Below, piece after piece: positions 1 to 56,079 of a stretch of DNA of 56,079 nt. The position numbers were made by a program, and so were the translations under genes. The notes below the pieces were generated by a model, which was not told where the DNA came from, did no database searches, and was given only the letters and a program-made list of their open reading frames with translations. This DNA is from a virus. Lineage: Duplodnaviria; Caudoviricetes. The stretch spans positions 1 to 56,079 of the IMG/VR virus record IMGVR_UViG_3300027736_000055; one strand, given 5' to 3'. Numbering within the stretch: position 1 is the first letter of the stretch; every line of letters begins with the position of its first letter.

Positions 1-447
1 ATATATATTATCCATCCATGTAACAACAACCATTCCTTCCTCTAATACTGGAACTAATAGCTCTGTTGTTTCATCTTCTTCCATATATATGCCAAGCATA
101 CCATTGTAATGCATCATTATAGCATTCATGTCGTCTATGGTGAAATCATACAACTGATTCTCGTGCTCTATCCAACCAATAGAATTCTCTTCGGCTAATA
201 AAACAAGCGCAGCATCAGGATTGTCTTCAATCTGACCATATATCTCAACATTAACAGGAAATCCATGCTCAGCATAGAATATCTCGTAATCATCACTATC
301 TAATGGTACATCATTCATTTCATAGATATGTATGTATGTTTGTTCACCACCTAATGTATGCATAGAACGTTCTGTAATGAATAACATGCCATCCTTTAAT
401 CTGGATGGCACGTAATTCTTAAATACTAGATGAGCTGGAATGTACAT
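1..447 (-). CDS. Hypothetical acidic protein, truncated by the window start
   Basis: Translated by hand: ATG at 447 gives MYIPAHLVFKNYVPSRLKDGMLFIT..., open to base 1. Not in the ORF track. Confidence 0.75.
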   Translation of the reverse strand, partial: MYIPAHLVFKNYVPSRLKDGMLFITERSMHTLGGEQTYIHIYEMNDVPLDSDDYEIFYAEHGFPVNVEIYGQIEDNPDAALVLLAEENSIGWIEHENQLYDFTIDDMNAIMMHYNGMLGIYMEEDETTELLVPVLEEGMVVVTWMDNIY

Positions 448-793
448 CTTCAATTAGTTTTGTTGCCTTAAATATAGCAATATCTGCTTGAACTAACAAA
501 ATAATAGTTTGTAATTCTACATCATCTACCAATTCTACATTAATAGTGATAGTATTATTACTGTACCCAGCAGTTTCAAACAATGATACATTCACTGTTT
601 TAGGCCATGATGAAAGTTCCATGCTACAATAGTCATGTACTGGATGATAATGTATACGTATTCTATCTGATATACGTAAAGTAATACCAACAGGTTTGCC
701 TTCTTCATTTATATCTTGTGGAAGATTTAATGATATTACATACTCGCGTAATTCTTTTGCTACGTTTAGTAGCTCGATTGATTGACTTCTCAT
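419..793 (-). CDS. Hypothetical protein
   Basis: 124-aa ORF in a tightly packed minus-strand run. Confidence 0.7.
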   Translation of the reverse strand: MRSQSIELLNVAKELREYVISLNLPQDINEEGKPVGITLRISDRIRIHYHPVHDYCSMELSSWPKTVNVSLFETAGYSNNTITINVELVDDVELQTIILLVQADIAIFKATKLIEDVHSSSSSI

Positions 794-1019
794 GCGTTTT
801 CTTAAAATTTACATTAAATGCTTTACTACTGATGTTACAAGATGATCTATTATCACTAAGATATATCTTGTAATAGCTCTTACCACCTGAGTGGTATTCA
901 TAGAAGTATGAACCACCTTTACGGTAGATGATGTCTGTATTAACTACTGTATAGTCAATAATACACTTGCACCTACCGTATTTGGGTCCTTCTATCTTAA
1001 TAGCTTTTTGAATATCCAT
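705..1019 (-). CDS. Hypothetical protein
   Basis: 104-aa ORF; its 3' end overlaps the next gene by 89 nt. Confidence 0.55.
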   Translation of the reverse strand: MDIQKAIKIEGPKYGRCKCIIDYTVVNTDIIYRKGGSYFYEYHSGGKSYYKIYLSDNRSSCNISSKAFNVNFKKTHEKSINRATKRSKRITRVCNIIKSSTRYK

Positions 1020-1022
1020 AAG

Positions 1023-1193
1023 CTATTTATCTGCTAATTCACTCATTAATATAACTGCTGATCCTGAAAACATTATTGCTGAGCCAATAGCTAAGTCTGG
1101 ATGATTAGTTATAACCATCCAGACAATATTAACCATAGACAACACGCATAGCAATGCTAGAATCACTAATGAAACTACATCTCTATTTTTCAT
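1023..1193 (-). CDS. Small membrane protein (56 aa, two hydrophobic segments)
   Basis: Translated by hand: MKNRDVVSLVILALLCVLSMVNIVWMVITNHPDLAIGSAIMFSGSAVILMSELADK*. TAATG coupling to the upstream gene; fills the gap between neighbours. Confidence 0.7.
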   Translation of the reverse strand: MKNRDVVSLVILALLCVLSMVNIVWMVITNHPDLAIGSAIMFSGSAVILMSELADK

Positions 1194-1504
1194 TAGTACA
1201 CAATTTCTTGAAGTTCTTCAACAGTAAATGGAACAGCAAATGCTTTCTCATATACTTTTTGTTGTAAAACCATTTCTTGAGAGTGTAGTGATTCAATCAT
1301 TTTATTGTAATGATAATTTACTACGTTCTCAACCATGGTGCCAAGCTTAAATGCTTGTTCATGTGAGACATCAGGCATTGTGATTAACAATTTGTCTGAT
1401 CCTTTCACTTTAGCTTGGATTTTACAATCGTCAGCTAACTCGTCTACAATCGCCTGAATAATGACATCATTCATGTCACCATACAAATCAAAGGTTATTT
1501 TCAT
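1193..1504 (-). CDS. Hypothetical protein
   Basis: 103-aa ORF preceded by a CACCCTTTAAA A-rich leader. Confidence 0.7.
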   Translation of the reverse strand: MKITFDLYGDMNDVIIQAIVDELADDCKIQAKVKGSDKLLITMPDVSHEQAFKLGTMVENVVNYHYNKMIESLHSQEMVLQQKVYEKAFAVPFTVEELQEIVY

Positions 1505-1531
1505 GATAGAAAATGTTTAAAGGGTGAATAA

Positions 1532-1795
1532 TTACTCGAAAAAATCTATTTTACCAGGAGTACCAGTTAATCTCTTGTACATCACTTGTGTTTTAACAAT
1601 TGTAATTGCCGAATTATATGCAGCAATTGCAGCTAGTGCAGTTTTTAAATCTGCTGTTTTGTCAAAATTGGTCTTTAATGAATCTCCCATATCTTGAAGG
1701 ACCAAACGAACAGATTTAGAACGATCTGTCTTAGTAACTACAACTAACTCTTGTGCTATTGTAGCTATTTCTTCTTTTTTTACTGTCTTTGCCAT
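1532..1795 (-). CDS. Hypothetical helical protein, probably paired with the upstream Zn-finger gene
   Basis: 87-aa ORF ending KTQVMYKRLTGTPGKIDFFE; leader contains AAAACCAACAAA. Confidence 0.7.
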   Translation of the reverse strand: MAKTVKKEEIATIAQELVVVTKTDRSKSVRLVLQDMGDSLKTNFDKTADLKTALAAIAAYNSAITIVKTQVMYKRLTGTPGKIDFFE

Positions 1796-1814
1796 TTTTA
1801 CGCATTTGTTGGTT

Positions 1815-2492
1815 TTAATTCTTTAATTGTTTAAGCTCACGTTGAATCTTAATCTTTTCTCTAAACACATGAAAGATATCTTCAGGAATATCTTTCTTCT
1901 TAATAGGAATATGTTTACGTATTACCATTCCAAGATAATTATCAGTTAATCCTTCAGAATCTCTCTTGTAATATTTGTGACGAAGAGGTTTTTCTTTCTT
2001 AAGATTACATGTTCTACATGAATGTTTCATATATCCTTTCTTATTTACTGAGAACTGTTCAACAGAAAGATTTTCATTACATACATAACATTGCTTTAAA
2101 CCATCAATAATAGGATGAGTAACTTCTACGTTTGGAACTGCACCTTTAGCTCTTCTATGTTTAAGACTTCTTTCTACTTCACATTCTTTACAATGACATC
2201 TTATACCTGATATATTTCTAGAATGTTTACCAAACTGATCAATTGGTTTTACCTTATCACATCTAGTGCATTGTTTACATCCATCAATAATAGGATAGCA
2301 CTTCGTAGGTTGTATACCAAGTGATCTTTTTAGTTTTGTACTATAAGCACGTATACATTCTTTACATTTAGATTTATGAAACATCTCACCATGTAAACTC
2401 TTTTTCATGCTAAATGCATCAACAGCCTTTACTGTGTGACATACACTGCACTTCTTATGTCCATCAATTATTGGATTTCTTAGTTTTCTCAT
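1815..2492 (-). CDS. Triple Cys4 zinc-ribbon repeat protein
   Basis: Three repeats of PIIDGxKxCxxC...F...CxxC; basic; no intact HNH catalytic motif seen. Confidence 0.8.
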   Translation of the reverse strand: MRKLRNPIIDGHKKCSVCHTVKAVDAFSMKKSLHGEMFHKSKCKECIRAYSTKLKRSLGIQPTKCYPIIDGCKQCTRCDKVKPIDQFGKHSRNISGIRCHCKECEVERSLKHRRAKGAVPNVEVTHPIIDGLKQCYVCNENLSVEQFSVNKKGYMKHSCRTCNLKKEKPLRHKYYKRDSEGLTDNYLGMVIRKHIPIKKKDIPEDIFHVFREKIKIQRELKQLKN

Positions 2493-2515
2493 GTTATTAA
2501 GATTTAAAGAGAGCT

Positions 2516-2551
2516 AAAAAAGAAAGAGCTCAACAATATGTCGAGCCCTTT
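2516..2551 (-). terminator. Intrinsic terminator
   Basis: Minus strand: AAAGGGCTCGAC-atatt-GTTGAGCTCTTT (two G-U pairs), then CTTTTTT. Confidence 0.7.
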
Positions 2552-2575
2552 ACTACATTTTAACCTCTTAACCAT

Positions 2576-3223
2576 TTAATCTTCTTCATTGTCAATCATT
2601 GTTAACAATCTTTTACTAGTTTGGAGATTGACCATGAATTCTTCTACTTTAGATTTGTACACATCATTGTATACATCTCTCACCATATCATAATGAATAC
2701 CATGGCTTTTGTCATCAATATCTAAAAAACCTGTATAGTAACTTCCTCCACTTTTTGTAACAAACTTAACTTGATGATGATCACGACCATATCGACTACT
2801 AGTCTTTTTAATAGTCATACCTATACCATTGTCTACATAGAAAGATGCTGTATCTGATTCATCAAATATTAGATCTTTATATCTCTTAATATTAGGATTT
2901 AACCAAGCTAAATAAGCTTGGAAATCATCATCTCTAGTTAAATTATCAAGTATCCAATAATGCTCTTTCTCAATGTATTCTAACAAAGTCTCTAATTCTG
3001 TTTTATACACCTTAACACATTCTAGACTCTCATTATAACGCCTAAAACAACATTCTGCATCATCTGCATCATAATCAGGCTCATCTTTACAACTTATTGC
3101 AGCATCATAATCCATCTTGTTGTCTTTAGCTGAATAGTTATGATCATTGTATGCCTTAGCAACAAATTCTAAGACCTCCCCAAGATCATCTATTGGGAAG
3201 GTCACTTTGATAGTAGTATCCAT
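2576..3223 (-). CDS. Hypothetical protein
   Basis: 215-aa ORF with a 1-nt stop/start overlap at 3223. Confidence 0.75.
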   Translation of the reverse strand: MDTTIKVTFPIDDLGEVLEFVAKAYNDHNYSAKDNKMDYDAAISCKDEPDYDADDAECCFRRYNESLECVKVYKTELETLLEYIEKEHYWILDNLTRDDDFQAYLAWLNPNIKRYKDLIFDESDTASFYVDNGIGMTIKKTSSRYGRDHHQVKFVTKSGGSYYTGFLDIDDKSHGIHYDMVRDVYNDVYKSKVEEFMVNLQTSKRLLTMIDNEED

Positions 3224-3489
3224 TATCTGTAAGTAGTTTCAATCCTACCAATTCTATGTGTGATGTTTCCTGATAATGTAACAATAGTTGTGTCACGTAT
3301 CTCTCCATCACTACATACATACCATCCTTCTTTACTATGTTGTACACATACAACATTAAAGTCTGAATAGTTTACATCAGTGTTATTCTCAGCAATGATG
3401 TAAGCACCATTGGACAATTTGACTTTCTCATGAGAGTCACAACTCATCAATGTAGTGACAATAGCCACTAGTAATACTAATTTCTTCAT
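3223..3489 (-). CDS. Putative lipoprotein
   Basis: Start moved to ATG 3489: MKKLVLLVAIVTTLMS-C is a basic N-region, hydrophobic core and lipobox Cys. This start also removes the overlap with 3495..3701. Confidence 0.75.
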   Translation of the reverse strand: MKKLVLLVAIVTTLMSCDSHEKVKLSNGAYIIAENNTDVNYSDFNVVCVQHSKEGWYVCSDGEIRDTTIVTLSGNITHRIGRIETTYR

Positions 3490-3494
3490 CTTAG

Positions 3495-3701
3495 TTAGTC
3501 TTCTATAGTGTGAAACAATTCTTCCCATTCTTCTGGTGTAATACCAGATATTAAAAACTCTCTATCTTCTATAGATAGATGTGGAACAACATTTTGTATA
3601 AGCTCTTTTTCATGCTTTATTCTAAATAGTTGTTCTATTGTGATATCAATATCCCTAGTGGATGCATTTTTTGATATCATACTAGTCATTGTAATTAACA
3701 T
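3495..3701 (-). CDS. Small conserved-looking phage protein
   Basis: 68 aa with LIQNVVPHLSIEDREFLISGITPEEW; AACCTTTTAAA leader. Confidence 0.75.
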   Translation of the reverse strand: MLITMTSMISKNASTRDIDITIEQLFRIKHEKELIQNVVPHLSIEDREFLISGITPEEWEELFHTIED

Positions 3702-3805
3702 ACATATATTATTTAAAAGGTTAAAAAAATTAATGCTATTGTAATTAAACTATTGCTTTACAGAATGAATAGTTTTGCCTGAAACATATTACAATAACAT
3801 TAATC

Positions 3806-4285
3806 TTATTCTTTATTTTCTTGTTTGATTGCGATTGATAAAACTGTAAAGTGATTAGAATATGTAGATACTGATAAGATTCTACATATTTCTTCATACA
3901 CATGATCCTTTTTAAAATCTTTTCTACATAATGATATATATGCTCCTGATTTTATAACATCCCAATCTTTTTCTTTTAATTGTTTTATTTGATGCTTTGT
4001 CATAAATATATTTCGTAAAGCTTGTACTTCAGCCATATGTGTTGTTACATCATCTTCTGTAAGCCAACCTAATACATCCATAGTAACAGAAGTGTACGAT
4101 ACTGGACCACCTTTAGGATCATCTAACACTGCTAATTCATACAATCCTTCTTTACCACCATATGTCATGTTTGTTTGTACAACAGATACACCATATCCAT
4201 TATCAAACATCATACGTGCTCTTTTTCCTACTCCACCATCAGGTGCAATAAGGTCTTTAAATTCTAAATCATTAAATGTTTTCAT
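3806..4285 (-). CDS. Hypothetical phage protein, possibly two fused small domains
   Basis: 159 aa; N-terminal FDNGYGVSVV...YGGKEGLYELAVL domain, then an internal Met (MTKHQIKQ). Confidence 0.75.
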   Translation of the reverse strand: MKTFNDLEFKDLIAPDGGVGKRARMMFDNGYGVSVVQTNMTYGGKEGLYELAVLDDPKGGPVSYTSVTMDVLGWLTEDDVTTHMAEVQALRNIFMTKHQIKQLKEKDWDVIKSGAYISLCRKDFKKDHVYEEICRILSVSTYSNHFTVLSIAIKQENKE

Positions 4286-4306
4286 TTTTGTTATTATTTA
4301 AAGGGT

Positions 4307-4333
4307 TAAAAGGGAGAACAAGTCTCCCTCTCT
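4307..4333 (-). terminator. Intrinsic terminator
   Basis: Minus strand: AGGGAGA-cttgt-TCTCCCT-TTT immediately after the stop at 4334. Confidence 0.6.
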
Positions 4334-4609
4334 TTATAAATGTTTTAATCTTTTGTATATATTAAAAGATTTATCCCAATCTTTAGATATAAACTCAGGA
4401 ATTCTTGTAGCTTTATATCCATCAAAGGAATGATAGCCATTTAAGATTTGATCATAAGTTACCATCAAATGACCTTTATCAGTCCAATTCCTAATGAGTA
4501 TAAACTGATCAGATAGTTCAAAAGAATTCTCTTGATTACTCTCTGCCATACCACATAAACGACTACATATCTCATCTGCAATCATTTGTTTTGTTATTGT
4601 AATGTTCAT
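4334..4609 (-). CDS. Hypothetical protein
   Basis: Likely start MNITITKQ near 4609, with a CAACCTTTTAAA leader, rather than 4711. Confidence 0.65.
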   Translation of the reverse strand: MNITITKQMIADEICSRLCGMAESNQENSFELSDQFILIRNWTDKGHLMVTYDQILNGYHSFDGYKATRIPEFISKDWDKSFNIYKRLKHL

Positions 4610-4875
4610 TTCTTTATTGTTTAAAAGGTTGTTAATGCTATATCTAAACAATAGTATAGCGTATTTTACAATGTATTTATTTACTATTTTATATGGATAG
4701 GTAACACACACGCTCCCTTTTACACCCTCACATTATATAAAACTAATGATATATTATCATAAAAGTTAATATCTCCCTAGGGACAAAGTGCAAGATATCA
4801 TTAGTTTGTATGTTTCGTGTGTATATCCCACCCACGTACGAAGTTGTGCTTCGTTCACCCACCCTATATATGTAT

Positions 4876-4901
4876 AAAAAGGGGGATTTCTCCCCCTTCT
4901 T
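4876..4901 (-). terminator. Intrinsic terminator
   Basis: Minus strand: AAGGGGGA-gaaa-TCCCCCTT-TTT directly after the stop of 4903..5298. Confidence 0.85.
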
Positions 4902-4902
4902 A

Positions 4903-5298
4903 TTACGCCATAGCCTCAACCTCTTCAACAGAAGGGATAGCAACAGCACCACGACCTGCCTCGATAGCTTCGAGTTGAGCAACAAACATTGCATCCTCAA
5001 TGAAAGCTTGCTTGTTGATGTGAGTGTGGAACTGATAGCGTGTTAGCTCCTTATCCTCTTCATCTTCCACTTGATTGATAACAACCTCGTGCACCTTACC
5101 ACTCTTTAGGTCAGCGTGGAAATCATTATCCACAGGAACGGTGAATACCACACCATTGTAATTGTAGCGGTGGTAGCCTGCAGGAAAGTCTGTAATCATT
5201 TTAGTTCCTTCCTTGTAAAAGAAAGTACCTGAAAGCTTTACTACCTTACGAGTGTCTTTACCGATAAGGTTAATTGTGTCTAATACTTTAGTTGCCAT
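4903..5298 (-). CDS. Hypothetical protein, first gene of the left arm
   Basis: 131 aa; has its own terminator, an acidic C-terminus and more C-ending codons than its neighbours. Confidence 0.8.
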   Translation of the reverse strand: MATKVLDTINLIGKDTRKVVKLSGTFFYKEGTKMITDFPAGYHRYNYNGVVFTVPVDNDFHADLKSGKVHEVVINQVEDEEDKELTRYQFHTHINKQAFIEDAMFVAQLEAIEAGRGAVAIPSVEEVEAMA

Positions 5299-5511
5299 TG
5301 TAATTTGGATTTAAGTGTGAACTGATAGATTGATGGGGGTAGGCGGCAACCTCCCCTTTGATAGGAGGGGTCACTATTGGAAGTAGACTCCTCTCTCATG
5401 GCTATAATCACTATGGCCCCTATAAAAATTTTAGGAAAAGTTTGGATGGACGGAAAAATTGCTGCAACTTTGGGGGGGATAAGGGGGGGCCATTTATTAA
5501 ACACATATATT

Positions 5512-5661
5512 ATGATAGATATAAGGATAAATAGTCCCTCTAAATTTGGAATGGGATTTGAATTCAGGAGTAAAGATTTATACTATTACTCTATGAAAAG
5601 ATTAGATGTACATTTGTTAATAATTACGATTTCATTTGTATATACAAAGTTTAATATATAA
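5512..5661 (+). CDS. Small hypothetical protein (49 aa)
   Basis: In-frame ATG at 5512 within ORF 5377..5661, with an A/T-rich leader; hydrophobic C-terminus. Confidence 0.5.
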   Translation: MIDIRINSPSKFGMGFEFRSKDLYYYSMKRLDVHLLIITISFVYTKFNI

Positions 5662-5669
5662 TATAGAGA

Positions 5670-5700
5670 TTTGGAATTACGAATATTTCTAGTATATTTG
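5670..5700 (+). promoter_or_regulatory. Bacteroidota primary-sigma promoter (-33/-7)
   Basis: TTTG (5670-5673), 19-nt spacer, TATATTTG (5693-5700), just upstream of ATG 5714. Confidence 0.75.
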
Positions 5701-5713
5701 TTACAAACTACGT

Positions 5714-6073
5714 ATGGAAACAAGTAAGAAGATGATAGTACAAACTCTCTTAAGGAGAGTGGATGATGACTATGGTATGGCAGAGAAATACTATAGCCTA
5801 CTTTCCACTGTTAATGATCTTAAGCTTACAACAAGAGAGATACAGTTGATAGCATTTGCAGCCGTTAATGGAAACATATCTTATTCGTCTATTAGGGAAG
5901 AGTTCTGTAAGAAGTATAATTCTACATCCCCTACAATCAATAACATGATAAGCAAGCTTAAGAAGGTGAAGGTCTTAGTGAAGGATGGAACTAAGGTGAA
6001 AGTTAATCCTCTTATTCTTCTTAATTTCAAGGATAATATTAAGCTAGAGATAAAGGTGGAACATAATGAGTAA
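5714..6073 (+). CDS. Winged-helix DNA-binding protein (RepL-like)
   Basis: LTTREIQLI...IREEFCKKYNSTSPTINNMISKLKKVKVL helix-turn-helix pattern followed by a beta wing. Confidence 0.6.
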   Translation: METSKKMIVQTLLRRVDDDYGMAEKYYSLLSTVNDLKLTTREIQLIAFAAVNGNISYSSIREEFCKKYNSTSPTINNMISKLKKVKVLVKDGTKVKVNPLILLNFKDNIKLEIKVEHNE

Positions 6074-6404
6074 TGATGTCAACAAGGTGTTAATACGAAC
6101 AACGTCTGTAAAGCTTGCAATTAATGAGCAGATTGTACAGAAGGTTGTTGATTATCAATTTAAATCTGCTCACGAGGCCATGGGCATTCATCATACAATA
6201 GAACTTTGTGGGTTTGGTAAGTTTATTTTTAATAATAATAAAGCCAAGAAGAAGCTAGTGTCATTGCAAAAGACAGTGGAGATATTACAGAATGAACTAG
6301 ATCATCCAGAGACAGCTAAAAAGAATCCTGTGTTTTCTAAGAATGTATTGAAAGCTACAAAAGAACATATCGCATCACTTAAACCAATGATTAAATATGA
6401 TTAA
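6066..6404 (+). CDS. HU/IHF-like DNA-binding protein
   Basis: Helical N-terminus followed by TIELCGFGKF, resembling the HU/IHF signature. Confidence 0.65.
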   Translation: MSNDVNKVLIRTTSVKLAINEQIVQKVVDYQFKSAHEAMGIHHTIELCGFGKFIFNNNKAKKKLVSLQKTVEILQNELDHPETAKKNPVFSKNVLKATKEHIASLKPMIKYD

Positions 6405-6684
6405 CTTCGGACAGATATATGAGGGATGGAAAAATATGCTTGTTCCCTCATCAGAATTAAAAGATACAATAGAGAAGATTAGCGCTGAGCGCATGGCAAT
6501 TTGTAACAGTTGCATGTATCACTCTAAAAATCATCCCATCACTGTTCCTTATGATCATTGTATAGAATGTGGATGTATGTTAAAAGCTAAGGCAGCATGC
6601 TTGTCATGTGAATGTCCTAAGAAGTATTGGTTAGCACAAATGAAAGATCCTGAAGAAGAACAAGATTTAAAAACAAAATTATGA
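6397..6684 (+). CDS. Cys-rich metal-binding protein
   Basis: RMAICNSC...HCIECGC...CLSCECPKKYW. Confidence 0.75.
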   Translation: MINFGQIYEGWKNMLVPSSELKDTIEKISAERMAICNSCMYHSKNHPITVPYDHCIECGCMLKAKAACLSCECPKKYWLAQMKDPEEEQDLKTKL

Positions 6685-6947
6685 AGAATCCAGTCTTAAA
6701 GAAAGTAGATATTAACGAGCTCATGGATATAATGTCTGAGTTGTGGGAAAGAGGTGTAGATTACGTTGATATCATAATTAAGCCTGAAGACAACACTATA
6801 TCTTTAATGTTTACAGAAGATTATCTTTCAGACGAAGCCAAAGAAGGATTAGATGATGTAGAAGAAATTGAAGACGAGGAAATTGAAGACACATATGTGG
6901 AGGTGAGAAGTAAGCTAACAAATGATGATTTAAACCAACTAATGTAA
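6681..6947 (+). CDS. Acidic hypothetical protein
   Basis: 88 aa with ATGA coupling. Confidence 0.75.
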   Translation: MKNPVLKKVDINELMDIMSELWERGVDYVDIIIKPEDNTISLMFTEDYLSDEAKEGLDDVEEIEDEEIEDTYVEVRSKLTNDDLNQLM

Positions 6948-6951
6948 AGCT

Positions 6952-7218
6952 ATGAAACCTAATCACTATGAAAAAATACTAGGAGTACTAATAGAGCTTA
7001 AACAATCCCATCCTAAATGCAGTATGGGTAGACATTTAGCAACAGCTCTTGAGCCAAATACATGGAACATGACAGATGCTGAAGTATTTGATTGTCTAGA
7101 GAAATACAAATCACGTTTATCTATAGACATATTTCATTCTGATTCAGATATAGATAATATAATTAATGATGGTATTAATTTAAATAATATACTTCACGAA
7201 GATGAAGAAGACGACTAG
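6952..7218 (+). CDS. Hypothetical protein
   Basis: 88 aa, within the operon. Confidence 0.75.
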   Translation: MKPNHYEKILGVLIELKQSHPKCSMGRHLATALEPNTWNMTDAEVFDCLEKYKSRLSIDIFHSDSDIDNIINDGINLNNILHEDEEDD

Positions 7219-7221
7219 ATA

Positions 7222-7563
7222 ATGGCAGCACCAAAGAAAACTACATATATTAATACAGAGCTCGATTGGGCTGAAGAACAATTATCATCATGGAGAGCAT
7301 ATGTTGATGCTAATGCTATGCATGAGTTGAAAGACAGAATTGAGTGGAAACCAACAGGTAAAGGTGGATTGCTTCCTATGGTGATAGCATCCATTGAATC
7401 TCAGGGTAAGTTTATACAAGAAACCATGAAGAACTATTTAGCTCTTCTTGAGGTGGTGGATAAACTACGTGAGAAAGAAGAGAGTAAAGTGGAAGTGAGA
7501 GGTGGAGGAGGAATGAGCTCTAAGGCTGAACGTTGGTTAAAGCAAAGGAATGGAACTGCTTAA
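7222..7563 (+). CDS. Candidate terminase small subunit
   Basis: Helical 113-aa protein overlapping the terL start and ending ...VEVRGGG. Function inferred from position only. Confidence 0.5.
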   Translation: MAAPKKTTYINTELDWAEEQLSSWRAYVDANAMHELKDRIEWKPTGKGGLLPMVIASIESQGKFIQETMKNYLALLEVVDKLREKEESKVEVRGGGGMSSKAERWLKQRNGTA

Positions 7564-9571
7564 GATTGATTCTAAAGATTGGTTGATTAACCAGAAACGT
7601 ATACCTCTAGTAGACAGTGCAGAGTATGGAGATTTCTATGATTTCCATGAGGAGATATGTAAGAATGGTTGTATGATGGGAGACACATACATTCCTCCTT
7701 TTCTATATTGGCACCTTAATGTATGGCATACAGAGATAGATATTATAGATGATAGAGGAAGAATATCTCAGAGGTATACAAACCCTTCCTTGCGTGATAA
7801 TGAGTGGGTGGTGGCTAATGAGATAGACAAGGCAGAAAGGGCTCGCAAAGGGCTTGTTATTTTAGGAATCAGACGTTTTGCTAAGAGTGTTATTGAGGCA
7901 TCTTATGTATCACATGGTGCTACATTTGATGAGAACAGCCAAAATATCATTGCTGGCTTGAATGCTCCCGATATAAAACTTATTACAGATAAGATAGATA
8001 AAGGGCTCAACCATTTACCACAAGCCTGGCAGTGGCAAAGGATTGAGGATAATTGGAAGAACCAAGTGACACTGGGAATTAAGACAAGAGATGGTAGACG
8101 TATGCCATTCTCACAGATATTAATACGTAACCTTGATGAAGGTAATAATGAAGAAGCAATTGCTGGTAGTAAGCCTAGAAAGTTAATTATAGATGAGATT
8201 GGTAAAGGAAGTTTCCTTCGTGGTTTACAAGCGGCTATTCCAGGTTTCACTACACCCTTTGGCTGGGGTTGCTCACCGATTCTTACAGGAACTGGTGGGG
8301 ATATGAAGAAGTTTATGGACGCCAAGCTATTAATGTTTGACGTAGAAAACTTCAACTTCATGACCTATAACAATGCAGAAGATGATAAACGTGTACACGG
8401 ACTATTCATCTCTCATAAGTTTAGAATGGAGGCTAAGTATGAAAGTTCACTTGGTGCATATTTAGATAAGCCAGTAAAGAATGATCTTCACAAGCTTAAG
8501 ATGCTTGTAAGTGATGAAGCATTAGCAACAAAGATAACAGAAGATAACCTTAATAGACTTAAAAAGTCAGGAGATAGAGTTGCTTATTTAAAGGAGAAGA
8601 TGTACTATCCACAGAAAGTGGATGATATATTCTTAAATGAAGATAGTAACATATTTGATATAGAGGGAGCAAAACGACAAAAGACCAGACTCCTATCACA
8701 GGAGCGCACTGGTACACCTGTTGTGCTATATGATGATGGCGATGGTATAAAGCATGAGTTTACAGACAAATTGCCCATCACCAACTTCCCTCTAAAGAAC
8801 TCTGATAATAAGGATGCTCCTGTAATTATATATGAGTTTCCTATAGAAGCACCACCTTATGGATTATATGTAGCAGGAGTCGATCCATACCGTCAAGGTA
8901 AAGCTGCATATTCTACATCGTTAGGAGCTGTGTATATTTACAAACGTATGCACTCTATAGCTAGTGAAAAATATCAAGACATGTTTGTAGCTTCATACTG
9001 CGCACGTCCTGATAAGAAAGAAACCTGGGAGGAACAAGCAAGGATGCTCATTAAATATTACAATGCAAGAGCACTTGTAGAGAATGATGAGATATCATTC
9101 ATTGAATACATGAAGTCTAAAGGAGATGCGCATTATTTAGAAAAGCAACCTGATTGGTTAAAAGAAGTGGTGCCAAATACTACCGTTAGACGTGACTACG
9201 GTGTACATAGATCTGCAGGTAAGATTGTAGATTTCTTACATACGTGTCTCAAGACATACTCTGAGGAGCCTATTATTACTGAGAAGGATGACGATGGAAA
9301 GATACTCAGTGAAACAAAAGGTATGGTGAAGATTTTTGATCCTGTACTTCTTGAAGAAATGATTCAGTACAATGAAGAAGGTAACTTTGACCGTATCATT
9401 GCAGCTGAATTAGCAATAGCTCAGGCTATGAAAATGGATCCTATTATGGGAAGAGTGGGAGATAAAGGTGATATACGTATTCAATCGATGCACCTACCTA
9501 AGAAGAAAAATAAATTATTTGTGGGAGGCGGTAGCTTATTCCCAGGACAAAAACATAAACTGTTTACATAA
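7550..9571 (+). CDS. terL: Terminase large subunit
   Basis: Walker A-like GIRRFAKS, Walker B LIIDEIGK, coupling motif TGTGG, nuclease motifs AGVDPY and NFDRI; lies upstream of the portal. Confidence 0.93.
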   Translation: MELLKIDSKDWLINQKRIPLVDSAEYGDFYDFHEEICKNGCMMGDTYIPPFLYWHLNVWHTEIDIIDDRGRISQRYTNPSLRDNEWVVANEIDKAERARKGLVILGIRRFAKSVIEASYVSHGATFDENSQNIIAGLNAPDIKLITDKIDKGLNHLPQAWQWQRIEDNWKNQVTLGIKTRDGRRMPFSQILIRNLDEGNNEEAIAGSKPRKLIIDEIGKGSFLRGLQAAIPGFTTPFGWGCSPILTGTGGDMKKFMDAKLLMFDVENFNFMTYNNAEDDKRVHGLFISHKFRMEAKYESSLGAYLDKPVKNDLHKLKMLVSDEALATKITEDNLNRLKKSGDRVAYLKEKMYYPQKVDDIFLNEDSNIFDIEGAKRQKTRLLSQERTGTPVVLYDDGDGIKHEFTDKLPITNFPLKNSDNKDAPVIIYEFPIEAPPYGLYVAGVDPYRQGKAAYSTSLGAVYIYKRMHSIASEKYQDMFVASYCARPDKKETWEEQARMLIKYYNARALVENDEISFIEYMKSKGDAHYLEKQPDWLKEVVPNTTVRRDYGVHRSAGKIVDFLHTCLKTYSEEPIITEKDDDGKILSETKGMVKIFDPVLLEEMIQYNEEGNFDRIIAAELAIAQAMKMDPIMGRVGDKGDIRIQSMHLPKKKNKLFVGGGSLFPGQKHKLFT

Positions 9572-12153
9572 TGGCAATCATTAGATATACCAAAGATGCA
9601 ACCATCAGGTACGCCTATCTTAATATCTTTCCTGATCAGTTCAAGACTGAAAAAGAGAAGATGGATGAAAGTTGGATCAAGAATACAATGGATTACTTTG
9701 CTAACAAGGCATATGCTGAGTATGTAAAGAATCGAGATACGTTTGTTAAAAACTATGACTTGGTGAAGGGTATACTTCGTATGGAAGACTTCTATCAAGA
9801 GCCAGAGGTAAAAAGTTTTACAGATATGCTTACGGCAGATCTTGGTTTGCCTGGTTATGTAAAACATTATTCTATTCTAACAACTCCTCTTAATGAGCTT
9901 ATTGGAGAGATATCAAAGAGACCTGATTCATTTCGTGTTAAGGCATTTGATGATGATTCTCGTTCTGAGGAGCTTGAATTTAAGACAAGTATTCTTCAAG
10001 AATTTGTTTTAAATGAAGCCAAGCAAAAGATTGCACAAAGTATGTTAATGCAAGGTCAGGAGCCAGATGAGGAAGAAGTGCAAAAAATGGCAATAGAAAA
10101 AGTTAAAGACGAACTTGATAACTATACATCTATAGCTGAGAAGTGGGGAAACCATATTCTTACAGCACTCAAAGCTGAGTTTAATACTAAAGAGAAATCA
10201 GAGGATGCGTTCCGTGATCTTGGTATTACAGCTCGTGAGTTCTATCATATATATGAGGATAACTCTAAAACAGGATTTAATGTTGAGGTGGCCAATCCAA
10301 AGAATACTTGGTTCTTAACTACACCAGATAGAAAATATATCTCTGATCCTACAGGGCGTGCACAAGGAGCATATGCTGCTGGCTTAGTACAAGTGATGGA
10401 GCTATCTGAGATTATTGAAACATTTACATGGCTTGCAAAAGATGAGATTGATCACTTACGTTCATCATTACAAGATTATGGACTTATAAATGTTCGTGAA
10501 TCTAATCTAGGCAATCCTAATGCTGCTGATGGTATTGACTCTGTACAATATGATACATTTGATCCTCTTGTTCTTCAGACACGTATGATCATTGAATCTG
10601 AGATGAAAGAGAATGATGATGGACTAAAAGATTTCTTAGGACTTACATCAAATGTGTCTTCATTTGGATACAAATATGTAGTGGTGAGATCTTACTGGAT
10701 CTCTAAGAAAAAGATAGGTAAGCTTATTTATACAGATGAAATGGGCAATGAGCAATCTACGCTTGTTGATGAAAGCTATAAAAGTGGCACCATACCCACT
10801 CAAATATCATTAGAATGGGGATGGATTAATCAATGGTATCAAGGTGTAAAAATTGGACCAGACATCTATCACATCTCTCCATACAAGTTATTAAACTACT
10901 GCCCTATCATTGGGCTAGTACATGAGATCAAGAATACTGAGGCTAAGAGTATTGTAGATATGATGAAGCCGTTTCAGGTGATATACAATGTTTGTATGAA
11001 CCAATTATATAAGCTTCTTGAGAAAGAAGTAGGTAAGGTTCAGCTTATGTCATTAAGACATATCCCTATTCCTAAAGATGGAGATGCACAAGATGCTCTT
11101 GATATATGGGAAATGGAAGCACGTAATAGAGGAGTGGTATTTATTGACGACTCTCCTGAGAACTTAAAAGCTCCAAGTTCATTCAATCAATTTACAAGTT
11201 TAGACCTTACACGTACGCAGGAGATTCAATCTCGTTACACTCTAGCTCAACAAATGAAGAACGAGTGTTGGGAGCTTATTGGTATGTCTAAGCAACGTTT
11301 AGGTAACGTGTCAGCTTCTGAGACTGCTACAGGTACAAACAACGCTGTAACACAAAGCTACACACAAACAGAGTCATTATTTGTAGCACACGAATATGTA
11401 TTAGGACAGCTGTATCAGTCAATGATTGATGCAGCATTATATACAGAAAGTCAGAAACCAGAATCTACCATTTCTTACATTACGTCTGAAGGAGAGAATG
11501 CGTTTGTTCAAGTGAATGGATCTGAACTTAAGTTCCGTGATCTTAAGGTGTTCTTAACTAATCGTCCAGAAGATAAACAAATGTTCCAAGAGCTTAGAGC
11601 ATTATCTCAAGCAGTTCTTCAGAATGGTGGAAGCTTACATGACATCATTGAATTGTATAGCACTAACTCTGTACGTCAGATGAAGAAAGTGTTTAAGACT
11701 CTTAAAGAAAGACAAGAGCAGTTACAGGATCAACAAGCAAAACAACAACAACAACAGATAGATCAACAACAGCAACAAGCACAAGCTGCCTTACAACAAA
11801 CTTCTCAATTACAAGAAGAGAAAATTGCACATGATGATTATCAAGCAGAACTAGATAGAATCAACAAGGTACAGATAGCAATGATTGCTGCTGAATCTAA
11901 AGCAGGGCCATTATCAGATGTTGATACATCTGGCACTGCAGATGTTCTTGAGATGACTAAACTTACTGCTGATCAGTCTAATGCTGCTAAAGATTATCAA
12001 ACTAGATTAAGAGAGATCCAAAATGAGAGTCAAATGAGCAGAGAAAAACTAGCTGTAGAGAATAGAAAGATTGACGTTGACCTTAAAAATCAAGACAACG
12101 ATCTTAAGATAGCTAAGATAAATGCAAGCAATAGAGGGTCAAAAAGTAAGTAG
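9571..12153 (+). CDS. Portal protein
   Basis: 860 aa directly after terL; contains MKPFQVIYN, LIGMSKQRLG and a Gln-rich coiled-coil C-terminus; crAss-like synteny. Confidence 0.88.
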   Translation: MAIIRYTKDATIRYAYLNIFPDQFKTEKEKMDESWIKNTMDYFANKAYAEYVKNRDTFVKNYDLVKGILRMEDFYQEPEVKSFTDMLTADLGLPGYVKHYSILTTPLNELIGEISKRPDSFRVKAFDDDSRSEELEFKTSILQEFVLNEAKQKIAQSMLMQGQEPDEEEVQKMAIEKVKDELDNYTSIAEKWGNHILTALKAEFNTKEKSEDAFRDLGITAREFYHIYEDNSKTGFNVEVANPKNTWFLTTPDRKYISDPTGRAQGAYAAGLVQVMELSEIIETFTWLAKDEIDHLRSSLQDYGLINVRESNLGNPNAADGIDSVQYDTFDPLVLQTRMIIESEMKENDDGLKDFLGLTSNVSSFGYKYVVVRSYWISKKKIGKLIYTDEMGNEQSTLVDESYKSGTIPTQISLEWGWINQWYQGVKIGPDIYHISPYKLLNYCPIIGLVHEIKNTEAKSIVDMMKPFQVIYNVCMNQLYKLLEKEVGKVQLMSLRHIPIPKDGDAQDALDIWEMEARNRGVVFIDDSPENLKAPSSFNQFTSLDLTRTQEIQSRYTLAQQMKNECWELIGMSKQRLGNVSASETATGTNNAVTQSYTQTESLFVAHEYVLGQLYQSMIDAALYTESQKPESTISYITSEGENAFVQVNGSELKFRDLKVFLTNRPEDKQMFQELRALSQAVLQNGGSLHDIIELYSTNSVRQMKKVFKTLKERQEQLQDQQAKQQQQQIDQQQQQAQAALQQTSQLQEEKIAHDDYQAELDRINKVQIAMIAAESKAGPLSDVDTSGTADVLEMTKLTADQSNAAKDYQTRLREIQNESQMSREKLAVENRKIDVDLKNQDNDLKIAKINASNRGSKSK

Positions 12154-12240
12154 TTCTAATCATTTTGGTTAGAACAAAAACTATTAATGCTATATTATCT
12201 AAAATATTTAGCGTTTTTGACCTTTTCCTATTTGTTATTA

Positions 12241-12271
12241 ACTTATAGTGATTTAGTTTTATATCGAAAAA
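12241..12271 (+). promoter_or_regulatory. Putative -33/-7 promoter for the capsid genes
   Basis: TTTG (12241-12244), 19-nt spacer, TAGTTTTA (12264-12271); one mismatch to TAnnTTTG. Confidence 0.5.
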
Positions 12272-12295
12272 CCAATTAAAAAATCCCAACTACGT

Positions 12296-13543
12296 ATGGC
12301 CAATGATTTAGAAACCCCAGATTTTGGGAATTTCAGCATTCAGAGCACCATGGAAGGTGTAGGTAATGCAGAGCTATTAAATGATTTAATGGCTCCAGAA
12401 ACATCTACAGGCAATCCTGATGATATTCAAGATATAAATGCTCCTGAAGTTCCTAAAAAGAAAGCTGCAGTGAAAGCTCTAGCATCTGATGAAGAAGAAA
12501 ATAAGAAAGACGATGACGCTCCTAAACAGGATATCACTGATTTCTTATACGGTACAGATGATGATGAAGAAGAAGATGAAGATGGAACACCAGCTAAACC
12601 TGTTGCAAAAGCTACTGATACTACATCTGATGAAGACGAGGATGATGAAGATGGAGCTAATCCATTTACAGCATTTGCTAGAGACTTATTCAAGTTAGGT
12701 GGTTTCACTGCAGACGAAGATGAAGAAGAAGCACCAATTAATACAGCAGAAGAATTTTTAGATAGATTCAATGCTGAGAAAAAGAAAGGAGCTATTACAA
12801 TTGTTAATGAATTCATCGGACAGTTTGGTGAAGATTACCAGGATGCATTCCAGGCAATCTTTGTTAAAGGTGTTAACCCTAGAGATTATTATGGCACATA
12901 CAACGCTATTGAGAACTATGCAGAAATGGACTTGTCCAATGAAGCAAATCAAGTAGCGGTTATTAGACAAGCTTTAACTGATCAAGAATTTGATCAAGAA
13001 GATATTGAAACGGAGATTGAAAAACTTCGTAATTATGGTGACCTAGAAAGTACAGCAACTAGACATCATAAAGTGTTAGTAAAGAAAGAAGCTACAAAGC
13101 TTCAAAAATTGGAGCAAGAGAAAGAGACCCAATTAAAACAACAAGCTGCTTACAAGCAACAGTACGCACAGAACGTGGGTGCTATTTTGCAAGATAAGGT
13201 GAAAGCAAAGGAGTTTGATGGTATTCCTCTTAATCCAAAATTGGCTGGCGAACTACAAGATTTTTTGGTTACAGATAGATACAAAACAGGATCTGGCGAA
13301 ATGCTTACAGAATTTGATCGTACTATCTTGGAACTGAAGAGACCCGAGAATCATGAGATGAAGGTTAAAGTGGCACTACTTTTAAAAATCCTAGAAAAGG
13401 ATCCTACGTTATCAACAATTCAAAAGGCAGGTGTAACCAAAAAAACAGATACTCTGTTTGGAGAAGTTACACGACAATCTTCTAAGTCAGCCGTAAAATC
13501 TAGTAAAGGTTCTTCCAAGCCTACCTCATGGTGGAGTAATTAA
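12296..13543 (+). CDS. Scaffold-like head assembly protein
   Basis: Very acidic, low-complexity N-half and helical C-half; lies between portal and capsid genes as in crAss-like phages. Confidence 0.65.
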   Translation: MANDLETPDFGNFSIQSTMEGVGNAELLNDLMAPETSTGNPDDIQDINAPEVPKKKAAVKALASDEEENKKDDDAPKQDITDFLYGTDDDEEEDEDGTPAKPVAKATDTTSDEDEDDEDGANPFTAFARDLFKLGGFTADEDEEEAPINTAEEFLDRFNAEKKKGAITIVNEFIGQFGEDYQDAFQAIFVKGVNPRDYYGTYNAIENYAEMDLSNEANQVAVIRQALTDQEFDQEDIETEIEKLRNYGDLESTATRHHKVLVKKEATKLQKLEQEKETQLKQQAAYKQQYAQNVGAILQDKVKAKEFDGIPLNPKLAGELQDFLVTDRYKTGSGEMLTEFDRTILELKRPENHEMKVKVALLLKILEKDPTLSTIQKAGVTKKTDTLFGEVTRQSSKSAVKSSKGSSKPTSWWSN

Positions 13544-13570
13544 ATAATAATAAATTAAACTTAAAAAAAA

Positions 13571-15124
13571 ATGGCAATTCAAACAATCCCAGGTTTAACT
13601 GGATTTACCTACGCTCGCGTTGCGTCTATGGACAAACGTGCAGTTGGTAAGTTAACAGACTCTAACCACTTGGAAAGCTTTCACTCGACTGAGCCAGCAG
13701 ACTATGATAAGAAAATTATCAGTTTGTACACTCAGAGCTCATTGTACAGCAACGACTTCTTGGACATGATCAACAAGTCAACTCCGTTCTACATTGATAA
13801 TAATAGTGATGCTTGGAAGTGGCAGGTAGCTGTACCTTACAAATTCCCTAAAATTATTGACATCCCTACTACTACCTTAGAATTATCTAAGCCAGGTATT
13901 GATGGACAAGAGTTCTCGTTAATCTTAGATACTAATGAATTCTCTAAGAACTCCATCATCTCTGTAGGTTCTCGTCAATACGGTCCTCGTTTCTACGTTA
14001 TCAAAGATCCACAGCCTTGGAACATGGGTTACTTGTACTCATTTACTTTAGTTACTGACAATCCAACTGTAGATTACGTATCCGCTACGTTCTTACAAAC
14101 TGGTATTGAGTTAGAATTAGTAGATGCTGCTATTGGTGAATTCGATCAAGACTTATTAGGATTACCACGTTTGGGTGAGCAAATCACAATGTTTGAATCA
14201 TTAGGTTCTGCATATGGTTATGAGCACAAAATTACTGAATGGGCTGATGATAAGATGTTAGTTAATGCTAATGGCTCACCTTTAGATATTTTAGTATATG
14301 CTCCACAAAGACGTAACCAATTACCTTTAACTCGTAATGATGTTAAGTGGGAACCGTTTATTGAATTCTGGATGCGTAAGTCTATGTTAGAACTTAAGGT
14401 TAAGCGTATGATCTGGGCTAAGCCTGGTAGCGTTAAGTCTGGTGGATCTAAGCAAGAGTTAAAGCGTACATCTGCTGGTGTTTATCACAGAATGCGTAAC
14501 AATGGTAACTTAGTTCAATACAACCGTGGAGAATTCACTGCTAACTTGATTCGTTCGGTATTTGGTGATTTATTCTATCGTCGTGTGGATGTTAAAGACC
14601 GTAAGGTTAAAATGTACACTAACGAAGCTGGGTTTGACGTGTTCCAACAAGCTTTGAAAAACGATGCTTTGAATTCAGGTTTGACTTTCATGGCTGATTC
14701 AGGTAATCGTTACATGCAAGGAGAAGGACAACACATCACTTACAACTTTGCATTCGATGCAATGGTTACTCGTGAGACTGGTCGTGTTGAGTTAATTCAC
14801 TTAAAAGAATTAGACCTTCCTCAATCTAACTTAGAATTTGGACAAAACAAGAAGTCTACTCCAGTATTTATGGTGTTTGACGTTTCTCCAATGTCTGATG
14901 GATCTATGGTAAATAACATTCGTGAAGTACGTATGAAGGGAGCTCCTTCTATGACTTGGGGTTATATCGATGGTACTCGTCATCACTTAGGATTTGCAAA
15001 ATCTCAAGGTATGTCAAGTGCTAACAAATTCCCAGGATACGAAATCTGGATGAAGGATCGTTGTGATGTATTTATCGAAGACTTGTCTCGTACAGTCTTA
15101 ATCGAAGAAATCCCTCAGTTCTAA
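13571..15124 (+). CDS. Major capsid protein
   Basis: 517 aa in the expected position; codon bias typical of high expression (CGT, TTC, AAC, GGT). Confidence 0.88.
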   Translation: MAIQTIPGLTGFTYARVASMDKRAVGKLTDSNHLESFHSTEPADYDKKIISLYTQSSLYSNDFLDMINKSTPFYIDNNSDAWKWQVAVPYKFPKIIDIPTTTLELSKPGIDGQEFSLILDTNEFSKNSIISVGSRQYGPRFYVIKDPQPWNMGYLYSFTLVTDNPTVDYVSATFLQTGIELELVDAAIGEFDQDLLGLPRLGEQITMFESLGSAYGYEHKITEWADDKMLVNANGSPLDILVYAPQRRNQLPLTRNDVKWEPFIEFWMRKSMLELKVKRMIWAKPGSVKSGGSKQELKRTSAGVYHRMRNNGNLVQYNRGEFTANLIRSVFGDLFYRRVDVKDRKVKMYTNEAGFDVFQQALKNDALNSGLTFMADSGNRYMQGEGQHITYNFAFDAMVTRETGRVELIHLKELDLPQSNLEFGQNKKSTPVFMVFDVSPMSDGSMVNNIREVRMKGAPSMTWGYIDGTRHHLGFAKSQGMSSANKFPGYEIWMKDRCDVFIEDLSRTVLIEEIPQF

Positions 15125-15130
15125 TATATT

Positions 15131-15277
15131 GCGAGCCTAGTGCTCGTCTCCAGCAATCGCTGGCTTTGATCAAGAAGTCTCCCACAACTCCTCCCCTCCG
15201 TGTGGGAGCTTCTTGAATTTCAGGGTGAAAGGATTGGGTTTCCTAGTCGCTAGGTCTTTCGTTAGACGTCACCCACA
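15131..15277 (+). ncRNA. Putative structured RNA element after the capsid gene
   Basis: GC-rich island with four consecutive stems, including the 16-bp bulged stem 15170-15216. Confidence 0.55.
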
Positions 15278-15303
15278 AAACCAATTATTAAATAAAACTA
15301 CAT

Positions 15304-15600
15304 ATGGGTAAGTGGAATACTTATGATATACAAAAGAAAAGTAGAGATAAATCTATTGTTCGTAATAAACTATATGTAAAAAATTATTTAGAAAATAAAG
15401 CTTGCATTGATTGTGGAAACTCAGATATTAGAGTTTTAGAATTTGATCATGCGAGAGGAGTTAAATTATATCACGTATCTTATATGATTCAAAAAGCATA
15501 TAAGCTTGATCTTATTAAAGATGAAATAGAAAAATGTGATATAAGATGTTGTAACTGTCACAGAATAGTTACACAAGAACGAAGAATTATTAATAGTTAA
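15304..15600 (+). CDS. Free-standing HNH endonuclease
   Basis: CIDCG...LEFDH...CCNCHR motifs; visibly more AT-rich than the flanking genes. Confidence 0.85.
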   Translation: MGKWNTYDIQKKSRDKSIVRNKLYVKNYLENKACIDCGNSDIRVLEFDHARGVKLYHVSYMIQKAYKLDLIKDEIEKCDIRCCNCHRIVTQERRIINS

Positions 15601-15628
15601 AACCAACAATAAATTAAAACTACATATC

Positions 15629-16597
15629 ATGGGTAAAATAGGTAAAATCTCTACTATTAAAAGAGAGTTCAATGACTCTTTAATTCAAACAATGCAGAGC
15701 GAGCTCTCTAAAAGAGGCATGTCACGTATTCCAGGAACTGGTGTATTCAAGTATCCTTACAAGGAACTTGGTGGTAAATACCGAACAGGATTAGATCCAG
15801 ATGCTGCTTACATTAAGCGTATTCTTGATACTACAGGAAGAGAACTTGAAATCGAACGTGTAACTAAGCTTCGTGAGAAGTTAGAAGCAGAGTTAGGTGG
15901 TATTAACTTAGGACCAAATGCACCATTTTGGAATGCAGGTTTATCTACTGGTTCAGAAGATAACACTCACGTTCAACCAGTTAAGTTGATGGATGGAGAT
16001 AACTATTTTGACTTCACTAATCCTTTTAAAGAGTTAGAGTTTGCATGGTTAAGAGTTCATCCAACTATTGCTTCTAGTTATGAATCATGGGTTAGAGGTG
16101 ACTTTCCTGCAGAGACACAGTTCTACGTTGTAGACGATGAGATTGAAAGTGCTATTGTTTACAAGAAGAAACAAGTAATCAATAAAGCAATCATCAAGTT
16201 TGATGCAATGAGTATTGAGAAGAAACGTAAAGTAGCAAGATTACTAGGCTTACCTATTAGCGATGAAACTAAAGAAGAAGTAGTCTACAACTTAGTAGAT
16301 AACATGTTAAAACAATCGGAGTTTAAAGAAGGTCAATACCAAGGTTTATCTCCAGTTGAAGTCTTTACAAGATTTGCAGATATGAAAGATGACTTGTTAG
16401 CTGTAAAAGATTTAGTGAAACAAGCATTAACACATTCAGTTTACCGTAAGAAACCTAATGGTAGAATCTACATGGGAGAACTTGAAGTGGCAATAGATGA
16501 AGAAGAATTAGTTAAGTTCTTATCAAATGAAGATAATCAAGACGAGTTACTAATTCTAGAACAAAAAATAAAAGGTAAAAAACTCGCAGCAGTATGA
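15629..16597 (+). CDS. Conserved post-capsid protein (crAss gene 75-like)
   Basis: 322 aa in the syntenic position after the capsid gene. Confidence 0.6.
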   Translation: MGKIGKISTIKREFNDSLIQTMQSELSKRGMSRIPGTGVFKYPYKELGGKYRTGLDPDAAYIKRILDTTGRELEIERVTKLREKLEAELGGINLGPNAPFWNAGLSTGSEDNTHVQPVKLMDGDNYFDFTNPFKELEFAWLRVHPTIASSYESWVRGDFPAETQFYVVDDEIESAIVYKKKQVINKAIIKFDAMSIEKKRKVARLLGLPISDETKEEVVYNLVDNMLKQSEFKEGQYQGLSPVEVFTRFADMKDDLLAVKDLVKQALTHSVYRKKPNGRIYMGELEVAIDEEELVKFLSNEDNQDELLILEQKIKGKKLAAV

Positions 16598-17325
16598 TCG
16601 CAGTAGATAGTTTATTATATAAGATCGACCAAAGACTAAATAAACTGTCTACAAATGACCATCAGCAGATTGCGTTAGAAGATAAGATCCTTGCTTTAAA
16701 TGAGGCACAGATCAAGTTACTCAAGCAGAAAGTAGACGGATTTAGTACAGTCTCTGGTATGGGTATGGACGCCTTTAAAAAGCGTTATGAAGATTTGCAA
16801 AGCTTAGTGGTGAACTACCAGGATGGTAAGTTGCCACTAACTTTGAAGAACGTTGAGTTAAATCAATGGACTGCTTATATTCATAATCTTTTTCCAAAGT
16901 ATATGTTCTATGTAGATAGTTATGTACTAGCAGATAAAGGTCCTTGTATTGATAGAAAGATCTGGATTAACAAAGATCTTGCTAAACATGGTGATCTATC
17001 GTTGTTGTTAAACAACACTCATTACAGACCATCTTTTGAGTATCAAGAAACATTTAACTTTATATCTTCAGATGAGATAAGTATTTTCACTGATGGAACT
17101 TTTACTCCTACAGATATTTACATAATGTATTTTAGATATCCTATATATATTGATAAGGCAGGATACATAAGATTTGACGGAACACCTTCTGCAGATTGTA
17201 ATTGTGAACTAGAGCCATATTTAGAAGATGAGCTTTTAGATTTAACTGTAGAGAACTTAGCAATGTACACAGAGAACCAATCTGCGGCTCAAAGTGCAGC
17301 ATATAGAATTAAAACAAATGAGTAA
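16594..17325 (+). CDS. Tail ring / head-tail connector protein
   Basis: 243 aa with LNEAQ, YFRYP and CELEPYLEDELLDLTVE motifs resembling crAss ring proteins; synteny. Confidence 0.65.
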   Translation: MIAVDSLLYKIDQRLNKLSTNDHQQIALEDKILALNEAQIKLLKQKVDGFSTVSGMGMDAFKKRYEDLQSLVVNYQDGKLPLTLKNVELNQWTAYIHNLFPKYMFYVDSYVLADKGPCIDRKIWINKDLAKHGDLSLLLNNTHYRPSFEYQETFNFISSDEISIFTDGTFTPTDIYIMYFRYPIYIDKAGYIRFDGTPSADCNCELEPYLEDELLDLTVENLAMYTENQSAAQSAAYRIKTNE

Positions 17326-17351
17326 ATTTTTAACAATAAATAAATATACAA

Positions 17352-18500
17352 ATGGCTGATTTTTCATTGACCACCCTGTTTGTAGTTCCAGTAGGTAATA
17401 CATTGCCTAGCACTGGTTCTACGCAAGACTTAACTGCTGGGCAGTTTGGTATTTTCAAGGCGGATTATTCAGTAGCTACTGCTGGTAATATCGCAACGAA
17501 CAACCCTTATTTCTATGTTGCTCAAGGACGTACTAATACGTACTTACAAGGATCTAAGCGTTCTGACAAGATTGCAACTGACGGATCTAACGTTACTGCA
17601 TGGTACACTGTAACTGGTTCTCCAGTAGCTGCTAACCAAGTAACTGATATCTCTGACTGGACAGTAACTCCAGGTACTGATGTAACTGTTACATTACGTG
17701 CGTTCTCTTCTTACTTAAACACATTGTACTTCAATGGTTTCACTCGTAGTGTAACTGTTAAAGGAGAATGTTTAGCTTGTGGTGGAGATCCTTGTGCTGA
17801 TGTTGATGTTCCTGCTTTAATTGATTCTTTAATCTTAAAGTTCCAAGAGCAAGCTCCAGGTGATAACCCTGATAACATTAACTTTAATGACTTCTACCAA
17901 TTCCAACGTATTGGTAACAACCAAGCTGCTATCTTACGTATTTCTGGTAAGCCATTAACTGTTTATGGACAGCCATGTGATATTGCTGCATTCCCTTGGG
18001 AGTATGATCGTATGTATTTCCGTACATTCGTTTACCCTGGTCCAGCTACTACTGCTGACTTTATTGTAGCAGATAGCTGTAATCAAATTGCTAATGTTGA
18101 GGTTACACAACGTGCTTCTTATGTTGCTGGTACATCTGATGAGATTAAGCAATTAGAGAAAAACTTCTATAGCTACCAAGCTGCTTACTTGAAGCATTTA
18201 TACCGTATGAACGGATATAATGAGAACTTTGAGTCTTGGGTATCTGATGGTACTACTTATGACACTTACTATATTCGTTTTAACGAATATTCAAAAGCTG
18301 CATACGTATGGGGTGACTATGTTAAAGAAGATTCAACTGTAATCATTGCTGCTCCTCAAGCTTTAGCAGCTGCTATTGAAGCTATTTTAACTGGAGCATT
18401 AGGTGCACCAACTGATGAGAGTGGAGATATCGTTTCTACGACTACTTCTACTACTACTGTTTGGCCTTCAACTAGTACAACTACTACCTTGATTCCTTAA
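17352..18500 (+). CDS. Abundant structural protein (auxiliary capsid-like) with a Thr-rich tail
   Basis: 382 aa with capsid-like codon bias, followed by a hairpin; synteny. Confidence 0.6.
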   Translation: MADFSLTTLFVVPVGNTLPSTGSTQDLTAGQFGIFKADYSVATAGNIATNNPYFYVAQGRTNTYLQGSKRSDKIATDGSNVTAWYTVTGSPVAANQVTDISDWTVTPGTDVTVTLRAFSSYLNTLYFNGFTRSVTVKGECLACGGDPCADVDVPALIDSLILKFQEQAPGDNPDNINFNDFYQFQRIGNNQAAILRISGKPLTVYGQPCDIAAFPWEYDRMYFRTFVYPGPATTADFIVADSCNQIANVEVTQRASYVAGTSDEIKQLEKNFYSYQAAYLKHLYRMNGYNENFESWVSDGTTYDTYYIRFNEYSKAAYVWGDYVKEDSTVIIAAPQALAAAIEAILTGALGAPTDESGDIVSTTTSTTTVWPSTSTTTTLIP

Positions 18501-18522
18501 TAAAAAGGAAATCATATAACCT

Positions 18523-18569
18523 ATGCCAGAGGGTAAGAGGATAATCTCTGTCCTCTGGCATTATTTTTT
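18523..18569 (+). terminator. Terminator or attenuator hairpin
   Basis: ATGCCAGAGG...CCTCTGGCAT 10-bp outer stem, followed by TATTTTTT. Confidence 0.65.
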
Positions 18570-18575
18570 AAGAAC

Positions 18576-19133
18576 ATGGCAACAACATTAAATATTCAAG
18601 TAGTACCTACCTATAATACGTATACAATCTCTATACAAGATTTGTCTACGTATGTTGGTGCACCTAGTTCTCCAACAATTCGTATAGTTGCTCCTGGTAT
18701 AGATATAAATCAACCATTCACTATAAATAGTATCAATACATTTAATTCTACAACTTTAGGATTAACTCCTGTATTGACACCTACTATTCCTATTCCAGAT
18801 GGTGTTTACTATTTGACATATTCAATAGCACCTTCTAATGTGAATTATGTCACTAAGACATTTATGCGTACTGATTTAATTCAGGAAAAGTTTGATAACG
18901 CCTTTATGAAACTTGATATGATCGAATGTGATAGAGCTATTAAGACTCAAGCAAAAGTTGAGCTTACTACTATCTACTATTTTATTCAAGGGTCAATTGC
19001 TGCAGCTAACAACTCAGCAGTTAGTGTTGCAACAAGACTGTATCTTCAAGCAGATAATATGTTGAATAACTTCATCAGAACTAATTGTGGATGTACAGGA
19101 ACAAATTACATAGTTAATTATTCAGCATTCTAA
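18576..19133 (+). CDS. Structural protein (tail hub-like)
   Basis: Beta-rich N-terminus with IPDGVYYLTY, helical C-terminus ending NCGC. Confidence 0.55.
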   Translation: MATTLNIQVVPTYNTYTISIQDLSTYVGAPSSPTIRIVAPGIDINQPFTINSINTFNSTTLGLTPVLTPTIPIPDGVYYLTYSIAPSNVNYVTKTFMRTDLIQEKFDNAFMKLDMIECDRAIKTQAKVELTTIYYFIQGSIAAANNSAVSVATRLYLQADNMLNNFIRTNCGCTGTNYIVNYSAF

Positions 19134-19140
19134 AAACGTC

Positions 19141-19278
19141 ATGGCAAACTGTAAAAAATGTGGGACAAGCGTAGGATGCGGATGTCAATTAGTCAATGGA
19201 TATTGCTCAGCATGCAATTATGCTGTTCAGCAAGAAATTAAACAACCGCAGCAAAATGTTAACACCCAGGCTAACTAA
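19141..19278 (+). CDS. Small Cys-rich protein (45 aa)
   Basis: Translated by hand: MANCKKCGTSVGCGCQLVNGYCSACNYAVQQEIKQPQQNVNTQAN*. Not in the ORF track. Confidence 0.75.
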   Translation: MANCKKCGTSVGCGCQLVNGYCSACNYAVQQEIKQPQQNVNTQAN

Positions 19279-19675
19279 CGCTTTATATTATACATCAATT
19301 CCCGTTTTATTAACTGAGATAGATGACACCTTGGCAAGAATTGCTAATGAGTTATATTATAATGTAATATACTCATTACACAGAGACGTAGCATGTGGAC
19401 CAATGGGCGATCTATTAATGTATAGACGTATACTATGGTATAAAGCATGTAATCCTACCTATGCAGAAGACTTCACTGTAGGGCAAATAGCAGGTAGAGT
19501 TATTACATTAATAGCTGGTATAACAGCTGCACCTATAAATATTCTTACCACTACAACTACTACCACGCGAGGACTACAATGTACATTAGCAGGTACTGCT
19601 GTTTTAGATTGGAACATCGATTGTACATTATGTGGTACAGCATTAAACTTATCAGAAAACCCTCAATATTGTTAA
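19256..19675 (+). CDS. Structural protein (hub-like) with a poly-Thr tract
   Basis: Likely start MLTPRLT at 19256; contains TTTTTTT. Confidence 0.6.
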   Translation: MLTPRLTNALYYTSIPVLLTEIDDTLARIANELYYNVIYSLHRDVACGPMGDLLMYRRILWYKACNPTYAEDFTVGQIAGRVITLIAGITAAPINILTTTTTTTRGLQCTLAGTAVLDWNIDCTLCGTALNLSENPQYC

Positions 19676-19678
19676 TAT

Positions 19679-20011
19679 ATGCCTTGTCCTCCAGGAGTTC
19701 CTTGTAATGATATAAGAAAACCATTTCCTTTATCAAATGGATCTTCTAATAATCCTCTTGCTAATAGAAATACAGATTGTGATAAATCTTGTATTGTTGA
19801 ATCAGTAAGAGTTGCATATGATGGTCCAAACTTGCCCCAGTCAGGTATTACTACTGGTGATTGTTTGACATTATGTTTAGAGAAGTTAGATAACGCTATC
19901 TTGATATATAGTAATTATTATAACTCTAATGCAGAAGTAATTACATTGATACAAGCTTTAACAGAAACAGTACAACAATTAGCACAAAGAGTTACTCAAT
20001 TAGAAACTTAA
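19679..20011 (+). CDS. Cys-rich fibre or accessory protein
   Basis: SCIVESVRVAYDGPNL..GITTGDCLTLCLEKLD motif plus a C-terminal coiled coil. Confidence 0.6.
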   Translation: MPCPPGVPCNDIRKPFPLSNGSSNNPLANRNTDCDKSCIVESVRVAYDGPNLPQSGITTGDCLTLCLEKLDNAILIYSNYYNSNAEVITLIQALTETVQQLAQRVTQLET

Positions 20012-20026
20012 TAAACAATTAAAAAT

Positions 20027-21034
20027 ATGAATGTCTTAATAACGCTTACTTCAGCAGGAACGGATACAGGACCCTTTAACCTTTATTCAAATGTGGATAA
20101 CTACACAACTGCTTTTGAGACCGACATCTCTAAAGGGATATTAGTTGCTGGATATACAAGTACAATAGTTCCTCCAGGAACTTCAGCTATTCGTGTTAAG
20201 TCAATAGGTATATGTACAAACTATGTTGATATAACATTAACTGTACCTTCTACCACAACAACTACAACAACTCGTGCTGCTACAACCACCACTACAACTA
20301 CGGCAGTAGGTAGTCCAACTACCACTACAACTACTACAGCACCTGTAGGCCCAACTACTACAACAACCACTACACCGTACGTGGGTCCTGCTACAACTAC
20401 AACTACCACTACAGCGCCTGTAGCTCTAACAACTACAACTACTACTACTACAGTATACGTAGGTGCTGCTACAACTACAACTACAACCACTATAGCAGCC
20501 ACTACTACTACTACCACAACTAATGTTTTTGTTAGTTGTCAAGAATGGAGAAATGATACAGCTGAAGAAGCAATTATAACTTACACTCCTTGTGGAAGTA
20601 GCACTCCTGTAAGTGGCTATACTTTAGCTGATACATCTAGTGTATGCGCGGTTTATGGTTCTATAACTGTTACATCAGGTGGTGCCTTAACATTAGTTGG
20701 AGCTTGTTCTGCACCAGAGCCAGCTACAACAACTACAACAACTACTGGAGCAGCTGTAGGTACAACAACTACAACTACTACCACTGCTTTAGTATATTAC
20801 AGTTTTCCAATAACAACAGGTTATGGAGATTCTGCATCAGCATGTGGTGATTCATCTACTAATATGAGTATTTATGGTAGTTCACCGTCGTTTTTAAGTA
20901 ACGCTACATTCTATAATGATTACACTTTACTTAGTCCATTTGATGGTAGCAATTTCTATTACAGCAATACAAGTAATAATGAGTACGTACAAATTAGTAG
21001 CATCGGAAGTCAGACTGCAGGTGGTAGTTGTTAA
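20027..21034 (+). CDS. Mucin-like poly-Thr virion protein
   Basis: Ten runs of 7-9 Thr separate three small beta-rich domains. Confidence 0.75.
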   Translation: MNVLITLTSAGTDTGPFNLYSNVDNYTTAFETDISKGILVAGYTSTIVPPGTSAIRVKSIGICTNYVDITLTVPSTTTTTTTRAATTTTTTTAVGSPTTTTTTTAPVGPTTTTTTTPYVGPATTTTTTTAPVALTTTTTTTTVYVGAATTTTTTTIAATTTTTTTNVFVSCQEWRNDTAEEAIITYTPCGSSTPVSGYTLADTSSVCAVYGSITVTSGGALTLVGACSAPEPATTTTTTTGAAVGTTTTTTTTALVYYSFPITTGYGDSASACGDSSTNMSIYGSSPSFLSNATFYNDYTLLSPFDGSNFYYSNTSNNEYVQISSIGSQTAGGSC

Positions 21035-21077
21035 TATTTAAGATGTAAAAAATCCTGTTTGTTGGTTTACAGGGTTT

Positions 21078-21109
21078 CTCCTAGGGACACATTGTCTCTA
21101 GGAGTTTTT
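21078..21109 (+). terminator. Intrinsic terminator
   Basis: CTCCTAGGGACA-cat-TGTCTCTAGGAG followed by TTTTT. Confidence 0.85.
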
Positions 21110-21159
21110 ATTATTATAACCAATTTAGTTAAGCTATATAACTGATTCAATTACAATTG

Positions 21160-21192
21160 TTTGGTAAATACAAAATTTAATTTATATATTTA
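21160..21192 (+). promoter_or_regulatory. Putative -33/-7 promoter
   Basis: TTTG (21160-21163), 21-nt spacer, TATATTTA (21185-21192); follows the terminator. Confidence 0.5.
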
Positions 21193-21219
21193 GGACAATT
21201 TAACTAAACTACGAATAGG

Positions 21220-22446
21220 ATGACTGATAATCAGGACATGCTTTTCCGTCTTGAAGGACTTTTAAGACAAAAGAAAAGCAAAACATTCTATGCTGAAAAG
21301 CTAGGAATAACTGAAAATGAAGTAGATGAATTGTTAAAAGAGATAAGAGAAAGAGATCAAGAACCAAACGATACATTGAAAGCACCATTGTTATGTGAAT
21401 CTGTTCGCAAGGTTAACAATGAGAAAGGAACAATAGAGAGCACATTAATTCTTGACTTTGAACCAAAGGATGACCTAGAGCTAGCTACTCTACACAAGAT
21501 TAATCTTGATAAATATATCATTACAAATTACTGGTCTAAACTATTACCCAACGGTAAGTTTACATCATCAGTATTCTCTAAGAAAAAAGAGGCTAATGAT
21601 TACACAGCTGAAGACTTTGCAAAGTTCTTAGTAGATTATAAATCCAACTACATACCCCAGCAACAACCAGAGCTAGAACGTGCTAAACTAATAGATGTTG
21701 AGATATCATTATCTGATTTTCATTTAGCTAAGAGGCATATTGATGGAGACAATTCACCAGCTATTAGATGTAAAAGATACTTCAATGCAGCTGTAAGTCT
21801 TGCATATGATGTAAAAGCATTGTACGATATTGATAGAATTGTATTTCCAATATCAAATGATTTCTTTCACACAGATAACTATCAACATCAAACAACTGCA
21901 GGTACTCCACAAGAAACTATTATTGATTATGCACATGAGTATGAACTAGGATTTGCTCTACTTGTAGATACAATCAAAATGTTAAAAAAGATTTGTAAAG
22001 AAGTGCATGTAGTATTAGTACAAGGTAATCATGATAAGACTAAGTCTTATTATTTAGCTCATGCTCTCGATGTTTACTTTCACGCAGATCCTAATATATA
22101 CTTTGATAGAGAACATAGTGTAGTGAAAGCTACAATGTTAGGAGAAACATTTATTGGTTACCATCATGGTAACTGTAAGATTGAGGATCTTCCTTTATTG
22201 TTTGCTACACATCCTGATTACAGTGTAATGTTTGGATATGCTAAGTACAGAGAGATACATACAGGTGATAAACATCACTACATGGCTAAGGAAGTGAAAG
22301 GGGTAAGAATACAACAAATGCCTAGCTTGTCTGGTACAGATAGATGGCATCAGGATAACAACTTTGTTCATAGTGTTAGAGCAGCACTTGCTTTAGTGTA
22401 TGATAAAAAGTTAGGTAAGATTTGTGAATTTGAACATCGAATATAA
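21220..22446 (+). CDS. Calcineurin-like metallophosphoesterase with an N-terminal HTH
   Basis: SDFH, NDFFH, GNHD, HHG and GDKHH motifs in the canonical order; FYAEKLGITENEV HTH-like start. Confidence 0.8.
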   Translation: MTDNQDMLFRLEGLLRQKKSKTFYAEKLGITENEVDELLKEIRERDQEPNDTLKAPLLCESVRKVNNEKGTIESTLILDFEPKDDLELATLHKINLDKYIITNYWSKLLPNGKFTSSVFSKKKEANDYTAEDFAKFLVDYKSNYIPQQQPELERAKLIDVEISLSDFHLAKRHIDGDNSPAIRCKRYFNAAVSLAYDVKALYDIDRIVFPISNDFFHTDNYQHQTTAGTPQETIIDYAHEYELGFALLVDTIKMLKKICKEVHVVLVQGNHDKTKSYYLAHALDVYFHADPNIYFDREHSVVKATMLGETFIGYHHGNCKIEDLPLLFATHPDYSVMFGYAKYREIHTGDKHHYMAKEVKGVRIQQMPSLSGTDRWHQDNNFVHSVRAALALVYDKKLGKICEFEHRI

Positions 22447-22449
22447 ACA

Positions 22450-23172
22450 ATGGCAACATTAAGAAAATTAGTCTCGGATGTGCGTTCTATGCACAAGTTA
22501 TTATCAACCGACAACTTGATAACAGATCGGGCTATTGCATCTGAAATAAAGAACGATGCGTTATTGTTAATTAAACGTGAGACTAATCTTCGTAAGCTTT
22601 GGGCTACAGATACTATCTTTACAACAATTCCTTGCTTAGAAATGGTACAAGTTTCCATCACTGAATGTTGTGATTATGTGGATGACTGTACAATTGCTAG
22701 AAGCAAATACAAGATACCTAGAATTGGTGAAGGTAATTATCAATACTTAATTCAAGGAGTTTACTCTGTTAATGCTTTAGGGGGTAAAGGATATAAGTTT
22801 AAAGAAATAACTGTAAACAGATATGCTAATCTATTAAAACTTCCCCTTATAAAGAACAATCAATATTTTTGGATAACTAATGATTATTTGTATATCAATA
22901 ATCCAATGATCCAAAAGATAAGATTTGTTGGATTGTTTGAAGAAGATATACCTAATGAGCTACGTTATGGAGGAGATTGTAATTCACAAGAAGTAAATTC
23001 AGGATGGTGTTTAAATCCTTTAGATAGAGAATCATTTGTTCCAGGTTATCTAGAGAAACAAGTATTGGAATTAGCTTCTCAAAAACTATTACAAACTTAC
23101 TTCAGAATCAAGGATGACTTGACTCAGAACAATATTGACGGACAATCACCTAATGCTCCAGCAGGATCATAA
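22450..23172 (+). CDS. Tail ring protein
   Basis: 240 aa; crAss-like synteny before the IHF, ring and muzzle genes. Confidence 0.55.
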   Translation: MATLRKLVSDVRSMHKLLSTDNLITDRAIASEIKNDALLLIKRETNLRKLWATDTIFTTIPCLEMVQVSITECCDYVDDCTIARSKYKIPRIGEGNYQYLIQGVYSVNALGGKGYKFKEITVNRYANLLKLPLIKNNQYFWITNDYLYINNPMIQKIRFVGLFEEDIPNELRYGGDCNSQEVNSGWCLNPLDRESFVPGYLEKQVLELASQKLLQTYFRIKDDLTQNNIDGQSPNAPAGS

Positions 23173-23175
23173 TAT

Positions 23176-23652
23176 ATGGCAAGAGTACAAGTAGACTGGC
23201 GTAGCGCTAGTAAAGATAACTACAAAATCTTCTGTAAGAAGGAACCTACAATCAAGATAACATTTGATGAATGGCGTAATATCATATACACATTCAATGA
23301 TGCCTTCAAAAATCACATTCTAGAGACAGGAGAAAAGATTAAACTACCAGTTGGCTTTGGTGAGTTTTCTATTAATAAGAAAAAGAGAAAAAGAATGGTT
23401 ACTGTTGATGGTAGAGATAGAGTTGCATTACCTATTGATTGGCAAAAAACTAAAGAAAAAGGTAAGGTTATATATAACTTTAACTATCACACAGATGGAT
23501 ACTTCTTTGGATGGGTATGGTTTAAGAATGTAAGATTAAAGAATTATTCATTGTGGTACTTTAAGCCATCTAGAAATACATCAAGAATACTTGCTCATTA
23601 CATAAAAACTGATCCCAAGTATCAACAAATATATAACGAGTGGAAAAAATAA
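23176..23652 (+). CDS. IHF-like protein
   Basis: ETGEKIKLPVGFGEFSI and IDWQKTK motifs; position matches crAss IHF-like genes. Confidence 0.7.
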   Translation: MARVQVDWRSASKDNYKIFCKKEPTIKITFDEWRNIIYTFNDAFKNHILETGEKIKLPVGFGEFSINKKKRKRMVTVDGRDRVALPIDWQKTKEKGKVIYNFNYHTDGYFFGWVWFKNVRLKNYSLWYFKPSRNTSRILAHYIKTDPKYQQIYNEWKK

Positions 23653-23658
23653 AATAAC

Positions 23659-24651
23659 ATGTCGTACTACTATAAATACAACTTTGTTTCCCCTGAGCCC
23701 ATCTATGCTTTAGTAAAAGAGGAGTTTAAAAGCTACTTTGATACAGGGGCTGTTGATGACTTATTGTTTCCTACTTATCTAGACAAGTGTCTTCGTAAAC
23801 TTGGTAGAGCCACATATGTTATTGCTGAACAGATTCTTTATATCGAAGACTTTGAAGCACGTCTTCCAGATAACTTTTTTGCTGCACGTGAGGCTTGGAT
23901 GGTTGCCGAGATCCCTCAATATCCATATCAAACTGCTAACTCTTTCTATTCTCAAGCTGCTGAAGAAACCACTATTCAAGTGGCTCCTTTGATTGTAAAT
24001 GGTACAGAGTGTACTGCTGGTAATTGTAAAGATCCAGCATCTCCTTGTTTTGATCACTGTATGCCTCAGATCATTCAAGCTGTATACAAAACAAACAATC
24101 AAGTAGCAAGATCTTACAGACGTGAGTTCTTATTAATGCCAGGTAATATATCTGCTAGAAGTAATTGTACTGTAGATTATAACACTGCAGCTTGGGAGTT
24201 TAATGCATCTTCTCCAGGATTAGCTTCTAACAATAGTTCAACTCCAGGGTCCTCTTCTTACAACTCTTTTGATATCAGAGATAATAAGTTTGTCACTAAC
24301 TTCAGAAGTGGAGTAGTGCATTTATTATTTTATGCTACAGAATATGATTGTGGGGGTAACCAACTAGTTCCTGATAACTATCGTATTAGAGAGTATGTTG
24401 AGGCATTTGTTAAATATAAAATATTTGAAATACTTACTAATCAAACTAATGATGAAACGTTTCAACAGTTACAACAAAAGCTTACATATTATAAACAGCT
24501 TTCTGAGGAAGCATTTATTATGGCCGATATCGAAATAAAGAAACAGGATCCATATGCTAAGCAAAGAAGAATAAAGAATGACCTGAATAGGTTTAATATG
24601 TACGAACTGCCAAATAGAACAAATAGATATGGCTGGAGAAGAAACAACTAA
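23659..24651 (+). CDS. Tail tubular / ring protein
   Basis: 330 aa with EARLPDNF and LVPDN motifs, directly before the muzzle gene. Confidence 0.65.
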   Translation: MSYYYKYNFVSPEPIYALVKEEFKSYFDTGAVDDLLFPTYLDKCLRKLGRATYVIAEQILYIEDFEARLPDNFFAAREAWMVAEIPQYPYQTANSFYSQAAEETTIQVAPLIVNGTECTAGNCKDPASPCFDHCMPQIIQAVYKTNNQVARSYRREFLLMPGNISARSNCTVDYNTAAWEFNASSPGLASNNSSTPGSSSYNSFDIRDNKFVTNFRSGVVHLLFYATEYDCGGNQLVPDNYRIREYVEAFVKYKIFEILTNQTNDETFQQLQQKLTYYKQLSEEAFIMADIEIKKQDPYAKQRRIKNDLNRFNMYELPNRTNRYGWRRNN

Positions 24652-27600
24652 TCAGCAACGAGGTAACATTAATATTAATTATAATGCTGCTCAGACTGGT
24701 ATAGATATGGATAAGAGCCTTGGCCAAATAGCTAAGGGTAAACTTACTTATGCACTAAATGCTAACGTTGAGAACTTTGATTCTAATTCTGTTAACTATC
24801 AGAATGAGGAAGGTAATGAATTCTGTCTAGAGTTTCCCTCAGGATATACATTAATTGGTAAGCATTACATTCAAGAGAAGGCTAAGCACATATTCTTTTT
24901 AGTTAATTCGTCAACTGGCGATTCTCAAATAGGATACATGGTTAATAATGACTGTGTATATAATTCTTTATTAACTGCTGAGTGTTTAAACTTTGATGTC
25001 AACTATCCTATTCATAAGGTTGTACATCGTATCACAAACTGTACTACAGAGATCTATTGGACAGATGGATTAAACTCACGTAGATTTTTAGACATTGATG
25101 ATGTTCCTACATCAGGAGATATCTGTAATAAGCTAAGTGTACAACCAAATTTTAACATCCCTCAACTAACTATTGCTGAAGTTACTACTGGTGGAGAGCT
25201 AATAGCTGGTACATATCAGTTTGCTATTCAATACTCAGATGCTCAAGGCTTTGGATATACATCTTACTATTCAGTAACCAATCCCACCCCTATTGCTAAT
25301 CCTGATATAACTAGTGCTGAGTTTAACTACCCAGTAAATAAGTCAATCAGGTTGACTATCACTAATCTAGAGATTAGCGGATACTATGAATACTATAACC
25401 TTGCAGTTATCAAATCTGTAAACGGTATCACTTCTGTTGAACTAATAGGTACATACTATATTAATTCTGCTATCGACCAAGTGACATACACTGGACAGAA
25501 CCAGACACAAATAAGGTTATCTATTAATGATATCTTTGAGAAGTTTCCATATTACGATATTGCTGGAGACGTTACATCGGTACAGGATGTATTGATATGG
25601 GATCAGCTCACCACTAATAAAAGAATCAACTATCAAAGCATTGCTGCTCAGATAGCATTGAACTGGGAAACTTATAAGATTCCTGCAGGCTCAGATTATT
25701 CTAATCCAGATATAGCTACAAAGTTACGTGGTTATCTACGTGATGAGGTATATGCTTTTGAGATATGTTTCTTATTAAAGAACGGTAGACAAACAGATGG
25801 TTTCCATATTCCTGGTAGAACAGCTATTGCATCAGACCTGGTACCTATCTCTAAAGCTAGTAACAATGACTATATTGGGTCAGGTACATCAGCTCCTACA
25901 TGGAAGATCTATAACACTGCATATGATGTTCAAAATGCTACAGGAGATCCTATTGCTGGAGCTACTCCTTATAAATTTGGTAAGTTTGCATATTGGGAAT
26001 CAGACGAACAATATCAAGGAACCGTATTTACTTCAGCTGGTTTGACAGGAGGTATTCGTCATCATAAGTTTCCTGATGTATTAGTTAGTCCTATATTTGA
26101 GAGTGCTACATTAGTTGGAGGATTGCCAGTTACACAAGCTTCTGATGCTGTATATCCTTTAGGAGTGAGAGTGAGCATTGCTCAAATCAAATCATTGATT
26201 GCTAGCTCATCTTTAAGTGTTGAGGAAAAGGCAGAGATTGTTGGGTTTAAGATATTACGTGGAAGTCGTTCTACAAACAAATCAATTGTTGGTAAAGGAA
26301 TATTACGTAACGTAGGTAAGTATACACGTGAGGGTACAGATTTCTATTTCCCTAACTATCCTTACAATGACTTAAATGCAGATCCATTTTTACTATCTAC
26401 AACCAATGCTTACAATAGTCAATCTATCAAATACAGGATTGGTAGTCCTTCAATTGGTGGATCAATAAGTTATACAAGTGATATCACTGGCTTAGTTGAA
26501 AGTAGACTTCTAACTGCTTTAGAAGCTGCATTTGATCTAAACTCATTAACTTACCCATTATTGCAAGCTGGTGCATCTGCAACAATTACAGCTCCTGGTT
26601 TAAAGACAGTGACTATTGGTATAAGTACTGATAGTCAGACAATGTTTTCTTATGCGGATCCTTACAGTGTAACTATTATAAATATTACAGTGTATGTTAC
26701 TGATGGTATAAAGTATCTTGCTATAAATTCGTTCTATCCTTTTCAGTATGTATCAGGATCAAAGAACTTTACAGTTACATTAAGCGACACTGTAAATGCA
26801 GAAAGCTTACCTAGTAATCTAAATGCATTCTCTACAGATGCTTCTAAGTTTAGAAACGTATTTAACTCTCCAGAGACTTCTTTTGGACAACCTTCATTAG
26901 GATCAATCCTTAAGGTGGAGAATGCTATCTTTGGTGAGAGTAGATCACACTTTGTTCAAGTTAAGAACAATGCTAGGTATAAACTTATCAATAGAAACAC
27001 ACAACAACAAGCTTTACAATCAAGTTATAACATAGCTATTTCTACAGGTACACTTGATGGCAATGCTATGTTTACAACATACCAAGCATACCTACAGATA
27101 TATATTAATGGACTTAGTAGAACAAACTTTGCTTATTCATTTAACTCTACTGCTAGTTATGACTATTGGGCAAATATAACTAACTCAGGTAATAAACAAA
27201 GAGAGCTTAGTATATATCAATATTTGATTCCAGGAGTACAATCTACTTCTGACGATCATGATGTTAATAACTTTCAGAGAGAATCATCTGTATATTTAAA
27301 GACTGCAGGAACAACTCCTTTACCTTTTGTTAAAGATGTACCTGCTGTAACTGCATTAAGTATCACTGATACAACTAGATTCACAGCATCTCAAAGACAC
27401 AAATGTGGATCTCCTGAAGATATAATTAGTAACTCTTCAGTGATGTATTATGCATCATTAAAGAACATTATTGTTAATCAGTATGGTCAGTTGTATTCTT
27501 ATGAAACAATTGATACAGGATTCCAAATTGATTTAGATACAGTAGATACAATAGGTGTAGCATTTGGTGGTGATACTTTTGTATCAAGATTTGGATTTAA

Positions 27601-29566
27601 AACAAAGCTTCCATTCTTTATAGATAACAGAGTAAATGCTCCTGATGATAGTGATATATTCTATGATGAGATAGGTAACGTTGCCTATCCTAGATATTGG
27701 CATTCATCAAGATCTATCTTGAGTAATTACCAAGTGGGTACGGTCACTAACCTACAGAACATAATATCTGTAAAGGCTACAGCATTAGATTGTCCAAATG
27801 ATCCTACATATAATACTGCTGGAGGAACCACAACTACTACAACCACAACTCAGATTCCAGGAAGCGTTACTCCAGGTAATGTTAACTATGGATATCTTGG
27901 TAAGATGTATATGTTTGCTTATGGCATTCCTTATTTCTATTGTGAGAGCTCTATTAACATAGACTTACGTCAAGCTGTTAATAATCTTGATGGTGACTTC
28001 TATCCACACGTTAGCTCTGGTATTCCTGATACATGGTTACAACAAACTAACGTACCAATAGCTTTAGATAACACATACAACTATAACATCACCTTCTCTA
28101 AGCAGAACACTGAGAACTTCTTCTCACATCTACCTATTGATTGGGATGGTAGTCAATGTAGAACAGTATATCCTTTTAGAACTATATACTCAGATCCTCA
28201 AGTGAGTGATCCTACAAGTAAGGTGAACAACTGGTTAATCTATCGTCCTGTATCATTCTTTGACTTCCCTCAGAGTTATGGAGATTTAATATCTCTTGAT
28301 GGTATACAGAACAAAGGTATCCTTGCTCGTTTTGAGAACAAGTCATTGTTATACAATACAATGCTTACAATCAATACTAGCAATCCACAAGCTGCATACA
28401 TTGGTAATCCAACATTATTTAGAAGCTCGCCCCCAGTAGACTTTGCAGAAACTGATTTAGGATATGTAGGATCTCAAAACAAGATGTTGTTAAAGATACC
28501 TCAAGGACAAATAAGTATTGATGCTAAACGTGGACAGATATTTTTATTGTCTGGTCAAGGTGCTACAGATCTTACAGCATTTGGATCAGGAGTTAACCGA
28601 TTCATGACTGACCATTTAGCCTTTGAGATACTACGTTACTATCCTTCTGCTCAGATTGATAATAGCTTTAAAGGACTAGGACTATCAGGAGTATACGATA
28701 GTAAGTATGATAGAGTGATTATCACTAAGCTTGACTACATTCCTCAACCAGCCTATGTTGATGTAATCACTTACAACTCTACCACTAATGAGTTTTATGT
28801 AGGAGAAACAATAGTGTCTCTCACCAACCTTACATATTTCTGTAACAAGTCTTGGACTATGTCATTTAATATGAATACTAAGAGTTGGGTGAGCTTCCAT
28901 AGTTATCTACCTAACTATTACATAGGAGATAACAACTTCTATTATTCAGGTAAGGTGGGTATTGGTATGTGGAGACATTTGACTAGTGAGCTAGTTAACA
29001 ATAACTTCTATGGAACAATTGTTCCTTACATTATTGAATATCCTTTTGCATATGAATATCACGATGAGATATTACAGAACGTAAAAGACTACACACGTGC
29101 ATATCAATATCTACCTATCACTGATGGCGTATATAACGATAATGCAAAGATTCAAACAGACGACTACTACTTCAACAAAGCAGTGTTATATAATGGTCAA
29201 CAGTCTACAGGATTGTTAAAGCTTGTTAAGAAGCCTATGCATAACTTGGCTGCTTATAATCAGTATCCAATATACAACACAGATAGTAAAACTATATTGT
29301 TCACTAAGAGCGATAGTTTCTACAACTATAATACTTTCTGGAACGTAGTTAAAGATAAGACCCAAGTATTGTTTAATACCACTTGCGAATCTCTATCTAT
29401 TGATAAAGTGATCAATCAGTCTAATATGGACTATGGTACTAGATCATATAGAAAAGATCCATTACGTGCCAAAGGATTACTCATCAGACATATTCTAGAT
29501 GATAGATCAGACATACACATGGTGAGTCAGTTTATTGTTGCACCTTCTCAAATCTCTTATAAATAA
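24629..29566 (+). CDS. Tail stabilization / muzzle protein
   Basis: 1645 aa, beta-rich, with YALNA, IYWTDG, RDEVYAF, GGDTFV and WVSFHSY motifs. Confidence 0.75.
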   Translation: MAGEETTNQQRGNININYNAAQTGIDMDKSLGQIAKGKLTYALNANVENFDSNSVNYQNEEGNEFCLEFPSGYTLIGKHYIQEKAKHIFFLVNSSTGDSQIGYMVNNDCVYNSLLTAECLNFDVNYPIHKVVHRITNCTTEIYWTDGLNSRRFLDIDDVPTSGDICNKLSVQPNFNIPQLTIAEVTTGGELIAGTYQFAIQYSDAQGFGYTSYYSVTNPTPIANPDITSAEFNYPVNKSIRLTITNLEISGYYEYYNLAVIKSVNGITSVELIGTYYINSAIDQVTYTGQNQTQIRLSINDIFEKFPYYDIAGDVTSVQDVLIWDQLTTNKRINYQSIAAQIALNWETYKIPAGSDYSNPDIATKLRGYLRDEVYAFEICFLLKNGRQTDGFHIPGRTAIASDLVPISKASNNDYIGSGTSAPTWKIYNTAYDVQNATGDPIAGATPYKFGKFAYWESDEQYQGTVFTSAGLTGGIRHHKFPDVLVSPIFESATLVGGLPVTQASDAVYPLGVRVSIAQIKSLIASSSLSVEEKAEIVGFKILRGSRSTNKSIVGKGILRNVGKYTREGTDFYFPNYPYNDLNADPFLLSTTNAYNSQSIKYRIGSPSIGGSISYTSDITGLVESRLLTALEAAFDLNSLTYPLLQAGASATITAPGLKTVTIGISTDSQTMFSYADPYSVTIINITVYVTDGIKYLAINSFYPFQYVSGSKNFTVTLSDTVNAESLPSNLNAFSTDASKFRNVFNSPETSFGQPSLGSILKVENAIFGESRSHFVQVKNNARYKLINRNTQQQALQSSYNIAISTGTLDGNAMFTTYQAYLQIYINGLSRTNFAYSFNSTASYDYWANITNSGNKQRELSIYQYLIPGVQSTSDDHDVNNFQRESSVYLKTAGTTPLPFVKDVPAVTALSITDTTRFTASQRHKCGSPEDIISNSSVMYYASLKNIIVNQYGQLYSYETIDTGFQIDLDTVDTIGVAFGGDTFVSRFGFKTKLPFFIDNRVNAPDDSDIFYDEIGNVAYPRYWHSSRSILSNYQVGTVTNLQNIISVKATALDCPNDPTYNTAGGTTTTTTTTQIPGSVTPGNVNYGYLGKMYMFAYGIPYFYCESSINIDLRQAVNNLDGDFYPHVSSGIPDTWLQQTNVPIALDNTYNYNITFSKQNTENFFSHLPIDWDGSQCRTVYPFRTIYSDPQVSDPTSKVNNWLIYRPVSFFDFPQSYGDLISLDGIQNKGILARFENKSLLYNTMLTINTSNPQAAYIGNPTLFRSSPPVDFAETDLGYVGSQNKMLLKIPQGQISIDAKRGQIFLLSGQGATDLTAFGSGVNRFMTDHLAFEILRYYPSAQIDNSFKGLGLSGVYDSKYDRVIITKLDYIPQPAYVDVITYNSTTNEFYVGETIVSLTNLTYFCNKSWTMSFNMNTKSWVSFHSYLPNYYIGDNNFYYSGKVGIGMWRHLTSELVNNNFYGTIVPYIIEYPFAYEYHDEILQNVKDYTRAYQYLPITDGVYNDNAKIQTDDYYFNKAVLYNGQQSTGLLKLVKKPMHNLAAYNQYPIYNTDSKTILFTKSDSFYNYNTFWNVVKDKTQVLFNTTCESLSIDKVINQSNMDYGTRSYRKDPLRAKGLLIRHILDDRSDIHMVSQFIVAPSQISYK

Positions 29567-30891
29567 TGAAAGGTAAAGTTACATGTTCTTGTGGTCATTC
29601 CTGGAATACATCAGATTCTAGTAAGAAGGATGCGTCTGTCTGTCACATATGTGGTAAAGACAACACAATGAAAGATGGTGGTTGGTTAGAAAAGTACAAT
29701 GATGGAGGTCCTGTTCAACCTAACTATAATGATTACTCTGTATCAGCTCCTGAAGGATTCCAAGGTGATGGATATAGTAACGTAGGACGTAACTATTCTC
29801 CTGCATGGGGAGGACAGTTTAAAGAAGGAGGAGAACTTCCTAATGTAACAGTTAAAGGTAAAAGACAACCTATCACTGTTACAGATAAGAATGATCCTAG
29901 ATTAAAAGCTTATCAAGATAGCTTAAGTTTATTTAATGAAAGTAAAAATACAGAAGATAAAGTTTCTAAAATATTTGCAAAGGCATATAAGAGAGTAGGA
30001 TTTGATAAATCAACTATTGATGAAACTTTATATAGAGGAAAAGATATTATATTAAATCCTAAAAAATATACAAAAGAACAAGAACATGAGGGTGGTCCTC
30101 GTGTAAAAAATTATAATAAAAAAGGTTTATATTCTTCATCATTTCCTGGTGAAGAATATTTAGGTACACCTGAATATCCAGCAACTATTCAAAATCTAAT
30201 AAAATATAATAAAGAATATATTAAATATCATAGTCCATACTTAAATAGTTTGGATGAAGATATAAATGGATTAACTGCTAAAGAAAGAATAGAATTAGCA
30301 AATATTACAAATGCTAGTTTGCAAAAACAAAATAATATTATAAAAAGAACAGGTTACAACCCTACTTATTTTATACCTAATGCTGAAAGGACTCCTAATT
30401 TAATATTTAAAAAACCAACACAACCTGTAGTATATAGACCAGAATCTACTCCTCAATCTACAATAGATTTTATGGAGGGAAACTATGGACAAGAACCTAT
30501 TATAGAAATACCACAATCACAAGCAAGTGCATATGGAGAAGTGGTAGATCCTAGAACAGGATATACACACATGACTAGACAAGGAAGTCCTATGTATCCA
30601 ATGGTTGGTCAAAGAGTTCCTGAGATGGCTATGGGAGGATCTATGCCAGGAGCTGTAGGATTCATGTACGCACGTACAAATGATCCTGCTCCTAGTAATG
30701 GTAAGTATGCTAAGAAGACAAAAGCTTCTGCACAGAATGGAAAAGAGATGAGATACTATCAAGAAGGGCTAGACTTCAAACCTAAATCTATATCGAGAGA
30801 TGGTAGCCAGTTGACAAAACTAGATCAGCTTACAAACTTTACAAATTATAATAAACCAACCAAAGGTGGGTGGTTAGATAAATACAAATAA
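29566..30891 (+). CDS. Putative cargo (internal virion) protein
   Basis: N-terminal CxC...CxxC knuckle; GGWLxKY repeated at both ends; several xxGG motifs. Confidence 0.6.
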   Translation: MKGKVTCSCGHSWNTSDSSKKDASVCHICGKDNTMKDGGWLEKYNDGGPVQPNYNDYSVSAPEGFQGDGYSNVGRNYSPAWGGQFKEGGELPNVTVKGKRQPITVTDKNDPRLKAYQDSLSLFNESKNTEDKVSKIFAKAYKRVGFDKSTIDETLYRGKDIILNPKKYTKEQEHEGGPRVKNYNKKGLYSSSFPGEEYLGTPEYPATIQNLIKYNKEYIKYHSPYLNSLDEDINGLTAKERIELANITNASLQKQNNIIKRTGYNPTYFIPNAERTPNLIFKKPTQPVVYRPESTPQSTIDFMEGNYGQEPIIEIPQSQASAYGEVVDPRTGYTHMTRQGSPMYPMVGQRVPEMAMGGSMPGAVGFMYARTNDPAPSNGKYAKKTKASAQNGKEMRYYQEGLDFKPKSISRDGSQLTKLDQLTNFTNYNKPTKGGWLDKYK

Positions 30892-30892
30892 T

Positions 30893-33793
30893 ATGAAGGC
30901 TCAAATATTAAAATTAGCAGGTGTAAAAACTGAGAAAGAGTTCTATCGTAAATTTCCTACGGAAGAAGCTTTTATGGAGAAACATGGTGAAGCTTTACAG
31001 AAAGCTCAACTTGGTGCAAAGATGCCAAGACAGATGCCAGTAAATATTCCTGCTCTTCCAACTTTACAAAATACATTTTCATCAACTCCTGGTTTTGGAG
31101 CTACAGCTAAAGCGTATGGAAAAAATCTAGGTAATGATGTTCTTAAAGGAGTGAATGCTTTGGTTAAACCTGTAGACTTATCTACACCTAGTGGACTTGC
31201 AGGTATGATTGGTGGAATTGGAGCTGGTATAAATACTATAAAACAAACTGAGAAAAACATTGGAGAGCTTGAGAAGTATGGAAAGGTAAGTGATGTTGTA
31301 TTACAAGCTCGTAATACAAAAGCTGCGCCACCTCAAAGACTATATGATTTTCCAAAGTTAGTTACGGGTATGAATCCTAAAGGAACAGGTACTAACTATC
31401 TAGCTGCAAGGAATGGTACAGAGATACAAAATACATACGCTCCTAATGATATATACACTGACTCAGGATATGAGCCATTGAATGATAGTAATGTTAAGCA
31501 ATATAAGAAAGGTGGCAAGATGAGAAAAGCTGAAGGCGGATTTAGTCTTGATCCGTTTGCTGGCATTGCTGGTGGTATTGGTGGATCGTTAGGTTCTGCT
31601 GCAGGTAAAGGTTCTGGTAAAGGTGGACCTGGTTCTACAATTGGTTCTACTCTTGGTGGTATTGCTGGATCATTCATTCCTATTCCAGGCGTAGGTACAG
31701 CGTTAGGTAGTCTTGCTGGTGGATTCATTGGTGGACTATTTGATGCACAAGATCAGAATGAACAACAAGCTGCTCAAGATAAGTTAGATCAAAACATGCA
31801 AGGTTTAGCATTCCAATCAGGAGCTAGAAATATTCAGCAAACCAATAAAGGATTTATGGAAGATGGAGGATGGGTGAGTAATGACTGGCAGCCACAAGTG
31901 ATAACATCATTTGGTGACCATAGTATGAAAGACTTATTAGCACCAGATCCTATGATGAACACATTACGTGCAGGTGGAAACTTGAAGTATTACACTCCTC
32001 CTAGTGAGAGAGCTATGTATACAGGTAGAGCAGAGAATGGTGCACAGATGGCTATGGGTGGAGATTTACAAGTTCATCGTGGAGAAGCTGAAACATTATC
32101 TTATAATCCTTACATGCCTAATAATGGAGAAACAGTAATGTTTAGAGGACCTTCTCATGATAACGGTGGTATGCCTATATCTTATGGACAGAACGGTATA
32201 GAAGTAGAAGGAGGAGAACCAGCTCAAGTTATGCAAGATGGTGGTAAGGCAGATAATTTAGTTGTATTTGGTAATATGGAGATACCAGGATATGGCGCTA
32301 ATGAAATAGGTGACCCTAAAGCTAAAGGTATGAAGTTTAAAAGATATATAGCTGAATTGAGTAAACAAGAAGCTAAGAACAATAAGTATATGGATAAGTC
32401 TCTTGACTTAATTAATAGAGCTGATACTAATGATCCATTCCAACAACTATCATTTAACTCTGGTAAAGCTATGATGCTAGGTTCTCAAATGAACTTAAAG
32501 AGCATAGCTGATAAGAAGAAGAATGCTGCGGCTGTACAAGATGCTATTCTTGAGACTGCTGAACAATACGGAATGGATAGTGCAAAGCTTGCTAAGCAAA
32601 AGATTGCTAAGTTTGGTGGTAAGTTTACATCTTCATCTATGGCGCAAAATGGTATTAATCTAAACCCAATTGCAGAAAATCTTCCTGGATCATATATTCC
32701 TGATTTAAGTAAGCAAATAATGGATGCTAAGTCTGCTGCAAAGATTTCAGAGCAGGCACGTCATGCAAATGATTTTAACATAGCTAACTATATCCCAAGC
32801 AGGTTATTTCATCAAGGCGTACCTCTTAGAGATACTATTGGTGTATTTAATCCAGAATTAGGTCAGTACGAAGTTCCTGAGGTAGAAAAGATAAACCGAA
32901 TTACTGTACCACGTATTAATGATGAACCAACTACTGGTAACTCAATTTTACAAGGCAACATCTTTAATACGCAGAAGCAAATGAAAGCTAAGAATGCGTT
33001 TCCACTTGAAAGTATTCTACAGATGGGATTAACTTCAGCAGCACCGTTCTTAAGAAACAAATACAATGATAGTGTTAGTCCAGAACAACTTGCTCCTGAA
33101 ATGTTAGCAGCAGCTCTTAATCAACAAGAGCCTGTAGGCGCACAGTTATATAACCCAATGCTTACACAAGCTACAAGCATTAGCTTACAAGATCAATTAA
33201 ATGAGGTGACAGCACAAACACGTGCTGCTGAAAGACTTGCTCAAGGTGATCCTTCAGCATTAGCAATGATTGCTTCTCAAGGACAACAAGCTAAGAGTAA
33301 GATATTAGGCGAGCAATTTAGAATGAACCAAGCTGAGAAGCAACGTGTGTCAGAACAAAATGCTGCTGTACTTAATGATGCTCAGATGAAGAACTTAGCA
33401 TTGCTAGATCAGCAAATGGTTAGACAGTTTGAAGGAAGAAGTAAAACTAAAACACAAGCTATCGAGATTGCTAAAAACATTGCTGATAAGATTGCTAAGA
33501 AGAAATCAGAAAACCTTGCAGCTAACGTTTATCAAAACATGTATCCTGATTATAACTTTACACCTTCTGGTACAGCTTACAAGAATCCTTATAGTATGGC
33601 ATCTTTCGGTCCTGGTATGGGAAGAAGCTCTGGACAAGGTATGCTTGGCGGTATACAAATGGGTAATAAAAACTTATTGCCTACAAACTATGATAAGAGA
33701 GGTAACCCCACTCACTATAAACTTATAGGATCAGATGATGATTTAGATGCTAAAAGAAATGGTGGAATCGTAAAAGCATTCAAGAATTTCTAA
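30893..33793 (+). CDS. Cargo / ejection protein with a glycine-zipper membrane segment
   Basis: GSTLGGIAGSFIPIPGVGTALGSLAGGFIGGLF, GPSHDNGG...EVEGGE and Gln-rich helices. Confidence 0.65.
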   Translation: MKAQILKLAGVKTEKEFYRKFPTEEAFMEKHGEALQKAQLGAKMPRQMPVNIPALPTLQNTFSSTPGFGATAKAYGKNLGNDVLKGVNALVKPVDLSTPSGLAGMIGGIGAGINTIKQTEKNIGELEKYGKVSDVVLQARNTKAAPPQRLYDFPKLVTGMNPKGTGTNYLAARNGTEIQNTYAPNDIYTDSGYEPLNDSNVKQYKKGGKMRKAEGGFSLDPFAGIAGGIGGSLGSAAGKGSGKGGPGSTIGSTLGGIAGSFIPIPGVGTALGSLAGGFIGGLFDAQDQNEQQAAQDKLDQNMQGLAFQSGARNIQQTNKGFMEDGGWVSNDWQPQVITSFGDHSMKDLLAPDPMMNTLRAGGNLKYYTPPSERAMYTGRAENGAQMAMGGDLQVHRGEAETLSYNPYMPNNGETVMFRGPSHDNGGMPISYGQNGIEVEGGEPAQVMQDGGKADNLVVFGNMEIPGYGANEIGDPKAKGMKFKRYIAELSKQEAKNNKYMDKSLDLINRADTNDPFQQLSFNSGKAMMLGSQMNLKSIADKKKNAAAVQDAILETAEQYGMDSAKLAKQKIAKFGGKFTSSSMAQNGINLNPIAENLPGSYIPDLSKQIMDAKSAAKISEQARHANDFNIANYIPSRLFHQGVPLRDTIGVFNPELGQYEVPEVEKINRITVPRINDEPTTGNSILQGNIFNTQKQMKAKNAFPLESILQMGLTSAAPFLRNKYNDSVSPEQLAPEMLAAALNQQEPVGAQLYNPMLTQATSISLQDQLNEVTAQTRAAERLAQGDPSALAMIASQGQQAKSKILGEQFRMNQAEKQRVSEQNAAVLNDAQMKNLALLDQQMVRQFEGRSKTKTQAIEIAKNIADKIAKKKSENLAANVYQNMYPDYNFTPSGTAYKNPYSMASFGPGMGRSSGQGMLGGIQMGNKNLLPTNYDKRGNPTHYKLIGSDDDLDAKRNGGIVKAFKNF

Positions 33794-33834
33794 TCAAAAC
33801 GGTTATACAAGATTAACTGATTCTGTTAGTTAGT

Positions 33835-33867
33835 CTTGTGTAATTGATATATTTTAAATTATATTTG
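33835..33867 (+). promoter_or_regulatory. Putative -33/-7 promoter
   Basis: CTTG (33835-33838), 21-nt spacer, TATATTTG (33860-33867). Confidence 0.6.
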
Positions 33868-33883
33868 TTAATTATACTAAGCC

Positions 33884-34501
33884 ATGGCTTCATTCACTGG
33901 ACTAATTTATCTAACAGTTAACTTGATAAATCAAAAAATTTATGTAGGACAAAGTACTATTGATAAGTTATCATATGTAGGAAGTGGTTCTGCTATTAGA
34001 AAAGCTATTAAAAAATATGGCAAAAGTAATTTTAATAGGGTTATATTAAGAAACAATATAACTTGTTTAGAAGAGTTAAACTTTTGGGAAAGTTATTATA
34101 TTAAATTAATAAAATCCAATAATCCTAAAATAGGTTATAATATAACATTAGGAGGAGATAATGGTGGTTGGAAACATACAGAAGAATCAATTGATAAAAT
34201 TAAAAATAGAAGTAATCAATTAGATAATAAAAAACGTATAAGAGAAATTCAAAAAATTGCTACTGAACAAAGATTAGGATCTCATCATAGTAAAGATAGT
34301 AAGATTAAAATGATGAATACTAAGTTTGGAAATGTCCGACATATTGAAATATATAAAGATGATATATTAATGTACACTTGTAATTTTTCAAAAGAAGCTC
34401 AAAACTTGACAGGAATTAAACAATCTGGAATTAAAAATAACTTATGTGGATTGTCTAAATCTGCTGGAGGTTTTATTTTTAAATATAAACAATTAAGCTA
34501 A
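33884..34501 (+). CDS. Free-standing GIY-YIG homing endonuclease (Seg-like, with NUMOD3/NUMOD1-like motifs)
   Basis: GLIY...IYVGQS, YVGSG, WESYYI, GYNITLGG, KHTEES and SAGGFIFKY motifs; very AT-rich. Confidence 0.9.
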   Translation: MASFTGLIYLTVNLINQKIYVGQSTIDKLSYVGSGSAIRKAIKKYGKSNFNRVILRNNITCLEELNFWESYYIKLIKSNNPKIGYNITLGGDNGGWKHTEESIDKIKNRSNQLDNKKRIREIQKIATEQRLGSHHSKDSKIKMMNTKFGNVRHIEIYKDDILMYTCNFSKEAQNLTGIKQSGIKNNLCGLSKSAGGFIFKYKQLS

Positions 34502-37221
34502 TGGCAAGTTTTACCGATGCAATATCGACCTTTAATCCTTACGTGCAAGAGCTCCCCGTAGATGCTATGCTAAAGGTTGGCATGTACAAGCAAGCCAAAT
34601 ACGAAGAAGGTGTTCAAAGAATTCAATCTCAGCTAGATCAGGTATACGGACTTAGTGTTAGTAGACCTGTAGATAAACAATATCTAGAATCAAAACTAGG
34701 ACAGCTAAATAACAATCTTAGATATGTTGCTGCTGGAGACTTTTCTAATCAACAGCTTGTTAACTCTGTTGGTGGTATGGCTGGTGAAATCAGCAAAGAT
34801 AGAAGAATCCAAAACGCTATGGCGTCCACTGCTAATATTACAAAGCAAGGACAAGTGATGGATGCTGCTAGACAGAAGGGTGAGCTAGCTCCAGAGAACG
34901 AAGATCTATATAACGATCATCTTGGTAAGTATCTATCTTCTACAGAAGACGAAGCAAGCTTTGTTAATGGTAGATATATTCCTTACACTAATGTATTCAA
35001 GAAGCTACAAGACGCAGCAGCAGCTGTAGGTATTGATAGTCAAGAAATTCCAACAATCCTTAAAACAGATGCAAGAGGTAACCCGATACCAGATGGTAAA
35101 GGAGGTTTTCAATGGAGTCCTATAATGGCTACAGAGAAGCTAAAAGGTAAAGATGTTGGTAAGATGTTAACAATGTTCAAAGCATCTTTAACTCCTCAAG
35201 ATTATCAACAGCTTGCTATTACAGGACGGTACACATACAAGAATGCTAGCCCTGAGGAATTAACTAGAATGATTGAGAGTGATTACTCTTCTGATAAATC
35301 AAAGTTAACAGCTGTTATCGATGACTTAAAAGTAAGATTAACTAATGAAGAAGGTTCACCTAATGCAGATATAACTAAAGTTACAGATCTTGCAGAACAA
35401 TATAAATATTACAATGAACTAAATGACAATCTAGATAAATCTATATCTTCAGAGATTGAAAATATGACTAAGAACCCTGATGCGTCTAAAGGAAGTTTAT
35501 ATACAAGAAAGTATTTAAACACTATGGCAATGAGCATGAGTGGTGTTGAGAAATCTAAGAGCTATTCAATAAGTCCTAACTATACAATATGGAACGATGA
35601 TAGAAATTTCCAAGCAGCTCAACAAAGAGAACGTAATACTCAATCACGTTGGTGGTACGAGCAAGAGTATAAGGCAAATAAAGATAAAGGAGATGCTTGG
35701 TTAGAACAGTTAAAGATGCATTTAGAGTTTGGTGGGCCACCTCCTGCAGGATATAAACCCAAACAACTTAAGTCTCCTTTTGATGTAGAAGGTGGAGAAG
35801 CTTACGATATAGTTAATCAAAAGAAAAATGAATATAGCGATGTACTAGGTGCTACTAACCAAGCTGCGTATGCATTAACTATAGCAAACTTCAAAAATGC
35901 TCATGCTAAACAACCTGGAGAAAAGGACCAAGCATACAACGAGAGGATTGCTAAGATGATTGCTAATATAGCTAAGGTTAAAGGTGTAGTTATAGATCCT
36001 AACTCTGGAGACATTAATGATTTAACAAATCAGTTTGCTTCAGAGATGGTTACTAAGTGGAAGAAGGGTGGTAACATTCCTTTACAATATAGAGACTTAG
36101 TAAGACAATATGATACAGGTCTTAAAGATGCTACTACATTAAGAGGTCAGCTTGAAGAGTTTGATAGAAAAGCAATTGCTGAAGCTAAGTTACAAGGAGT
36201 AGATGTTAAGTCTAACGCTGAGATTAAGAAGTTAATAAAGCCAGTTACAATTGATACTTATAATCCTTCAACTGGAATACAATCTAAAGTGACATTAACT
36301 GCTGATGATGTAATGGATTGGACATTAATTAATGCAGATCACTTCGAGTTTTTTGGAGGAATGGCTCTAGGTAAAGATCAGGAATCTAATAGACGTGCCG
36401 CTACATTAAGACAACAAGCTAAATTAGGAAATAAGTTTAATGACGTAAGTAACTCTGTTCGTACATCTGATCCAGGCAATGGTCGAAGTATAGTTCATCC
36501 AGGCATTCAAAATGCAGGAGATGTTATGAAGAAAGCTGGAGTTGATAAGAAAACAAAGATATTAGCAAAGCTATATCAAGACGCTGGTTATTCAACACAA
36601 CCGCTAATTACCCCTGTCAATAGAGGAAAGGCTAATAAAGATGATATTGATAATAATCTAATACAGATAGTAGATAACTATGTAGGTGTAGCAGATAATG
36701 CAGAAGCTGTAAAGGCAGCCATCTTATCTCCAGACAGTAAAGTGGGAATGCGAGTTATTCCTAAAGGTGCAGGAATGGGTAATGCCTATCAAATGGTAGT
36801 TACTAAGAGAGACGGTACCACTGAGGAATTAGCTGTTCAAGAATCTGACTATGAATATATGTTTGGACAAGCTCCAAGAAGCTCACCTGTTCCCAAAGTA
36901 CTTAATCAAATCAATGCATTTGGTACAAGTAACTTAGGTGGAACAAATAACCCTGATACATCTTGGTGGGGAAGTGATGATTTTATCAACTTAAAAAATT
37001 ACAAATATGGTATCACTGCTGATCTAGTTCCAGACCCAGGTCTTGATAAAAACAAACTATGGTTCGTCATGAATTTACATGATAAAAAGTCAGGAGATGT
37101 TATTAAACCAGTAACATACCCTAAGCCTTTTTATAAAATAATTGATGGCCAAATGAATACGCAGTTAGATGCATTACCTACAGGTATAAATCCATCTGTC
37201 TTAGAAGGAATAATGAAATAA
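34501..37221 (+). CDS. Cargo / ejection protein preceding the virion RNA polymerase
   Basis: 906 aa, helical; first of three consecutive large genes, as in phi14:2-like phages. Confidence 0.65.
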   Translation: MASFTDAISTFNPYVQELPVDAMLKVGMYKQAKYEEGVQRIQSQLDQVYGLSVSRPVDKQYLESKLGQLNNNLRYVAAGDFSNQQLVNSVGGMAGEISKDRRIQNAMASTANITKQGQVMDAARQKGELAPENEDLYNDHLGKYLSSTEDEASFVNGRYIPYTNVFKKLQDAAAAVGIDSQEIPTILKTDARGNPIPDGKGGFQWSPIMATEKLKGKDVGKMLTMFKASLTPQDYQQLAITGRYTYKNASPEELTRMIESDYSSDKSKLTAVIDDLKVRLTNEEGSPNADITKVTDLAEQYKYYNELNDNLDKSISSEIENMTKNPDASKGSLYTRKYLNTMAMSMSGVEKSKSYSISPNYTIWNDDRNFQAAQQRERNTQSRWWYEQEYKANKDKGDAWLEQLKMHLEFGGPPPAGYKPKQLKSPFDVEGGEAYDIVNQKKNEYSDVLGATNQAAYALTIANFKNAHAKQPGEKDQAYNERIAKMIANIAKVKGVVIDPNSGDINDLTNQFASEMVTKWKKGGNIPLQYRDLVRQYDTGLKDATTLRGQLEEFDRKAIAEAKLQGVDVKSNAEIKKLIKPVTIDTYNPSTGIQSKVTLTADDVMDWTLINADHFEFFGGMALGKDQESNRRAATLRQQAKLGNKFNDVSNSVRTSDPGNGRSIVHPGIQNAGDVMKKAGVDKKTKILAKLYQDAGYSTQPLITPVNRGKANKDDIDNNLIQIVDNYVGVADNAEAVKAAILSPDSKVGMRVIPKGAGMGNAYQMVVTKRDGTTEELAVQESDYEYMFGQAPRSSPVPKVLNQINAFGTSNLGGTNNPDTSWWGSDDFINLKNYKYGITADLVPDPGLDKNKLWFVMNLHDKKSGDVIKPVTYPKPFYKIIDGQMNTQLDALPTGINPSVLEGIMK

Positions 37222-37228
37222 GAAGATA

Positions 37229-40200
37229 ATGGCAGAAGAATTAAAACCAGTTAATCTACCAGGTTACCAACCTACTGAGTATACTCCAGTAGAAACAATG
37301 GTTCCTACTTTAAAGCCTACAGCAAGCTATGATGAGATTTTCAACAATCTTCTAAATCAGTCTGCTCCTAAAGACGCTAGCGCTATGCCTACTGTTTCTT
37401 CAGGAGATATAAACATGTCTGGTAGATATCCTAAATTCTTCACAGGATTAGATAATGAAGAGCTGTATGCTCAGAACCAATCATTTGCAGAAAAAGCATT
37501 TAATGGTGTAACAAAGATGGCAGGTATTGCTACATCTACATTTATCAATGGTACTGTAGGTATAGTTAATGGTATATATGAAACTTCCAAAACTGGTAAG
37601 TTTAATTCCTTCTATAATAACGATCTTAGTAATTCATTAAATGACTTTCAAGAATCATTAAATGATAAGTATGCGTTCTATAAAACAGAACGTGAAAGAA
37701 ATGGTAACTGGTGGGAACCATCTAATCTATTAACAGCAAACTTCTTATTTGATAATATTGTCAGCAACATGGGCTTTGCTCTAGGTGCTGGTGCTGCTGG
37801 TTTGGTTACAGGTGGACTATTAGGCACAGCATTGAAAGGTATAGCTAAGGCTGCTAGACTTACATCACTTGGTGTAGATAGTGCAGCTGCTGCAGAAAGT
37901 ATTGTTTCAGAAGCTGCAGGATTAAGTAATGCTGAAGCATTGTCTGCAGTTAACAGTAGATTGAATAGTTTATGGACTGCTACTAAATCAAAGATAGGCG
38001 CAGGTCTTCTTAAATCAGATAGAGCTATCACAGCTCTTACAGCAACCGCAGGTGAAGCAGGATTGGAAGCATTAAATAATTCCATCCAGTTCAGAACTCA
38101 AATGATCCAAGACTATAAGAAGAATTATGGTGTGGATCCAGAAGGTGCAGACTTAGAAAGGATTAATCAATATTCAGAATCAGTGGGTAACTTTAGCTTT
38201 GCTGCTAATACTGCATTGCTATCTGTAACTAACTATATACAGCTTCCTAAGATATTCTCTTCATCCTTTAAATCTGAGAAGGGTATATTAAATGGTGTTG
38301 CTAGACAAGCAGGTGAAGTTGTTTCTACATTACCTCAGAAAGGTTTTGGTAAGTTAATGTATGGAGGATATAAAGCTGCAAGTGCATTGTTTAGTCCTGC
38401 AGAAGCATTTGAAGAAGGTGCACAGTTCGCTATTCAAACTGGTACACAGAACTACTTTGCTAGAAAAACTAGAGGAGAGAAATCTACAATAGCAGATGAT
38501 GCTATTGGATACGGTATCAAAGAAGCATTGACAAGTGATGAAGGTTTATTAAACATCTTCACTGGTGGTGTATCTGGTGGTCTTATGACTATGGGACTAG
38601 TTGGTAAGAAAGATGGTAAGATAGCGTTTGGACAAACTGGTACATTAGGAGAAAGAGGATTGTTTGGATATGGTGGAGAACAAGCTAGACTACGTGACGA
38701 AGCTATTCCTGCATTACAAAAAACTAGACTTAAGCAAAACTTAATAGCTGCTAATAATAATATAAACACAGCTGAGTCAATTCAAGAAGATAGAAAAGAT
38801 GCAATCCTTGCTAATGATAAACTAGAGTCTAAAGATTTAGAGTTTGATTATGCTCATACATTTATTAGTACACGTTTAAAATACGGTGCTGAAGAAATGG
38901 TATATGAGGAGATTGATGAGATGCGTCAAGAAGCACTCACTGATTTTACTAAGTTAAAGAAAGAAGGTGTTACTGGCCAAGCTGATGATCAACAATCTTT
39001 CTTAGCTCGTTTAGACTTAGTAGAGGCTCAAACAAAACATGCTTCTCAACTTCAAAAGGCACTTGATCTTAAGTATTCTGGATTAGCTAATAAAGAAGGT
39101 AAGCGTCTTTACTCTGATAATACTATTGACAAGCTTGTATATGCTGCAGCTAAAGTTAATGATTACAATCATCGTATACCTCAACTATCTGTAGAGCTAG
39201 GTAAGTATAACATCTCATTAGAGAATATACTTGGAAGAGTAGTTCGTGGAGAAGATGTTACATTAGAAGAAGTTAATAAAGAGATTGCTGATCAACTTGC
39301 TGAGTACCAAAAAACTACACAGTTAACAGATACAGAAATTGCAGATGCTACTCAAGAGGGTATAGACTATTTTGAACTTGGATTACGTAGAAGACAATTT
39401 ATTGGTGAGTATAATGAGATCTTAAAGAACCCAGAAAACTTTGTAACCCCAGAGGAAGAAGATCTTGAGAAGACTACAGAAGAGAAAGCTGCTGAAAAGA
39501 AAGCTGCTGAAGAAGCTGTAAAGGGACCCACTGTTAAAATAAAGACACAGAGAGGTGATACAGAAGTTGAGATAGGTAAAGAATACTTTGTAGGTAACAA
39601 ATCCCAAACACCAAAAGGTAATGCTTTTTATGAGTTTACAAAGTTCACTGTATTAGCAGTTAATGAAGATGGTAATATAAAGGTACAGTTTCCTGATGGC
39701 AAGATGGGTGTTGTAGCTAAAGATGGTTTTGCCACTTACAAAATTGGTAAGGTAGAATCTGTACAAAACAATAAGAAAGCATTATTCTTTATAGAGAATG
39801 CAAACAATGTATATTCATTTAACTTTGGTAAAGCCAAAGGTGGTAAGGTACAAGGTAGACTTGAATATGATGAAGGTAAACTTAACTTTGTATTTAAAAA
39901 TGCTAAAGGTAAGATTGATAGTATTGAGCTACATGGCAAACACTTTGTTGCAAAGAAAGGATTCAAACAAGCTATTGTTGAGAAAGTAGGAACTCTTACA
40001 AAAGCAGAACAAAAGGTTCTTGATGATTTTACTAATGACAAGACTCCAGATCCTTCTGTATTAGAGAAGGTTGCTACTGTTGCAGGTACCATTGAAGTTA
40101 TCTTTGATGAGACTTTAGAAACATTAGAAGATACTAAAGATCTTATTCAACAAAAAACAGAAGAGCTTGGTAAGATTGAGAAACAGTTAGAAGAACTAGG

Positions 40201-43200
40201 TAAGAAGGTAGAAGGACCTAACACTGTTACAAGCAAAACAAAACGATTCAAAGCTACAACACATAGAACATTGCAATCGATCAAGCAACTAACAAAGATG
40301 CGTGATCAGTTACGTAAAGAACTATTCAATCTACAATCAGAACAAGAAGAACTAGAGATACGTCTAGAAGACTTAATTGTCACTGCAGAAGAGTTACAAG
40401 ATCAACCAGGTAACTACAGAGAGTTATATGACTCTATGAGAAAGCAACGTGAAGGTTTAAATGATGCCATCTTAGAAACTGGATTACAGATCAATAAGCT
40501 TTCCAACCTAATTGATATGGTTGAGAATGTTATTGAGAGTGCATATAAAGCTGCTAAGTCATTAATAGAAAAGTTCTTTGATAAGTATCCTGGAGTACCT
40601 TTAGATAGAGACGGCATCATTGCTTTCTTAAACAAGAACTTAGAAGATACTAAAGCTGAGAAAGCTATCACCCCTACGTCTGAAGCAGAGAAGATTCTTC
40701 CATACACTGCTATAGCTGCTGCATTATATGATGACATCAATCAACTAGATGCAGATCTTGCACAGATAGATGAAGCTGATGTTACTCCTAATGAGCCTAT
40801 TGCTAAACAGTTAAGAGATGAGTTACGTGCTCTTCAAGAAGAACTATCTAACTACGAGAAACAACTATCTGCTAAAGAAGGTACACTTAAGAGATTACGT
40901 GAACTATATAAACTACACAAGACAGAAGCTGATAAAGCTAGAGCAGTACAACTTGAGAAAGAGTTAAAGATCAATGAGGTGAAGGAGCAATTCCTTGGAA
41001 CTATTGATAACTCTATTCCCACTACCAATCATGATTCAAACTATGAACCAGATGATAAAAAGAGCTTACTTAATATTATCCGTGCTTCTATTGCTACCAC
41101 TAAAGCATTCCTTAAGAAAGATGAAACTTTAAGAGAGCATCATGTTCGTGCTAATAAGTTTGGTACACGTTTCGAAAGCTTCCGTAACAAAGACAACATA
41201 TACGGTGTACTAGTAAGTAAAGGTAACGGAGAAGATCGTAAAGGTAATGAAGAAGAGTTAGGTATGACAGGATTAATTGACCACATAGGTGGCAATGATC
41301 GTACTGTTGTATTAGTGATGGTGGAAGAGCAGAGCGATGGTTCTTTACTTCCTGTAGATGAGAATGGTAAAGCTATTGTAAGCTCAGAAGATAGAATCAA
41401 CAAAGGTATATACCAAGTACGTCCTGATCCTAAACTTCGTTGGAGTAATGGTGAAACCATGTTCCGTGAAGAAGATAAACCAATAGAAGAAGAAGTTAGA
41501 AAGGTATATGCTAAAGAGATTGATTACATATTAAACAATCCTTCTCTTAATAAATACAAGATAACTCCATCGTTTGGTAATGCTGACTATGTAACTCATC
41601 CAGATCAGATCAATCCAAAGACTAATAAACCTATTAGAAATCGTCAGGCTAAGACAACTCTTAAGGCTGCAGGATTAATTAAGGATGATGAGAAGAATGA
41701 TGATCTTCGTGAGAAGAAGTTAATATACATCCCTACAACTAATGATCGTGTAGAGAAAGGATCTACTAGCTACACTGACGCATTAGGTAGAGTGTTCTTA
41801 GACTTAGGTAATGCTTATGTTAAGTTAAAGAATGCTCAGTATAATAATGCTAAAGCCACGGCTATATATGATGCTGTATTACGTCTTGCTAGTATTGGTA
41901 AGATAAAAGGTAGTACAGAAGCTAACGACTTAGTTTCTTGGTTACGCACTGTAGTATATTGGGGTACTCCTAAAGAGAAGCTTTCTTACAATAGCTTGTT
42001 CTTTGAAGATACAGATGATGGATTAAAGTTATTCATCTCTGGTAAAGGAAGTAACATTCCATTTACACCAACATCTATTAAAGCAAACAAAGATAATATC
42101 ATTGCATTGCTTGAAGAGATGTATCATAATGTTAACTCTCGTCAAGCTACATCTGATTCAGAATATAACAAACCTTACACTGAGATTATAAGTGTATCTG
42201 AAGGTGGTAAGATGGTAACTCGTCAATGGCCTAACTATCAGTCATACTTAATGTCTGATAAGAACCCAGATGGATCTCCTAGAAACATCGATGAGATTCC
42301 TTTAACCACTGAGATTAAACCATTAGAGAACGCTGAGGATTCAAACAGAGAAGGTATATACTTTATCATGGATGATTTAAACATCGATGAATATAGTAAA
42401 GCAATAAATAAGAAACAACCTAAGAAAACATTAGGAACAAAAGCTGCTAAAGAGACAGTAACCACTGCACAGGCAAAAGCTGCCTCTACTGCTGTTGCAT
42501 CTGAGTTTACATTAGATGGTGAGACAGACAACACTGTTTCAATGTTCAAGGGTGAGGTAGAGGTTAAGTTCAAGGTTAATCAAGATGAGTTTTATAATGA
42601 AGATGGTACAGTTAACATTGAGTCTGTTGAAGTAGTTAAAGGACAGAAGTTCTTAAATGACAAATACAACAGTGATAATGATAAGATATTAGCAACTATC
42701 AGAGGATTCATTGCTAGTAAGGTTAAACCTCAAGTGGATGATTATCTATCTGGTCCTATAGAAGAACAAATTGCACCAGCTCCTGAACCCACTGAGTTTG
42801 TATTAGATGGTGAGACATCTAATCTTCTCACTATGTATAAGGGTAAAGTGGTAATCACATTTAAAGTAAATGCTAATGAGTTCTATGATGAGAACGGTAA
42901 TGCTGTTATTGAAGAAGTTGTAATTGTATCAGGATATGATGAGTTACAGAAAAACTTTCCAGAAGCAGATAAAGATGATCTCATTGCAAGAGTTAGAGGA
43001 TTTGTTGCTGGTAAGGTTAAACCTTTTGTAGATGCAGAGTTAGAGAATAAAGAAGACATCCCACAAGAACCTATAGTTAGTTCTGCTACTCCTGATGAGG
43101 TGAGTATCGAAACAACTGATGAGATGGATGATATTGATCCTAACAATCTACCTACCAAGGAATATCGTATGGCAGTATTAAATGCTAACGAAGAGAAACT

Positions 43201-46200
43201 TGAAAGAGAGAACTGGGATGAGATTGAGAGCTGGTTAAAGACAACGTTCCCTAACATTCCTGTATACCGTGTTAAGAGAATGATTCAAGCGTCTAACGGT
43301 AGACAAGCTTGGGGTATGTACAAAGATGGAGCCATCTATGTATATGAGAACGCATTGGCTGGTACAGCATATCACGAGGTGTTTGAAGCTATTTGGGATA
43401 CATTAGTAACTCCTAAAGAGAAGTCACGCATCTATAAAGAAGTTAAAGCTAGAGAAGGTTCTTTCTTTGATCGTGAGACTGCTAAGCAAGTTAAGTATTC
43501 CACTGCTACTAATCATCAGATAAAAGAAGCTCTTGCAGAAGAGTTAATAGACTATGTAAGAAAAGGTCAAAAGCCTGCAGGTCCTGCTAAGTCATTCCTT
43601 GAGAAGATATTTGATGACATCATCAACTTCTTTAAAGAGATGTTCTTTGGTGAGAAGGGTAAGAACAATACAGAGAAGTTATTTGAGAAGATAGGGAATG
43701 GATACTACGCACAGTATAATCCATATCAGTCTAAGTTATCGTTTGCTAAAGCTGGCTTTATTGATATTGACAATGCTATTGCTAATGGTAATGAGGAATA
43801 TCGTTACGCCTTGATGGGCTTTACAGATGTTCAATGGGATGACTTGATGCAACAGATGACATACTTTACAGTATCTAACTTGTTGTGGGATCCTAATAAT
43901 CCTGACAAATCTATCTTTGATATCAACGTTAGAAAGAAGGCTGATCTATACGATAACTTAAAGAGTAACGTATTAGAAGAACTTAAGATGGCACGTGCTA
44001 TCTTGAAGAAAGAGAAAAGCACTCCTGCTACAGAAGCTTCTATCAAGAACTATGAATCATTATATCAGAACATCAAGAACAATTGGGATGCTATTGTAGA
44101 AAGTCACACTGACTATCTAATCCCTTATGAGATTGACTTTGATGAGAATGACAATGCTATCCTTCGTGATGAGAACAACTCTGGTAAGGAAGATTACAAG
44201 GATGCTAACAAGATTGATACATTTAGAAAAGCTAATACAGCTATCAAGTTATTCTTGGCAACTCTTCCTGTTGTAGATGCAGAAGGTATTACCGTGATGT
44301 CCACTGTAAACGGTCCACGCTTACAGCAGTTATCTAAGGTGAAGAACGACATACAGAACGTTGTAGATAAGTCTCGCAAACCTGATGAGATGATTGGTAA
44401 CATCAAGAAGCTTGCTGAACAAAACATCTCTTATAAGCTATTAGCTGAAAGGGTTACGTTTGGTATTAAGAACTTCTCTCTTGATAAGATGACTAATGTA
44501 GGTCAGACTAGTTTAATTACTGGTTTATGGAAGACGTTTGCTAAAACAAACCCTGAAGTTAAATATGTTTACATCCTATCTAATGGTGATGTAGTGATTG
44601 ATGATTCTAACTTCTCTACAGCAACAGATCAATCTATGCTTGACTTAGAAGCAGACTTGACAGTAGCATTGAGAGATCCTAGTAACAAGCTATTCACTTA
44701 CGACGCTAAGAAAAAAGGTGGAGGATACTTTGCAAACGCTGATTCGTTAGGACCAAAGCCTGATACTATTGCTGGAATGATTACATTCTTGAAGAGATTA
44801 GGTATAGAGTTTGATATCAAAGATATAGAGAAACGCCCTCAGTACAAGACTCAGTTCATGGAAGCTGTTGGTGGTATGCATGATAGTTTAAAAGAAGCTA
44901 AGAAGGTAGCAACTATTAGTGGTAGGTCATTAGAACTAAGAGGTAGATTAAGAGAGATAGCTCAGATTGAGGCAATGATTAAGAACCCAGAGTTTGATTC
45001 TACACACTATAACATTAATGGTGAGCTCACTCAAACGTTCATTGGAAGGAATGCACATAGTGACTTGTTTGATATGTTATCACAGATCAAGAATCTTGAT
45101 GAGCTACAAGGTACTCGTTATGAGTATTTAATGAACAATGCTGATAACTTCTCTCAGAACTCAGTTAAGATGGCAGAGATGTTCAATCGTAAGACTGGAA
45201 ACATTACAGTTGGACGTAGTCCAATGTTAATGAAGAATGGTTATTTCGATGGTATCTTTAACTCTGCTAAAGGTAAGAGAGTATCAGCATCTAAGATGGA
45301 CTACAGAGATCGTTTAGTTGCTCAGATAAACCTTGCACTTAAAGGATACTACTTTAACTTAGTTCCAGGTGATGCAGGAATGGAGCACATGTCTAACATG
45401 GGTAACTCTGTAGATCTTACTAAATCAATCTCTGCTCAGTTAGAGATGGCTAAACCTATCTTTAAAGGATACTTTATTGATGAGATAAATGTATCTAGAG
45501 AAGAAAGAAAGATTGTTATTCCTGAAGATAGTGGAAGAAAGAATACAGACTTACGTTTCTTAAAAGGTATCCTTGATAATTATGAAAAAGGTTTGCATGA
45601 TAAGATAGTTGCTGAGGGTAACCGTCAACTTTCTCCAACAGAACTTTATGACAAGTATGCTGATAAGATAGATGCAGCAATAGCTGAATATTTTGAATTT
45701 AGAGCTGCTACATTGTTAGAAACAATGGAAGACTATAACTTAGTTGAGCAGGAATCAGAGAATGTATTCAATGTAGAAAACATTGCATTTGGTGAAGACT
45801 TATCAAAAGATGAACTACAATCTAAACTACATTCACTTGTATTAAACTTTGCTATCAATAATATTGAGATGCATAAGCTTGTATACTCTGATCCTTATTT
45901 CTATAAAGATGAGTTGAAGCGTGTTAAGAACTTTAACTCACCTCACCAAGCATTGGCTGCAGGATCTGCTAATCTAAACACAGCGTTTGATAAAGTTTGG
46001 AATAAGCTTTATAAGACTGATAAGAAAGAAACTGGTGGATATAATAACATAGGATACACTGACTTCTTTAATGATAGTCTTGTATCTGCTACTCTTGAGG
46101 ATGTAAAAGCTGTTGCTGATATCAAAGGTCCTTGGGGAACTTACGGATCATGGGATGAAGGAGACGGTGGTGGAATGATTATGTTCCAAGGTCTACGTAA

Positions 46201-49200
46201 GCTTCGTATTGCTGCTGGTGAATGGGATAGTAACGACGAACGTCAGTATGTTTATGACATAGCTTGGGAGAAGGTTGATAAAGATCTATATGATCAATTA
46301 TCTGTAGAAGAAATAGAAGCATATGATAAAGGTAATCCTAAAGTTCAAAGTGCTTATACTCCTTACAAGCCTGTTGCTAATGGTAACAAAGATGATGGTA
46401 AGAAGTATAACGATATAGTTCTAGACAAGTTTGCATTGTTCCCTATATCATATAGGATAATGAAAGAGTTTAACAAGGAGGCAGATGTCAACTATGTTAA
46501 TCTATATAATAGAATGCAGTCAAGTGGTGTAGACTATGTAGTGTTTGGTAGTGGTAGAAAGGTAGGGTCTAATACAAAACATAAGCTATATGATAAGGAT
46601 GGAAACTTTGTAACTGATTCTTTTGGAACAGTGGAAGATGGTGGTATCAGTATCATACCTTTAACTATCTTGAGCAATCAAACAGACGTTCCTACTAAAG
46701 AAACATCTACTGTAACTACAGGATCTCAAGCGGTTAAGTTAATGACTCTTGATTTAATGGAAGGTGGTGTACCTGTTGACTTCATGCGTGATTCTGACTT
46801 TACTACTAAGTATCAAGAGTGGGTTGACTTAAGTGAAGATGAAAAACTAGAGACATCTAAGTTATATAAAGAGATAAAGAATAACCAAAAGATCGTTGAA
46901 GCCCTTATCAAAAATGGTATGGAGGACACAATGACTATATTGGGTATCACTAAAGAAGATGGCAAGTATGTAATCAAACCTGAGAATCGTACAAAGGCTT
47001 ACGATACATTACGTAAGGAGATGTTGAGGAGAGAGGTTAACAGCAACGTTATTGATTCGTTAGCAGGATTCTTGAATGGTGAAACAATCCTAGAAGCTAC
47101 ACCTGCTTACAGACAAATCAAGAACATCTTATACTCTATTGCTGACAAGAACATTGTATCTCGTACAATCACTGGAAGTAAGAAAGTACAGATGCCTTCT
47201 ACGCTATTAGAAACTCTACGTCCTAAGGAAGTAACTATCAATGGTAAGACTGGATATACATCAGACTACTTAAAGTTCTATGATCATCCTGGTCCTGACG
47301 GTAACCCTATTCGCGTATGTGAAATAGCAGTTAGAAGATGGTTTAAATCTGATAAGACAGATGATGAACTAATGGACTACTTCAATAACACTGAAGAAGG
47401 AAAAGCTCAACTAGCTGCTATCACTGGTATTGGATTCCGTATCCCTTCACAGAAGCAGAACTCTATTGACGTATTTAGAATAGCTAAGTTCCTACCTGAA
47501 GAGATGGGTGACGTAGTTATTATTCCTTCAGCATTAGTTAGAAAAGTAGGATCTGACTTTGACATAGATGCATTGTCTATGTACTTTAAGAACTTACGTA
47601 GAGGTAAGAATGGATATCCTGAAGTAATTAAATATTTAACTGCTGACAACTCTACAGTTCAAGAAAGATATTACAACTGGGTGATTGATAATGCTGATAA
47701 AGATGTAAGTAAATACATTCGGTTCTTAGCTAAAGGCGAAGTTGCTAAACTAAGAGAGCAGTTCAAAGAACAATTTAACAGCTTAAGCGAGAGCTATAAA
47801 ACTGCTGTAGAAGAATCAAAAGCTTTAAACTATGAAGAACTATTAGATAGCTACAAGTCTATTAAGCAAAAAATTAATGTTGCTCAAGATGGTTACATGG
47901 TAGAACTATTTGCACAAGGTTCTAAAATATTTAGAAAGCTAAGTGATGATCTTAAAGATAAAGTCTTTGAATTAAAGAAAGAGATGTATATGCTAAACAT
48001 TAACGGTCCTGAAGAAATCAGACGTTATTTAGCACTAGCTACAATCTTATCTAACCAATATTCTACATCTGCTCAAGATAAGAAGATATTGAACGATATG
48101 AGTTCCATATATCAAGAGGAGCTAAGAGTATTAGGTGCCACTCAAGAAGAGATTGATAAAGCAACTGCTGAAGCTCTTGCTGCATTCAGAGAAAACAAAT
48201 CAGCTTCTATCAAAGCTATTGGAGAAATGGTAGCTAATTTCAAACTAAATGAAGTCATACCACAACAAGAAGAACTCATCAATGCTCAGAAACTAGAGTT
48301 TGCTACAGAACTAGCAGAAGCTTCTGAATTAGATTCATTATCTAAGTTTGAGAGTTATCCTATTGAGATGCAGAATACTAAGAAGGCGTTACAGAATGCA
48401 TACATTCAGTCTTCTGAGAACTTAGTATCATCTGAAGAGAACTATGAGCAGTTAATTAAACCTAACTCTGCTGATGTATTAATCAAGTTAACAAATGAGT
48501 TGTTATCAGATAGAGGTAAGGTTAAACCAGATTATTCTAAGGTGGATACAATGTTAGTGTTAGAAGACATGGCACGTATCAGATACAACTTAGTTACTGG
48601 TAAACGATTAATTGGTATTGCAGCCCAAGCTCAAACTAACCACTCATTAAATCAACGTTTGTTATTCACTGTAGATCCTTCTCGTAGAGATAGGATTCCA
48701 GTAGAAGATAGAAAGTGGATGGGTGATGCTGAGATTAAGTTTAAGAAGTTTAACAGTGTGTTTGTTAATGGTGAGAAGAGATCTACATTATCCATGATTA
48801 AGGATGCTAATAATGACCTATACATCTCTGATGTTAATGGTATAATTATTGACGGCTCTGTGGATATTTCTAAGGATGACTGGTTGATGCAGATGGGTGC
48901 TACTCCTCAAACGATAGCTACATATCTATTCTTAATCAAAGAAGGAGTTCCTGTAAAAGATGTAGTTTATTTCATGAGTCAACCTATCATCCGTGACTAC
49001 CTAACAAAGTTAGAGAGTAAAGGATACTCGTACTTATTTATTGAGGACTATGTTGAGGAGTTAGAAGACTCAACCAATTATAATAAGAAGTCTAGTGCAG
49101 TGGTTAATAGTATTCCTTCTTTTGATAAGCTTCAAGAGATGATTAGAAAGGATAAGGATAAGTTAACTAATGATGAAGCAGCAATGCAACGTTTCATGTT

Positions 49201-51073
49201 AAGAGAGTTCTTGAAGTATGCCAAGATGGCTCAACAGTTATTCTATGTATCTCAAGGTACAAACTTTGACACAGCTAATCTTAATGATCCTTTCTTGATC
49301 TTCAAGAAGATGATGCAATTGAGTAGAGCTAAGAATACAATCTTCTCTAATGTAGAAGAGTTCTTAGAGCAATCTTTCTTAGGAGTGCTAGGTGATACAA
49401 TGGAAGATGTAAGAAATGCTATTGCTGCATTGTTACCATCCGATCAAGGATTAGCAAGACTTGTATTAGAGAAAACATTACTTCCTTACATTGACCTACC
49501 CGATAATCAGTTTATTAGAATTGCACAAACAGCTGTAGCAGATCTATTTGATTGGGCAGTACAGAATGATGAAGGACAACTTAATACTAAGATTGAAAAG
49601 ATATTAATCAACAAGAAAGGTACAGCCTCTCAAGTGATGACTTTTATCAAGAGTATTAAGAAAGGACATCCTTTATATCAGAACGTTGTAATTGATGCAA
49701 TGGGTGAGAAGCCTGCTGAGAAAGAGAAGCAAGCTAACAACTTGTATATCAAGAACAAAGCTAACAAGGTGTACGATGAGAACAGATACATTTATGGGTT
49801 TGCTCAGATAAAACAATATCTTGAGTCTCAGGGTAAAGGACAGTTGTATGATGATTTAGTATCTCTATCTATATTACAATCAGGTTTGAGAACATCTCCT
49901 ATATCATTTACTTCGTTATTGCCATATGAGGATTTCAAAAATAAGTACGCTGAAACGTTGTCTTATATAAATGAATTTTCTAACTTAGATGAATTTACTA
50001 ACCTCGATGTGTTCAAGAGAAACAACTGGAACAACTCAGACATCGTACCATCTATGTCAGCTAGTTATATCAAAGGTATGTACAATCCTTCGATGAACCA
50101 TTTCTTACCTAAGAAAGCAAAGTCTGCAATTCAAGATGGTAAAGTTCCAATGTTACTACAGGTATCCATCAATAGTATAGATGCTAAAGATGTTGTTAGT
50201 TATAGCTGGGAGAAAGGAAGTACTGCTGAGAAGAAGAGGATGAGAAAAGAAAAAGACTATTCTTATATTAAGAAAGGCTTATTCAAGAAAGTATACGAAG
50301 ACGAAGCACAAACTATACCTTTAATTAGAACTTACATAAACCCTAAGAACGGAAAGGCTTATCTATCTTATGTATACAAGATGGTGAATGCTTGGGGACA
50401 AGGCATATATGCTAATGAATTATACATGGAAGCTAAACCTTCAGTGTTTGATAATGGATATATCAAGGTGGAAGAAAGAACAATGACAGTTAATAGAAGA
50501 TTCCCTAATGGTGAGATTGATCCACAATCATTTATTGATATTAAGTTTAGCCCTGAGGTGAATGATAGTGAGATTGTTAAGCTATACCCTGATGATGCGA
50601 CAATTGATACGTCTTCTGAAATTACACAATCGTCAGTTGCTGCAGTATTACCAATTGAACAAAACTTTACAGATGGACAAGGTAGTCGTAAAATGCAGTC
50701 TAAGTTTGCAGGTAAGTCTACAATGGACCTTATATTATCTGGTGATCGTACTCGTACAACTCGTGCAAAAACAGATATTGCTAGGATGATCAAAGATTAT
50801 GGTTTAACCAAGATTGAAGATCTAGTAGGTAAAATAATTCCTATGACAGATAAATCTGGTAGAATAGCTCAAACTAGAATAACAAAGGTAGTTCCATTTA
50901 CTCAGAAATATCAAGATACTACATGGCAGAAAGAAGGTTGGGAGAAGTCAGTTACTGATAAATTAATAGGTCAATATCCATATGCTATCGAGTTTGAATT
51001 AATACAACCGTCTACTGAACAAACTGATAACTGGCAAGAAGAAGATAACACTTGCACTAACCCAATTGTATAA
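37229..51073 (+). CDS. Giant virion DNA-dependent RNA polymerase polyprotein
   Basis: 4614 aa; RIPSQ...GSDFDID catalytic motif (DFDID at 47555-47569); coiled coils, a zincin-like region and N-terminal hydrophobic helices. Confidence 0.88.
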   Translation: MAEELKPVNLPGYQPTEYTPVETMVPTLKPTASYDEIFNNLLNQSAPKDASAMPTVSSGDINMSGRYPKFFTGLDNEELYAQNQSFAEKAFNGVTKMAGIATSTFINGTVGIVNGIYETSKTGKFNSFYNNDLSNSLNDFQESLNDKYAFYKTERERNGNWWEPSNLLTANFLFDNIVSNMGFALGAGAAGLVTGGLLGTALKGIAKAARLTSLGVDSAAAAESIVSEAAGLSNAEALSAVNSRLNSLWTATKSKIGAGLLKSDRAITALTATAGEAGLEALNNSIQFRTQMIQDYKKNYGVDPEGADLERINQYSESVGNFSFAANTALLSVTNYIQLPKIFSSSFKSEKGILNGVARQAGEVVSTLPQKGFGKLMYGGYKAASALFSPAEAFEEGAQFAIQTGTQNYFARKTRGEKSTIADDAIGYGIKEALTSDEGLLNIFTGGVSGGLMTMGLVGKKDGKIAFGQTGTLGERGLFGYGGEQARLRDEAIPALQKTRLKQNLIAANNNINTAESIQEDRKDAILANDKLESKDLEFDYAHTFISTRLKYGAEEMVYEEIDEMRQEALTDFTKLKKEGVTGQADDQQSFLARLDLVEAQTKHASQLQKALDLKYSGLANKEGKRLYSDNTIDKLVYAAAKVNDYNHRIPQLSVELGKYNISLENILGRVVRGEDVTLEEVNKEIADQLAEYQKTTQLTDTEIADATQEGIDYFELGLRRRQFIGEYNEILKNPENFVTPEEEDLEKTTEEKAAEKKAAEEAVKGPTVKIKTQRGDTEVEIGKEYFVGNKSQTPKGNAFYEFTKFTVLAVNEDGNIKVQFPDGKMGVVAKDGFATYKIGKVESVQNNKKALFFIENANNVYSFNFGKAKGGKVQGRLEYDEGKLNFVFKNAKGKIDSIELHGKHFVAKKGFKQAIVEKVGTLTKAEQKVLDDFTNDKTPDPSVLEKVATVAGTIEVIFDETLETLEDTKDLIQQKTEELGKIEKQLEELGKKVEGPNTVTSKTKRFKATTHRTLQSIKQLTKMRDQLRKELFNLQSEQEELEIRLEDLIVTAEELQDQPGNYRELYDSMRKQREGLNDAILETGLQINKLSNLIDMVENVIESAYKAAKSLIEKFFDKYPGVPLDRDGIIAFLNKNLEDTKAEKAITPTSEAEKILPYTAIAAALYDDINQLDADLAQIDEADVTPNEPIAKQLRDELRALQEELSNYEKQLSAKEGTLKRLRELYKLHKTEADKARAVQLEKELKINEVKEQFLGTIDNSIPTTNHDSNYEPDDKKSLLNIIRASIATTKAFLKKDETLREHHVRANKFGTRFESFRNKDNIYGVLVSKGNGEDRKGNEEELGMTGLIDHIGGNDRTVVLVMVEEQSDGSLLPVDENGKAIVSSEDRINKGIYQVRPDPKLRWSNGETMFREEDKPIEEEVRKVYAKEIDYILNNPSLNKYKITPSFGNADYVTHPDQINPKTNKPIRNRQAKTTLKAAGLIKDDEKNDDLREKKLIYIPTTNDRVEKGSTSYTDALGRVFLDLGNAYVKLKNAQYNNAKATAIYDAVLRLASIGKIKGSTEANDLVSWLRTVVYWGTPKEKLSYNSLFFEDTDDGLKLFISGKGSNIPFTPTSIKANKDNIIALLEEMYHNVNSRQATSDSEYNKPYTEIISVSEGGKMVTRQWPNYQSYLMSDKNPDGSPRNIDEIPLTTEIKPLENAEDSNREGIYFIMDDLNIDEYSKAINKKQPKKTLGTKAAKETVTTAQAKAASTAVASEFTLDGETDNTVSMFKGEVEVKFKVNQDEFYNEDGTVNIESVEVVKGQKFLNDKYNSDNDKILATIRGFIASKVKPQVDDYLSGPIEEQIAPAPEPTEFVLDGETSNLLTMYKGKVVITFKVNANEFYDENGNAVIEEVVIVSGYDELQKNFPEADKDDLIARVRGFVAGKVKPFVDAELENKEDIPQEPIVSSATPDEVSIETTDEMDDIDPNNLPTKEYRMAVLNANEEKLERENWDEIESWLKTTFPNIPVYRVKRMIQASNGRQAWGMYKDGAIYVYENALAGTAYHEVFEAIWDTLVTPKEKSRIYKEVKAREGSFFDRETAKQVKYSTATNHQIKEALAEELIDYVRKGQKPAGPAKSFLEKIFDDIINFFKEMFFGEKGKNNTEKLFEKIGNGYYAQYNPYQSKLSFAKAGFIDIDNAIANGNEEYRYALMGFTDVQWDDLMQQMTYFTVSNLLWDPNNPDKSIFDINVRKKADLYDNLKSNVLEELKMARAILKKEKSTPATEASIKNYESLYQNIKNNWDAIVESHTDYLIPYEIDFDENDNAILRDENNSGKEDYKDANKIDTFRKANTAIKLFLATLPVVDAEGITVMSTVNGPRLQQLSKVKNDIQNVVDKSRKPDEMIGNIKKLAEQNISYKLLAERVTFGIKNFSLDKMTNVGQTSLITGLWKTFAKTNPEVKYVYILSNGDVVIDDSNFSTATDQSMLDLEADLTVALRDPSNKLFTYDAKKKGGGYFANADSLGPKPDTIAGMITFLKRLGIEFDIKDIEKRPQYKTQFMEAVGGMHDSLKEAKKVATISGRSLELRGRLREIAQIEAMIKNPEFDSTHYNINGELTQTFIGRNAHSDLFDMLSQIKNLDELQGTRYEYLMNNADNFSQNSVKMAEMFNRKTGNITVGRSPMLMKNGYFDGIFNSAKGKRVSASKMDYRDRLVAQINLALKGYYFNLVPGDAGMEHMSNMGNSVDLTKSISAQLEMAKPIFKGYFIDEINVSREERKIVIPEDSGRKNTDLRFLKGILDNYEKGLHDKIVAEGNRQLSPTELYDKYADKIDAAIAEYFEFRAATLLETMEDYNLVEQESENVFNVENIAFGEDLSKDELQSKLHSLVLNFAINNIEMHKLVYSDPYFYKDELKRVKNFNSPHQALAAGSANLNTAFDKVWNKLYKTDKKETGGYNNIGYTDFFNDSLVSATLEDVKAVADIKGPWGTYGSWDEGDGGGMIMFQGLRKLRIAAGEWDSNDERQYVYDIAWEKVDKDLYDQLSVEEIEAYDKGNPKVQSAYTPYKPVANGNKDDGKKYNDIVLDKFALFPISYRIMKEFNKEADVNYVNLYNRMQSSGVDYVVFGSGRKVGSNTKHKLYDKDGNFVTDSFGTVEDGGISIIPLTILSNQTDVPTKETSTVTTGSQAVKLMTLDLMEGGVPVDFMRDSDFTTKYQEWVDLSEDEKLETSKLYKEIKNNQKIVEALIKNGMEDTMTILGITKEDGKYVIKPENRTKAYDTLRKEMLRREVNSNVIDSLAGFLNGETILEATPAYRQIKNILYSIADKNIVSRTITGSKKVQMPSTLLETLRPKEVTINGKTGYTSDYLKFYDHPGPDGNPIRVCEIAVRRWFKSDKTDDELMDYFNNTEEGKAQLAAITGIGFRIPSQKQNSIDVFRIAKFLPEEMGDVVIIPSALVRKVGSDFDIDALSMYFKNLRRGKNGYPEVIKYLTADNSTVQERYYNWVIDNADKDVSKYIRFLAKGEVAKLREQFKEQFNSLSESYKTAVEESKALNYEELLDSYKSIKQKINVAQDGYMVELFAQGSKIFRKLSDDLKDKVFELKKEMYMLNINGPEEIRRYLALATILSNQYSTSAQDKKILNDMSSIYQEELRVLGATQEEIDKATAEALAAFRENKSASIKAIGEMVANFKLNEVIPQQEELINAQKLEFATELAEASELDSLSKFESYPIEMQNTKKALQNAYIQSSENLVSSEENYEQLIKPNSADVLIKLTNELLSDRGKVKPDYSKVDTMLVLEDMARIRYNLVTGKRLIGIAAQAQTNHSLNQRLLFTVDPSRRDRIPVEDRKWMGDAEIKFKKFNSVFVNGEKRSTLSMIKDANNDLYISDVNGIIIDGSVDISKDDWLMQMGATPQTIATYLFLIKEGVPVKDVVYFMSQPIIRDYLTKLESKGYSYLFIEDYVEELEDSTNYNKKSSAVVNSIPSFDKLQEMIRKDKDKLTNDEAAMQRFMLREFLKYAKMAQQLFYVSQGTNFDTANLNDPFLIFKKMMQLSRAKNTIFSNVEEFLEQSFLGVLGDTMEDVRNAIAALLPSDQGLARLVLEKTLLPYIDLPDNQFIRIAQTAVADLFDWAVQNDEGQLNTKIEKILINKKGTASQVMTFIKSIKKGHPLYQNVVIDAMGEKPAEKEKQANNLYIKNKANKVYDENRYIYGFAQIKQYLESQGKGQLYDDLVSLSILQSGLRTSPISFTSLLPYEDFKNKYAETLSYINEFSNLDEFTNLDVFKRNNWNNSDIVPSMSASYIKGMYNPSMNHFLPKKAKSAIQDGKVPMLLQVSINSIDAKDVVSYSWEKGSTAEKKRMRKEKDYSYIKKGLFKKVYEDEAQTIPLIRTYINPKNGKAYLSYVYKMVNAWGQGIYANELYMEAKPSVFDNGYIKVEERTMTVNRRFPNGEIDPQSFIDIKFSPEVNDSEIVKLYPDDATIDTSSEITQSSVAAVLPIEQNFTDGQGSRKMQSKFAGKSTMDLILSGDRTRTTRAKTDIARMIKDYGLTKIEDLVGKIIPMTDKSGRIAQTRITKVVPFTQKYQDTTWQKEGWEKSVTDKLIGQYPYAIEFELIQPSTEQTDNWQEEDNTCTNPIV
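42503..43033 (+). repeat. Tandem duplication of an ~80-aa domain inside the RNA polymerase gene (period 291 nt)
   Basis: EFTLDGET...RGFIASKVKPQVD at 42503 versus EFVLDGET...RGFVAGKVKPFVD at 42794. Confidence 0.9.
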
Positions 51074-51075
51074 CA

Positions 51076-54000
51076 ATGAGCTGTAAAGATACACAAAAGT
51101 TTAGAACATCTGAAGCATCCACTAAGGCAGCAATGCGTACACAGGGTGCTATAGATGGCTTTTTGAATATACTCGACTTGGGTTTATTTAGAACACTTAA
51201 TGGTAAGTGGTCTAGAGATGCTAAGGAAAACTTTGATGTACAGGAAATGTTATTCTCTGAAGAGAATAATGGTACAAAGGCTAGGGCTAACAAACCTGCA
51301 TTCAAACAAATTGATAATGCTAAAGGTATTTATTATCAAGAAGACAGTATAGGTCAATCGATTGCAGATGATCAAACAATAGCTAATGTAAAGAAAGCTA
51401 TTGAGCAGATGGAAGTGTCGTTAATGACTCTAGCTGACTACGCAAAGAACTCTGACATAGACACTACAAGTATCAATGGTCTTGCTGACTTAACTAAAAA
51501 CATTATTGCAATTGCAGAAGGTAAAGAAGCAGAAGCACTCACTGAAGAGATGGTTCACGTTTCTACAGCTATTCTTGAGCAAGTTGATCCTAGACTTGTC
51601 ACTGAGATGATATCTAAGATAGATAGATTCAAGATATACAAAATAGTATTCGAACAGTATAAGAACAATCCCAAGTATCAACTTGAGAACGGAAAGCCTA
51701 ACATCCGTAAGATCAAGAAGGAAGCCGTTGATAAGTTAATAGCAGAAGTTATTATTAATAACTCATCTGATATTGAGCAGTTCCCAGAACTACAAGCTGA
51801 AGAAAACATATCTACAATCAGAAGATTTTGGAATGCCATCTTAGACTTATTCAGAAGACAGTATAAGAAGAGTGACATCTCTCTGTTTCAGAAAACTGCT
51901 GGAAGAATTATGGAAGGTGTGGGTACTGCTGATCAGATACAAGGTGGAGGCATATACTTACAACAGAGTACAGAACCAGTTAATAAATTATATGATACGT
52001 TAAGAGACTATGACAAACGTATTGTATTATCTCCTGCAACTTCTACTGACAAACGTTTTTATACTTTTGATGGAACACGTATATTAAAGAGTGTTACAGA
52101 GAAGGTTAAAGGTATGATGAAGTGGGATACCACTGAGTATCAACAAAAGATATACGATCAAATGAAGGAGTGGGGTATTGCTGGACACACATATGTTGAG
52201 CAGTATCTTAATTCAGCATTGATTGATGAGAATGGATTTGCTAGACCTGAACCACTAGCTGTTGATATAGATACAGAGCTACCTGAAAAAGTACAAGTTG
52301 TATTAAACTCCTACCTAAAAGATCTTGTAAACTCTTATGCTCCAGGTACAAGATTCATCACAGAAACTAAGATGGTGAATACAAAACCTAAGGGTATGAT
52401 AGCATCTACTATTGACTTGATAGCAATCGAACCTAATGATACTACAGGAGTTAAGGTGGATGTCTATGACTGGAAGTTTACTTCTATCAATAAAGAGAAA
52501 GAAGAAGATGTGCCTTGGTACAAACAAAAAGAATGGAAGTCTCAGATGGGTGAGTATGCACAGATGTTATATAACATTGGTATAAAGCCTAATCAGATTA
52601 GAAGAGCTAGGATGATTCCTTTCTCAGTGAAGTATGATCCTACAGTGAAGGGAGACTGGTCATCTGAACTAAAGCTAACTGCTGTAGAGATTGGTAAGTT
52701 TGATAACGTTAAAGAGAGTAAGTTATATCTATTACCTGTACCACTTGACTTAGAATCAAGCGGTAACAAACTTGTAGATGAACTTGTTAGATCATTAAAA
52801 CAACAGTATACTAAGTTACAGAAAAGTAAAGTGGAGACTGCTGATAAACCAGCTAAGAAGTTACAACTAAAACAACTAGCTAAGGCTATCCGTAAGTTAC
52901 AGATGACATTAAACTTTGATCCTATATCAAACGTAATGTTCACCTTCTTAAACAATGCAGCAAAGGTCTATAAGACATTTGAGGATATTGATTATGATAA
53001 CATGACTGCTAAGGATATAGAAGTGAAGCTAGGAGAGTTAATTAAGTTTAAAGCCACAGCATCTAAGTTCATTGACATAGATAAAATATTTACATCTATG
53101 TTTGATGAGAAGGAGATGACTTCTGAAGAAAAGAATATATTAACTAATCTAGAAAAACGTTCTGCTTCTGTAAAACGTATGATAGCTAAGTTCAATGTTC
53201 TTCAAGAAGATTATATTGTTCACATAGCATTGAAGACAGGGTTGTCAGAAGAAGACGTACGTTCTGCAGAGAAGCCTATTACATCTTTTATTGAGAAGAA
53301 CTTAATCGAAGCATCTAAGTTATCGTCATCTCTTATAAAGCTAGCTACTAACTTAATGCTTAAGTCTAGAAGTCTTGCTACCAAGAAAGCTAGTGATAAG
53401 ATAGATGAGTACTTTGTAAAGCTTGCTGCATTAGAAACAGAAGCTGCTAAGATGGGTAAGAGTGCATTTGATATGATTGGTAAAGTAGATGATGGTAAAC
53501 TAAGCTTTGTTAAAAAGATTAGTAAGAAGTTCTACGAAAGCTATGATAAAGCTATCAATGATAAGGATAAAGACTTCTTCTTAAAGAACATGGACGTAGA
53601 AGAGTTCAAGAGAAAGGCTAAGGAGATAATTGAAAAGAGTGATGCTGAGCTAGAAAATGTATTGTTCTCTAGTGATCCAGAAGTTAATGATACAGAGCGT
53701 GACTATCAAAAGAAACAAGTACGTAGCTCATTAGATATTGATGCTAAAGACTTTAATGGTTATCAATCTTATTCTTTCCAAGCATTGTTTAAAGAAACAA
53801 TGAAACAAGAAAACTTCTTGTCAGACGACTATAAAGAGATGTCTAAGAATGCTGCAGCTCTTGATGTGTGGAAGTTCTTTACACAATTGAATGAGCATGC
53901 TCGTAAGATGGGATATCTAAATGATAAGGGTAACTCTTTCTTCCCATTAATTGAAGCTGCGTTTGTTCAAAAGGTTTCTCAAACAGGAGACGCAATTGGA

Positions 54001-55938
54001 CAAGCACGTGATTTCTTTAAAGACTTATATACAATAGATCCTAATGAGCAGAATACATATGCTAAGTTTGATGAGGAGACAAGAGCGGTTCGTAAGGAGA
54101 TTCCTAAACTATTTACAAGAACAAACAAGTCAGTGGATCAACTATCAAAAGACTTAACTAAGGTGGGTGTTCTTTGGATTAAGTCGTTGATGGAATATGA
54201 GGAAGCAAACAACTTAGAAAACTTGCTAGTTACATTACTCTCTGTTGAGAGAACAAAAGGACAGGTTGCTGTAAACCCTGCCACTGGTAAGATCATTAGA
54301 AAAGCTGGAGAGGTTGTAGTAGAAAAAGATAAATCTCTTAATGCAGATATACTAGAAATCATTATAAATGATTATCTTTATGGTATACGAGAAGATGATA
54401 CTTCATTCTTCAACATAGGATTAGATACTGTTACTAGTAAGTTCATCACTGATGAGTCTGAAAGAAACGAAAAAGTTGTATCCGTCAAGAAAGGGTTTGA
54501 TAACCTGAACGTCTTGACACAAGGATTAGCTGTGGGTTTAAAGTATCTAATTGCAATTCCTAACTATTTCGGTGTAAACTTCCAAGCATTTATCAACTCT
54601 GGAAACATGTATACTTTCAGTGAGTACATGACAAACCAAGCAAAAGTTGTTGGTGATACAGTGGGTGCTCCATCCCTATCTACTATTGAGAAAGGATTGA
54701 TTGATATGTTTGTTTCATTAAACGAAGGTATTGATGCTGAGAAACAAAGACAACGTGCCATCAAGGAAGGTAAGTATGCTCAGTGGATTAGCTCTTGGAA
54801 CTTCAATGATGTAATGATGTCTACCAACTCATTCCCTGAAAGAAAACTACAGATCGTTAATACATTATCATTCTTACAAAATACAATGCTTGTAGATGGT
54901 AAGCTGGTTAACATTCGTCAATATGTATCTGCTCAAGATAGAGGTAGATATAAACTAAGTTACGCAGAACGTAAAGAGATAGAAGCAACTAAAGAAGAAA
55001 GAATAAAGAAACTAAAAGCTGAGAACTCATTAGTTAATGTTGCTAAAGAAGTGAACGGTAACATTGTTGTTGAAGGACTAACGCAAGAAGCTATTGCTAA
55101 CTATCGTGTAACCATGATAGAATACAGTAGAGATCTAAGTGGTCAGATGAACAATGATAACAAAGCTGGATACAGAAGAGATACAATCTTTAAGTCAGCA
55201 ATGATGTTCAAAGGCTGGATTCCTAAACAAGTTAGCTTACGTACATTAGATATATACAAGAACCTTGAGACTAATGAGTGGCAGTATGGTAGAGCTCGTG
55301 TATTCACCAAGGTATTTGTAGATCAAGGACTTAGATCTATATCTACTATACGAAATATCATGGCAGGTAATGATGAAGGGTTAGCCTACATGAATGCTAT
55401 GTTAGAAGCTAAGAAGGAAGCATATAGAGAGAAAGAAGGTAAAGAGTTAAACATTAGTGAAGAAGAGTTCTATGATTTGATTAGAAGGGAAATAACTAAT
55501 CAGATGAAAGAACTTGGTCTATTAGTAGGCTTACTTGCATTATTACTTTCAGCTAAAGCAGCAGCACCAGATGACGATGATGATGAGTATACTAAGAACA
55601 GATATAAGTTTTGGGCCAAGGCACTTAATAAAATAACAGACGAGGTTCGTTTCTATTATGATCCAGCATCAGTTGAGTCTATAACTAGTGGTAACATTAT
55701 CCCTCAAGTGGGACTTTTAACTAAAGTGGGAAAAGCTTTAGGAGCAATAGCCCAAGAGAGTAGAGGTATGATTACTGGAAATCAAGAGTTGATTGACAAG
55801 TCACATCCTGTTAAATATACTTTAAACTTGGTACCTGGTGGTTCACAGTTTATAAACGAATGGTTACCATTAATATCTCCTGAGTATGCTAAAGAGATAG
55901 GTATCAGAGTAAGTCCTGAAGCTCGACCAGGAAGATAA
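51076..55938 (+). CDS. Large cargo protein with a PD-(D/E)xK nuclease-like domain
   Basis: GIAGH...STIDLI...YDWKF motifs; degenerate zincin motif EEMVH; C-terminal hydrophobic LGLLVGLLALLL. Confidence 0.7.
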   Translation: MSCKDTQKFRTSEASTKAAMRTQGAIDGFLNILDLGLFRTLNGKWSRDAKENFDVQEMLFSEENNGTKARANKPAFKQIDNAKGIYYQEDSIGQSIADDQTIANVKKAIEQMEVSLMTLADYAKNSDIDTTSINGLADLTKNIIAIAEGKEAEALTEEMVHVSTAILEQVDPRLVTEMISKIDRFKIYKIVFEQYKNNPKYQLENGKPNIRKIKKEAVDKLIAEVIINNSSDIEQFPELQAEENISTIRRFWNAILDLFRRQYKKSDISLFQKTAGRIMEGVGTADQIQGGGIYLQQSTEPVNKLYDTLRDYDKRIVLSPATSTDKRFYTFDGTRILKSVTEKVKGMMKWDTTEYQQKIYDQMKEWGIAGHTYVEQYLNSALIDENGFARPEPLAVDIDTELPEKVQVVLNSYLKDLVNSYAPGTRFITETKMVNTKPKGMIASTIDLIAIEPNDTTGVKVDVYDWKFTSINKEKEEDVPWYKQKEWKSQMGEYAQMLYNIGIKPNQIRRARMIPFSVKYDPTVKGDWSSELKLTAVEIGKFDNVKESKLYLLPVPLDLESSGNKLVDELVRSLKQQYTKLQKSKVETADKPAKKLQLKQLAKAIRKLQMTLNFDPISNVMFTFLNNAAKVYKTFEDIDYDNMTAKDIEVKLGELIKFKATASKFIDIDKIFTSMFDEKEMTSEEKNILTNLEKRSASVKRMIAKFNVLQEDYIVHIALKTGLSEEDVRSAEKPITSFIEKNLIEASKLSSSLIKLATNLMLKSRSLATKKASDKIDEYFVKLAALETEAAKMGKSAFDMIGKVDDGKLSFVKKISKKFYESYDKAINDKDKDFFLKNMDVEEFKRKAKEIIEKSDAELENVLFSSDPEVNDTERDYQKKQVRSSLDIDAKDFNGYQSYSFQALFKETMKQENFLSDDYKEMSKNAAALDVWKFFTQLNEHARKMGYLNDKGNSFFPLIEAAFVQKVSQTGDAIGQARDFFKDLYTIDPNEQNTYAKFDEETRAVRKEIPKLFTRTNKSVDQLSKDLTKVGVLWIKSLMEYEEANNLENLLVTLLSVERTKGQVAVNPATGKIIRKAGEVVVEKDKSLNADILEIIINDYLYGIREDDTSFFNIGLDTVTSKFITDESERNEKVVSVKKGFDNLNVLTQGLAVGLKYLIAIPNYFGVNFQAFINSGNMYTFSEYMTNQAKVVGDTVGAPSLSTIEKGLIDMFVSLNEGIDAEKQRQRAIKEGKYAQWISSWNFNDVMMSTNSFPERKLQIVNTLSFLQNTMLVDGKLVNIRQYVSAQDRGRYKLSYAERKEIEATKEERIKKLKAENSLVNVAKEVNGNIVVEGLTQEAIANYRVTMIEYSRDLSGQMNNDNKAGYRRDTIFKSAMMFKGWIPKQVSLRTLDIYKNLETNEWQYGRARVFTKVFVDQGLRSISTIRNIMAGNDEGLAYMNAMLEAKKEAYREKEGKELNISEEEFYDLIRREITNQMKELGLLVGLLALLLSAKAAAPDDDDDEYTKNRYKFWAKALNKITDEVRFYYDPASVESITSGNIIPQVGLLTKVGKALGAIAQESRGMITGNQELIDKSHPVKYTLNLVPGGSQFINEWLPLISPEYAKEIGIRVSPEARPGR

Positions 55939-55965
55939 ATAATTATTTAATATTTTATATCTACC

Positions 55966-56079
55966 ATGGATATATCTTGTAACTCTCCAATAAACAGTTG
56001 TCAAACTGTACCTTGCCCAATCCTATTAAGCTCTGCCTGCGTATTCTACGAAGGTAGTAACTTGATGTGCGTAGGTATC
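55966..56079 (+). CDS. Cys-rich fibre-like protein, truncated by the window end
   Basis: MDISCNSPINSCQTVPCPILLSSACVFYEGSNLMCVGI...; resembles the motif in 19679..20011. Confidence 0.65.
   Translation, partial: MDISCNSPINSCQTVPCPILLSSACVFYEGSNLMCVGI

Follow-up and report, generated by a model that had tools for sequence, protein, structure and literature searches.

A gene for an HNH endonuclease in a freshwater crAss-like phage has probably entered the start of a conserved head-module gene (g322) as a free-standing cassette of the homing-endonuclease type, placed in frame after the third codon of g322, an arrangement termed 'start capture' here. The window (the whole stretch of 56,079 nucleotides that was analysed) is part of this phage. 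The cassette appears to lack expression signals of its own, and the HNH protein would be read from the native leader, start codon and MGK codons of g322. The last codons and the stop of the HNH gene run into a carried, diverged leader and a second start (ATG GGT AAA), from which g322 would be translated with its N-terminus unchanged. Since the cassette carries this spare start signal, the host gene would still work.

The two starts form a real repeat. The upstream copy, with leader AAAACCAATTATTAAATAAAACTACAT and start ATGGGTAAG (15277-15312, + strand), precedes a 98-amino-acid open reading frame (ORF) at 15304-15600, and the downstream copy, with leader AAAACCAACAATAAATTAAAACTACATATC and start ATGGGTAAA (15599-15637, + strand), precedes a 322-amino-acid ORF at 15629-16597. 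The two ATG codons lie 325 nucleotides apart and both translations begin with MGK. In a local alignment of the copies, 31 of 35 aligned bases are identical (4 mismatches and one 3-nucleotide gap), giving a score of 23 that was reached in 0 of 5000 shuffles (shuffle maximum 18) and that ranks first among 861 leader pairs (42 ORFs called in the window). The duplication had been reported by an earlier, sequence-only reading of this DNA, and the observation is confirmed at these positions. Its size had been put at about 35 nucleotides of leader plus three codons; the 9 coding nucleotides stand, but the leader measures only 27-30 nucleotides and the total about 36-39. The runner-up pair, the scaffold-gene leader (12296) and the HNH leader, scores 19, only a little lower. 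Because the scaffold/HNH pair ranks second, a bipartite leader motif explains part of the likeness between the HNH and g322 leaders.

The bipartite motif is present in the native (upstream) leader, AAAACCAA...AACTACAT (15277..15303, +), which is recognised by its sequence and by its match to the empty alleles of relatives and which now serves the HNH ORF. The scaffold-gene leader (12270..12295, +), identified by leader alignment and a motif scan, carries the same motif and is a paralogous copy outside the cassette. AACCAA-N-AACTA has seven matches in the window against 1.06 expected and 2-13 matches per record in five complete relatives, and it stands at only two to three gene starts per genome. 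In G001 and G004 three of these sites keep the same spacing: the scaffold leader, the g322 leader and one other. The AAACCAA box is absent from some upstream copies (L096, L099, L101, L022 and the scarred alleles described below), and for such alleles it would be just as fair to say that the cassette brings a minimal leader of its own.

The HNH ORF (15304..15600, +; 98 amino acids) is assigned from its PHROG matches, a conserved motif, its dN/dS and its base composition. PHROG families 2255, 3106 and 4234, all HNH endonucleases, match it at E values of 1.7e-20, 1.3e-15 and 3.6e-07, which places it in the HNH family by profile, and a homologue (P0052) is labelled 'predicted HNH restriction endonuclease' by its source. 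A CxxC...DH...CxxCH pattern (C34, C37, D48, H49, C82, N84, C85 and H86) is invariant in 12 sequences of 41-83% identity. An AlphaFold model (pLDDT 92.5) has strands at 45-49 and 78-82 and a helix at 83-97; a putative catalytic histidine closes the first strand, and the putative zinc-binding CxxC pairs flank this strand-strand-helix core, with catalytic roles assigned by analogy. The best HNH rows from VIA-align with this model were 4h9d (Z 3.6), 7rwm (Z 3.3), 5h0o (Z 3.2) and 1e7d (Z 2.9), with unrelated chains equal in Z, and Foldseek returned nothing at E <= 0.001. Pfam HNH models gave zero matches to the ORF even at E 10; searches of Pfam, NCBIfam and PDB sequences yielded no Pfam rows and an NCBIfam row at chance level. 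Profile A1 matched only helix-turn-helix (HTH) proteins in the PDB, through the N-terminal domain of the long forms. The phmmer rows for the HNH protein, to cytochrome c, had E 0.08 and were of no use. The GC content of the HNH gene is 25.6% against 35-39% in its flanks, in agreement with the earlier description of an AT-rich nuclease gene. Among 28 pairs of short forms dN/dS is 0.02-0.19, which indicates that the ORF is under purifying selection. The ORF in the window is itself a short form, lacking the N-terminal HTH-like domain present in relatives of 145-157 amino acids. Because this domain is missing, site specificity is doubtful for the short form of the window, and therefore autonomous homing is doubtful as well.

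The host gene g322 (15629..16597, +) encodes a conserved protein of 322 amino acids that starts MGKIGKISTI, belongs to PHROG 16383 (unknown function) and is present in 80 of 80 relatives selected by their capsid protein. It matched nothing in Pfam or among PDB sequences, and a fold search with its model (pLDDT 63.7) returned just a 59-residue RecA piece at E 0.33. The upstream neighbour (13571..15124, +) is the major capsid protein gene (Pfam PF23898 Crass_capsid, E 2.8e-28; PHROG 11589, major head protein). Megablast of positions 13571-17325 against deposited phage genomes gave zero matches.

What the repeat is was settled by comparing the capsid-g322 junction of relatives, taken as the best 80 of at least 599 capsid-matched contigs (capsid protein 94-96% identical). 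Among these best 80 of at least 599, 67 have one leader and no HNH gene (empty), 8 have the HNH gene (occupied) and 5 have two leaders with no ORF between them (scarred). A comparison of this junction across relatives had been proposed earlier, with fixation and vertical inheritance of the HNH gene as the outcome that would count against capture; the three kinds of allele show that the gene is not fixed. The scars of L057-59 retain the last bases of an L022-type HNH ORF between their two leaders. On a tree of g322 (90 rows), the 'empty' label needs 13 changes, with at least 9 forced by the starred branches. Two loci, L055 and L056, are about 99% identical (0-5 mismatches in each 100 columns across 5.5 kb), and only one clean indel of 325 nucleotides sets them apart. 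The indel sits after ATGGGT(AAG), such that ...ACATATGGGT is followed by AAG...HNH...ATTACATTATGGCA in the occupied allele and then by AAGATAGG; gain and precise loss look the same in this pair because a co-conversion tract is absent. The same 325-nucleotide indel separates L001 from L003. A contig in run X19 skips exactly positions 15313-15637 of the window (15312 joined to 15638, 325 skipped, side 30), and in run X2 one contig has an empty-type leader joined to 15629. Across the site, empty alleles have the sequence ...AACTACAT ATGGGTAAG ATAGG.... Presence/absence polymorphism at one fixed site, by which free-standing homing endonucleases are recognised, holds for this cassette.

These comparisons set the limits of the cassette. 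The captured start, ATG GGT AAG (15304..15312, +), corresponds to the first three codons of g322 itself as seen in empty alleles, and the insertion boundary falls after these 9 nucleotides. The cassette of 325 bp (15313..15637, +; delimited by the indel comparison with an ambiguity of about 3 nucleotides) comprises HNH codons 4-98, the stop, a surrogate leader and a surrogate ATG GGT AAA. The surrogate leader (15599..15628, +) is specific to the cassette, overlaps the HNH stop codon and has three extra nucleotides (ATC) between ACAT and ATG.

In relatives the upstream copy is the native one, and the downstream leader, always diverged, travels with the cassette. Upstream copies score 42, 42, 40, 38, 35 and 33 of 42 against an empty allele in six backgrounds, with complete identity to the nearest empty-allele leader in L001 (against L005) and L049 (against L056), whereas downstream copies score only 15-26. 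Downstream and upstream copies of the same locus score a mean of 14 (range 7-21 of 42), as compared to a mean of 26 for leaders across different phage lineages. An identical downstream leader, aaaccaaatacaataattacatt, stands behind differing upstream leaders in L001 and L049/55/64. The copies in the window score 25 (upstream) and 21 (downstream) against empty alleles. Among the relatives compared none is a close empty relative of the window, so for the window the assignment of the upstream copy as native draws on relatives and on one borderline joint (side 30). The earlier view of a leader duplicated around a nuclease gene therefore needs amending: two copies exist and the native start has been taken over, but the downstream copy came with the cassette and is not a fresh duplication made in situ. 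Additionally, 51 of the 67 empty loci (31 of 42 unique sequences) keep the junction AACTACAT|ATG before g322 intact, as against none of the 27 loci that are occupied or scarred (0 of 16 when only unique sequences are counted); in these it is broken in at least eight ways (Fisher p = 1e-12 for loci and 1.6e-7 for unique sequences, a test that ignores phylogeny).

Two other kinds of insertion were considered. A group I intron or intein is not indicated: Rfam, run with both the gathering cut-off and an E-value cut-off, matched nothing, the HNH reading frame closes at 15600, and g322 begins at an ATG of its own with its N-terminus complete and unaltered. A transposon with target-site duplication was rejected, as the copies are diverged (7-21 of 42), the downstream copy is cassette-specific and the sole ORF is the 98-amino-acid HNH.

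The HNH protein appears to have acquired its MGK start. At the g322 site, 20 of 22 HNH ORFs begin with MGK, and two (L094 and L095) are homologous HNH genes at the same site with a start of their own, MSNNSS; capture of the host codons is thus not obligatory. Across the HNH family, 29 of 85 protein clusters start with MGK and 17 of 85 with MSN(NSSKYK), and the lysine of MGK aligns with K7 of the MSN forms. The fusion to MGK may therefore be secondary, arising from an own-start form (MSNNSSK-YK...) through a junction at the shared AAG. For one pair of loci (L034 and L083) the cassettes are 95.8% identical, as against 89.6% for the capsid 3' ends and 83.0% for the g322 genes. In most other pairs the identity of the cassette is not clearly above that of its flanks, so the case for lateral transfer lies with L034/L083 alone.

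Nuclease activity, target and homing of the cassette are predictions from these patterns. Full-length HTH-HNH forms would cut the empty site, with a predicted span of AACTACAT|ATGGGTAAG|ATAGG, and the cassette would spread through repair of double-strand breaks when phages co-infect a cell. In the carried copy, the altered ACAT-ATG junction would block re-cutting, for which the junction counts above are indirect evidence, and would also limit loss by recombination between the repeats. Stages of decay are seen, including loss of the HTH-like domain and scars with no ORF. If this reading holds, a selfish nuclease can establish itself where an essential virion gene begins, needing neither intron nor intein and doing the gene no harm, with all intermediate stages seen in natural populations, and the leader/start junction is a testable prediction for its target.

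The main competing explanations concern the nature of the repeat and the role of the gene. A likeness by chance or convergence between two A/T-rich leaders that share a motif, with no historical link, would be helped by the base composition of the leaders (just 15% GC) and by the scaffold leader, which is nearly as similar (19 against 23). It is hardly credible and is refuted by the comparative data: besides the shuffles, one leader is found in 67 of 67 empty alleles, a second start region in 27 of 27 occupied or scarred loci, and the indel boundaries lie inside the shared 9 coding nucleotides. A historical link is accepted by an explanation in which the bipartite leader (AAACCAA...AACTACAT) serves as a regulatory unit before a few late genes, and recombination between its copies, ordinary or by short homology, moves their contents with the nuclease uninvolved, as reportedly proposed for the PeSL elements of T4-type phages. 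The motif both flanks the HNH gene and precedes the scaffold gene, scars and clean losses speak for frequent deletion, and L052 has a truncated HNH remnant just upstream of the scaffold leader, between the AAAACCAA box and that leader. However, such a trace occurs at the scaffold leader in only 1 of 93 relatives, and the shared segment includes 9-13 coding nucleotides, more than a regulatory repeat would call for. Within a genome the two copies resemble each other little (mean score 14 of 42), and the downstream copy is invariably changed, so they are ill suited to homologous exchange. The ORF is also under strong purifying selection, which argues against passive carriage, as does the unrelated GIY-YIG gene described below, which shares a start behind a different leader; this explanation is judged quite improbable.

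HK97-type HNH proteins assist packaging, and the short HNH protein might likewise be a domesticated accessory that helps the phage (by degrading competitor or host DNA, or as a packaging aid) and moves only by general recombination, the duplicated start being left over from a single ancient illegitimate insertion. The gene is part of the head/packaging module, and short forms without the HTH-like domain are under strong purifying selection and persist in several backgrounds. A near-identical contig of 155 nucleotides over the HNH gene in RNA library X20 is a weak pointer in the same direction, since it may reflect DNA carry-over. However, the gene is missing in 72 of the 80 relatives (best 80 of at least 599) and is therefore not required, and scars and truncations record its repeated loss. 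Several divergent HNH forms share one nucleotide position, as expected of site-specific elements. Domestication is considered unlikely, and a benefit to the phage would be compatible with homing, as phage homing nucleases are also described as excluding competitors (in the parts of PMC2988022 consulted).

The start-capture cassette resembles the free-standing homing endonucleases of T4-type phages (seg and mob), described in the available passages as GIY-YIG or HNH genes that lie between conserved genes and are patchy among relatives (PMC2988022). Seven T4 endonuclease genes are promoter-less cassettes that harness upstream signals, and promoters of downstream host genes are embedded in the endonuclease coding region, e.g., segG and gene 32 (PMC2988022). 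The HNH gene here likewise appears to lack its own signals, and its 3' end runs into those from which g322 starts. In contrast to the intergenic spacers described for T4, the insertion is inside the host ORF after codon 3. The nuclease would also begin with the start codon and first residues of its host, whose translation start region and first codons the cassette replaces, unlike seg and mob as described in those passages. A phage nuclease that borrows the leader and first codons of its host gene would be a variant not described in the passages on T4 systems, and no description of a phage nuclease gene sharing leader and first codons with the following gene was found in the open-access literature searched.

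A second parallel is found in fungal mitochondria, where an ORF for a LAGLIDADG or GIY-YIG nuclease (mORF) sits in the end of a conserved gene (Allomyces atp6; Glomus atp6, atp9, cox2 and nad3) and, in the passages available, brings a diverged foreign C-terminal end that keeps the host protein whole, the native end persisting alongside and matching a close relative (PMC3630166). Like these mORFs, as there described, the HNH cassette carries a diverged replacement for a gene end, here a leader with ATG GGN AAR, and the original end is retained. What is replaced in the phage is the 5' end (leader, start and three codons), unlike the 3' end in fungi, and the native end is apparently used by the nuclease, unlike the unused native 3' end of the mORFs. 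For these two reasons the mORF is a working analogy rather than a class to which the cassette belongs. The two also differ as phage against organelle and in nuclease family.

Homing endonuclease ORFs within introns may continue the reading frame of the exon before them or of the host coding sequence. Like these fusions, the HNH ORF would be translated by borrowing the start of its host gene; unlike them, it has its own stop and no intron or intein (no Rfam intron match), and g322 restarts at its own ATG. The PeSL cassettes of T4-type phages (Arbiol et al. 2010) are reportedly units of an early promoter and a stem-loop in hyperplastic regions, and these repeats are said to flank variable ORFs and to be able to mediate gain and loss. 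The HNH gene is similarly flanked by short repeated expression signals, except that the repeat here is a late-gene leader with coding bases, occurs at two to three sites per genome and has poorly alike flanking copies. An in-frame fusion of rps3 with a LAGLIDADG ORF is mentioned in the part of one further source that was available (PMC7902536).

The earlier suggestion that an unrelated nuclease family uses the same strategy is borne out within the window. A GIY-YIG gene (33884-34501) starts MASFTG and the gene behind it starts MASFTD; the shared start spans five codons and lies behind a leader unlike that of the HNH gene. The GIY-YIG gene is missing in three relatives, where the following gene starts MASFTD behind the same leader; a search for relatives of that gene gave only three distant loci. 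Among 40 adjacent same-strand gene pairs in the window, just the HNH and GIY-YIG pairs share three or more N-terminal residues. The broader proposal, of a general way to enter dense operons that could be found by screening for nuclease ORFs that match the start of the next gene, fared less well. Two nuclease families in the window follow it, but of 66 more distant HNH homologues in other phages, with leaders of the Shine-Dalgarno type, none shares its first three residues with the next gene. A screen of two complete relatives (G003 and G005) for adjacent genes with shared N-termini gave only tandem paralogues and lysine-rich small proteins, with no nuclease.

A more tentative possibility, which we regard as doubtful, is that start capture is a distinct and recurrent architecture of homing nucleases in phages of non-Shine-Dalgarno hosts (Bacteroidota-type, with A/T-rich extended leaders), targeting the conserved leader-start junction of an essential late gene and leaving an 'immunised' surrogate start. 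A nuclease that goes a few codons inside such a gene would inherit a complete translation start region, and the HNH and GIY-YIG genes would converge because a compact portable ribosome-binding site is absent in such systems. It fits this possibility that both nuclease genes of this genome share starts as compared to 0 of the 66 HNH homologues behind AGGAGG-type leaders. Such elements could be sought by a simple genomic signature: first codons common to a nuclease ORF and the gene after it, with the ORF missing in sister genomes. The same signature exposes annotation traps such as false 'paralogous' N-termini and spurious leader motifs.

Between the capsid gene and the native leader lies a GC-rich structured intergenic RNA (15125..15276, +; 51% GC), identified by a consensus fold and ending just 5' of the leader. 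Neither ARAGORN nor Rfam, searched at the gathering threshold over the window and at E <= 10 over 13804-17097, gave a hit at this spacer or elsewhere. The spacer is tRNA-like in having a 7-bp closing stem and a TTCGAT-type loop; a tRNA was rejected, as the loop has 6 nucleotides and not 7, its fifth base is variable and neither ARAGORN nor Rfam reports one. In RNA libraries X19 and X20 depth drops past the capsid gene; it is contig-based and says nothing on expression level, and uncovered parts are uninformative. The consensus fold has 22 pairs, 15 of them with compensatory changes, and pairing reaches 94.6% of its cells, whereas shuffles give 77.7% and slid controls no more than 55%. The RNA is also found in relatives free of the HNH gene. 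The g322 leader is far better conserved than the gene behind it, and together with the adjoining structured RNA it may offer a handle on late gene expression in crAss-like phages.

The window is a 56-kb fragment (35% GC) of a crAss-like phage, taken from a virus record with an estimated completeness of 48%; freshwater is the label of the runs holding its sequence. The capsid ORF (13571-15124; Pfam Crass_capsid, E 2.8e-28) is followed by a GC-rich spacer of 152 nt (15125-15276; 51% GC), a first leader (AAAACCAATTATTAAATAAAACTACAT; 15277-15303) and an ORF of 98 aa (15304-15600) that starts ATG GGT AAG; three PHROG families with the annotation HNH endonuclease match it (best E 1.7e-20). A second leader (AAAACCAACAATAAATTAAAACTACATATC; 15599-15628), which overlaps the stop codon of the HNH ORF, precedes g322 (15629-16597), a head-module gene of 322 aa that starts ATG GGT AAA. 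The GC content of the HNH ORF is 25.6%, against 35-39% in its neighbours.

The repetition of a leader and first codons around the HNH gene, noticed in the sequence-only reading, was borne out. An alignment of the HNH and g322 start regions has 31 identical positions, 4 mismatches and a single 3-nt gap. Its score, 23, ranks first among 861 pairs (positions -33 to +9; 42 ORFs called in the window) and was reached in 0 of 5000 shuffles. The runner-up (score 19) pairs the scaffold-gene leader with the HNH leader, and thus part of the likeness between the HNH and g322 starts is a bipartite motif, AACCAA-N(4-18)-AACTA. By the comparison that the sequence-only reading had set, the two starts are more alike than those of other genes sharing the motif, but the difference within the window is narrow (23 versus 19) and it is the related genomes that decide. 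The motif has 7 matches in the window where 1.06 are expected, and in complete relatives it is found chiefly in the scaffold and g322 leaders plus one further site. As AACCAA-N-AACTA(CAT) it stands directly 5' of ATG at 12270-12295, 15277-15303 and 15599-15628 in the window and at C1:21092, 24108 and 32691 in the complete relative G001; in complete relatives it is confined to the scaffold gene, g322 and the third site about 8.6 kb downstream, and it is far better conserved than g322 itself. Candidate roles for this leader are a promoter, a processing site or a translation signal.

Scanning viral contigs with the capsid protein gave more than 599 matching stretches, of which the best 80 (94-96% protein identity) were used for comparing the capsid-to-next-gene junction. 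A g322 homologue directly follows the capsid gene in 80 of these 80. The site is empty in 67 of the best 80, where a spacer of 142-245 nt ends in one leader abutting ATGGGTAAG(A/T)TAGG and the g322 product begins MGKIGKISTI or a variant (in a few alleles the ATG is preceded by 1-3 additional bases; one begins MAR). An HNH ORF occupies exactly this site in eight (L001, L002, L022, L034, L039, L049, L055 and L064), so the gene is not fixed in relatives. The remaining five (L054, L057, L058, L059 and L061) are scarred, with two start regions separated by a few dozen bases and no HNH ORF. The residue between the copies in L057-L059 retains the last bases of an L022-type HNH ORF, which identifies these alleles as deletion scars. 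A further 14 occupied contigs from this phage group came from a scan with the HNH protein, after leaving out six loci that duplicated capsid-scan contigs; L090 and L103 (without the capsid end) and L098 (altered g322 N-terminus, MAIGK) were not counted, and L102, L104-L107 and L109 are unrelated phages. The 94 classified loci, including the window, comprise 67 empty, 15 short-form, 7 long-form and 5 scarred alleles. The presence of empty, occupied and scarred alleles at one site supports the proposal that a mobile nuclease gene has captured the start of its host gene; cleavage, target and homing of the HNH protein are predictions.

The boundaries of the insertion are sharp. Over 5.5 kb, occupied L055 and empty L056 show 0-5 mismatches in every 100 columns and are separated by one indel, of 325 nt, ...AACTACATATGGGT[AAG GAAAAG...HNH...ATTACATT ATGGCA]AAGATAGG; L001 and L003 differ by the same 325 nt, which is also the ATG-to-ATG distance in the window. 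A contig of run X19 aligned to the window skips 15313-15637 exactly (shorter side 30 nt, borderline), and run X2 contains a near-identical contig with the insert as well as one in which an empty-type leader is joined to 15629. These boundaries define the unit as HNH codon 4 to the stop, a leader and ATG GGN AAR, placed in frame behind the third codon of g322.

The two start regions are not a fresh tandem duplication: the upstream copy is native-like and the diverged downstream copy is borne on the cassette. In six occupied backgrounds the upstream copy scores 33-42 of 42 against the single leader of an empty relative (L001 and L005, and L049 and L056, are identical), whereas downstream copies score no more than 26. 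One downstream leader is common to L001 and L049, L055 and L064, behind different upstream leaders. The two copies within one genome have a mean score of 14, versus 26 for leaders of different empty lineages (703 pairs). Thus, the nuclease gene took the host start region and g322 uses a carried substitute; the start is doubled, as the sequence-only reading had it, but the second copy is not a recent duplicate of the first. We found no close empty relative of the window, whose g322 is 66-74% identical to all others; its upstream and downstream copies score 25 and 21 against empty alleles, and the upstream copy is probably native by analogy with the relatives and from the X19 joint.

The carried junction differs from the native one. 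Of the 67 empty loci, 51 have AACTACAT directly against the ATG of g322 (31 of 42 distinct sequences), as do 0 of 27 occupied or scarred loci (0 of 16). The latter show at least eight kinds of change, by mutation of the box or insertion of 1-5 nt (ATC in the window), and AACCAA is kept in 27 of 27 (Fisher p = 1e-12 for loci and 1.6e-7 for distinct sequences, uncorrected for relatedness). On a tentative reading, a junction left intact in front of native g322 sequence would restore the putative target of the nuclease, or would give homology for loss of the cassette.

HNH relatives at the site are of two sizes, 145-157 aa and 98-105 aa, the window form being short. The longer forms have an N-terminal helix-turn-helix-like domain (weak, sub-cut-off Pfam HTH matches; a profile match to the RhlR HTH, E 0.011; precomputed HTH_23/HTH_38 matches in a few homologues) that the shorter forms lack. 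CxxC...DH...CxxCH is invariant in the aligned forms. The model of the window protein (pLDDT 92.5) has a predicted strand-strand-helix core, and its similarity to solved HNH nucleases in a fold comparison was weak. The dN/dS ratio is 0.02-0.19 in 28 of 28 short-form pairs and, judged by this measure, the short forms are not decaying. MGK begins 20 of 22 classified HNH ORFs. At the same site, L094 and L095 begin MSNNSSKYK from their own ATG, 5 nt 3' of AACTACAT, and L092 and L093 have 13 nt (MGKL + G) in common with the host start. Of 85 homologous protein clusters, MGK is the start of 29 and MSN that of 17, and in the alignment the K of MGK falls opposite K7 in the MSN forms. MGK is thus no trait of the family but was gained at this site. 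With its junction at the shared AAG, the present form may stem from a secondary fusion of a cassette with its own start to the native start.

When g322 (90 rows) is placed in a maximum-likelihood tree by quick search, occupied, scarred and empty alleles are interleaved. The empty state must change 13 times on this tree, and well-supported branches force at least 9 of these changes. The cassettes of L034 and L083 are 95.8% identical versus 89.6% for the capsid 3' end and 83.0% for g322; no other pair showed discordance between cassette and flanks. A truncated HNH remnant (C-terminal ~50 residues, ...KEIDKCEVRCCNCHRIVTIERRKKR*) lies in L052 (2400-2700; also L108), between a AAAACCAA box and the scaffold-gene leader AAACCAA..AACTACAT. 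This position is a second insertion site at the paralogous leader, and is the sole case among 93 relatives.

The GIY-YIG gene (33884-34501; PHROG 314 homing endonuclease, E 2e-23; 24.4% GC; NCBIfam group I intron endonuclease match just below cut-off) shares its start in the same manner, as the sequence-only reading had claimed. Its product begins MASFTG, with the GIY motif at residues 7-9, and that of the next gene (34501-37221) begins MASFTD; three distant relatives without the nuclease (L110-L112) also have MASFTD, behind a leader resembling the promoter-like leader now before the GIY-YIG gene. Its stop overlaps the next ATG (TAATG), and MASFT is common to both products. At least three N-terminal residues are shared by 2 of 40 adjacent same-strand pairs in the window, these being the two nuclease pairs, and by 10 of 861 of all pairs. 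The further suggestion of a general strategy was not supported: in other phages, 0 of 66 more distant HNH homologues begin with the same three residues as the gene behind them, and AGGAGG-type leaders precede many of those downstream genes. In two complete empty relatives, neighbours sharing N-termini are all tandem paralogues, bar lysine-rich small proteins, with no nuclease among them. In G003, one complete relative, tandem paralogues with identical N-termini (MAIPSRQIGW...) and lysine-rich small proteins (MAT(V/I)KK) at C1:90451-91081 and 94757-98589 are non-nucleases that mimic the start-sharing signature in a naive screen.

Among free-standing endonuclease genes of the T4 type are cassettes that lack a promoter, depend on signals upstream and contain, within the nuclease coding region, the promoters for the host gene that follows (PMC2988022). 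In fungal mitochondria, mORF elements supply the gene they invade with a diverged replacement C-terminal end, and the native end stays next to the insert (PMC3630166, which cites the Allomyces atp6 case). The HNH cassette joins both ideas, but at the 5' end: the substitute is a translation start region with three codons, and it is the nuclease that now uses the native start. A limited search of the open-access literature found no account of such an arrangement in a phage. HNH homologues of 87-91 aa in other phage groups (L143-L222) have a TATAAT-like box before the gene and another at its 3' end, preceding the AGGAGG leader of the next gene (MA(V/I)KGS...), an arrangement that resembles T4, where promoters for the host gene are embedded in the end of the nuclease gene.

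A conserved structured RNA lies between the capsid stop and the leader (15125-15276) in empty and occupied relatives alike. It contains a long GC-rich hairpin (~15174-15212) 5' of a three-way junction (~15221-15276), in which a closing stem of 6-7 bp (CAGAGUG/CACUCUG; GGGUGA/UCACCC in the window) surrounds two hairpins. Compensatory changes occur in 15 of its 22 pairs, and 94.6% of cells are paired, where shuffles give 77.7% and slid controls no more than 55%. It has no Rfam or tRNA match; it could serve in termination, stabilisation or processing and define the 5' end of the g322 mRNA. The empty allele of L067 (3433-3680; spacer 248 nt) carries an extra hairpin-containing insert between this RNA and the leader. 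Across the insertion site identity drops sharply, from 94-96% for the window capsid protein against the best 80 of more than 599 matches to 66-74% for the adjacent g322 protein against any, which could reflect recombination at the junction or fast evolution of g322.

Follow-up and report, generated by a model that had tools for sequence, protein, structure and literature searches.

A predicted 3′-UTR RNA hairpin of crAss-like phages with a conserved loop complementary to a leader motif of phage genes

Among the base-pairing small RNAs of bacteria are some that derive from the 3′-untranslated regions (3′-UTRs) of mRNAs, CpxQ, SroC and DapZ being examples. Others work through a loop: the C-rich loops of Staphylococcus RNAIII and RsaE pair with Shine–Dalgarno sequences, and plasmid antisense RNAs use YUNR U-turn loops. 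Phages have RNA hairpins that act on termination just downstream of promoters, namely lambda boxB, which works with N, and HK022 put. Hairpins can also be signals at the level of DNA, as in the N4-type hairpin promoters. The probable hosts here, Bacteroidota, initiate translation without Shine–Dalgarno pairing.

Two published studies bear on the comparison. The available part of a study of E. coli small RNAs describes pairing through terminator loops (PMC11979758), and the accessible text of a study of phi14:2 describes a tripartite host-RNA-polymerase promoter motif upstream of middle and late genes (bioRxiv 10.1101/2020.03.07.982082). In the main text of the latter, as available, the words ‘hairpin’ and ‘terminator’ each occur 0 times. 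A literature search at the level of titles and listings, combining crAss-like phages or Crassvirales with small, antisense or non-coding RNA, found no report of an element such as the one we describe.

The element lies in a window of 56,079 bases, the whole of an IMG/VR virus record that is estimated to be ~48% complete. The window codes for a P22-like portal (9571–12153), a crAss-type major capsid protein (13571–15124) and the crAss-type tail ring proteins 2 (22450–23172) and 1 (23659–24651); from 5714 to its end, (almost) all genes are on the + strand. Genome bins of Bacteroidota, two of them of Sediminibacterium (capsid protein 95% identical), contain related phage contigs, and the clade carrying the hairpin has been sampled from lake and marine sources. 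The source is probably a large clade of uncultured crAss-like phages whose hosts are Bacteroidota. A 4-kb nucleotide query around the site found no match among phage records, and the only matches of the flanking protein in cultured phages are below 60% identity, listed at 24–29%.

The gene upstream of the hairpin is 20027–21034, with its TAA stop at 21032–21034. The gene downstream, 21220–22446, encodes a 408-aa nuclease-like protein of PHROG 704 (‘DNA repair exonuclease’). Between the two, the + strand carries the following features.

21045–21049, + strand: A-run before the hairpin (4–9 A conserved in relatives; alignment columns 6–8 invariant or at least 90% A).
21050–21058, + strand: 5′ arm of the hairpin, AAATCCTGT (fold and covariation, with two-sided changes in 8 of 9 pairs).
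21059–21068, + strand: loop TTGTTGGTTT, the proposed pairing seed (UU[G/A]UUGGUUU in relatives, UUGGUUU being the strictest part).
21069–21077, + strand: 3′ arm of the hairpin, ACAGGGTTT (fold and covariation).
21078–21109, + strand: predicted intrinsic terminator, a 12-pair G+C-rich hairpin (21078–21104) followed by TTTTT (21105–21109) (fold).
21157–21198, + strand: putative Bacteroidota-type promoter of the nuclease-like gene, with TTTG at 21160–21163 and TATATTTA at 21185–21192 (conserved; assigned by resemblance to the Bacteroidota promoter consensus).

The initial annotation had read 21059–21068 as the loop of a stem-loop with a strong terminator immediately behind it, and folding of 21050–21109 bears this out. 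The minimum-energy fold holds both hairpins (−27.4 kcal/mol, z = −3.98, with 0 of 200 shuffles as stable), as does the centroid fold, and the loop is unpaired. The first stem has nine pairs, one of them G·U, and ends at 21077; the terminator hairpin begins at 21078, leaving a spacer of zero. The arms of the two hairpins abut without overlap and so do not share the bases of an antiterminator/terminator switch of the RAT or attenuator type. The second hairpin (21078–21109) has the G+C-rich stem, the short loop and the directly following U-tract of an intrinsic terminator. The first has none of these, having a 10–13-nt loop, an A-U-rich stem and no U-tract directly after it. Further on, beyond the terminator, lies a conserved inverted repeat with AACYAA half-sites (ATAACCAATTTAGTTAA, 21116–21132). 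Rfam 15 gave 0 matches at gathering thresholds over the whole window, and a permissive search of 20900–21300 returned as its best match STnc370, whose 23.5 bits (E = 0.8) fall short of the 54-bit cut-off. The hairpin is, as predicted from its fold and its conservation, a new 3′-UTR RNA motif without an Rfam family.

Like CpxQ, SroC and DapZ, the phage element comes after a stop codon and shares the intrinsic terminator of its mRNA (stop at 21032–21034, hairpin from 21050, terminator at 21078–21109, no promoter of its own), and it has a short conserved single-stranded stretch complementary to several translation-initiation regions. That stretch is the unpaired loop, in which one G/A position varies among 236 loci, and the complementary sites are concentrated at translation-initiation regions, a statistical result from sequence only. 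Where the element differs from these three RNAs is in coming from a Bacteroidota phage and not an enterobacterium, in carrying its candidate seed in a hairpin loop, and in being predicted from sequence; its candidate targets, moreover, are the phage's own leaders with a phage-specific motif, not a Shine–Dalgarno region. In the manner of RNAIII, RsaE and the YUNR loops, it presents 7–11 nt toward several ribosome-binding regions, and UUUG/UUGG fits YUNR. Unlike RNAIII and RsaE, it has a U/G-rich loop facing an A/C-rich leader that lacks a Shine–Dalgarno sequence, and it is a single hairpin with a terminator rather than a multi-hairpin RNA. With boxB and put it shares the form of a short hairpin in a phage operon, near a terminator and with a sequence-specific loop. 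Those elements stand in 5′ regions (for boxB/nut-type sites, after the promoter and with an N-like protein), whereas the phage element is at the 3′ end, past the stop and against the terminator, and any partner protein is hypothetical. As in the available account of phi14:2, a long conserved host-type promoter region precedes a gene here, the nuclease-like one; by contrast, phi14:2 lacks the loop sequence, and none of its called leaders contains AAACCAA.

Relatives were anchored on the downstream protein (21220–22446) and then on two of its distant homologues, giving three overlapping sets. The first comprised the best 80 IMG/VR loci (67–89% identity), of which 79 had upstream sequence; all 79 carry the hairpin with exact TTGTTGGTT. 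With a scan for the loop pattern, the pair of hairpins was also seen ahead of homologues of no more than 29–35% identity; because such a scan finds the loop by construction, we re-anchored on two of the distant proteins. The element is present in 80 of 80 loci of the second set (70 with TTGTTGGTT, 10 with TTATTGGTT). The third set, 77 loci with upstream sequence, has 66 of the G form, 8 of the A form and 3 with displaced copies, each of these a tandem pair of hairpins ~850 nt upstream, shifted by an inserted HNH gene. Pooled, the protein-anchored loci come to 236 (162 distinct sequences), and all 236 have the loop core upstream of the nuclease-like gene; the sets overlap in some contigs, and their anchor proteins are ~30–35% identical between sets. 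The distance to the nuclease-like gene is ~100–250 nt in 229 of the 236 and ~800–900 nt in the other 7, which have an inserted HNH gene. HNH endonuclease genes have inserted beside the hairpin in two lineages, and in the window one lies beside a copy of the leader motif described below.

Across these loci the hairpin is kept while its sequence changes, with 78 distinct hairpins among the 236. The stem is an uninterrupted 5–11 pairs in 225 loci and has one mismatch or bulge in the other 11. Loop cores in the 228 strictly scored hairpins are TTGTTGGTT (210) or TTATTGGTT (18), with no third variant, and the 11 loci outside strict scoring all have TTGTTGGTT. The G/A change recurs on different stems; every other loop position is constant over the 236 loci. 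The neighboring terminator keeps its form, and the sequence of its stem (and loop) varies freely. The gene upstream also differs among relatives, with the hairpin beginning 10–20 nt past its stop codon, and we found no conserved promoter before the hairpin in relatives, the sequence upstream of the A-run being unrelated. Taken together, the changing upstream gene, the position just past its stop and the lack of a conserved promoter fit a 3′-UTR element, which is how the initial annotation had described its origin. Two loci found through the N terminus of the upstream protein (L093 and L094) lack the hairpin, and the nuclease gene is not near them either.

For covariation we used a gapless alignment of 57 distinct sequences centered on the loop, about half of them from the pattern scan. 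Loop invariance in this alignment is therefore partly a matter of construction, and it is the protein-anchored sets that provide unbiased evidence for it. One scan match, L241, was left out, as it lacks a terminator and is likely a chance match, and L021 was swapped for the identical window sequence; 131 of the 243 core-word matches in the scan had fewer than 6 of 7 stem pairs and were counted as background, a few true short-stem hairpins included. Standard pairs fill 87.5% of stem cells in the 57 sequences. Two-sided changes are seen in eight of the nine stem pairs, 147 cells in all, and values as high as these come from 0 of 500 shuffles; when the partner is slid by 1–3 columns as a control, pairing falls to 26–53%. 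A check proposed at the outset, for stem covariation with an invariant loop in relatives, thus found both.

The imperfect pairs tell us the strand. Read on the + strand, the stems hold 27 G·U, 0 A·C and 9 other mismatches in 399 cells, and the protein-anchored subset has 21 G·U against 1 C·A. Each + strand G·U is an A·C mismatch on the − strand, which indicates that the structure was selected in the + strand transcript. On this pattern of base changes, the hairpin is a predicted sense-strand RNA structure, and the alternative offered in the initial annotation, that the other strand displays the motif as a protein-binding decoy, is disfavored.

The same counts bear on the idea that the hairpin is a signal in DNA, be it a regulator site of the form AAC(C/T)AA, a homing endonuclease site, or a single-stranded hairpin or cruciform. 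A hairpin or cruciform in DNA would keep its pairing on both strands or on the template strand, and here the − strand would carry mismatches; the wobble, being G·U only, points to RNA of one strand. The inverted repeat with AACYAA half-sites after the terminator (ATAACCAATTTAGTTAA) speaks for a DNA signal, as do the HNH genes that have inserted beside the hairpin and beside a leader motif copy, but homing endonucleases exploit conserved DNA and do not cause its conservation. The leader motif is, in addition, strand-specific (64 against 6, see below). We think a DNA-level signal very unlikely.

Could the hairpin simply be an accessory of a compound terminator, or a stabilizer of the 3′ end, whether as part of a Y-shaped or two-hairpin structure or as a leftward terminator in which the A-run provides the U-tract? 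In every case it has an A-run before it and an intrinsic terminator directly behind it, and on the − strand one reads a hairpin and then a T-run. An accessory of this kind, however, needs no invariant 10-nt loop, and the terminator next door lets its own stem and loop vary freely. As a terminator, an A-U-rich stem with a 10–13-nt loop is poor. Read leftward, the 27 G·U pairs become A·C mismatches on the − strand, and all genes from 5714 to the end of the window run the other way. This explanation strikes us as improbable.

What, then, does the loop match? The window holds three copies of its complement, AAACCAACAA: at 1806–1815 (−), at 15600–15609 (+) and, within the hairpin itself, at 21059–21068 (−). 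Shuffled sequence is expected to hold 0.15 copies, and 0 of 100 shuffles reach three. Both copies outside the hairpin are on the sense strand just before a start codon, those of 1795 (−) and 15629 (+), and each begins at the last A of the preceding gene's TAA stop. The initial annotation had placed exact complements in the leaders of these two genes, and both are there. It had also placed the shorter word AAACCAA in two leaders; the copy before the HNH gene is where it was said to be (15278–15284), and the one before the 12296 gene is at 12269–12275, not 12279–12285, a difference of 10 bases. The candidate pairing sites in leaders are listed here.

1806–1815, − strand: full 10-nt complement (11 nt with the next A) in the leader of an 87-aa gene, 1532–1795 (−).
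6381–6387, + strand: AAACCAA in the leader of a 95-aa gene, 6397–6684.
6932–6938, + strand: AAACCAA in the leader of an 88-aa gene, 6952–7218.
12269–12275, + strand: AAACCAA in the leader of the pre-capsid gene, 415 aa, start 12296 (AACCAA in 8 of 8 orthologous leaders).
15278–15284, + strand: AAACCAA in the leader of the inserted HNH gene 15304–15600 (near-duplicate of the next gene's leader).
15600–15609, + strand: full 10-nt AAACCAACAA in the leader of the 322-aa gene after the capsid gene, start 15629 (AACCAA in 7 of 8 orthologous leaders).
30853–30859, + strand: AAACCAA 40 nt before the start of a 966-aa gene, 30893–33793.

The copy at 12269–12275 is 7 nt past the −7-box-like word TAGTTTTA, which probably puts it at the 5′ end of the mRNA. 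Over the window as a whole AAACCAA is not over-represented (15 copies against 10.25 ± 3.26, a number that 11 of 100 shuffles reach). Its placement is another matter: 7 of the 15 copies are within 40 nt before called starts, where 7-mers of the same composition average 0.86, and 7 of 40 called leaders in the window carry it.

We extended the count to complete or near-complete genomes of relatives, six of them supplying 665 leaders and 8 hairpin-bearing ones serving for a genome-by-genome test. Genes were called simply, from the first ATG of the longest non-overlapping open reading frames of at least 50 codons, and leaders were the 40 nt before them; words of the same composition served as controls because the leaders are A-rich. 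AAACCAAC is the second most enriched 8-mer in the 665 leaders, with 18 of its 50 genome-wide copies (both strands) there, a 21-fold enrichment, and ranks first of 56 same-composition words (mean 2.9). AACCAACAA has 13 of 27 copies in leaders and ranks second of 84 (mean 1.4), behind its own register shift. AAACCAA ranks between first and third of 21 in each of the 8 hairpin-bearing genomes, in 6–10 leaders each, and in leaders it is strand-specific, with 64 sense copies to 6 antisense. These counts come from related genomes with generally A-rich leaders and are not independent of one another. The check called for in the initial annotation, of motif counts in leaders against elsewhere, has thus turned up a strong and strand-specific concentration in leaders.

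The motif stands 9–40 nt before the ATG, mostly 13–26, and precedes ~5–17% of the phage's genes, those flanking the capsid gene included. A −7-box-like word stands a few bases ahead of it in 28 of 98 cases, which would place the motif at the 5′ end of the mRNA. AACCAA is kept in the leaders of five orthologous groups, in both clades and in every or nearly every genome: the 415-aa pre-capsid gene (8/8), the 322-aa post-capsid gene (7/8), and genes of 338 aa (7/7), 86 aa (6/6) and 95 aa (5/5). The flanks are looser, the position after the core being C, T or A about equally and the third position after it A in 70%. What is conserved in leaders is thus the 7-mer AAACCAA (or AACYAA), not the full 10-mer, and it is this core that would face UUGGUUU, the loop's strictest part, in a duplex.

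Our pairing test controlled for loop composition: all 165 arrangements of 8 U and 3 G were ranked by the number of leaders with a predicted duplex at or below −10 kcal/mol. With 30 of 901 leaders, where the mean is 6.7 ± 5.2, the real loop came out on top, and the next four were its own register shifts. A second line of evidence would have been change in loop and leaders together, and here the result is different. An A in the loop would be expected to prefer U to C at the facing leader position. Phages with the A variant of the loop keep AACCAACAA leaders and show no compensating leader changes: outside the hairpin, five A-variant records (G006–G010) hold 14 copies of AACCAACAA and 1 of AACCAATAA, and in the leader of the post-capsid gene the base is C in two of them (G006, G008) and T in another (G009), so that one of three matches. 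It is the G-loop genomes that hold more of the T-containing copies. This result leaves a predicted 7-nt seed unrefuted, gives it no support from covariation, and fits a protein-binding hairpin equally well. The proposal in the initial annotation, that a seed loop pairs with the leaders, therefore stands in part: the loop is conserved, the stem covaries and the motif is concentrated in leaders, but loop and leaders do not change to compensate one another.

The protein-binding explanation deserves to be set out in full. It holds that the hairpin is bound by an RNA-binding protein of phage or host, which might modulate the adjacent terminator, stabilize the 3′ end or mark the late mRNA, and that complementarity to leaders is incidental. 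Hairpins recognized by protein classically combine an invariant loop with a covarying stem, as here; the position relative to the terminator and the downstream gene is fixed in 229 of 236 loci, and the G/A change recurs in the loop with no matching change in leaders. Against this, we have identified no candidate protein, and, with no overlap between the two hairpins, an alternative antiterminator pairing is lacking. The loop's first rank of 165 for pairing with leaders would have to be chance, as would the exact 10–11-nt matches to it in leaders. We consider a protein site unlikely, if by no means negligible.

Returning to pairing between loop and leaders, we asked where else the two words occur. 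phi14:2 has no exact loop core (one-mismatch matches number 31, against 33 for the reversed control), AAACCAA in 0 of 110 leaders and no homologue that we could find of the flanking gene. We had considered this phage as a model for the element; lacking both the loop core and the flanking gene, it serves as a single and distant negative control only. Nor does the leader word behave as a general signal of the host: on a 400-kb contig of the candidate host bin it is not enriched (2 of 353 leaders, rank 9 of 21), the host being assigned by binning only. With these two controls the leader word looks specific to the phage rather than a translation signal of its host, again with the host assigned by binning only. 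A hairpin copy encoded by the host was also sought; the only hairpin in three bins with related phage contigs lies on the phage contig itself, and the loop word is no more frequent than its control (10, 4 and 12, against 8, 0 and 14 for the reversed word).

These bins also allow us to weigh the thought that a host RNA is what the loop imitates or binds, for instance ribosomal RNA or the GUUGGUU-bearing D-loop of a tRNA. Two points speak for it: the loop is invariant over very deep phage divergence, and the candidate host bin has one copy of GTTGGTT in the spacer behind its 16S gene, presumably in a tRNA D-loop. The 16S rRNA of that bin, however, contains neither UUGGUU nor AACCAA, and pairing with or mimicry of ribosomal RNA is rejected for it; as to the bins at large, the loop sequence is not enriched in any of the three by the counts above. 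Of all the explanations we entertained, a host RNA is the one we believe least.

Transcript data touch the locus lightly. Three metatranscriptomes hold a small share of the stretch, and only the marine run (X3) covers the hairpin region; its contigs are assembled and come from relatives, and as such cannot show ends, strand or level. Two of these marine contigs begin at 21198, 6 nt past TATATTTA, a weak hint that concerns the promoter of the downstream gene only.

Our preferred reading is that the hairpin is a base-pairing riboregulator whose loop would pair with the leader motif, in trans or between the ends of late mRNAs, and so alter translation or stability. We hold it tentatively, as a possibility that falls a little short of an even chance. 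The hairpin would be transcribed on the + strand as the tail of whichever gene lies upstream, at the end of the head-gene block, and a covarying stem of 5–11 bp would present the invariant U/G-rich loop UU[G/A]UUGGUUU. The loop would pair with the phage-specific leader motif (A)AAACCAA(C/U)AA, with its 3′ part, UUGGUUU, as the seed, and in several genes the motif would lie at the mRNA's extreme 5′ end. Since the hosts apparently do without Shine–Dalgarno pairing, the duplex would cover the A-rich region where the ribosome lands and might thereby affect how the mRNA is translated or how stable it is. Action in trans is conceivable, by a 3′ fragment protected by its terminator, as is action in cis, the 3′ end of a long late mRNA pairing with its own 5′ leader. 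Besides the lack of covariation between loop and leaders, two observations count against pairing: the 7-nt core AAACCAA (or AACYAA) gives a weak, A-U-rich duplex, and an invariant loop is equally to be expected of a protein-binding site.

A wider form of the proposal treats the hairpin at the 3′ end of the capsid operon and the leader word AAACCAA as a private code, by which the phage would control translation in hosts that do without Shine–Dalgarno sequences. In a bolder version, the loop might pair with AAAACCAA at the start of the same ~9-kb late mRNA, which would extend from a promoter ahead of 12296 as far as the terminator at 21109, and the joining of 3′ and 5′ ends would control the stability or translation of the capsid operon, much as the cyclization sequences of some RNA viruses bring their ends together. 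We offer this reading as a conjecture and regard it as doubtful.

crAss-like phages are among the most abundant known, and we found no description of a regulatory RNA in them. The alignment of 57 sequences, which could be extended by the 78 distinct hairpins, defines a new RNA family and could mark this phage clade in metagenomes. If the RNA works in trans, a compact riboregulator for Bacteroidota could be made of it. The pair on offer, one invariant 10-nt loop and one leader word in 5–17% of the phage's genes, is a testable one, and it bears on how a phage may tune its own translation in hosts that initiate independently of Shine–Dalgarno sequences.

The gene directly upstream of the conserved hairpin (21050-21077, plus strand) is highly variable among relatives of the phage. 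For this gene, at 20027-21034, we found only 12 related loci, most of which have only the first ~70 residues in common, and its counterparts are often threonine-rich, with ACT/ACA repeats. The conserved hairpin is therefore the point at which a hypervariable gene gives way to a conserved block. Elements near this boundary and elsewhere are listed here.

Features in the window and in related loci (plus-strand coordinates for the window)
L031 (a locus of the related genome G004), 2140-3000: ~205-aa gene beside the conserved hairpin
L510, L513 and L514 (related loci), 330-1200: homologous ~205-aa gene
21116-21132, and the equivalent position in relatives: conserved inverted repeat, directly 3' of the terminator
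15618-15631: example of the AACTACAT(AT) leader block
12285-12298: further example of this block
12153-12175: 7-pair hairpin GTTCTAA...TTAGAAC, directly 3' of the portal gene
15125-15629: G+C-rich stretch, followed by a 98-aa gene (15304-15600) and its flanking leaders

The ~205-aa gene occurs in two lineages, where homologues lie between the conserved hairpin and a remnant of the terminator. It comes with a second hairpin, of identical loop and different stem, and with a terminator of its own. Judged by eye, its product has a DHK...N...N motif and begins with a zinc-finger-like region, so that the gene looks like an HNH homing endonuclease.

On the other side of the terminator, the inverted repeat lies about 65-80 nt upstream of the presumed transcript start of the nuclease-like gene, at 21198. 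It reads ATAACCAATTTAGTTAA in the window and ATAACTAATTTAGTTAT in many relatives, and its half-sites are similar to the leader word AACYAA. The repeat may serve as an operator, or it may form the third block of a tripartite promoter.

Many of the genes that have the leader word are also preceded by a second conserved block, AACTACAT(AT), which stands immediately 5' of the ATG in the window and in the related genomes G001-G011. The hairpin behind the portal gene carries TTTTGGTTA within its loop and 3' arm and is without a T-run; its motif differs from that of the conserved loop.

The DNA that follows the capsid gene (about 15125-15277) is rich in G+C and appears to be structured. The 98-aa gene was called HNH in the initial annotation; a Pfam search with it gave no match. 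Two near-identical leaders flank it, of the form AAAACCAA...TAAAACTACATAT(C)ATGGGTAA, and it looks as if the gene had been inserted here and had thereby duplicated the 322-aa gene's leader.

As for the host, two genome-collection contigs (L447 and L448; 111,986 and 59,453 bases), with a capsid protein 95% identical to that of the window, were binned in two Sediminibacterium genome bins. Other contigs fell in bins of Cytophagales, Kapaibacterium and uncultured Bacteroidetes, and also of Tissierellales and Clostridium. The binning, as the sole source, hints at a host among the Bacteroidota.

Follow-up and report, generated by a model that had tools for sequence, protein, structure and literature searches.

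Homing without splicing, by replacement of part of the invaded gene, is a principle already known from two groups of elements, the WHO elements of yeasts and the mobile ORFs (mORFs) of fungal mitochondria. WHO elements of Torulaspora yeasts place a LAGLIDADG endonuclease gene beside FBA1, and their authors call homing elements of this kind, which replace part of the host gene and so dispense with splicing, rare and, among nuclear genomes, unique (bioRxiv 10.64898/2026.08.13.744650, accessible part of the preprint). The mORFs with a foreign C-terminus occur in atp6 of Allomyces macrogynus and in atp6, atp9, cox2 and nad3 of Glomus (PMC3630166, available text). Both groups act at the 3' ends of genes. 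T4-like phages, on the other hand, contain free-standing seg and mob endonucleases that spread by 'intronless homing', cleaving a neighbouring gene and co-converting the flanking markers (PMC2988022, available text). As far as could be determined, the literature holds no case of splicing-free homing by gene-start replacement in phages.

Here we describe a phage locus from the IMG/VR virus record IMGVR_UViG_3300027736_000055. By the window we mean the whole stretch of DNA that was analysed, 56,079 nt long, and its relevant features are collected in Table 1. The endonuclease ORF opens ATG GCT TCA TTC ACT GGA and the host-gene ORF opens ATG GCA AGT TTT ACC GAT. Both begin with MASFT, while not one of the four codons that follow ATG is the same: each has a synonym in the other ORF, as with TCA and AGT. 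An initial annotation of the stretch had pointed out this duplication, its synonymous codons and the TAATG junction, and the window sequence bears out all three. Among the 65 ATG-ORFs of at least 60 aa in the six frames of the window, these two genes are the sole pair sharing their first five residues. The G+C content of the endonuclease gene is 24%, compared with 36-38% in the flanking genes. Our main reading, to which we give a probability of roughly three in four, is that a free-standing GIY-YIG homing cassette, with neither intron nor intein, sits in the opening codons of a conserved phage gene. The locus would then represent partial gene replacement by a homing element in a variant that belongs to a phage, affects the 5' end and uses a GIY-YIG enzyme.

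Table 1. Features of the locus, in window coordinates
Feature	Positions	Strand	Remarks
Conserved upstream block	33850..33872	+	carries TAnnTTTG box; single occurrence in window
GIY-YIG homing endonuclease gene	33884..34501	+	205 aa; PHROG 314
Left copy (probable captured native start)	33884..33899	+	ATG + four codons + G
TAATG stop/start overlap	34499..34503	+	endonuclease stop / host-gene start
Right copy (putative replacement patch)	34501..34524	+	differently coded host-gene start; travels with endonuclease
Host gene	34501..37221	+	906 aa; no Pfam or PHROG family

How does this locus compare with the described systems? Two features of partial gene replacement are found here: the endonuclease gene stands beside its host gene without intron or intein, and the cassette carries an allelic variant of the displaced segment that restores the host gene. 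As in WHO elements, homing would proceed without intron or intein, the displaced native part remains, and the target region is unusually variable, as an arms race predicts; the element described here replaces only some 21-24 nt at the 5' end, and in WHO elements it is the 3' half that is exchanged (bioRxiv 10.64898/2026.08.13.744650, accessible part). Unlike in WHO elements, as far as that text goes, the displaced part is reused as the start of the endonuclease, the promoter would be taken over with it, and the host gene would be translationally coupled behind the endonuclease. The likeness is one of organisation, cleavage at this locus being predicted from sequence. Since the enzyme is a GIY-YIG protein in a phage genome and those of WHO elements are LAGLIDADG proteins with a zinc finger, related to HO, the element would be WHO-like in its working and is not a member of the WHO family proper. 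With the fungal mORFs the locus shares an endonuclease ORF (GIY-YIG in atp9) within a protein gene, a duplicated and divergent gene end, and largely synonymous changes between the copies; the mORFs lie at the 3' end and their native copy decays downstream (PMC3630166, available text), while here the element lies at the 5' end and the native copy joins the endonuclease. In the T4 seg/mob systems we again find a free-standing phage GIY-YIG or HNH gene with stop/start overlaps with its neighbours, and there the first codon of the endonuclease gene lies across the stop of the host gene before it, an arrangement believed to restrict how much endonuclease is made; a duplicated gene end is not described for them in the available text (PMC2988022). 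The order is reversed at our locus, where the endonuclease comes first and the host gene is the coupled one. The principle is not new, WHO elements and mORFs doing likewise at 3' ends. In Aeromonas phage Aeh1, mobE is likewise a free-standing endonuclease gene within a phage coding region, with no intron, and its insertion reportedly splits nrdA into two functional halves (genes-in-pieces); our host gene is not divided, since the cassette provides the five displaced codons anew. Engineered 'home-and-rescue' gene drives, which carry a recoded piece of an essential gene, have a similar layout.

The evidence for this reading comes from a comparison of 142 loci of the host-gene family. They represent 101 distinct alleles, of which 9 are occupied and 92 empty. 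(IMG/VR was searched with a specific DNA pattern and with host-gene profiles; a degenerate endonuclease profile was also tried there and gave only generic GIY-YIG genes among the matches listed.) The endonuclease is always at one site among the 101 alleles. All its close relatives that could be placed lie directly upstream of the host gene (the window, L151, L100, L107, L109, L141, L143/L154, L144/L163, and L211 with its three copies), and so does the gene of L155, which has a second nuclease-domain type on the same C-terminal half.

Three empty/occupied comparisons carry the argument. L098 (empty) and L100 (occupied) are identical at 85/85 upstream positions and in the first 14 nt of the ORF, and their restored start differs at 8/24 nt against 3/306 beyond it (p 3e-8). 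L173 and L200 (empty) agree with L211 (occupied) at 100/100 upstream positions and at 16/16 positions of the left copy, including the rare TGG GCA, and they differ from its right copy at 7-8/24 nt against 26-30/306 beyond. L111 (empty) and L109 (occupied) are about 90% identical upstream and identical at 16/16 positions of the left copy; all 5 differences in nt 1-24 of the right copy fall within nt 5-9, and 5/24 against 39/306 over the rest is no significant excess. The excess difference of the restored start over the rest of the gene is significant in two of the three pairs. In each pair the first 14-16 nt of the endonuclease are the empty allele's own start, with rare variants (AGT; TGG GCA) included, and the host gene restarts from a differently coded copy. 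The proposal of the initial annotation, that the endonuclease lies inside the 5' end of the host gene and uses its upstream region and start, holds in all three. These alignments make the presence or absence of the element at one site among near-identical phages evident.

The same pattern extends to the occupied alleles with more distant partners. Five occupied alleles have a reasonably close empty relative, and their left copies depart from its start at 1, 2, 0, 1 and 0 of 16 nt. Compared with the start of the nearest empty allele, 4-6/16 nt are changed in the right copy as against 0-2 in the left (5 alleles), with the peptide kept. The left copy is evidently of local origin and the right copy foreign. 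One case counts against the main reading: in the pair L158/L163 the left copy is unlike the start of the empty relative (5/16 differ) and seems to have arrived with an exchanged endonuclease segment.

For the window itself, neither the contigs of four runs nor a metagenome scan contained a near-isogenic empty allele, so its own case rests on analogy: its left copy is probably a captured native start like those of the pairs, and we infer the boundary of its patch. Apart from L151, which is occupied and a near-copy of the window, the metagenome scan gave only two distant empty alleles. The contigs gave empty alleles of other relatives from the same kinds of sample (X3, with a joint from 33893 to 34512, and X5, with a loose end); parts of the window without cover in the four runs carry no meaning. 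The nearest empty allele that shares the upstream block of the window (L085/L156) reads the block and then ATGGCTTCATTTACAGAT, which is what the initial annotation had predicted.

Combining this information, the main reading can be set out as follows. The cassette would consist of endonuclease codons 6-205, the stop, and a new start with about seven host-gene codons in another spelling. After insertion the endonuclease would use the upstream region of the host gene together with its start codon and the five codons that open it, and the native start would survive only as the N-terminal tail of the endonuclease, while the host gene would be re-initiated at the stop/start overlap from the replacement copy. 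Spread would take place in mixed infections, in which empty alleles may be cleaved and the repair copied from the occupied allele; occupied alleles would be protected through the different spelling of their patch. The cleavage, its position and the immunity given by the patch are predictions from the sequence. Although the nucleotides of the right copies have changed heavily, MASFTD-like peptides are still encoded there, an argument for translation of these copies. As a candidate cut site, a CNNNG motif at the start codon was considered and dropped, since the base that precedes ATG is not constant in empty alleles.

The TAnnTTTG box of the upstream block, a putative Bacteroidota -7 promoter element, is at 33860-33867 and ends 16 nt before the first ATG, and it is therefore the presumed promoter from which the endonuclease would now be transcribed. 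The box is found within 80 nt 5' of the first ATG in 62/62 loci examined, at 14-17 nt upstream of it in 7/7 occupied alleles, and at a modal distance of 14-15 nt in empty alleles. The TAATG overlap implies that translation of the host gene would be coupled to the endonuclease ORF; the endonuclease stop overlaps the host-gene start or precedes it by 1-2 nt in all nine distinct occupied alleles. A second TAnnTTTG box within the endonuclease gene (34321-34328 in the window; present in 5/8 occupied alleles) might provide the host gene with its own promoter, which counts against the main reading.

We turn to the extent and the spelling of the restored start. The initial annotation had extended the recoding over the next ~30 codons, and this is not supported: the patch ends at about nt 21-24. 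The richness in C/G-ending codons that it noted is real: GC3 is 0.47 in host-gene codons 2-35, where the gene as a whole averages 0.23, and this value ranks at the 99.4th percentile among 34-codon windows. But the richness is family-wide and not linked to the endonuclease, the same region of 55 empty alleles having a mean GC3 of 0.37 against 0.19-0.23 further on. Nor is the replacement spelling special to occupied alleles, as had been supposed. The AGY-type start is already present in 12/92 distinct empty alleles, so that the 'recoded' spelling is an allelic variant and not a new design; the initial annotation had named recoded codons in empty alleles as evidence against its own proposal, and to this extent they exist.

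Occupied right copies nevertheless stand apart from the 92 empty alleles, in statistics that are uncorrected for shared ancestry: an AGY serine codon is found in 7/9 versus 12/92 (p 8e-5), a TTG start in 3/9 versus 0/92, and a codon 2 other than Ala in 3/9 versus 1/92. The left and right copies of seven alleles differ by a sum of 38 positions, which exceeds what random empty-allele right copies give (permutation p 0.0008, again with ancestry uncorrected). On a tree of nt 25-330 for the 101 alleles, the TCN/AGY class of Ser3 requires 13 changes and four other conserved Ser codons require 0, 1, 0 and 0; a careful tree of 54 alleles requires 11 at Ser3 against 0, 1, 0 and 0.

The same anatomy can be explained without any relation between the patch and cleavage immunity. 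Identical 16-nt direct repeats around some 600 nt would recombine out, so that only cassettes with dissimilar repeats would persist. We consider this explanation unlikely, though deserving of weight. It is consistent with the right copy differing from the left at 3-7/16 nt in 7/7 alleles tested, whether the left copy is TCA-type or AGT-type. The left copies of the occupied L100 and L109 carry AGT, which means that AGY-type starts have themselves been invaded and that AGY alone cannot give general immunity; these invasions fit a rule of 'be different' better than one of 'AGY is immune'. However, 4/8 of the differences between L098 and L100 lie past the 16-nt repeat (nt 18-21), and in the empty pair L091/L092 the patch extends to nt 22, neither of which is needed to break the repeat. 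Deletion of repeats and immunity by the patch do not exclude each other.

A wider version of the main reading makes the locus a phage counterpart of the 'third category' homing elements, and we hold it tentatively, doubt slightly outweighing belief. In this wider version the GIY-YIG cassette would home into the first seven codons, turn the displaced start into its own N-terminus, take over the promoter and restore the gene with a resistant start, and an arms race between endonucleases and some 24 nt of target would have overwritten the start repeatedly. Possible signs of it are the 13 serine switches between TCN and AGY, the TTG starts, the changes of codon 2 from Ala to Gly or Ser, the recoded empty alleles, which could be footprints of loss or of vaccination, and the nuclease domains swapped on a common DNA-binding half.

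If the endonuclease-derived gene were instead fixed, domesticated and vertically inherited, the element would be immobile and the duplicated start an old relic that has drifted. The intact ORFs of constant length (204-206 aa) agree with this, as does a dN/dS below 1, which is also compatible with a domesticated function, and the left copy of L154 has drifted to MPDFN. We regard domestication as improbable, given that phages whose upstream DNA is identical at 85/85 and 100/100 positions differ in having or lacking the gene, and that occupancy requires 9 changes for 9 occupied alleles on the nt 25-330 tree of 101 alleles. In addition, the window and L144 have about 365 nt of endonuclease DNA in common with a single mismatch, between flanks that are only ~68% identical. 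A recent horizontal exchange of endonuclease DNA is evident from this comparison.

The protein itself appears to be a homing endonuclease under selection. It matches PHROG 314 ('homing endonuclease') with E 2e-23, Pfam SegE_GIY-YIG with 22.5 bits, under the cut-off of 25, and, by profile, the I-TevI catalytic domain (1LN0) with E 0.019. Foldseek with an AlphaFold model (pLDDT 80) has as its best matches the I-TevI catalytic domain structures 1MK0 and 1LN0 (probability 1.00, target TM 0.61-0.66), and these matches identify a GIY-YIG catalytic domain. The canonical active site of this family has two Tyr, an Arg, a Glu and an Asn. Among 18 endonuclease sequences Y9, Y20, G22, E69 and N86 are invariant and no invariant Arg was identified; GYN of the endonuclease aligns with GYN of I-TevI. 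The C-terminal part has a Pfam I-HmuI_NUMOD-like match of 16.5 bits, under the cut-off of 27, and the model matches I-HmuI (1U3E) with E 0.03; P0046-P0053 and L155 combine the same half with another type of nuclease domain. The dN/dS of the endonuclease is 0.18-0.58 (21 pairs), and the gene is evidently under purifying selection.

Chance, or a native start of the endonuclease family, is a negligible explanation of the common MASFT, already contradicted by the allele comparisons: five residues are a short match, but MAS[FY] opens 42/45 and MASFT 32/45 of the closest database homologues, the endonuclease N-terminus tracks lineage-specific host-gene starts (MASWA in L211, MASY in L107), the different nuclease-domain type P0053 likewise opens MASFT, and the start is present in 92 empty alleles that have no endonuclease. 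Equally remote is an endonuclease spliced out with a group I intron or intein, as many phage GIY-YIG endonucleases are intron-encoded, since the ORF has its own stop and a frame different from that of the host gene, the 9/9 alleles leave 0-2 nt between stop and start, and an Rfam search of 33000-35500 at E up to 1 gave no match to any RNA family, the group I introns among them, in agreement with the initial annotation that ribozyme and intein ends are absent.

If the main reading is true, a phage case with another nuclease family would mean that this solution evolved independently, and the strategy would be workable at the 5' end of a gene, where the signals for expression of the host gene would fall to the element as well. 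Because alleles with identical flanks occur naturally in empty, occupied and 'recoded empty' form (L098/L100, L173/L211, L091/L092), target site, immunity and arms race are directly testable with synthetic substrates. In annotation, such events can be recognised by a short duplicate of a gene start next to an endonuclease gene, and the true host-gene start in some alleles is the TTG just 3' of the endonuclease stop.

The host gene lies in a block of virion genes, immediately before a 4614-aa ORF that matches only one PHROG, of unknown function. The 906-aa protein matched none of the Pfam and PHROG families; in alignment about 110 N-terminal residues are conserved and the remainder is very variable, and MAS[FYW]TD is the conserved start of the family in alleles without the endonuclease. 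Relatives are encoded by 272 IMG/VR stretches, of which the profile search listed the best 80. A scan of species genomes found no relative and thus gave no hint of the phage's host, positions 33300-35300 matched nothing at the DNA level in the phage collection, and tblastn of the host protein against that collection gave one partial match only, to Leptolyngbya phage Lbo-JY46. The 'crAss-like' label of the initial annotation is not established. The window phage has terminase, portal and head protein PHROGs, and the best matches of its major head protein in the phage collection are that same Leptolyngbya phage (25% identity) and Flavobacterium FpV4-type phages (21%).

We begin by considering the junction of the two reading frames (table below). 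They are joined by TAATG and share the first five residues, MASFT, in different codons, just as the initial annotation described, and they are the sole such pair among the 65 ATG-ORFs of at least 60 aa in the window. Judged by its match to PHROG 314 (E 2e-23), a Pfam SegE_GIY-YIG score slightly below the cut-off (22.5 against 25 bits) and an AlphaFold model (pLDDT 80) that Foldseek places closest to the catalytic domain of I-TevI (probability 1.00) and to I-HmuI, the 205-aa ORF is a GIY-YIG homing endonuclease. Its gene has a G+C content of 24%, that of the neighbouring genes being 36-38%, and dN/dS is 0.18-0.58 across seven endonuclease genes. Rfam gives no match in 33000-35500, in keeping with the proposed absence of an intron. 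No Pfam or PHROG family is found for the 906-aa product of the host gene or for the preceding 966-aa ORF; both belong to a gene block that also has terminase, portal and head genes. A 4614-aa ORF comes just after the host gene and is followed directly by one of 1620 aa; residues 1-1590 of the 4614-aa product match only phrog_32390 (E 1e-17), whose function is unknown, and this product might be a virion RNA polymerase like that of crAss-like phages.

Features of the junction and its surroundings (window positions)
Feature	Position	Strand	Remark
GIY-YIG endonuclease ORF	33884-34501	+	205 aa, start ATG GCT TCA TTC ACT GGA
Host gene ORF	34501-37221	+	906 aa, start ATG GCA AGT TTT ACC GAT
Stretch in which L151 differs	33740-33760		small insertions, clustered changes in last ~20 codons of 966-aa gene
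Segment skipped in X3 and X4	34060-34448		387 nt of endonuclease gene
Internal TAnnTTTG box	34321-34328		172-178 nt 5' of host-gene start
Host gene codons 2-35	34504-34605		raised third-position G+C
4614-aa ORF	37229-51073
1620-aa ORF	51076-55938

The host gene is compared with its family in related phages (loci with L-numbers), where an allele is occupied if an endonuclease gene lies at its start and empty if there is no ORF of 120-400 aa whose end falls at, or a few bases from, that start. Profile scans of IMG/VR gave 57 loci and then the best 80 of 272 relatives; two loci from metagenomes, L154, L155 and the window bring the set to 142 loci. Over -60 to +330 these collapse into 101 distinct alleles, of which 92 are empty and 9 occupied. 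MAS[FYW]TD or a near variant starts every host-gene allele compared, and conservation extends over the first ~110 residues.

Natural pairs of empty and occupied alleles allow a direct test. The empty L098 matches the occupied L100 at all 85 available upstream bases and at ORF nt 1-14. After the endonuclease, the L100 host gene restarts with TTG GCT AGC TTT ACA GAT ACG, where L098 has ATG GCA AGT TTT ACT GAC CAA; 8 of 24 nt differ at the restart and 3 over the next 306 (p 3e-8). The empty L173 and L200 agree with the occupied L211 at 100 of 100 upstream positions and throughout the left copy (the first 16 nt of the endonuclease ORF), including the rare TGG GCA (MASWA), while the right copy of L211, the host-gene start after the endonuclease, reads ATG AGC AGC TGG GCA GAC and differs at 7-8/24 (26-30/306 beyond). 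In the third pair, L111 (empty) and L109 (occupied), upstream identity is 90% and the left copy is again identical (16/16); in the right copy GCA AGT is replaced by GGT TCA, the differences being limited to nt 5-9 and their excess not significant (5/24 vs 39/306). Over five occupied alleles with reasonably close empty relatives, the left copy differs from the relative's start at 1, 2, 0, 1 and 0 of 16 nt and the right copy at 4, 6, 5, 6 and 6. The start native to the lineage therefore survives in the left copy, and the right copy comes from elsewhere, as had been predicted. The three pairs support, by analogy, the core interpretation, an endonuclease lodged in a gene start that is restored from a different copy, with several details corrected.

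For the window itself, the expectation that an empty relative reads the upstream block straight into the gene holds in L085/L156, where the block is followed directly by ATGGCTTCATTTACAGAT; a near-isogenic empty allele was found neither in the metagenome scan nor in the contigs of four runs, which hold only occupied near-copies of the window and empty alleles of other relatives. L151 is an occupied copy 94% identical to the window, with small insertions and clustered changes at the end of the 966-aa gene.

What does the differently coded start, or patch, represent? Left and right copies differ at 38 positions summed over 7 alleles, above chance (permutation p 0.0008; here as in all these statistics, alleles are treated as independent although they share ancestry); L154 and L155, with drifted or shorter left copies, are excluded. 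The right copies also stand apart from ordinary starts: an AGY serine codon is present in 7/9 occupied and 12/92 empty alleles (Fisher p 8e-5, 101 alleles), TTG starts in 3/9 and 0/92, and a codon 2 other than Ala in 3/9 and 1/92. The "recoded" spelling is nevertheless not peculiar to occupied alleles: the empty L158, closest empty relative of L144/L163 among the alleles compared, has it, and AGT-type starts have themselves been invaded (L100, L109). The patch is therefore better seen as an allelic variant unlike whatever the recipient had. Of the proposed recoding over ~30 codons, the excess of C/G-ending codons is real in the window (0.47 at codons 2-35), but empty alleles show it also (mean 0.37, n=55; about 0.2 downstream), and L098 and L100 are identical in this region. 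The raised third-position G+C is family-wide, with or without endonuclease, at about twice the rest of the gene.

Such a patch fits immunity to cleavage by the element's own endonuclease. Selection against identical direct repeats also fits the difference between the copies; 4 of the 8 L098/L100 differences, however, lie beyond the repeat, and this leans towards immunity or a donor tract without settling the question. The right copies keep a MASFTD-type peptide despite their nucleotide changes, which argues for their translation.

Empty alleles can also differ from each other by such a patch: L091 differs from L092/L138 at 9-10/24 nt and 6-8/306 beyond. No single synonymous step connects TCN and AGY serine codons, yet the Ser3 class requires 13 changes on a tree of nt 25-330 (four other conserved serines: 0, 1, 0, 0) and 11 on a careful 54-allele tree (0, 1, 0, 0). 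A general mutational hot spot is rejected, since three other near-identical pairs in the first set have no patch and 17 of 24 close pairs in the larger set have fewer than 3 differences in their first 24 nt. To judge from these alignments, the host-gene start is instead subject to discrete overwriting of about 21-24 nt.

A TAnnTTTG box, which we take to be a putative Bacteroidota -7 promoter element, lies 5' of the first ATG in 62/62 loci checked, and in 7/7 occupied alleles at 14-17 nt, the modal distance in empty ones. Another such box falls within the endonuclease gene and keeps its ORF position in 5/8 occupied alleles. It corresponds to a conserved T-K-F-G peptide and may be an internal promoter of the host gene or simply coding sequence.

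The endonuclease is tied to the host-gene start. Searched with a DNA pattern specific to its C-terminal motif, IMG/VR yields nine matches: six close relatives, all directly 5' of the host gene and none at unrelated loci, two chance matches, and one HNH-type enzyme elsewhere with the C-terminal motif alone in common. The endonuclease stop either overlaps the host-gene start or precedes it by 1-2 nt in 9/9 distinct occupied alleles, and 42 of the 45 closest database homologues start with MAS[FY]. The HNH-type enzyme (L150:1519-2109, an unrelated locus) ends in NNLSGLSKSAGGF as the GIY-YIG family does, which points to a DNA-binding module common to different nuclease families. A second endonuclease type occupies the same site in L155; there a long linker lies between a canonical GIY-YIG domain and the C-terminal half common to both types. 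It starts MAFIY, and TAATG GCG AGT comes after. The database homologues P0046-P0053 likewise combine a canonical I-TevI-like nuclease domain with this C-terminal half; P0053 starts MASFT and the remainder MAC or MAF, and P0050, the only one placed in genomic context, is L155.

The window case would be a 5'-end, GIY-YIG, phage form of homing by partial gene replacement. Free-standing genes of the T4 seg and mob type are coupled to their neighbours, with the endonuclease downstream as the coupled partner (PMC2988022); here the coupled partner would be the host gene. Fungal mitochondrial mobile ORFs bring along a foreign copy of the C-terminal part of their host gene, with mostly synonymous changes (PMC3630166), and yeast WHO elements, a "third category" of homing element per their authors, swap the 3' half of FBA1 for a resistant allelic variant (parts of bioRxiv 10.64898/2026.08.13.744650); in the window phage the replaced end is the 5' one. 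A section of PMC8393795 mentions N-terminal duplication via intron mobility in Tremella. In the full-text literature outside subscription journals, we find no such arrangement described in phages or crAss-like phages, and a crAss phage paper merely lists endonuclease ORFs. The feature added to the known systems is that the displaced start and presumed promoter are reused by the endonuclease, the host gene probably becoming the coupled one.

Occupancy requires 9 changes on the tree for 9 occupied alleles. Between the window and L144/L163, endonuclease nt 7-375 show one mismatch, amid identities of 68% upstream, 74% in the other endonuclease half and 68% in the host gene, which shows that a nuclease-domain module was recently exchanged. 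In the sequencing runs X3 and X4, contigs of related sequence lack 387 nt of the endonuclease gene and have 3 other letters in their place. They may represent the same locus with a decaying endonuclease that has suffered a deletion; the evidence is weak, the sides being short (42 nt) and likeness set to 88. Finally, near-identical host genes turn abruptly unrelated towards the C-terminus, from about nt 1640 in the L098/L100 pair and from about nt 2670 in the L091/L092 pair, which suggests recombination breakpoints within this very variable host protein.
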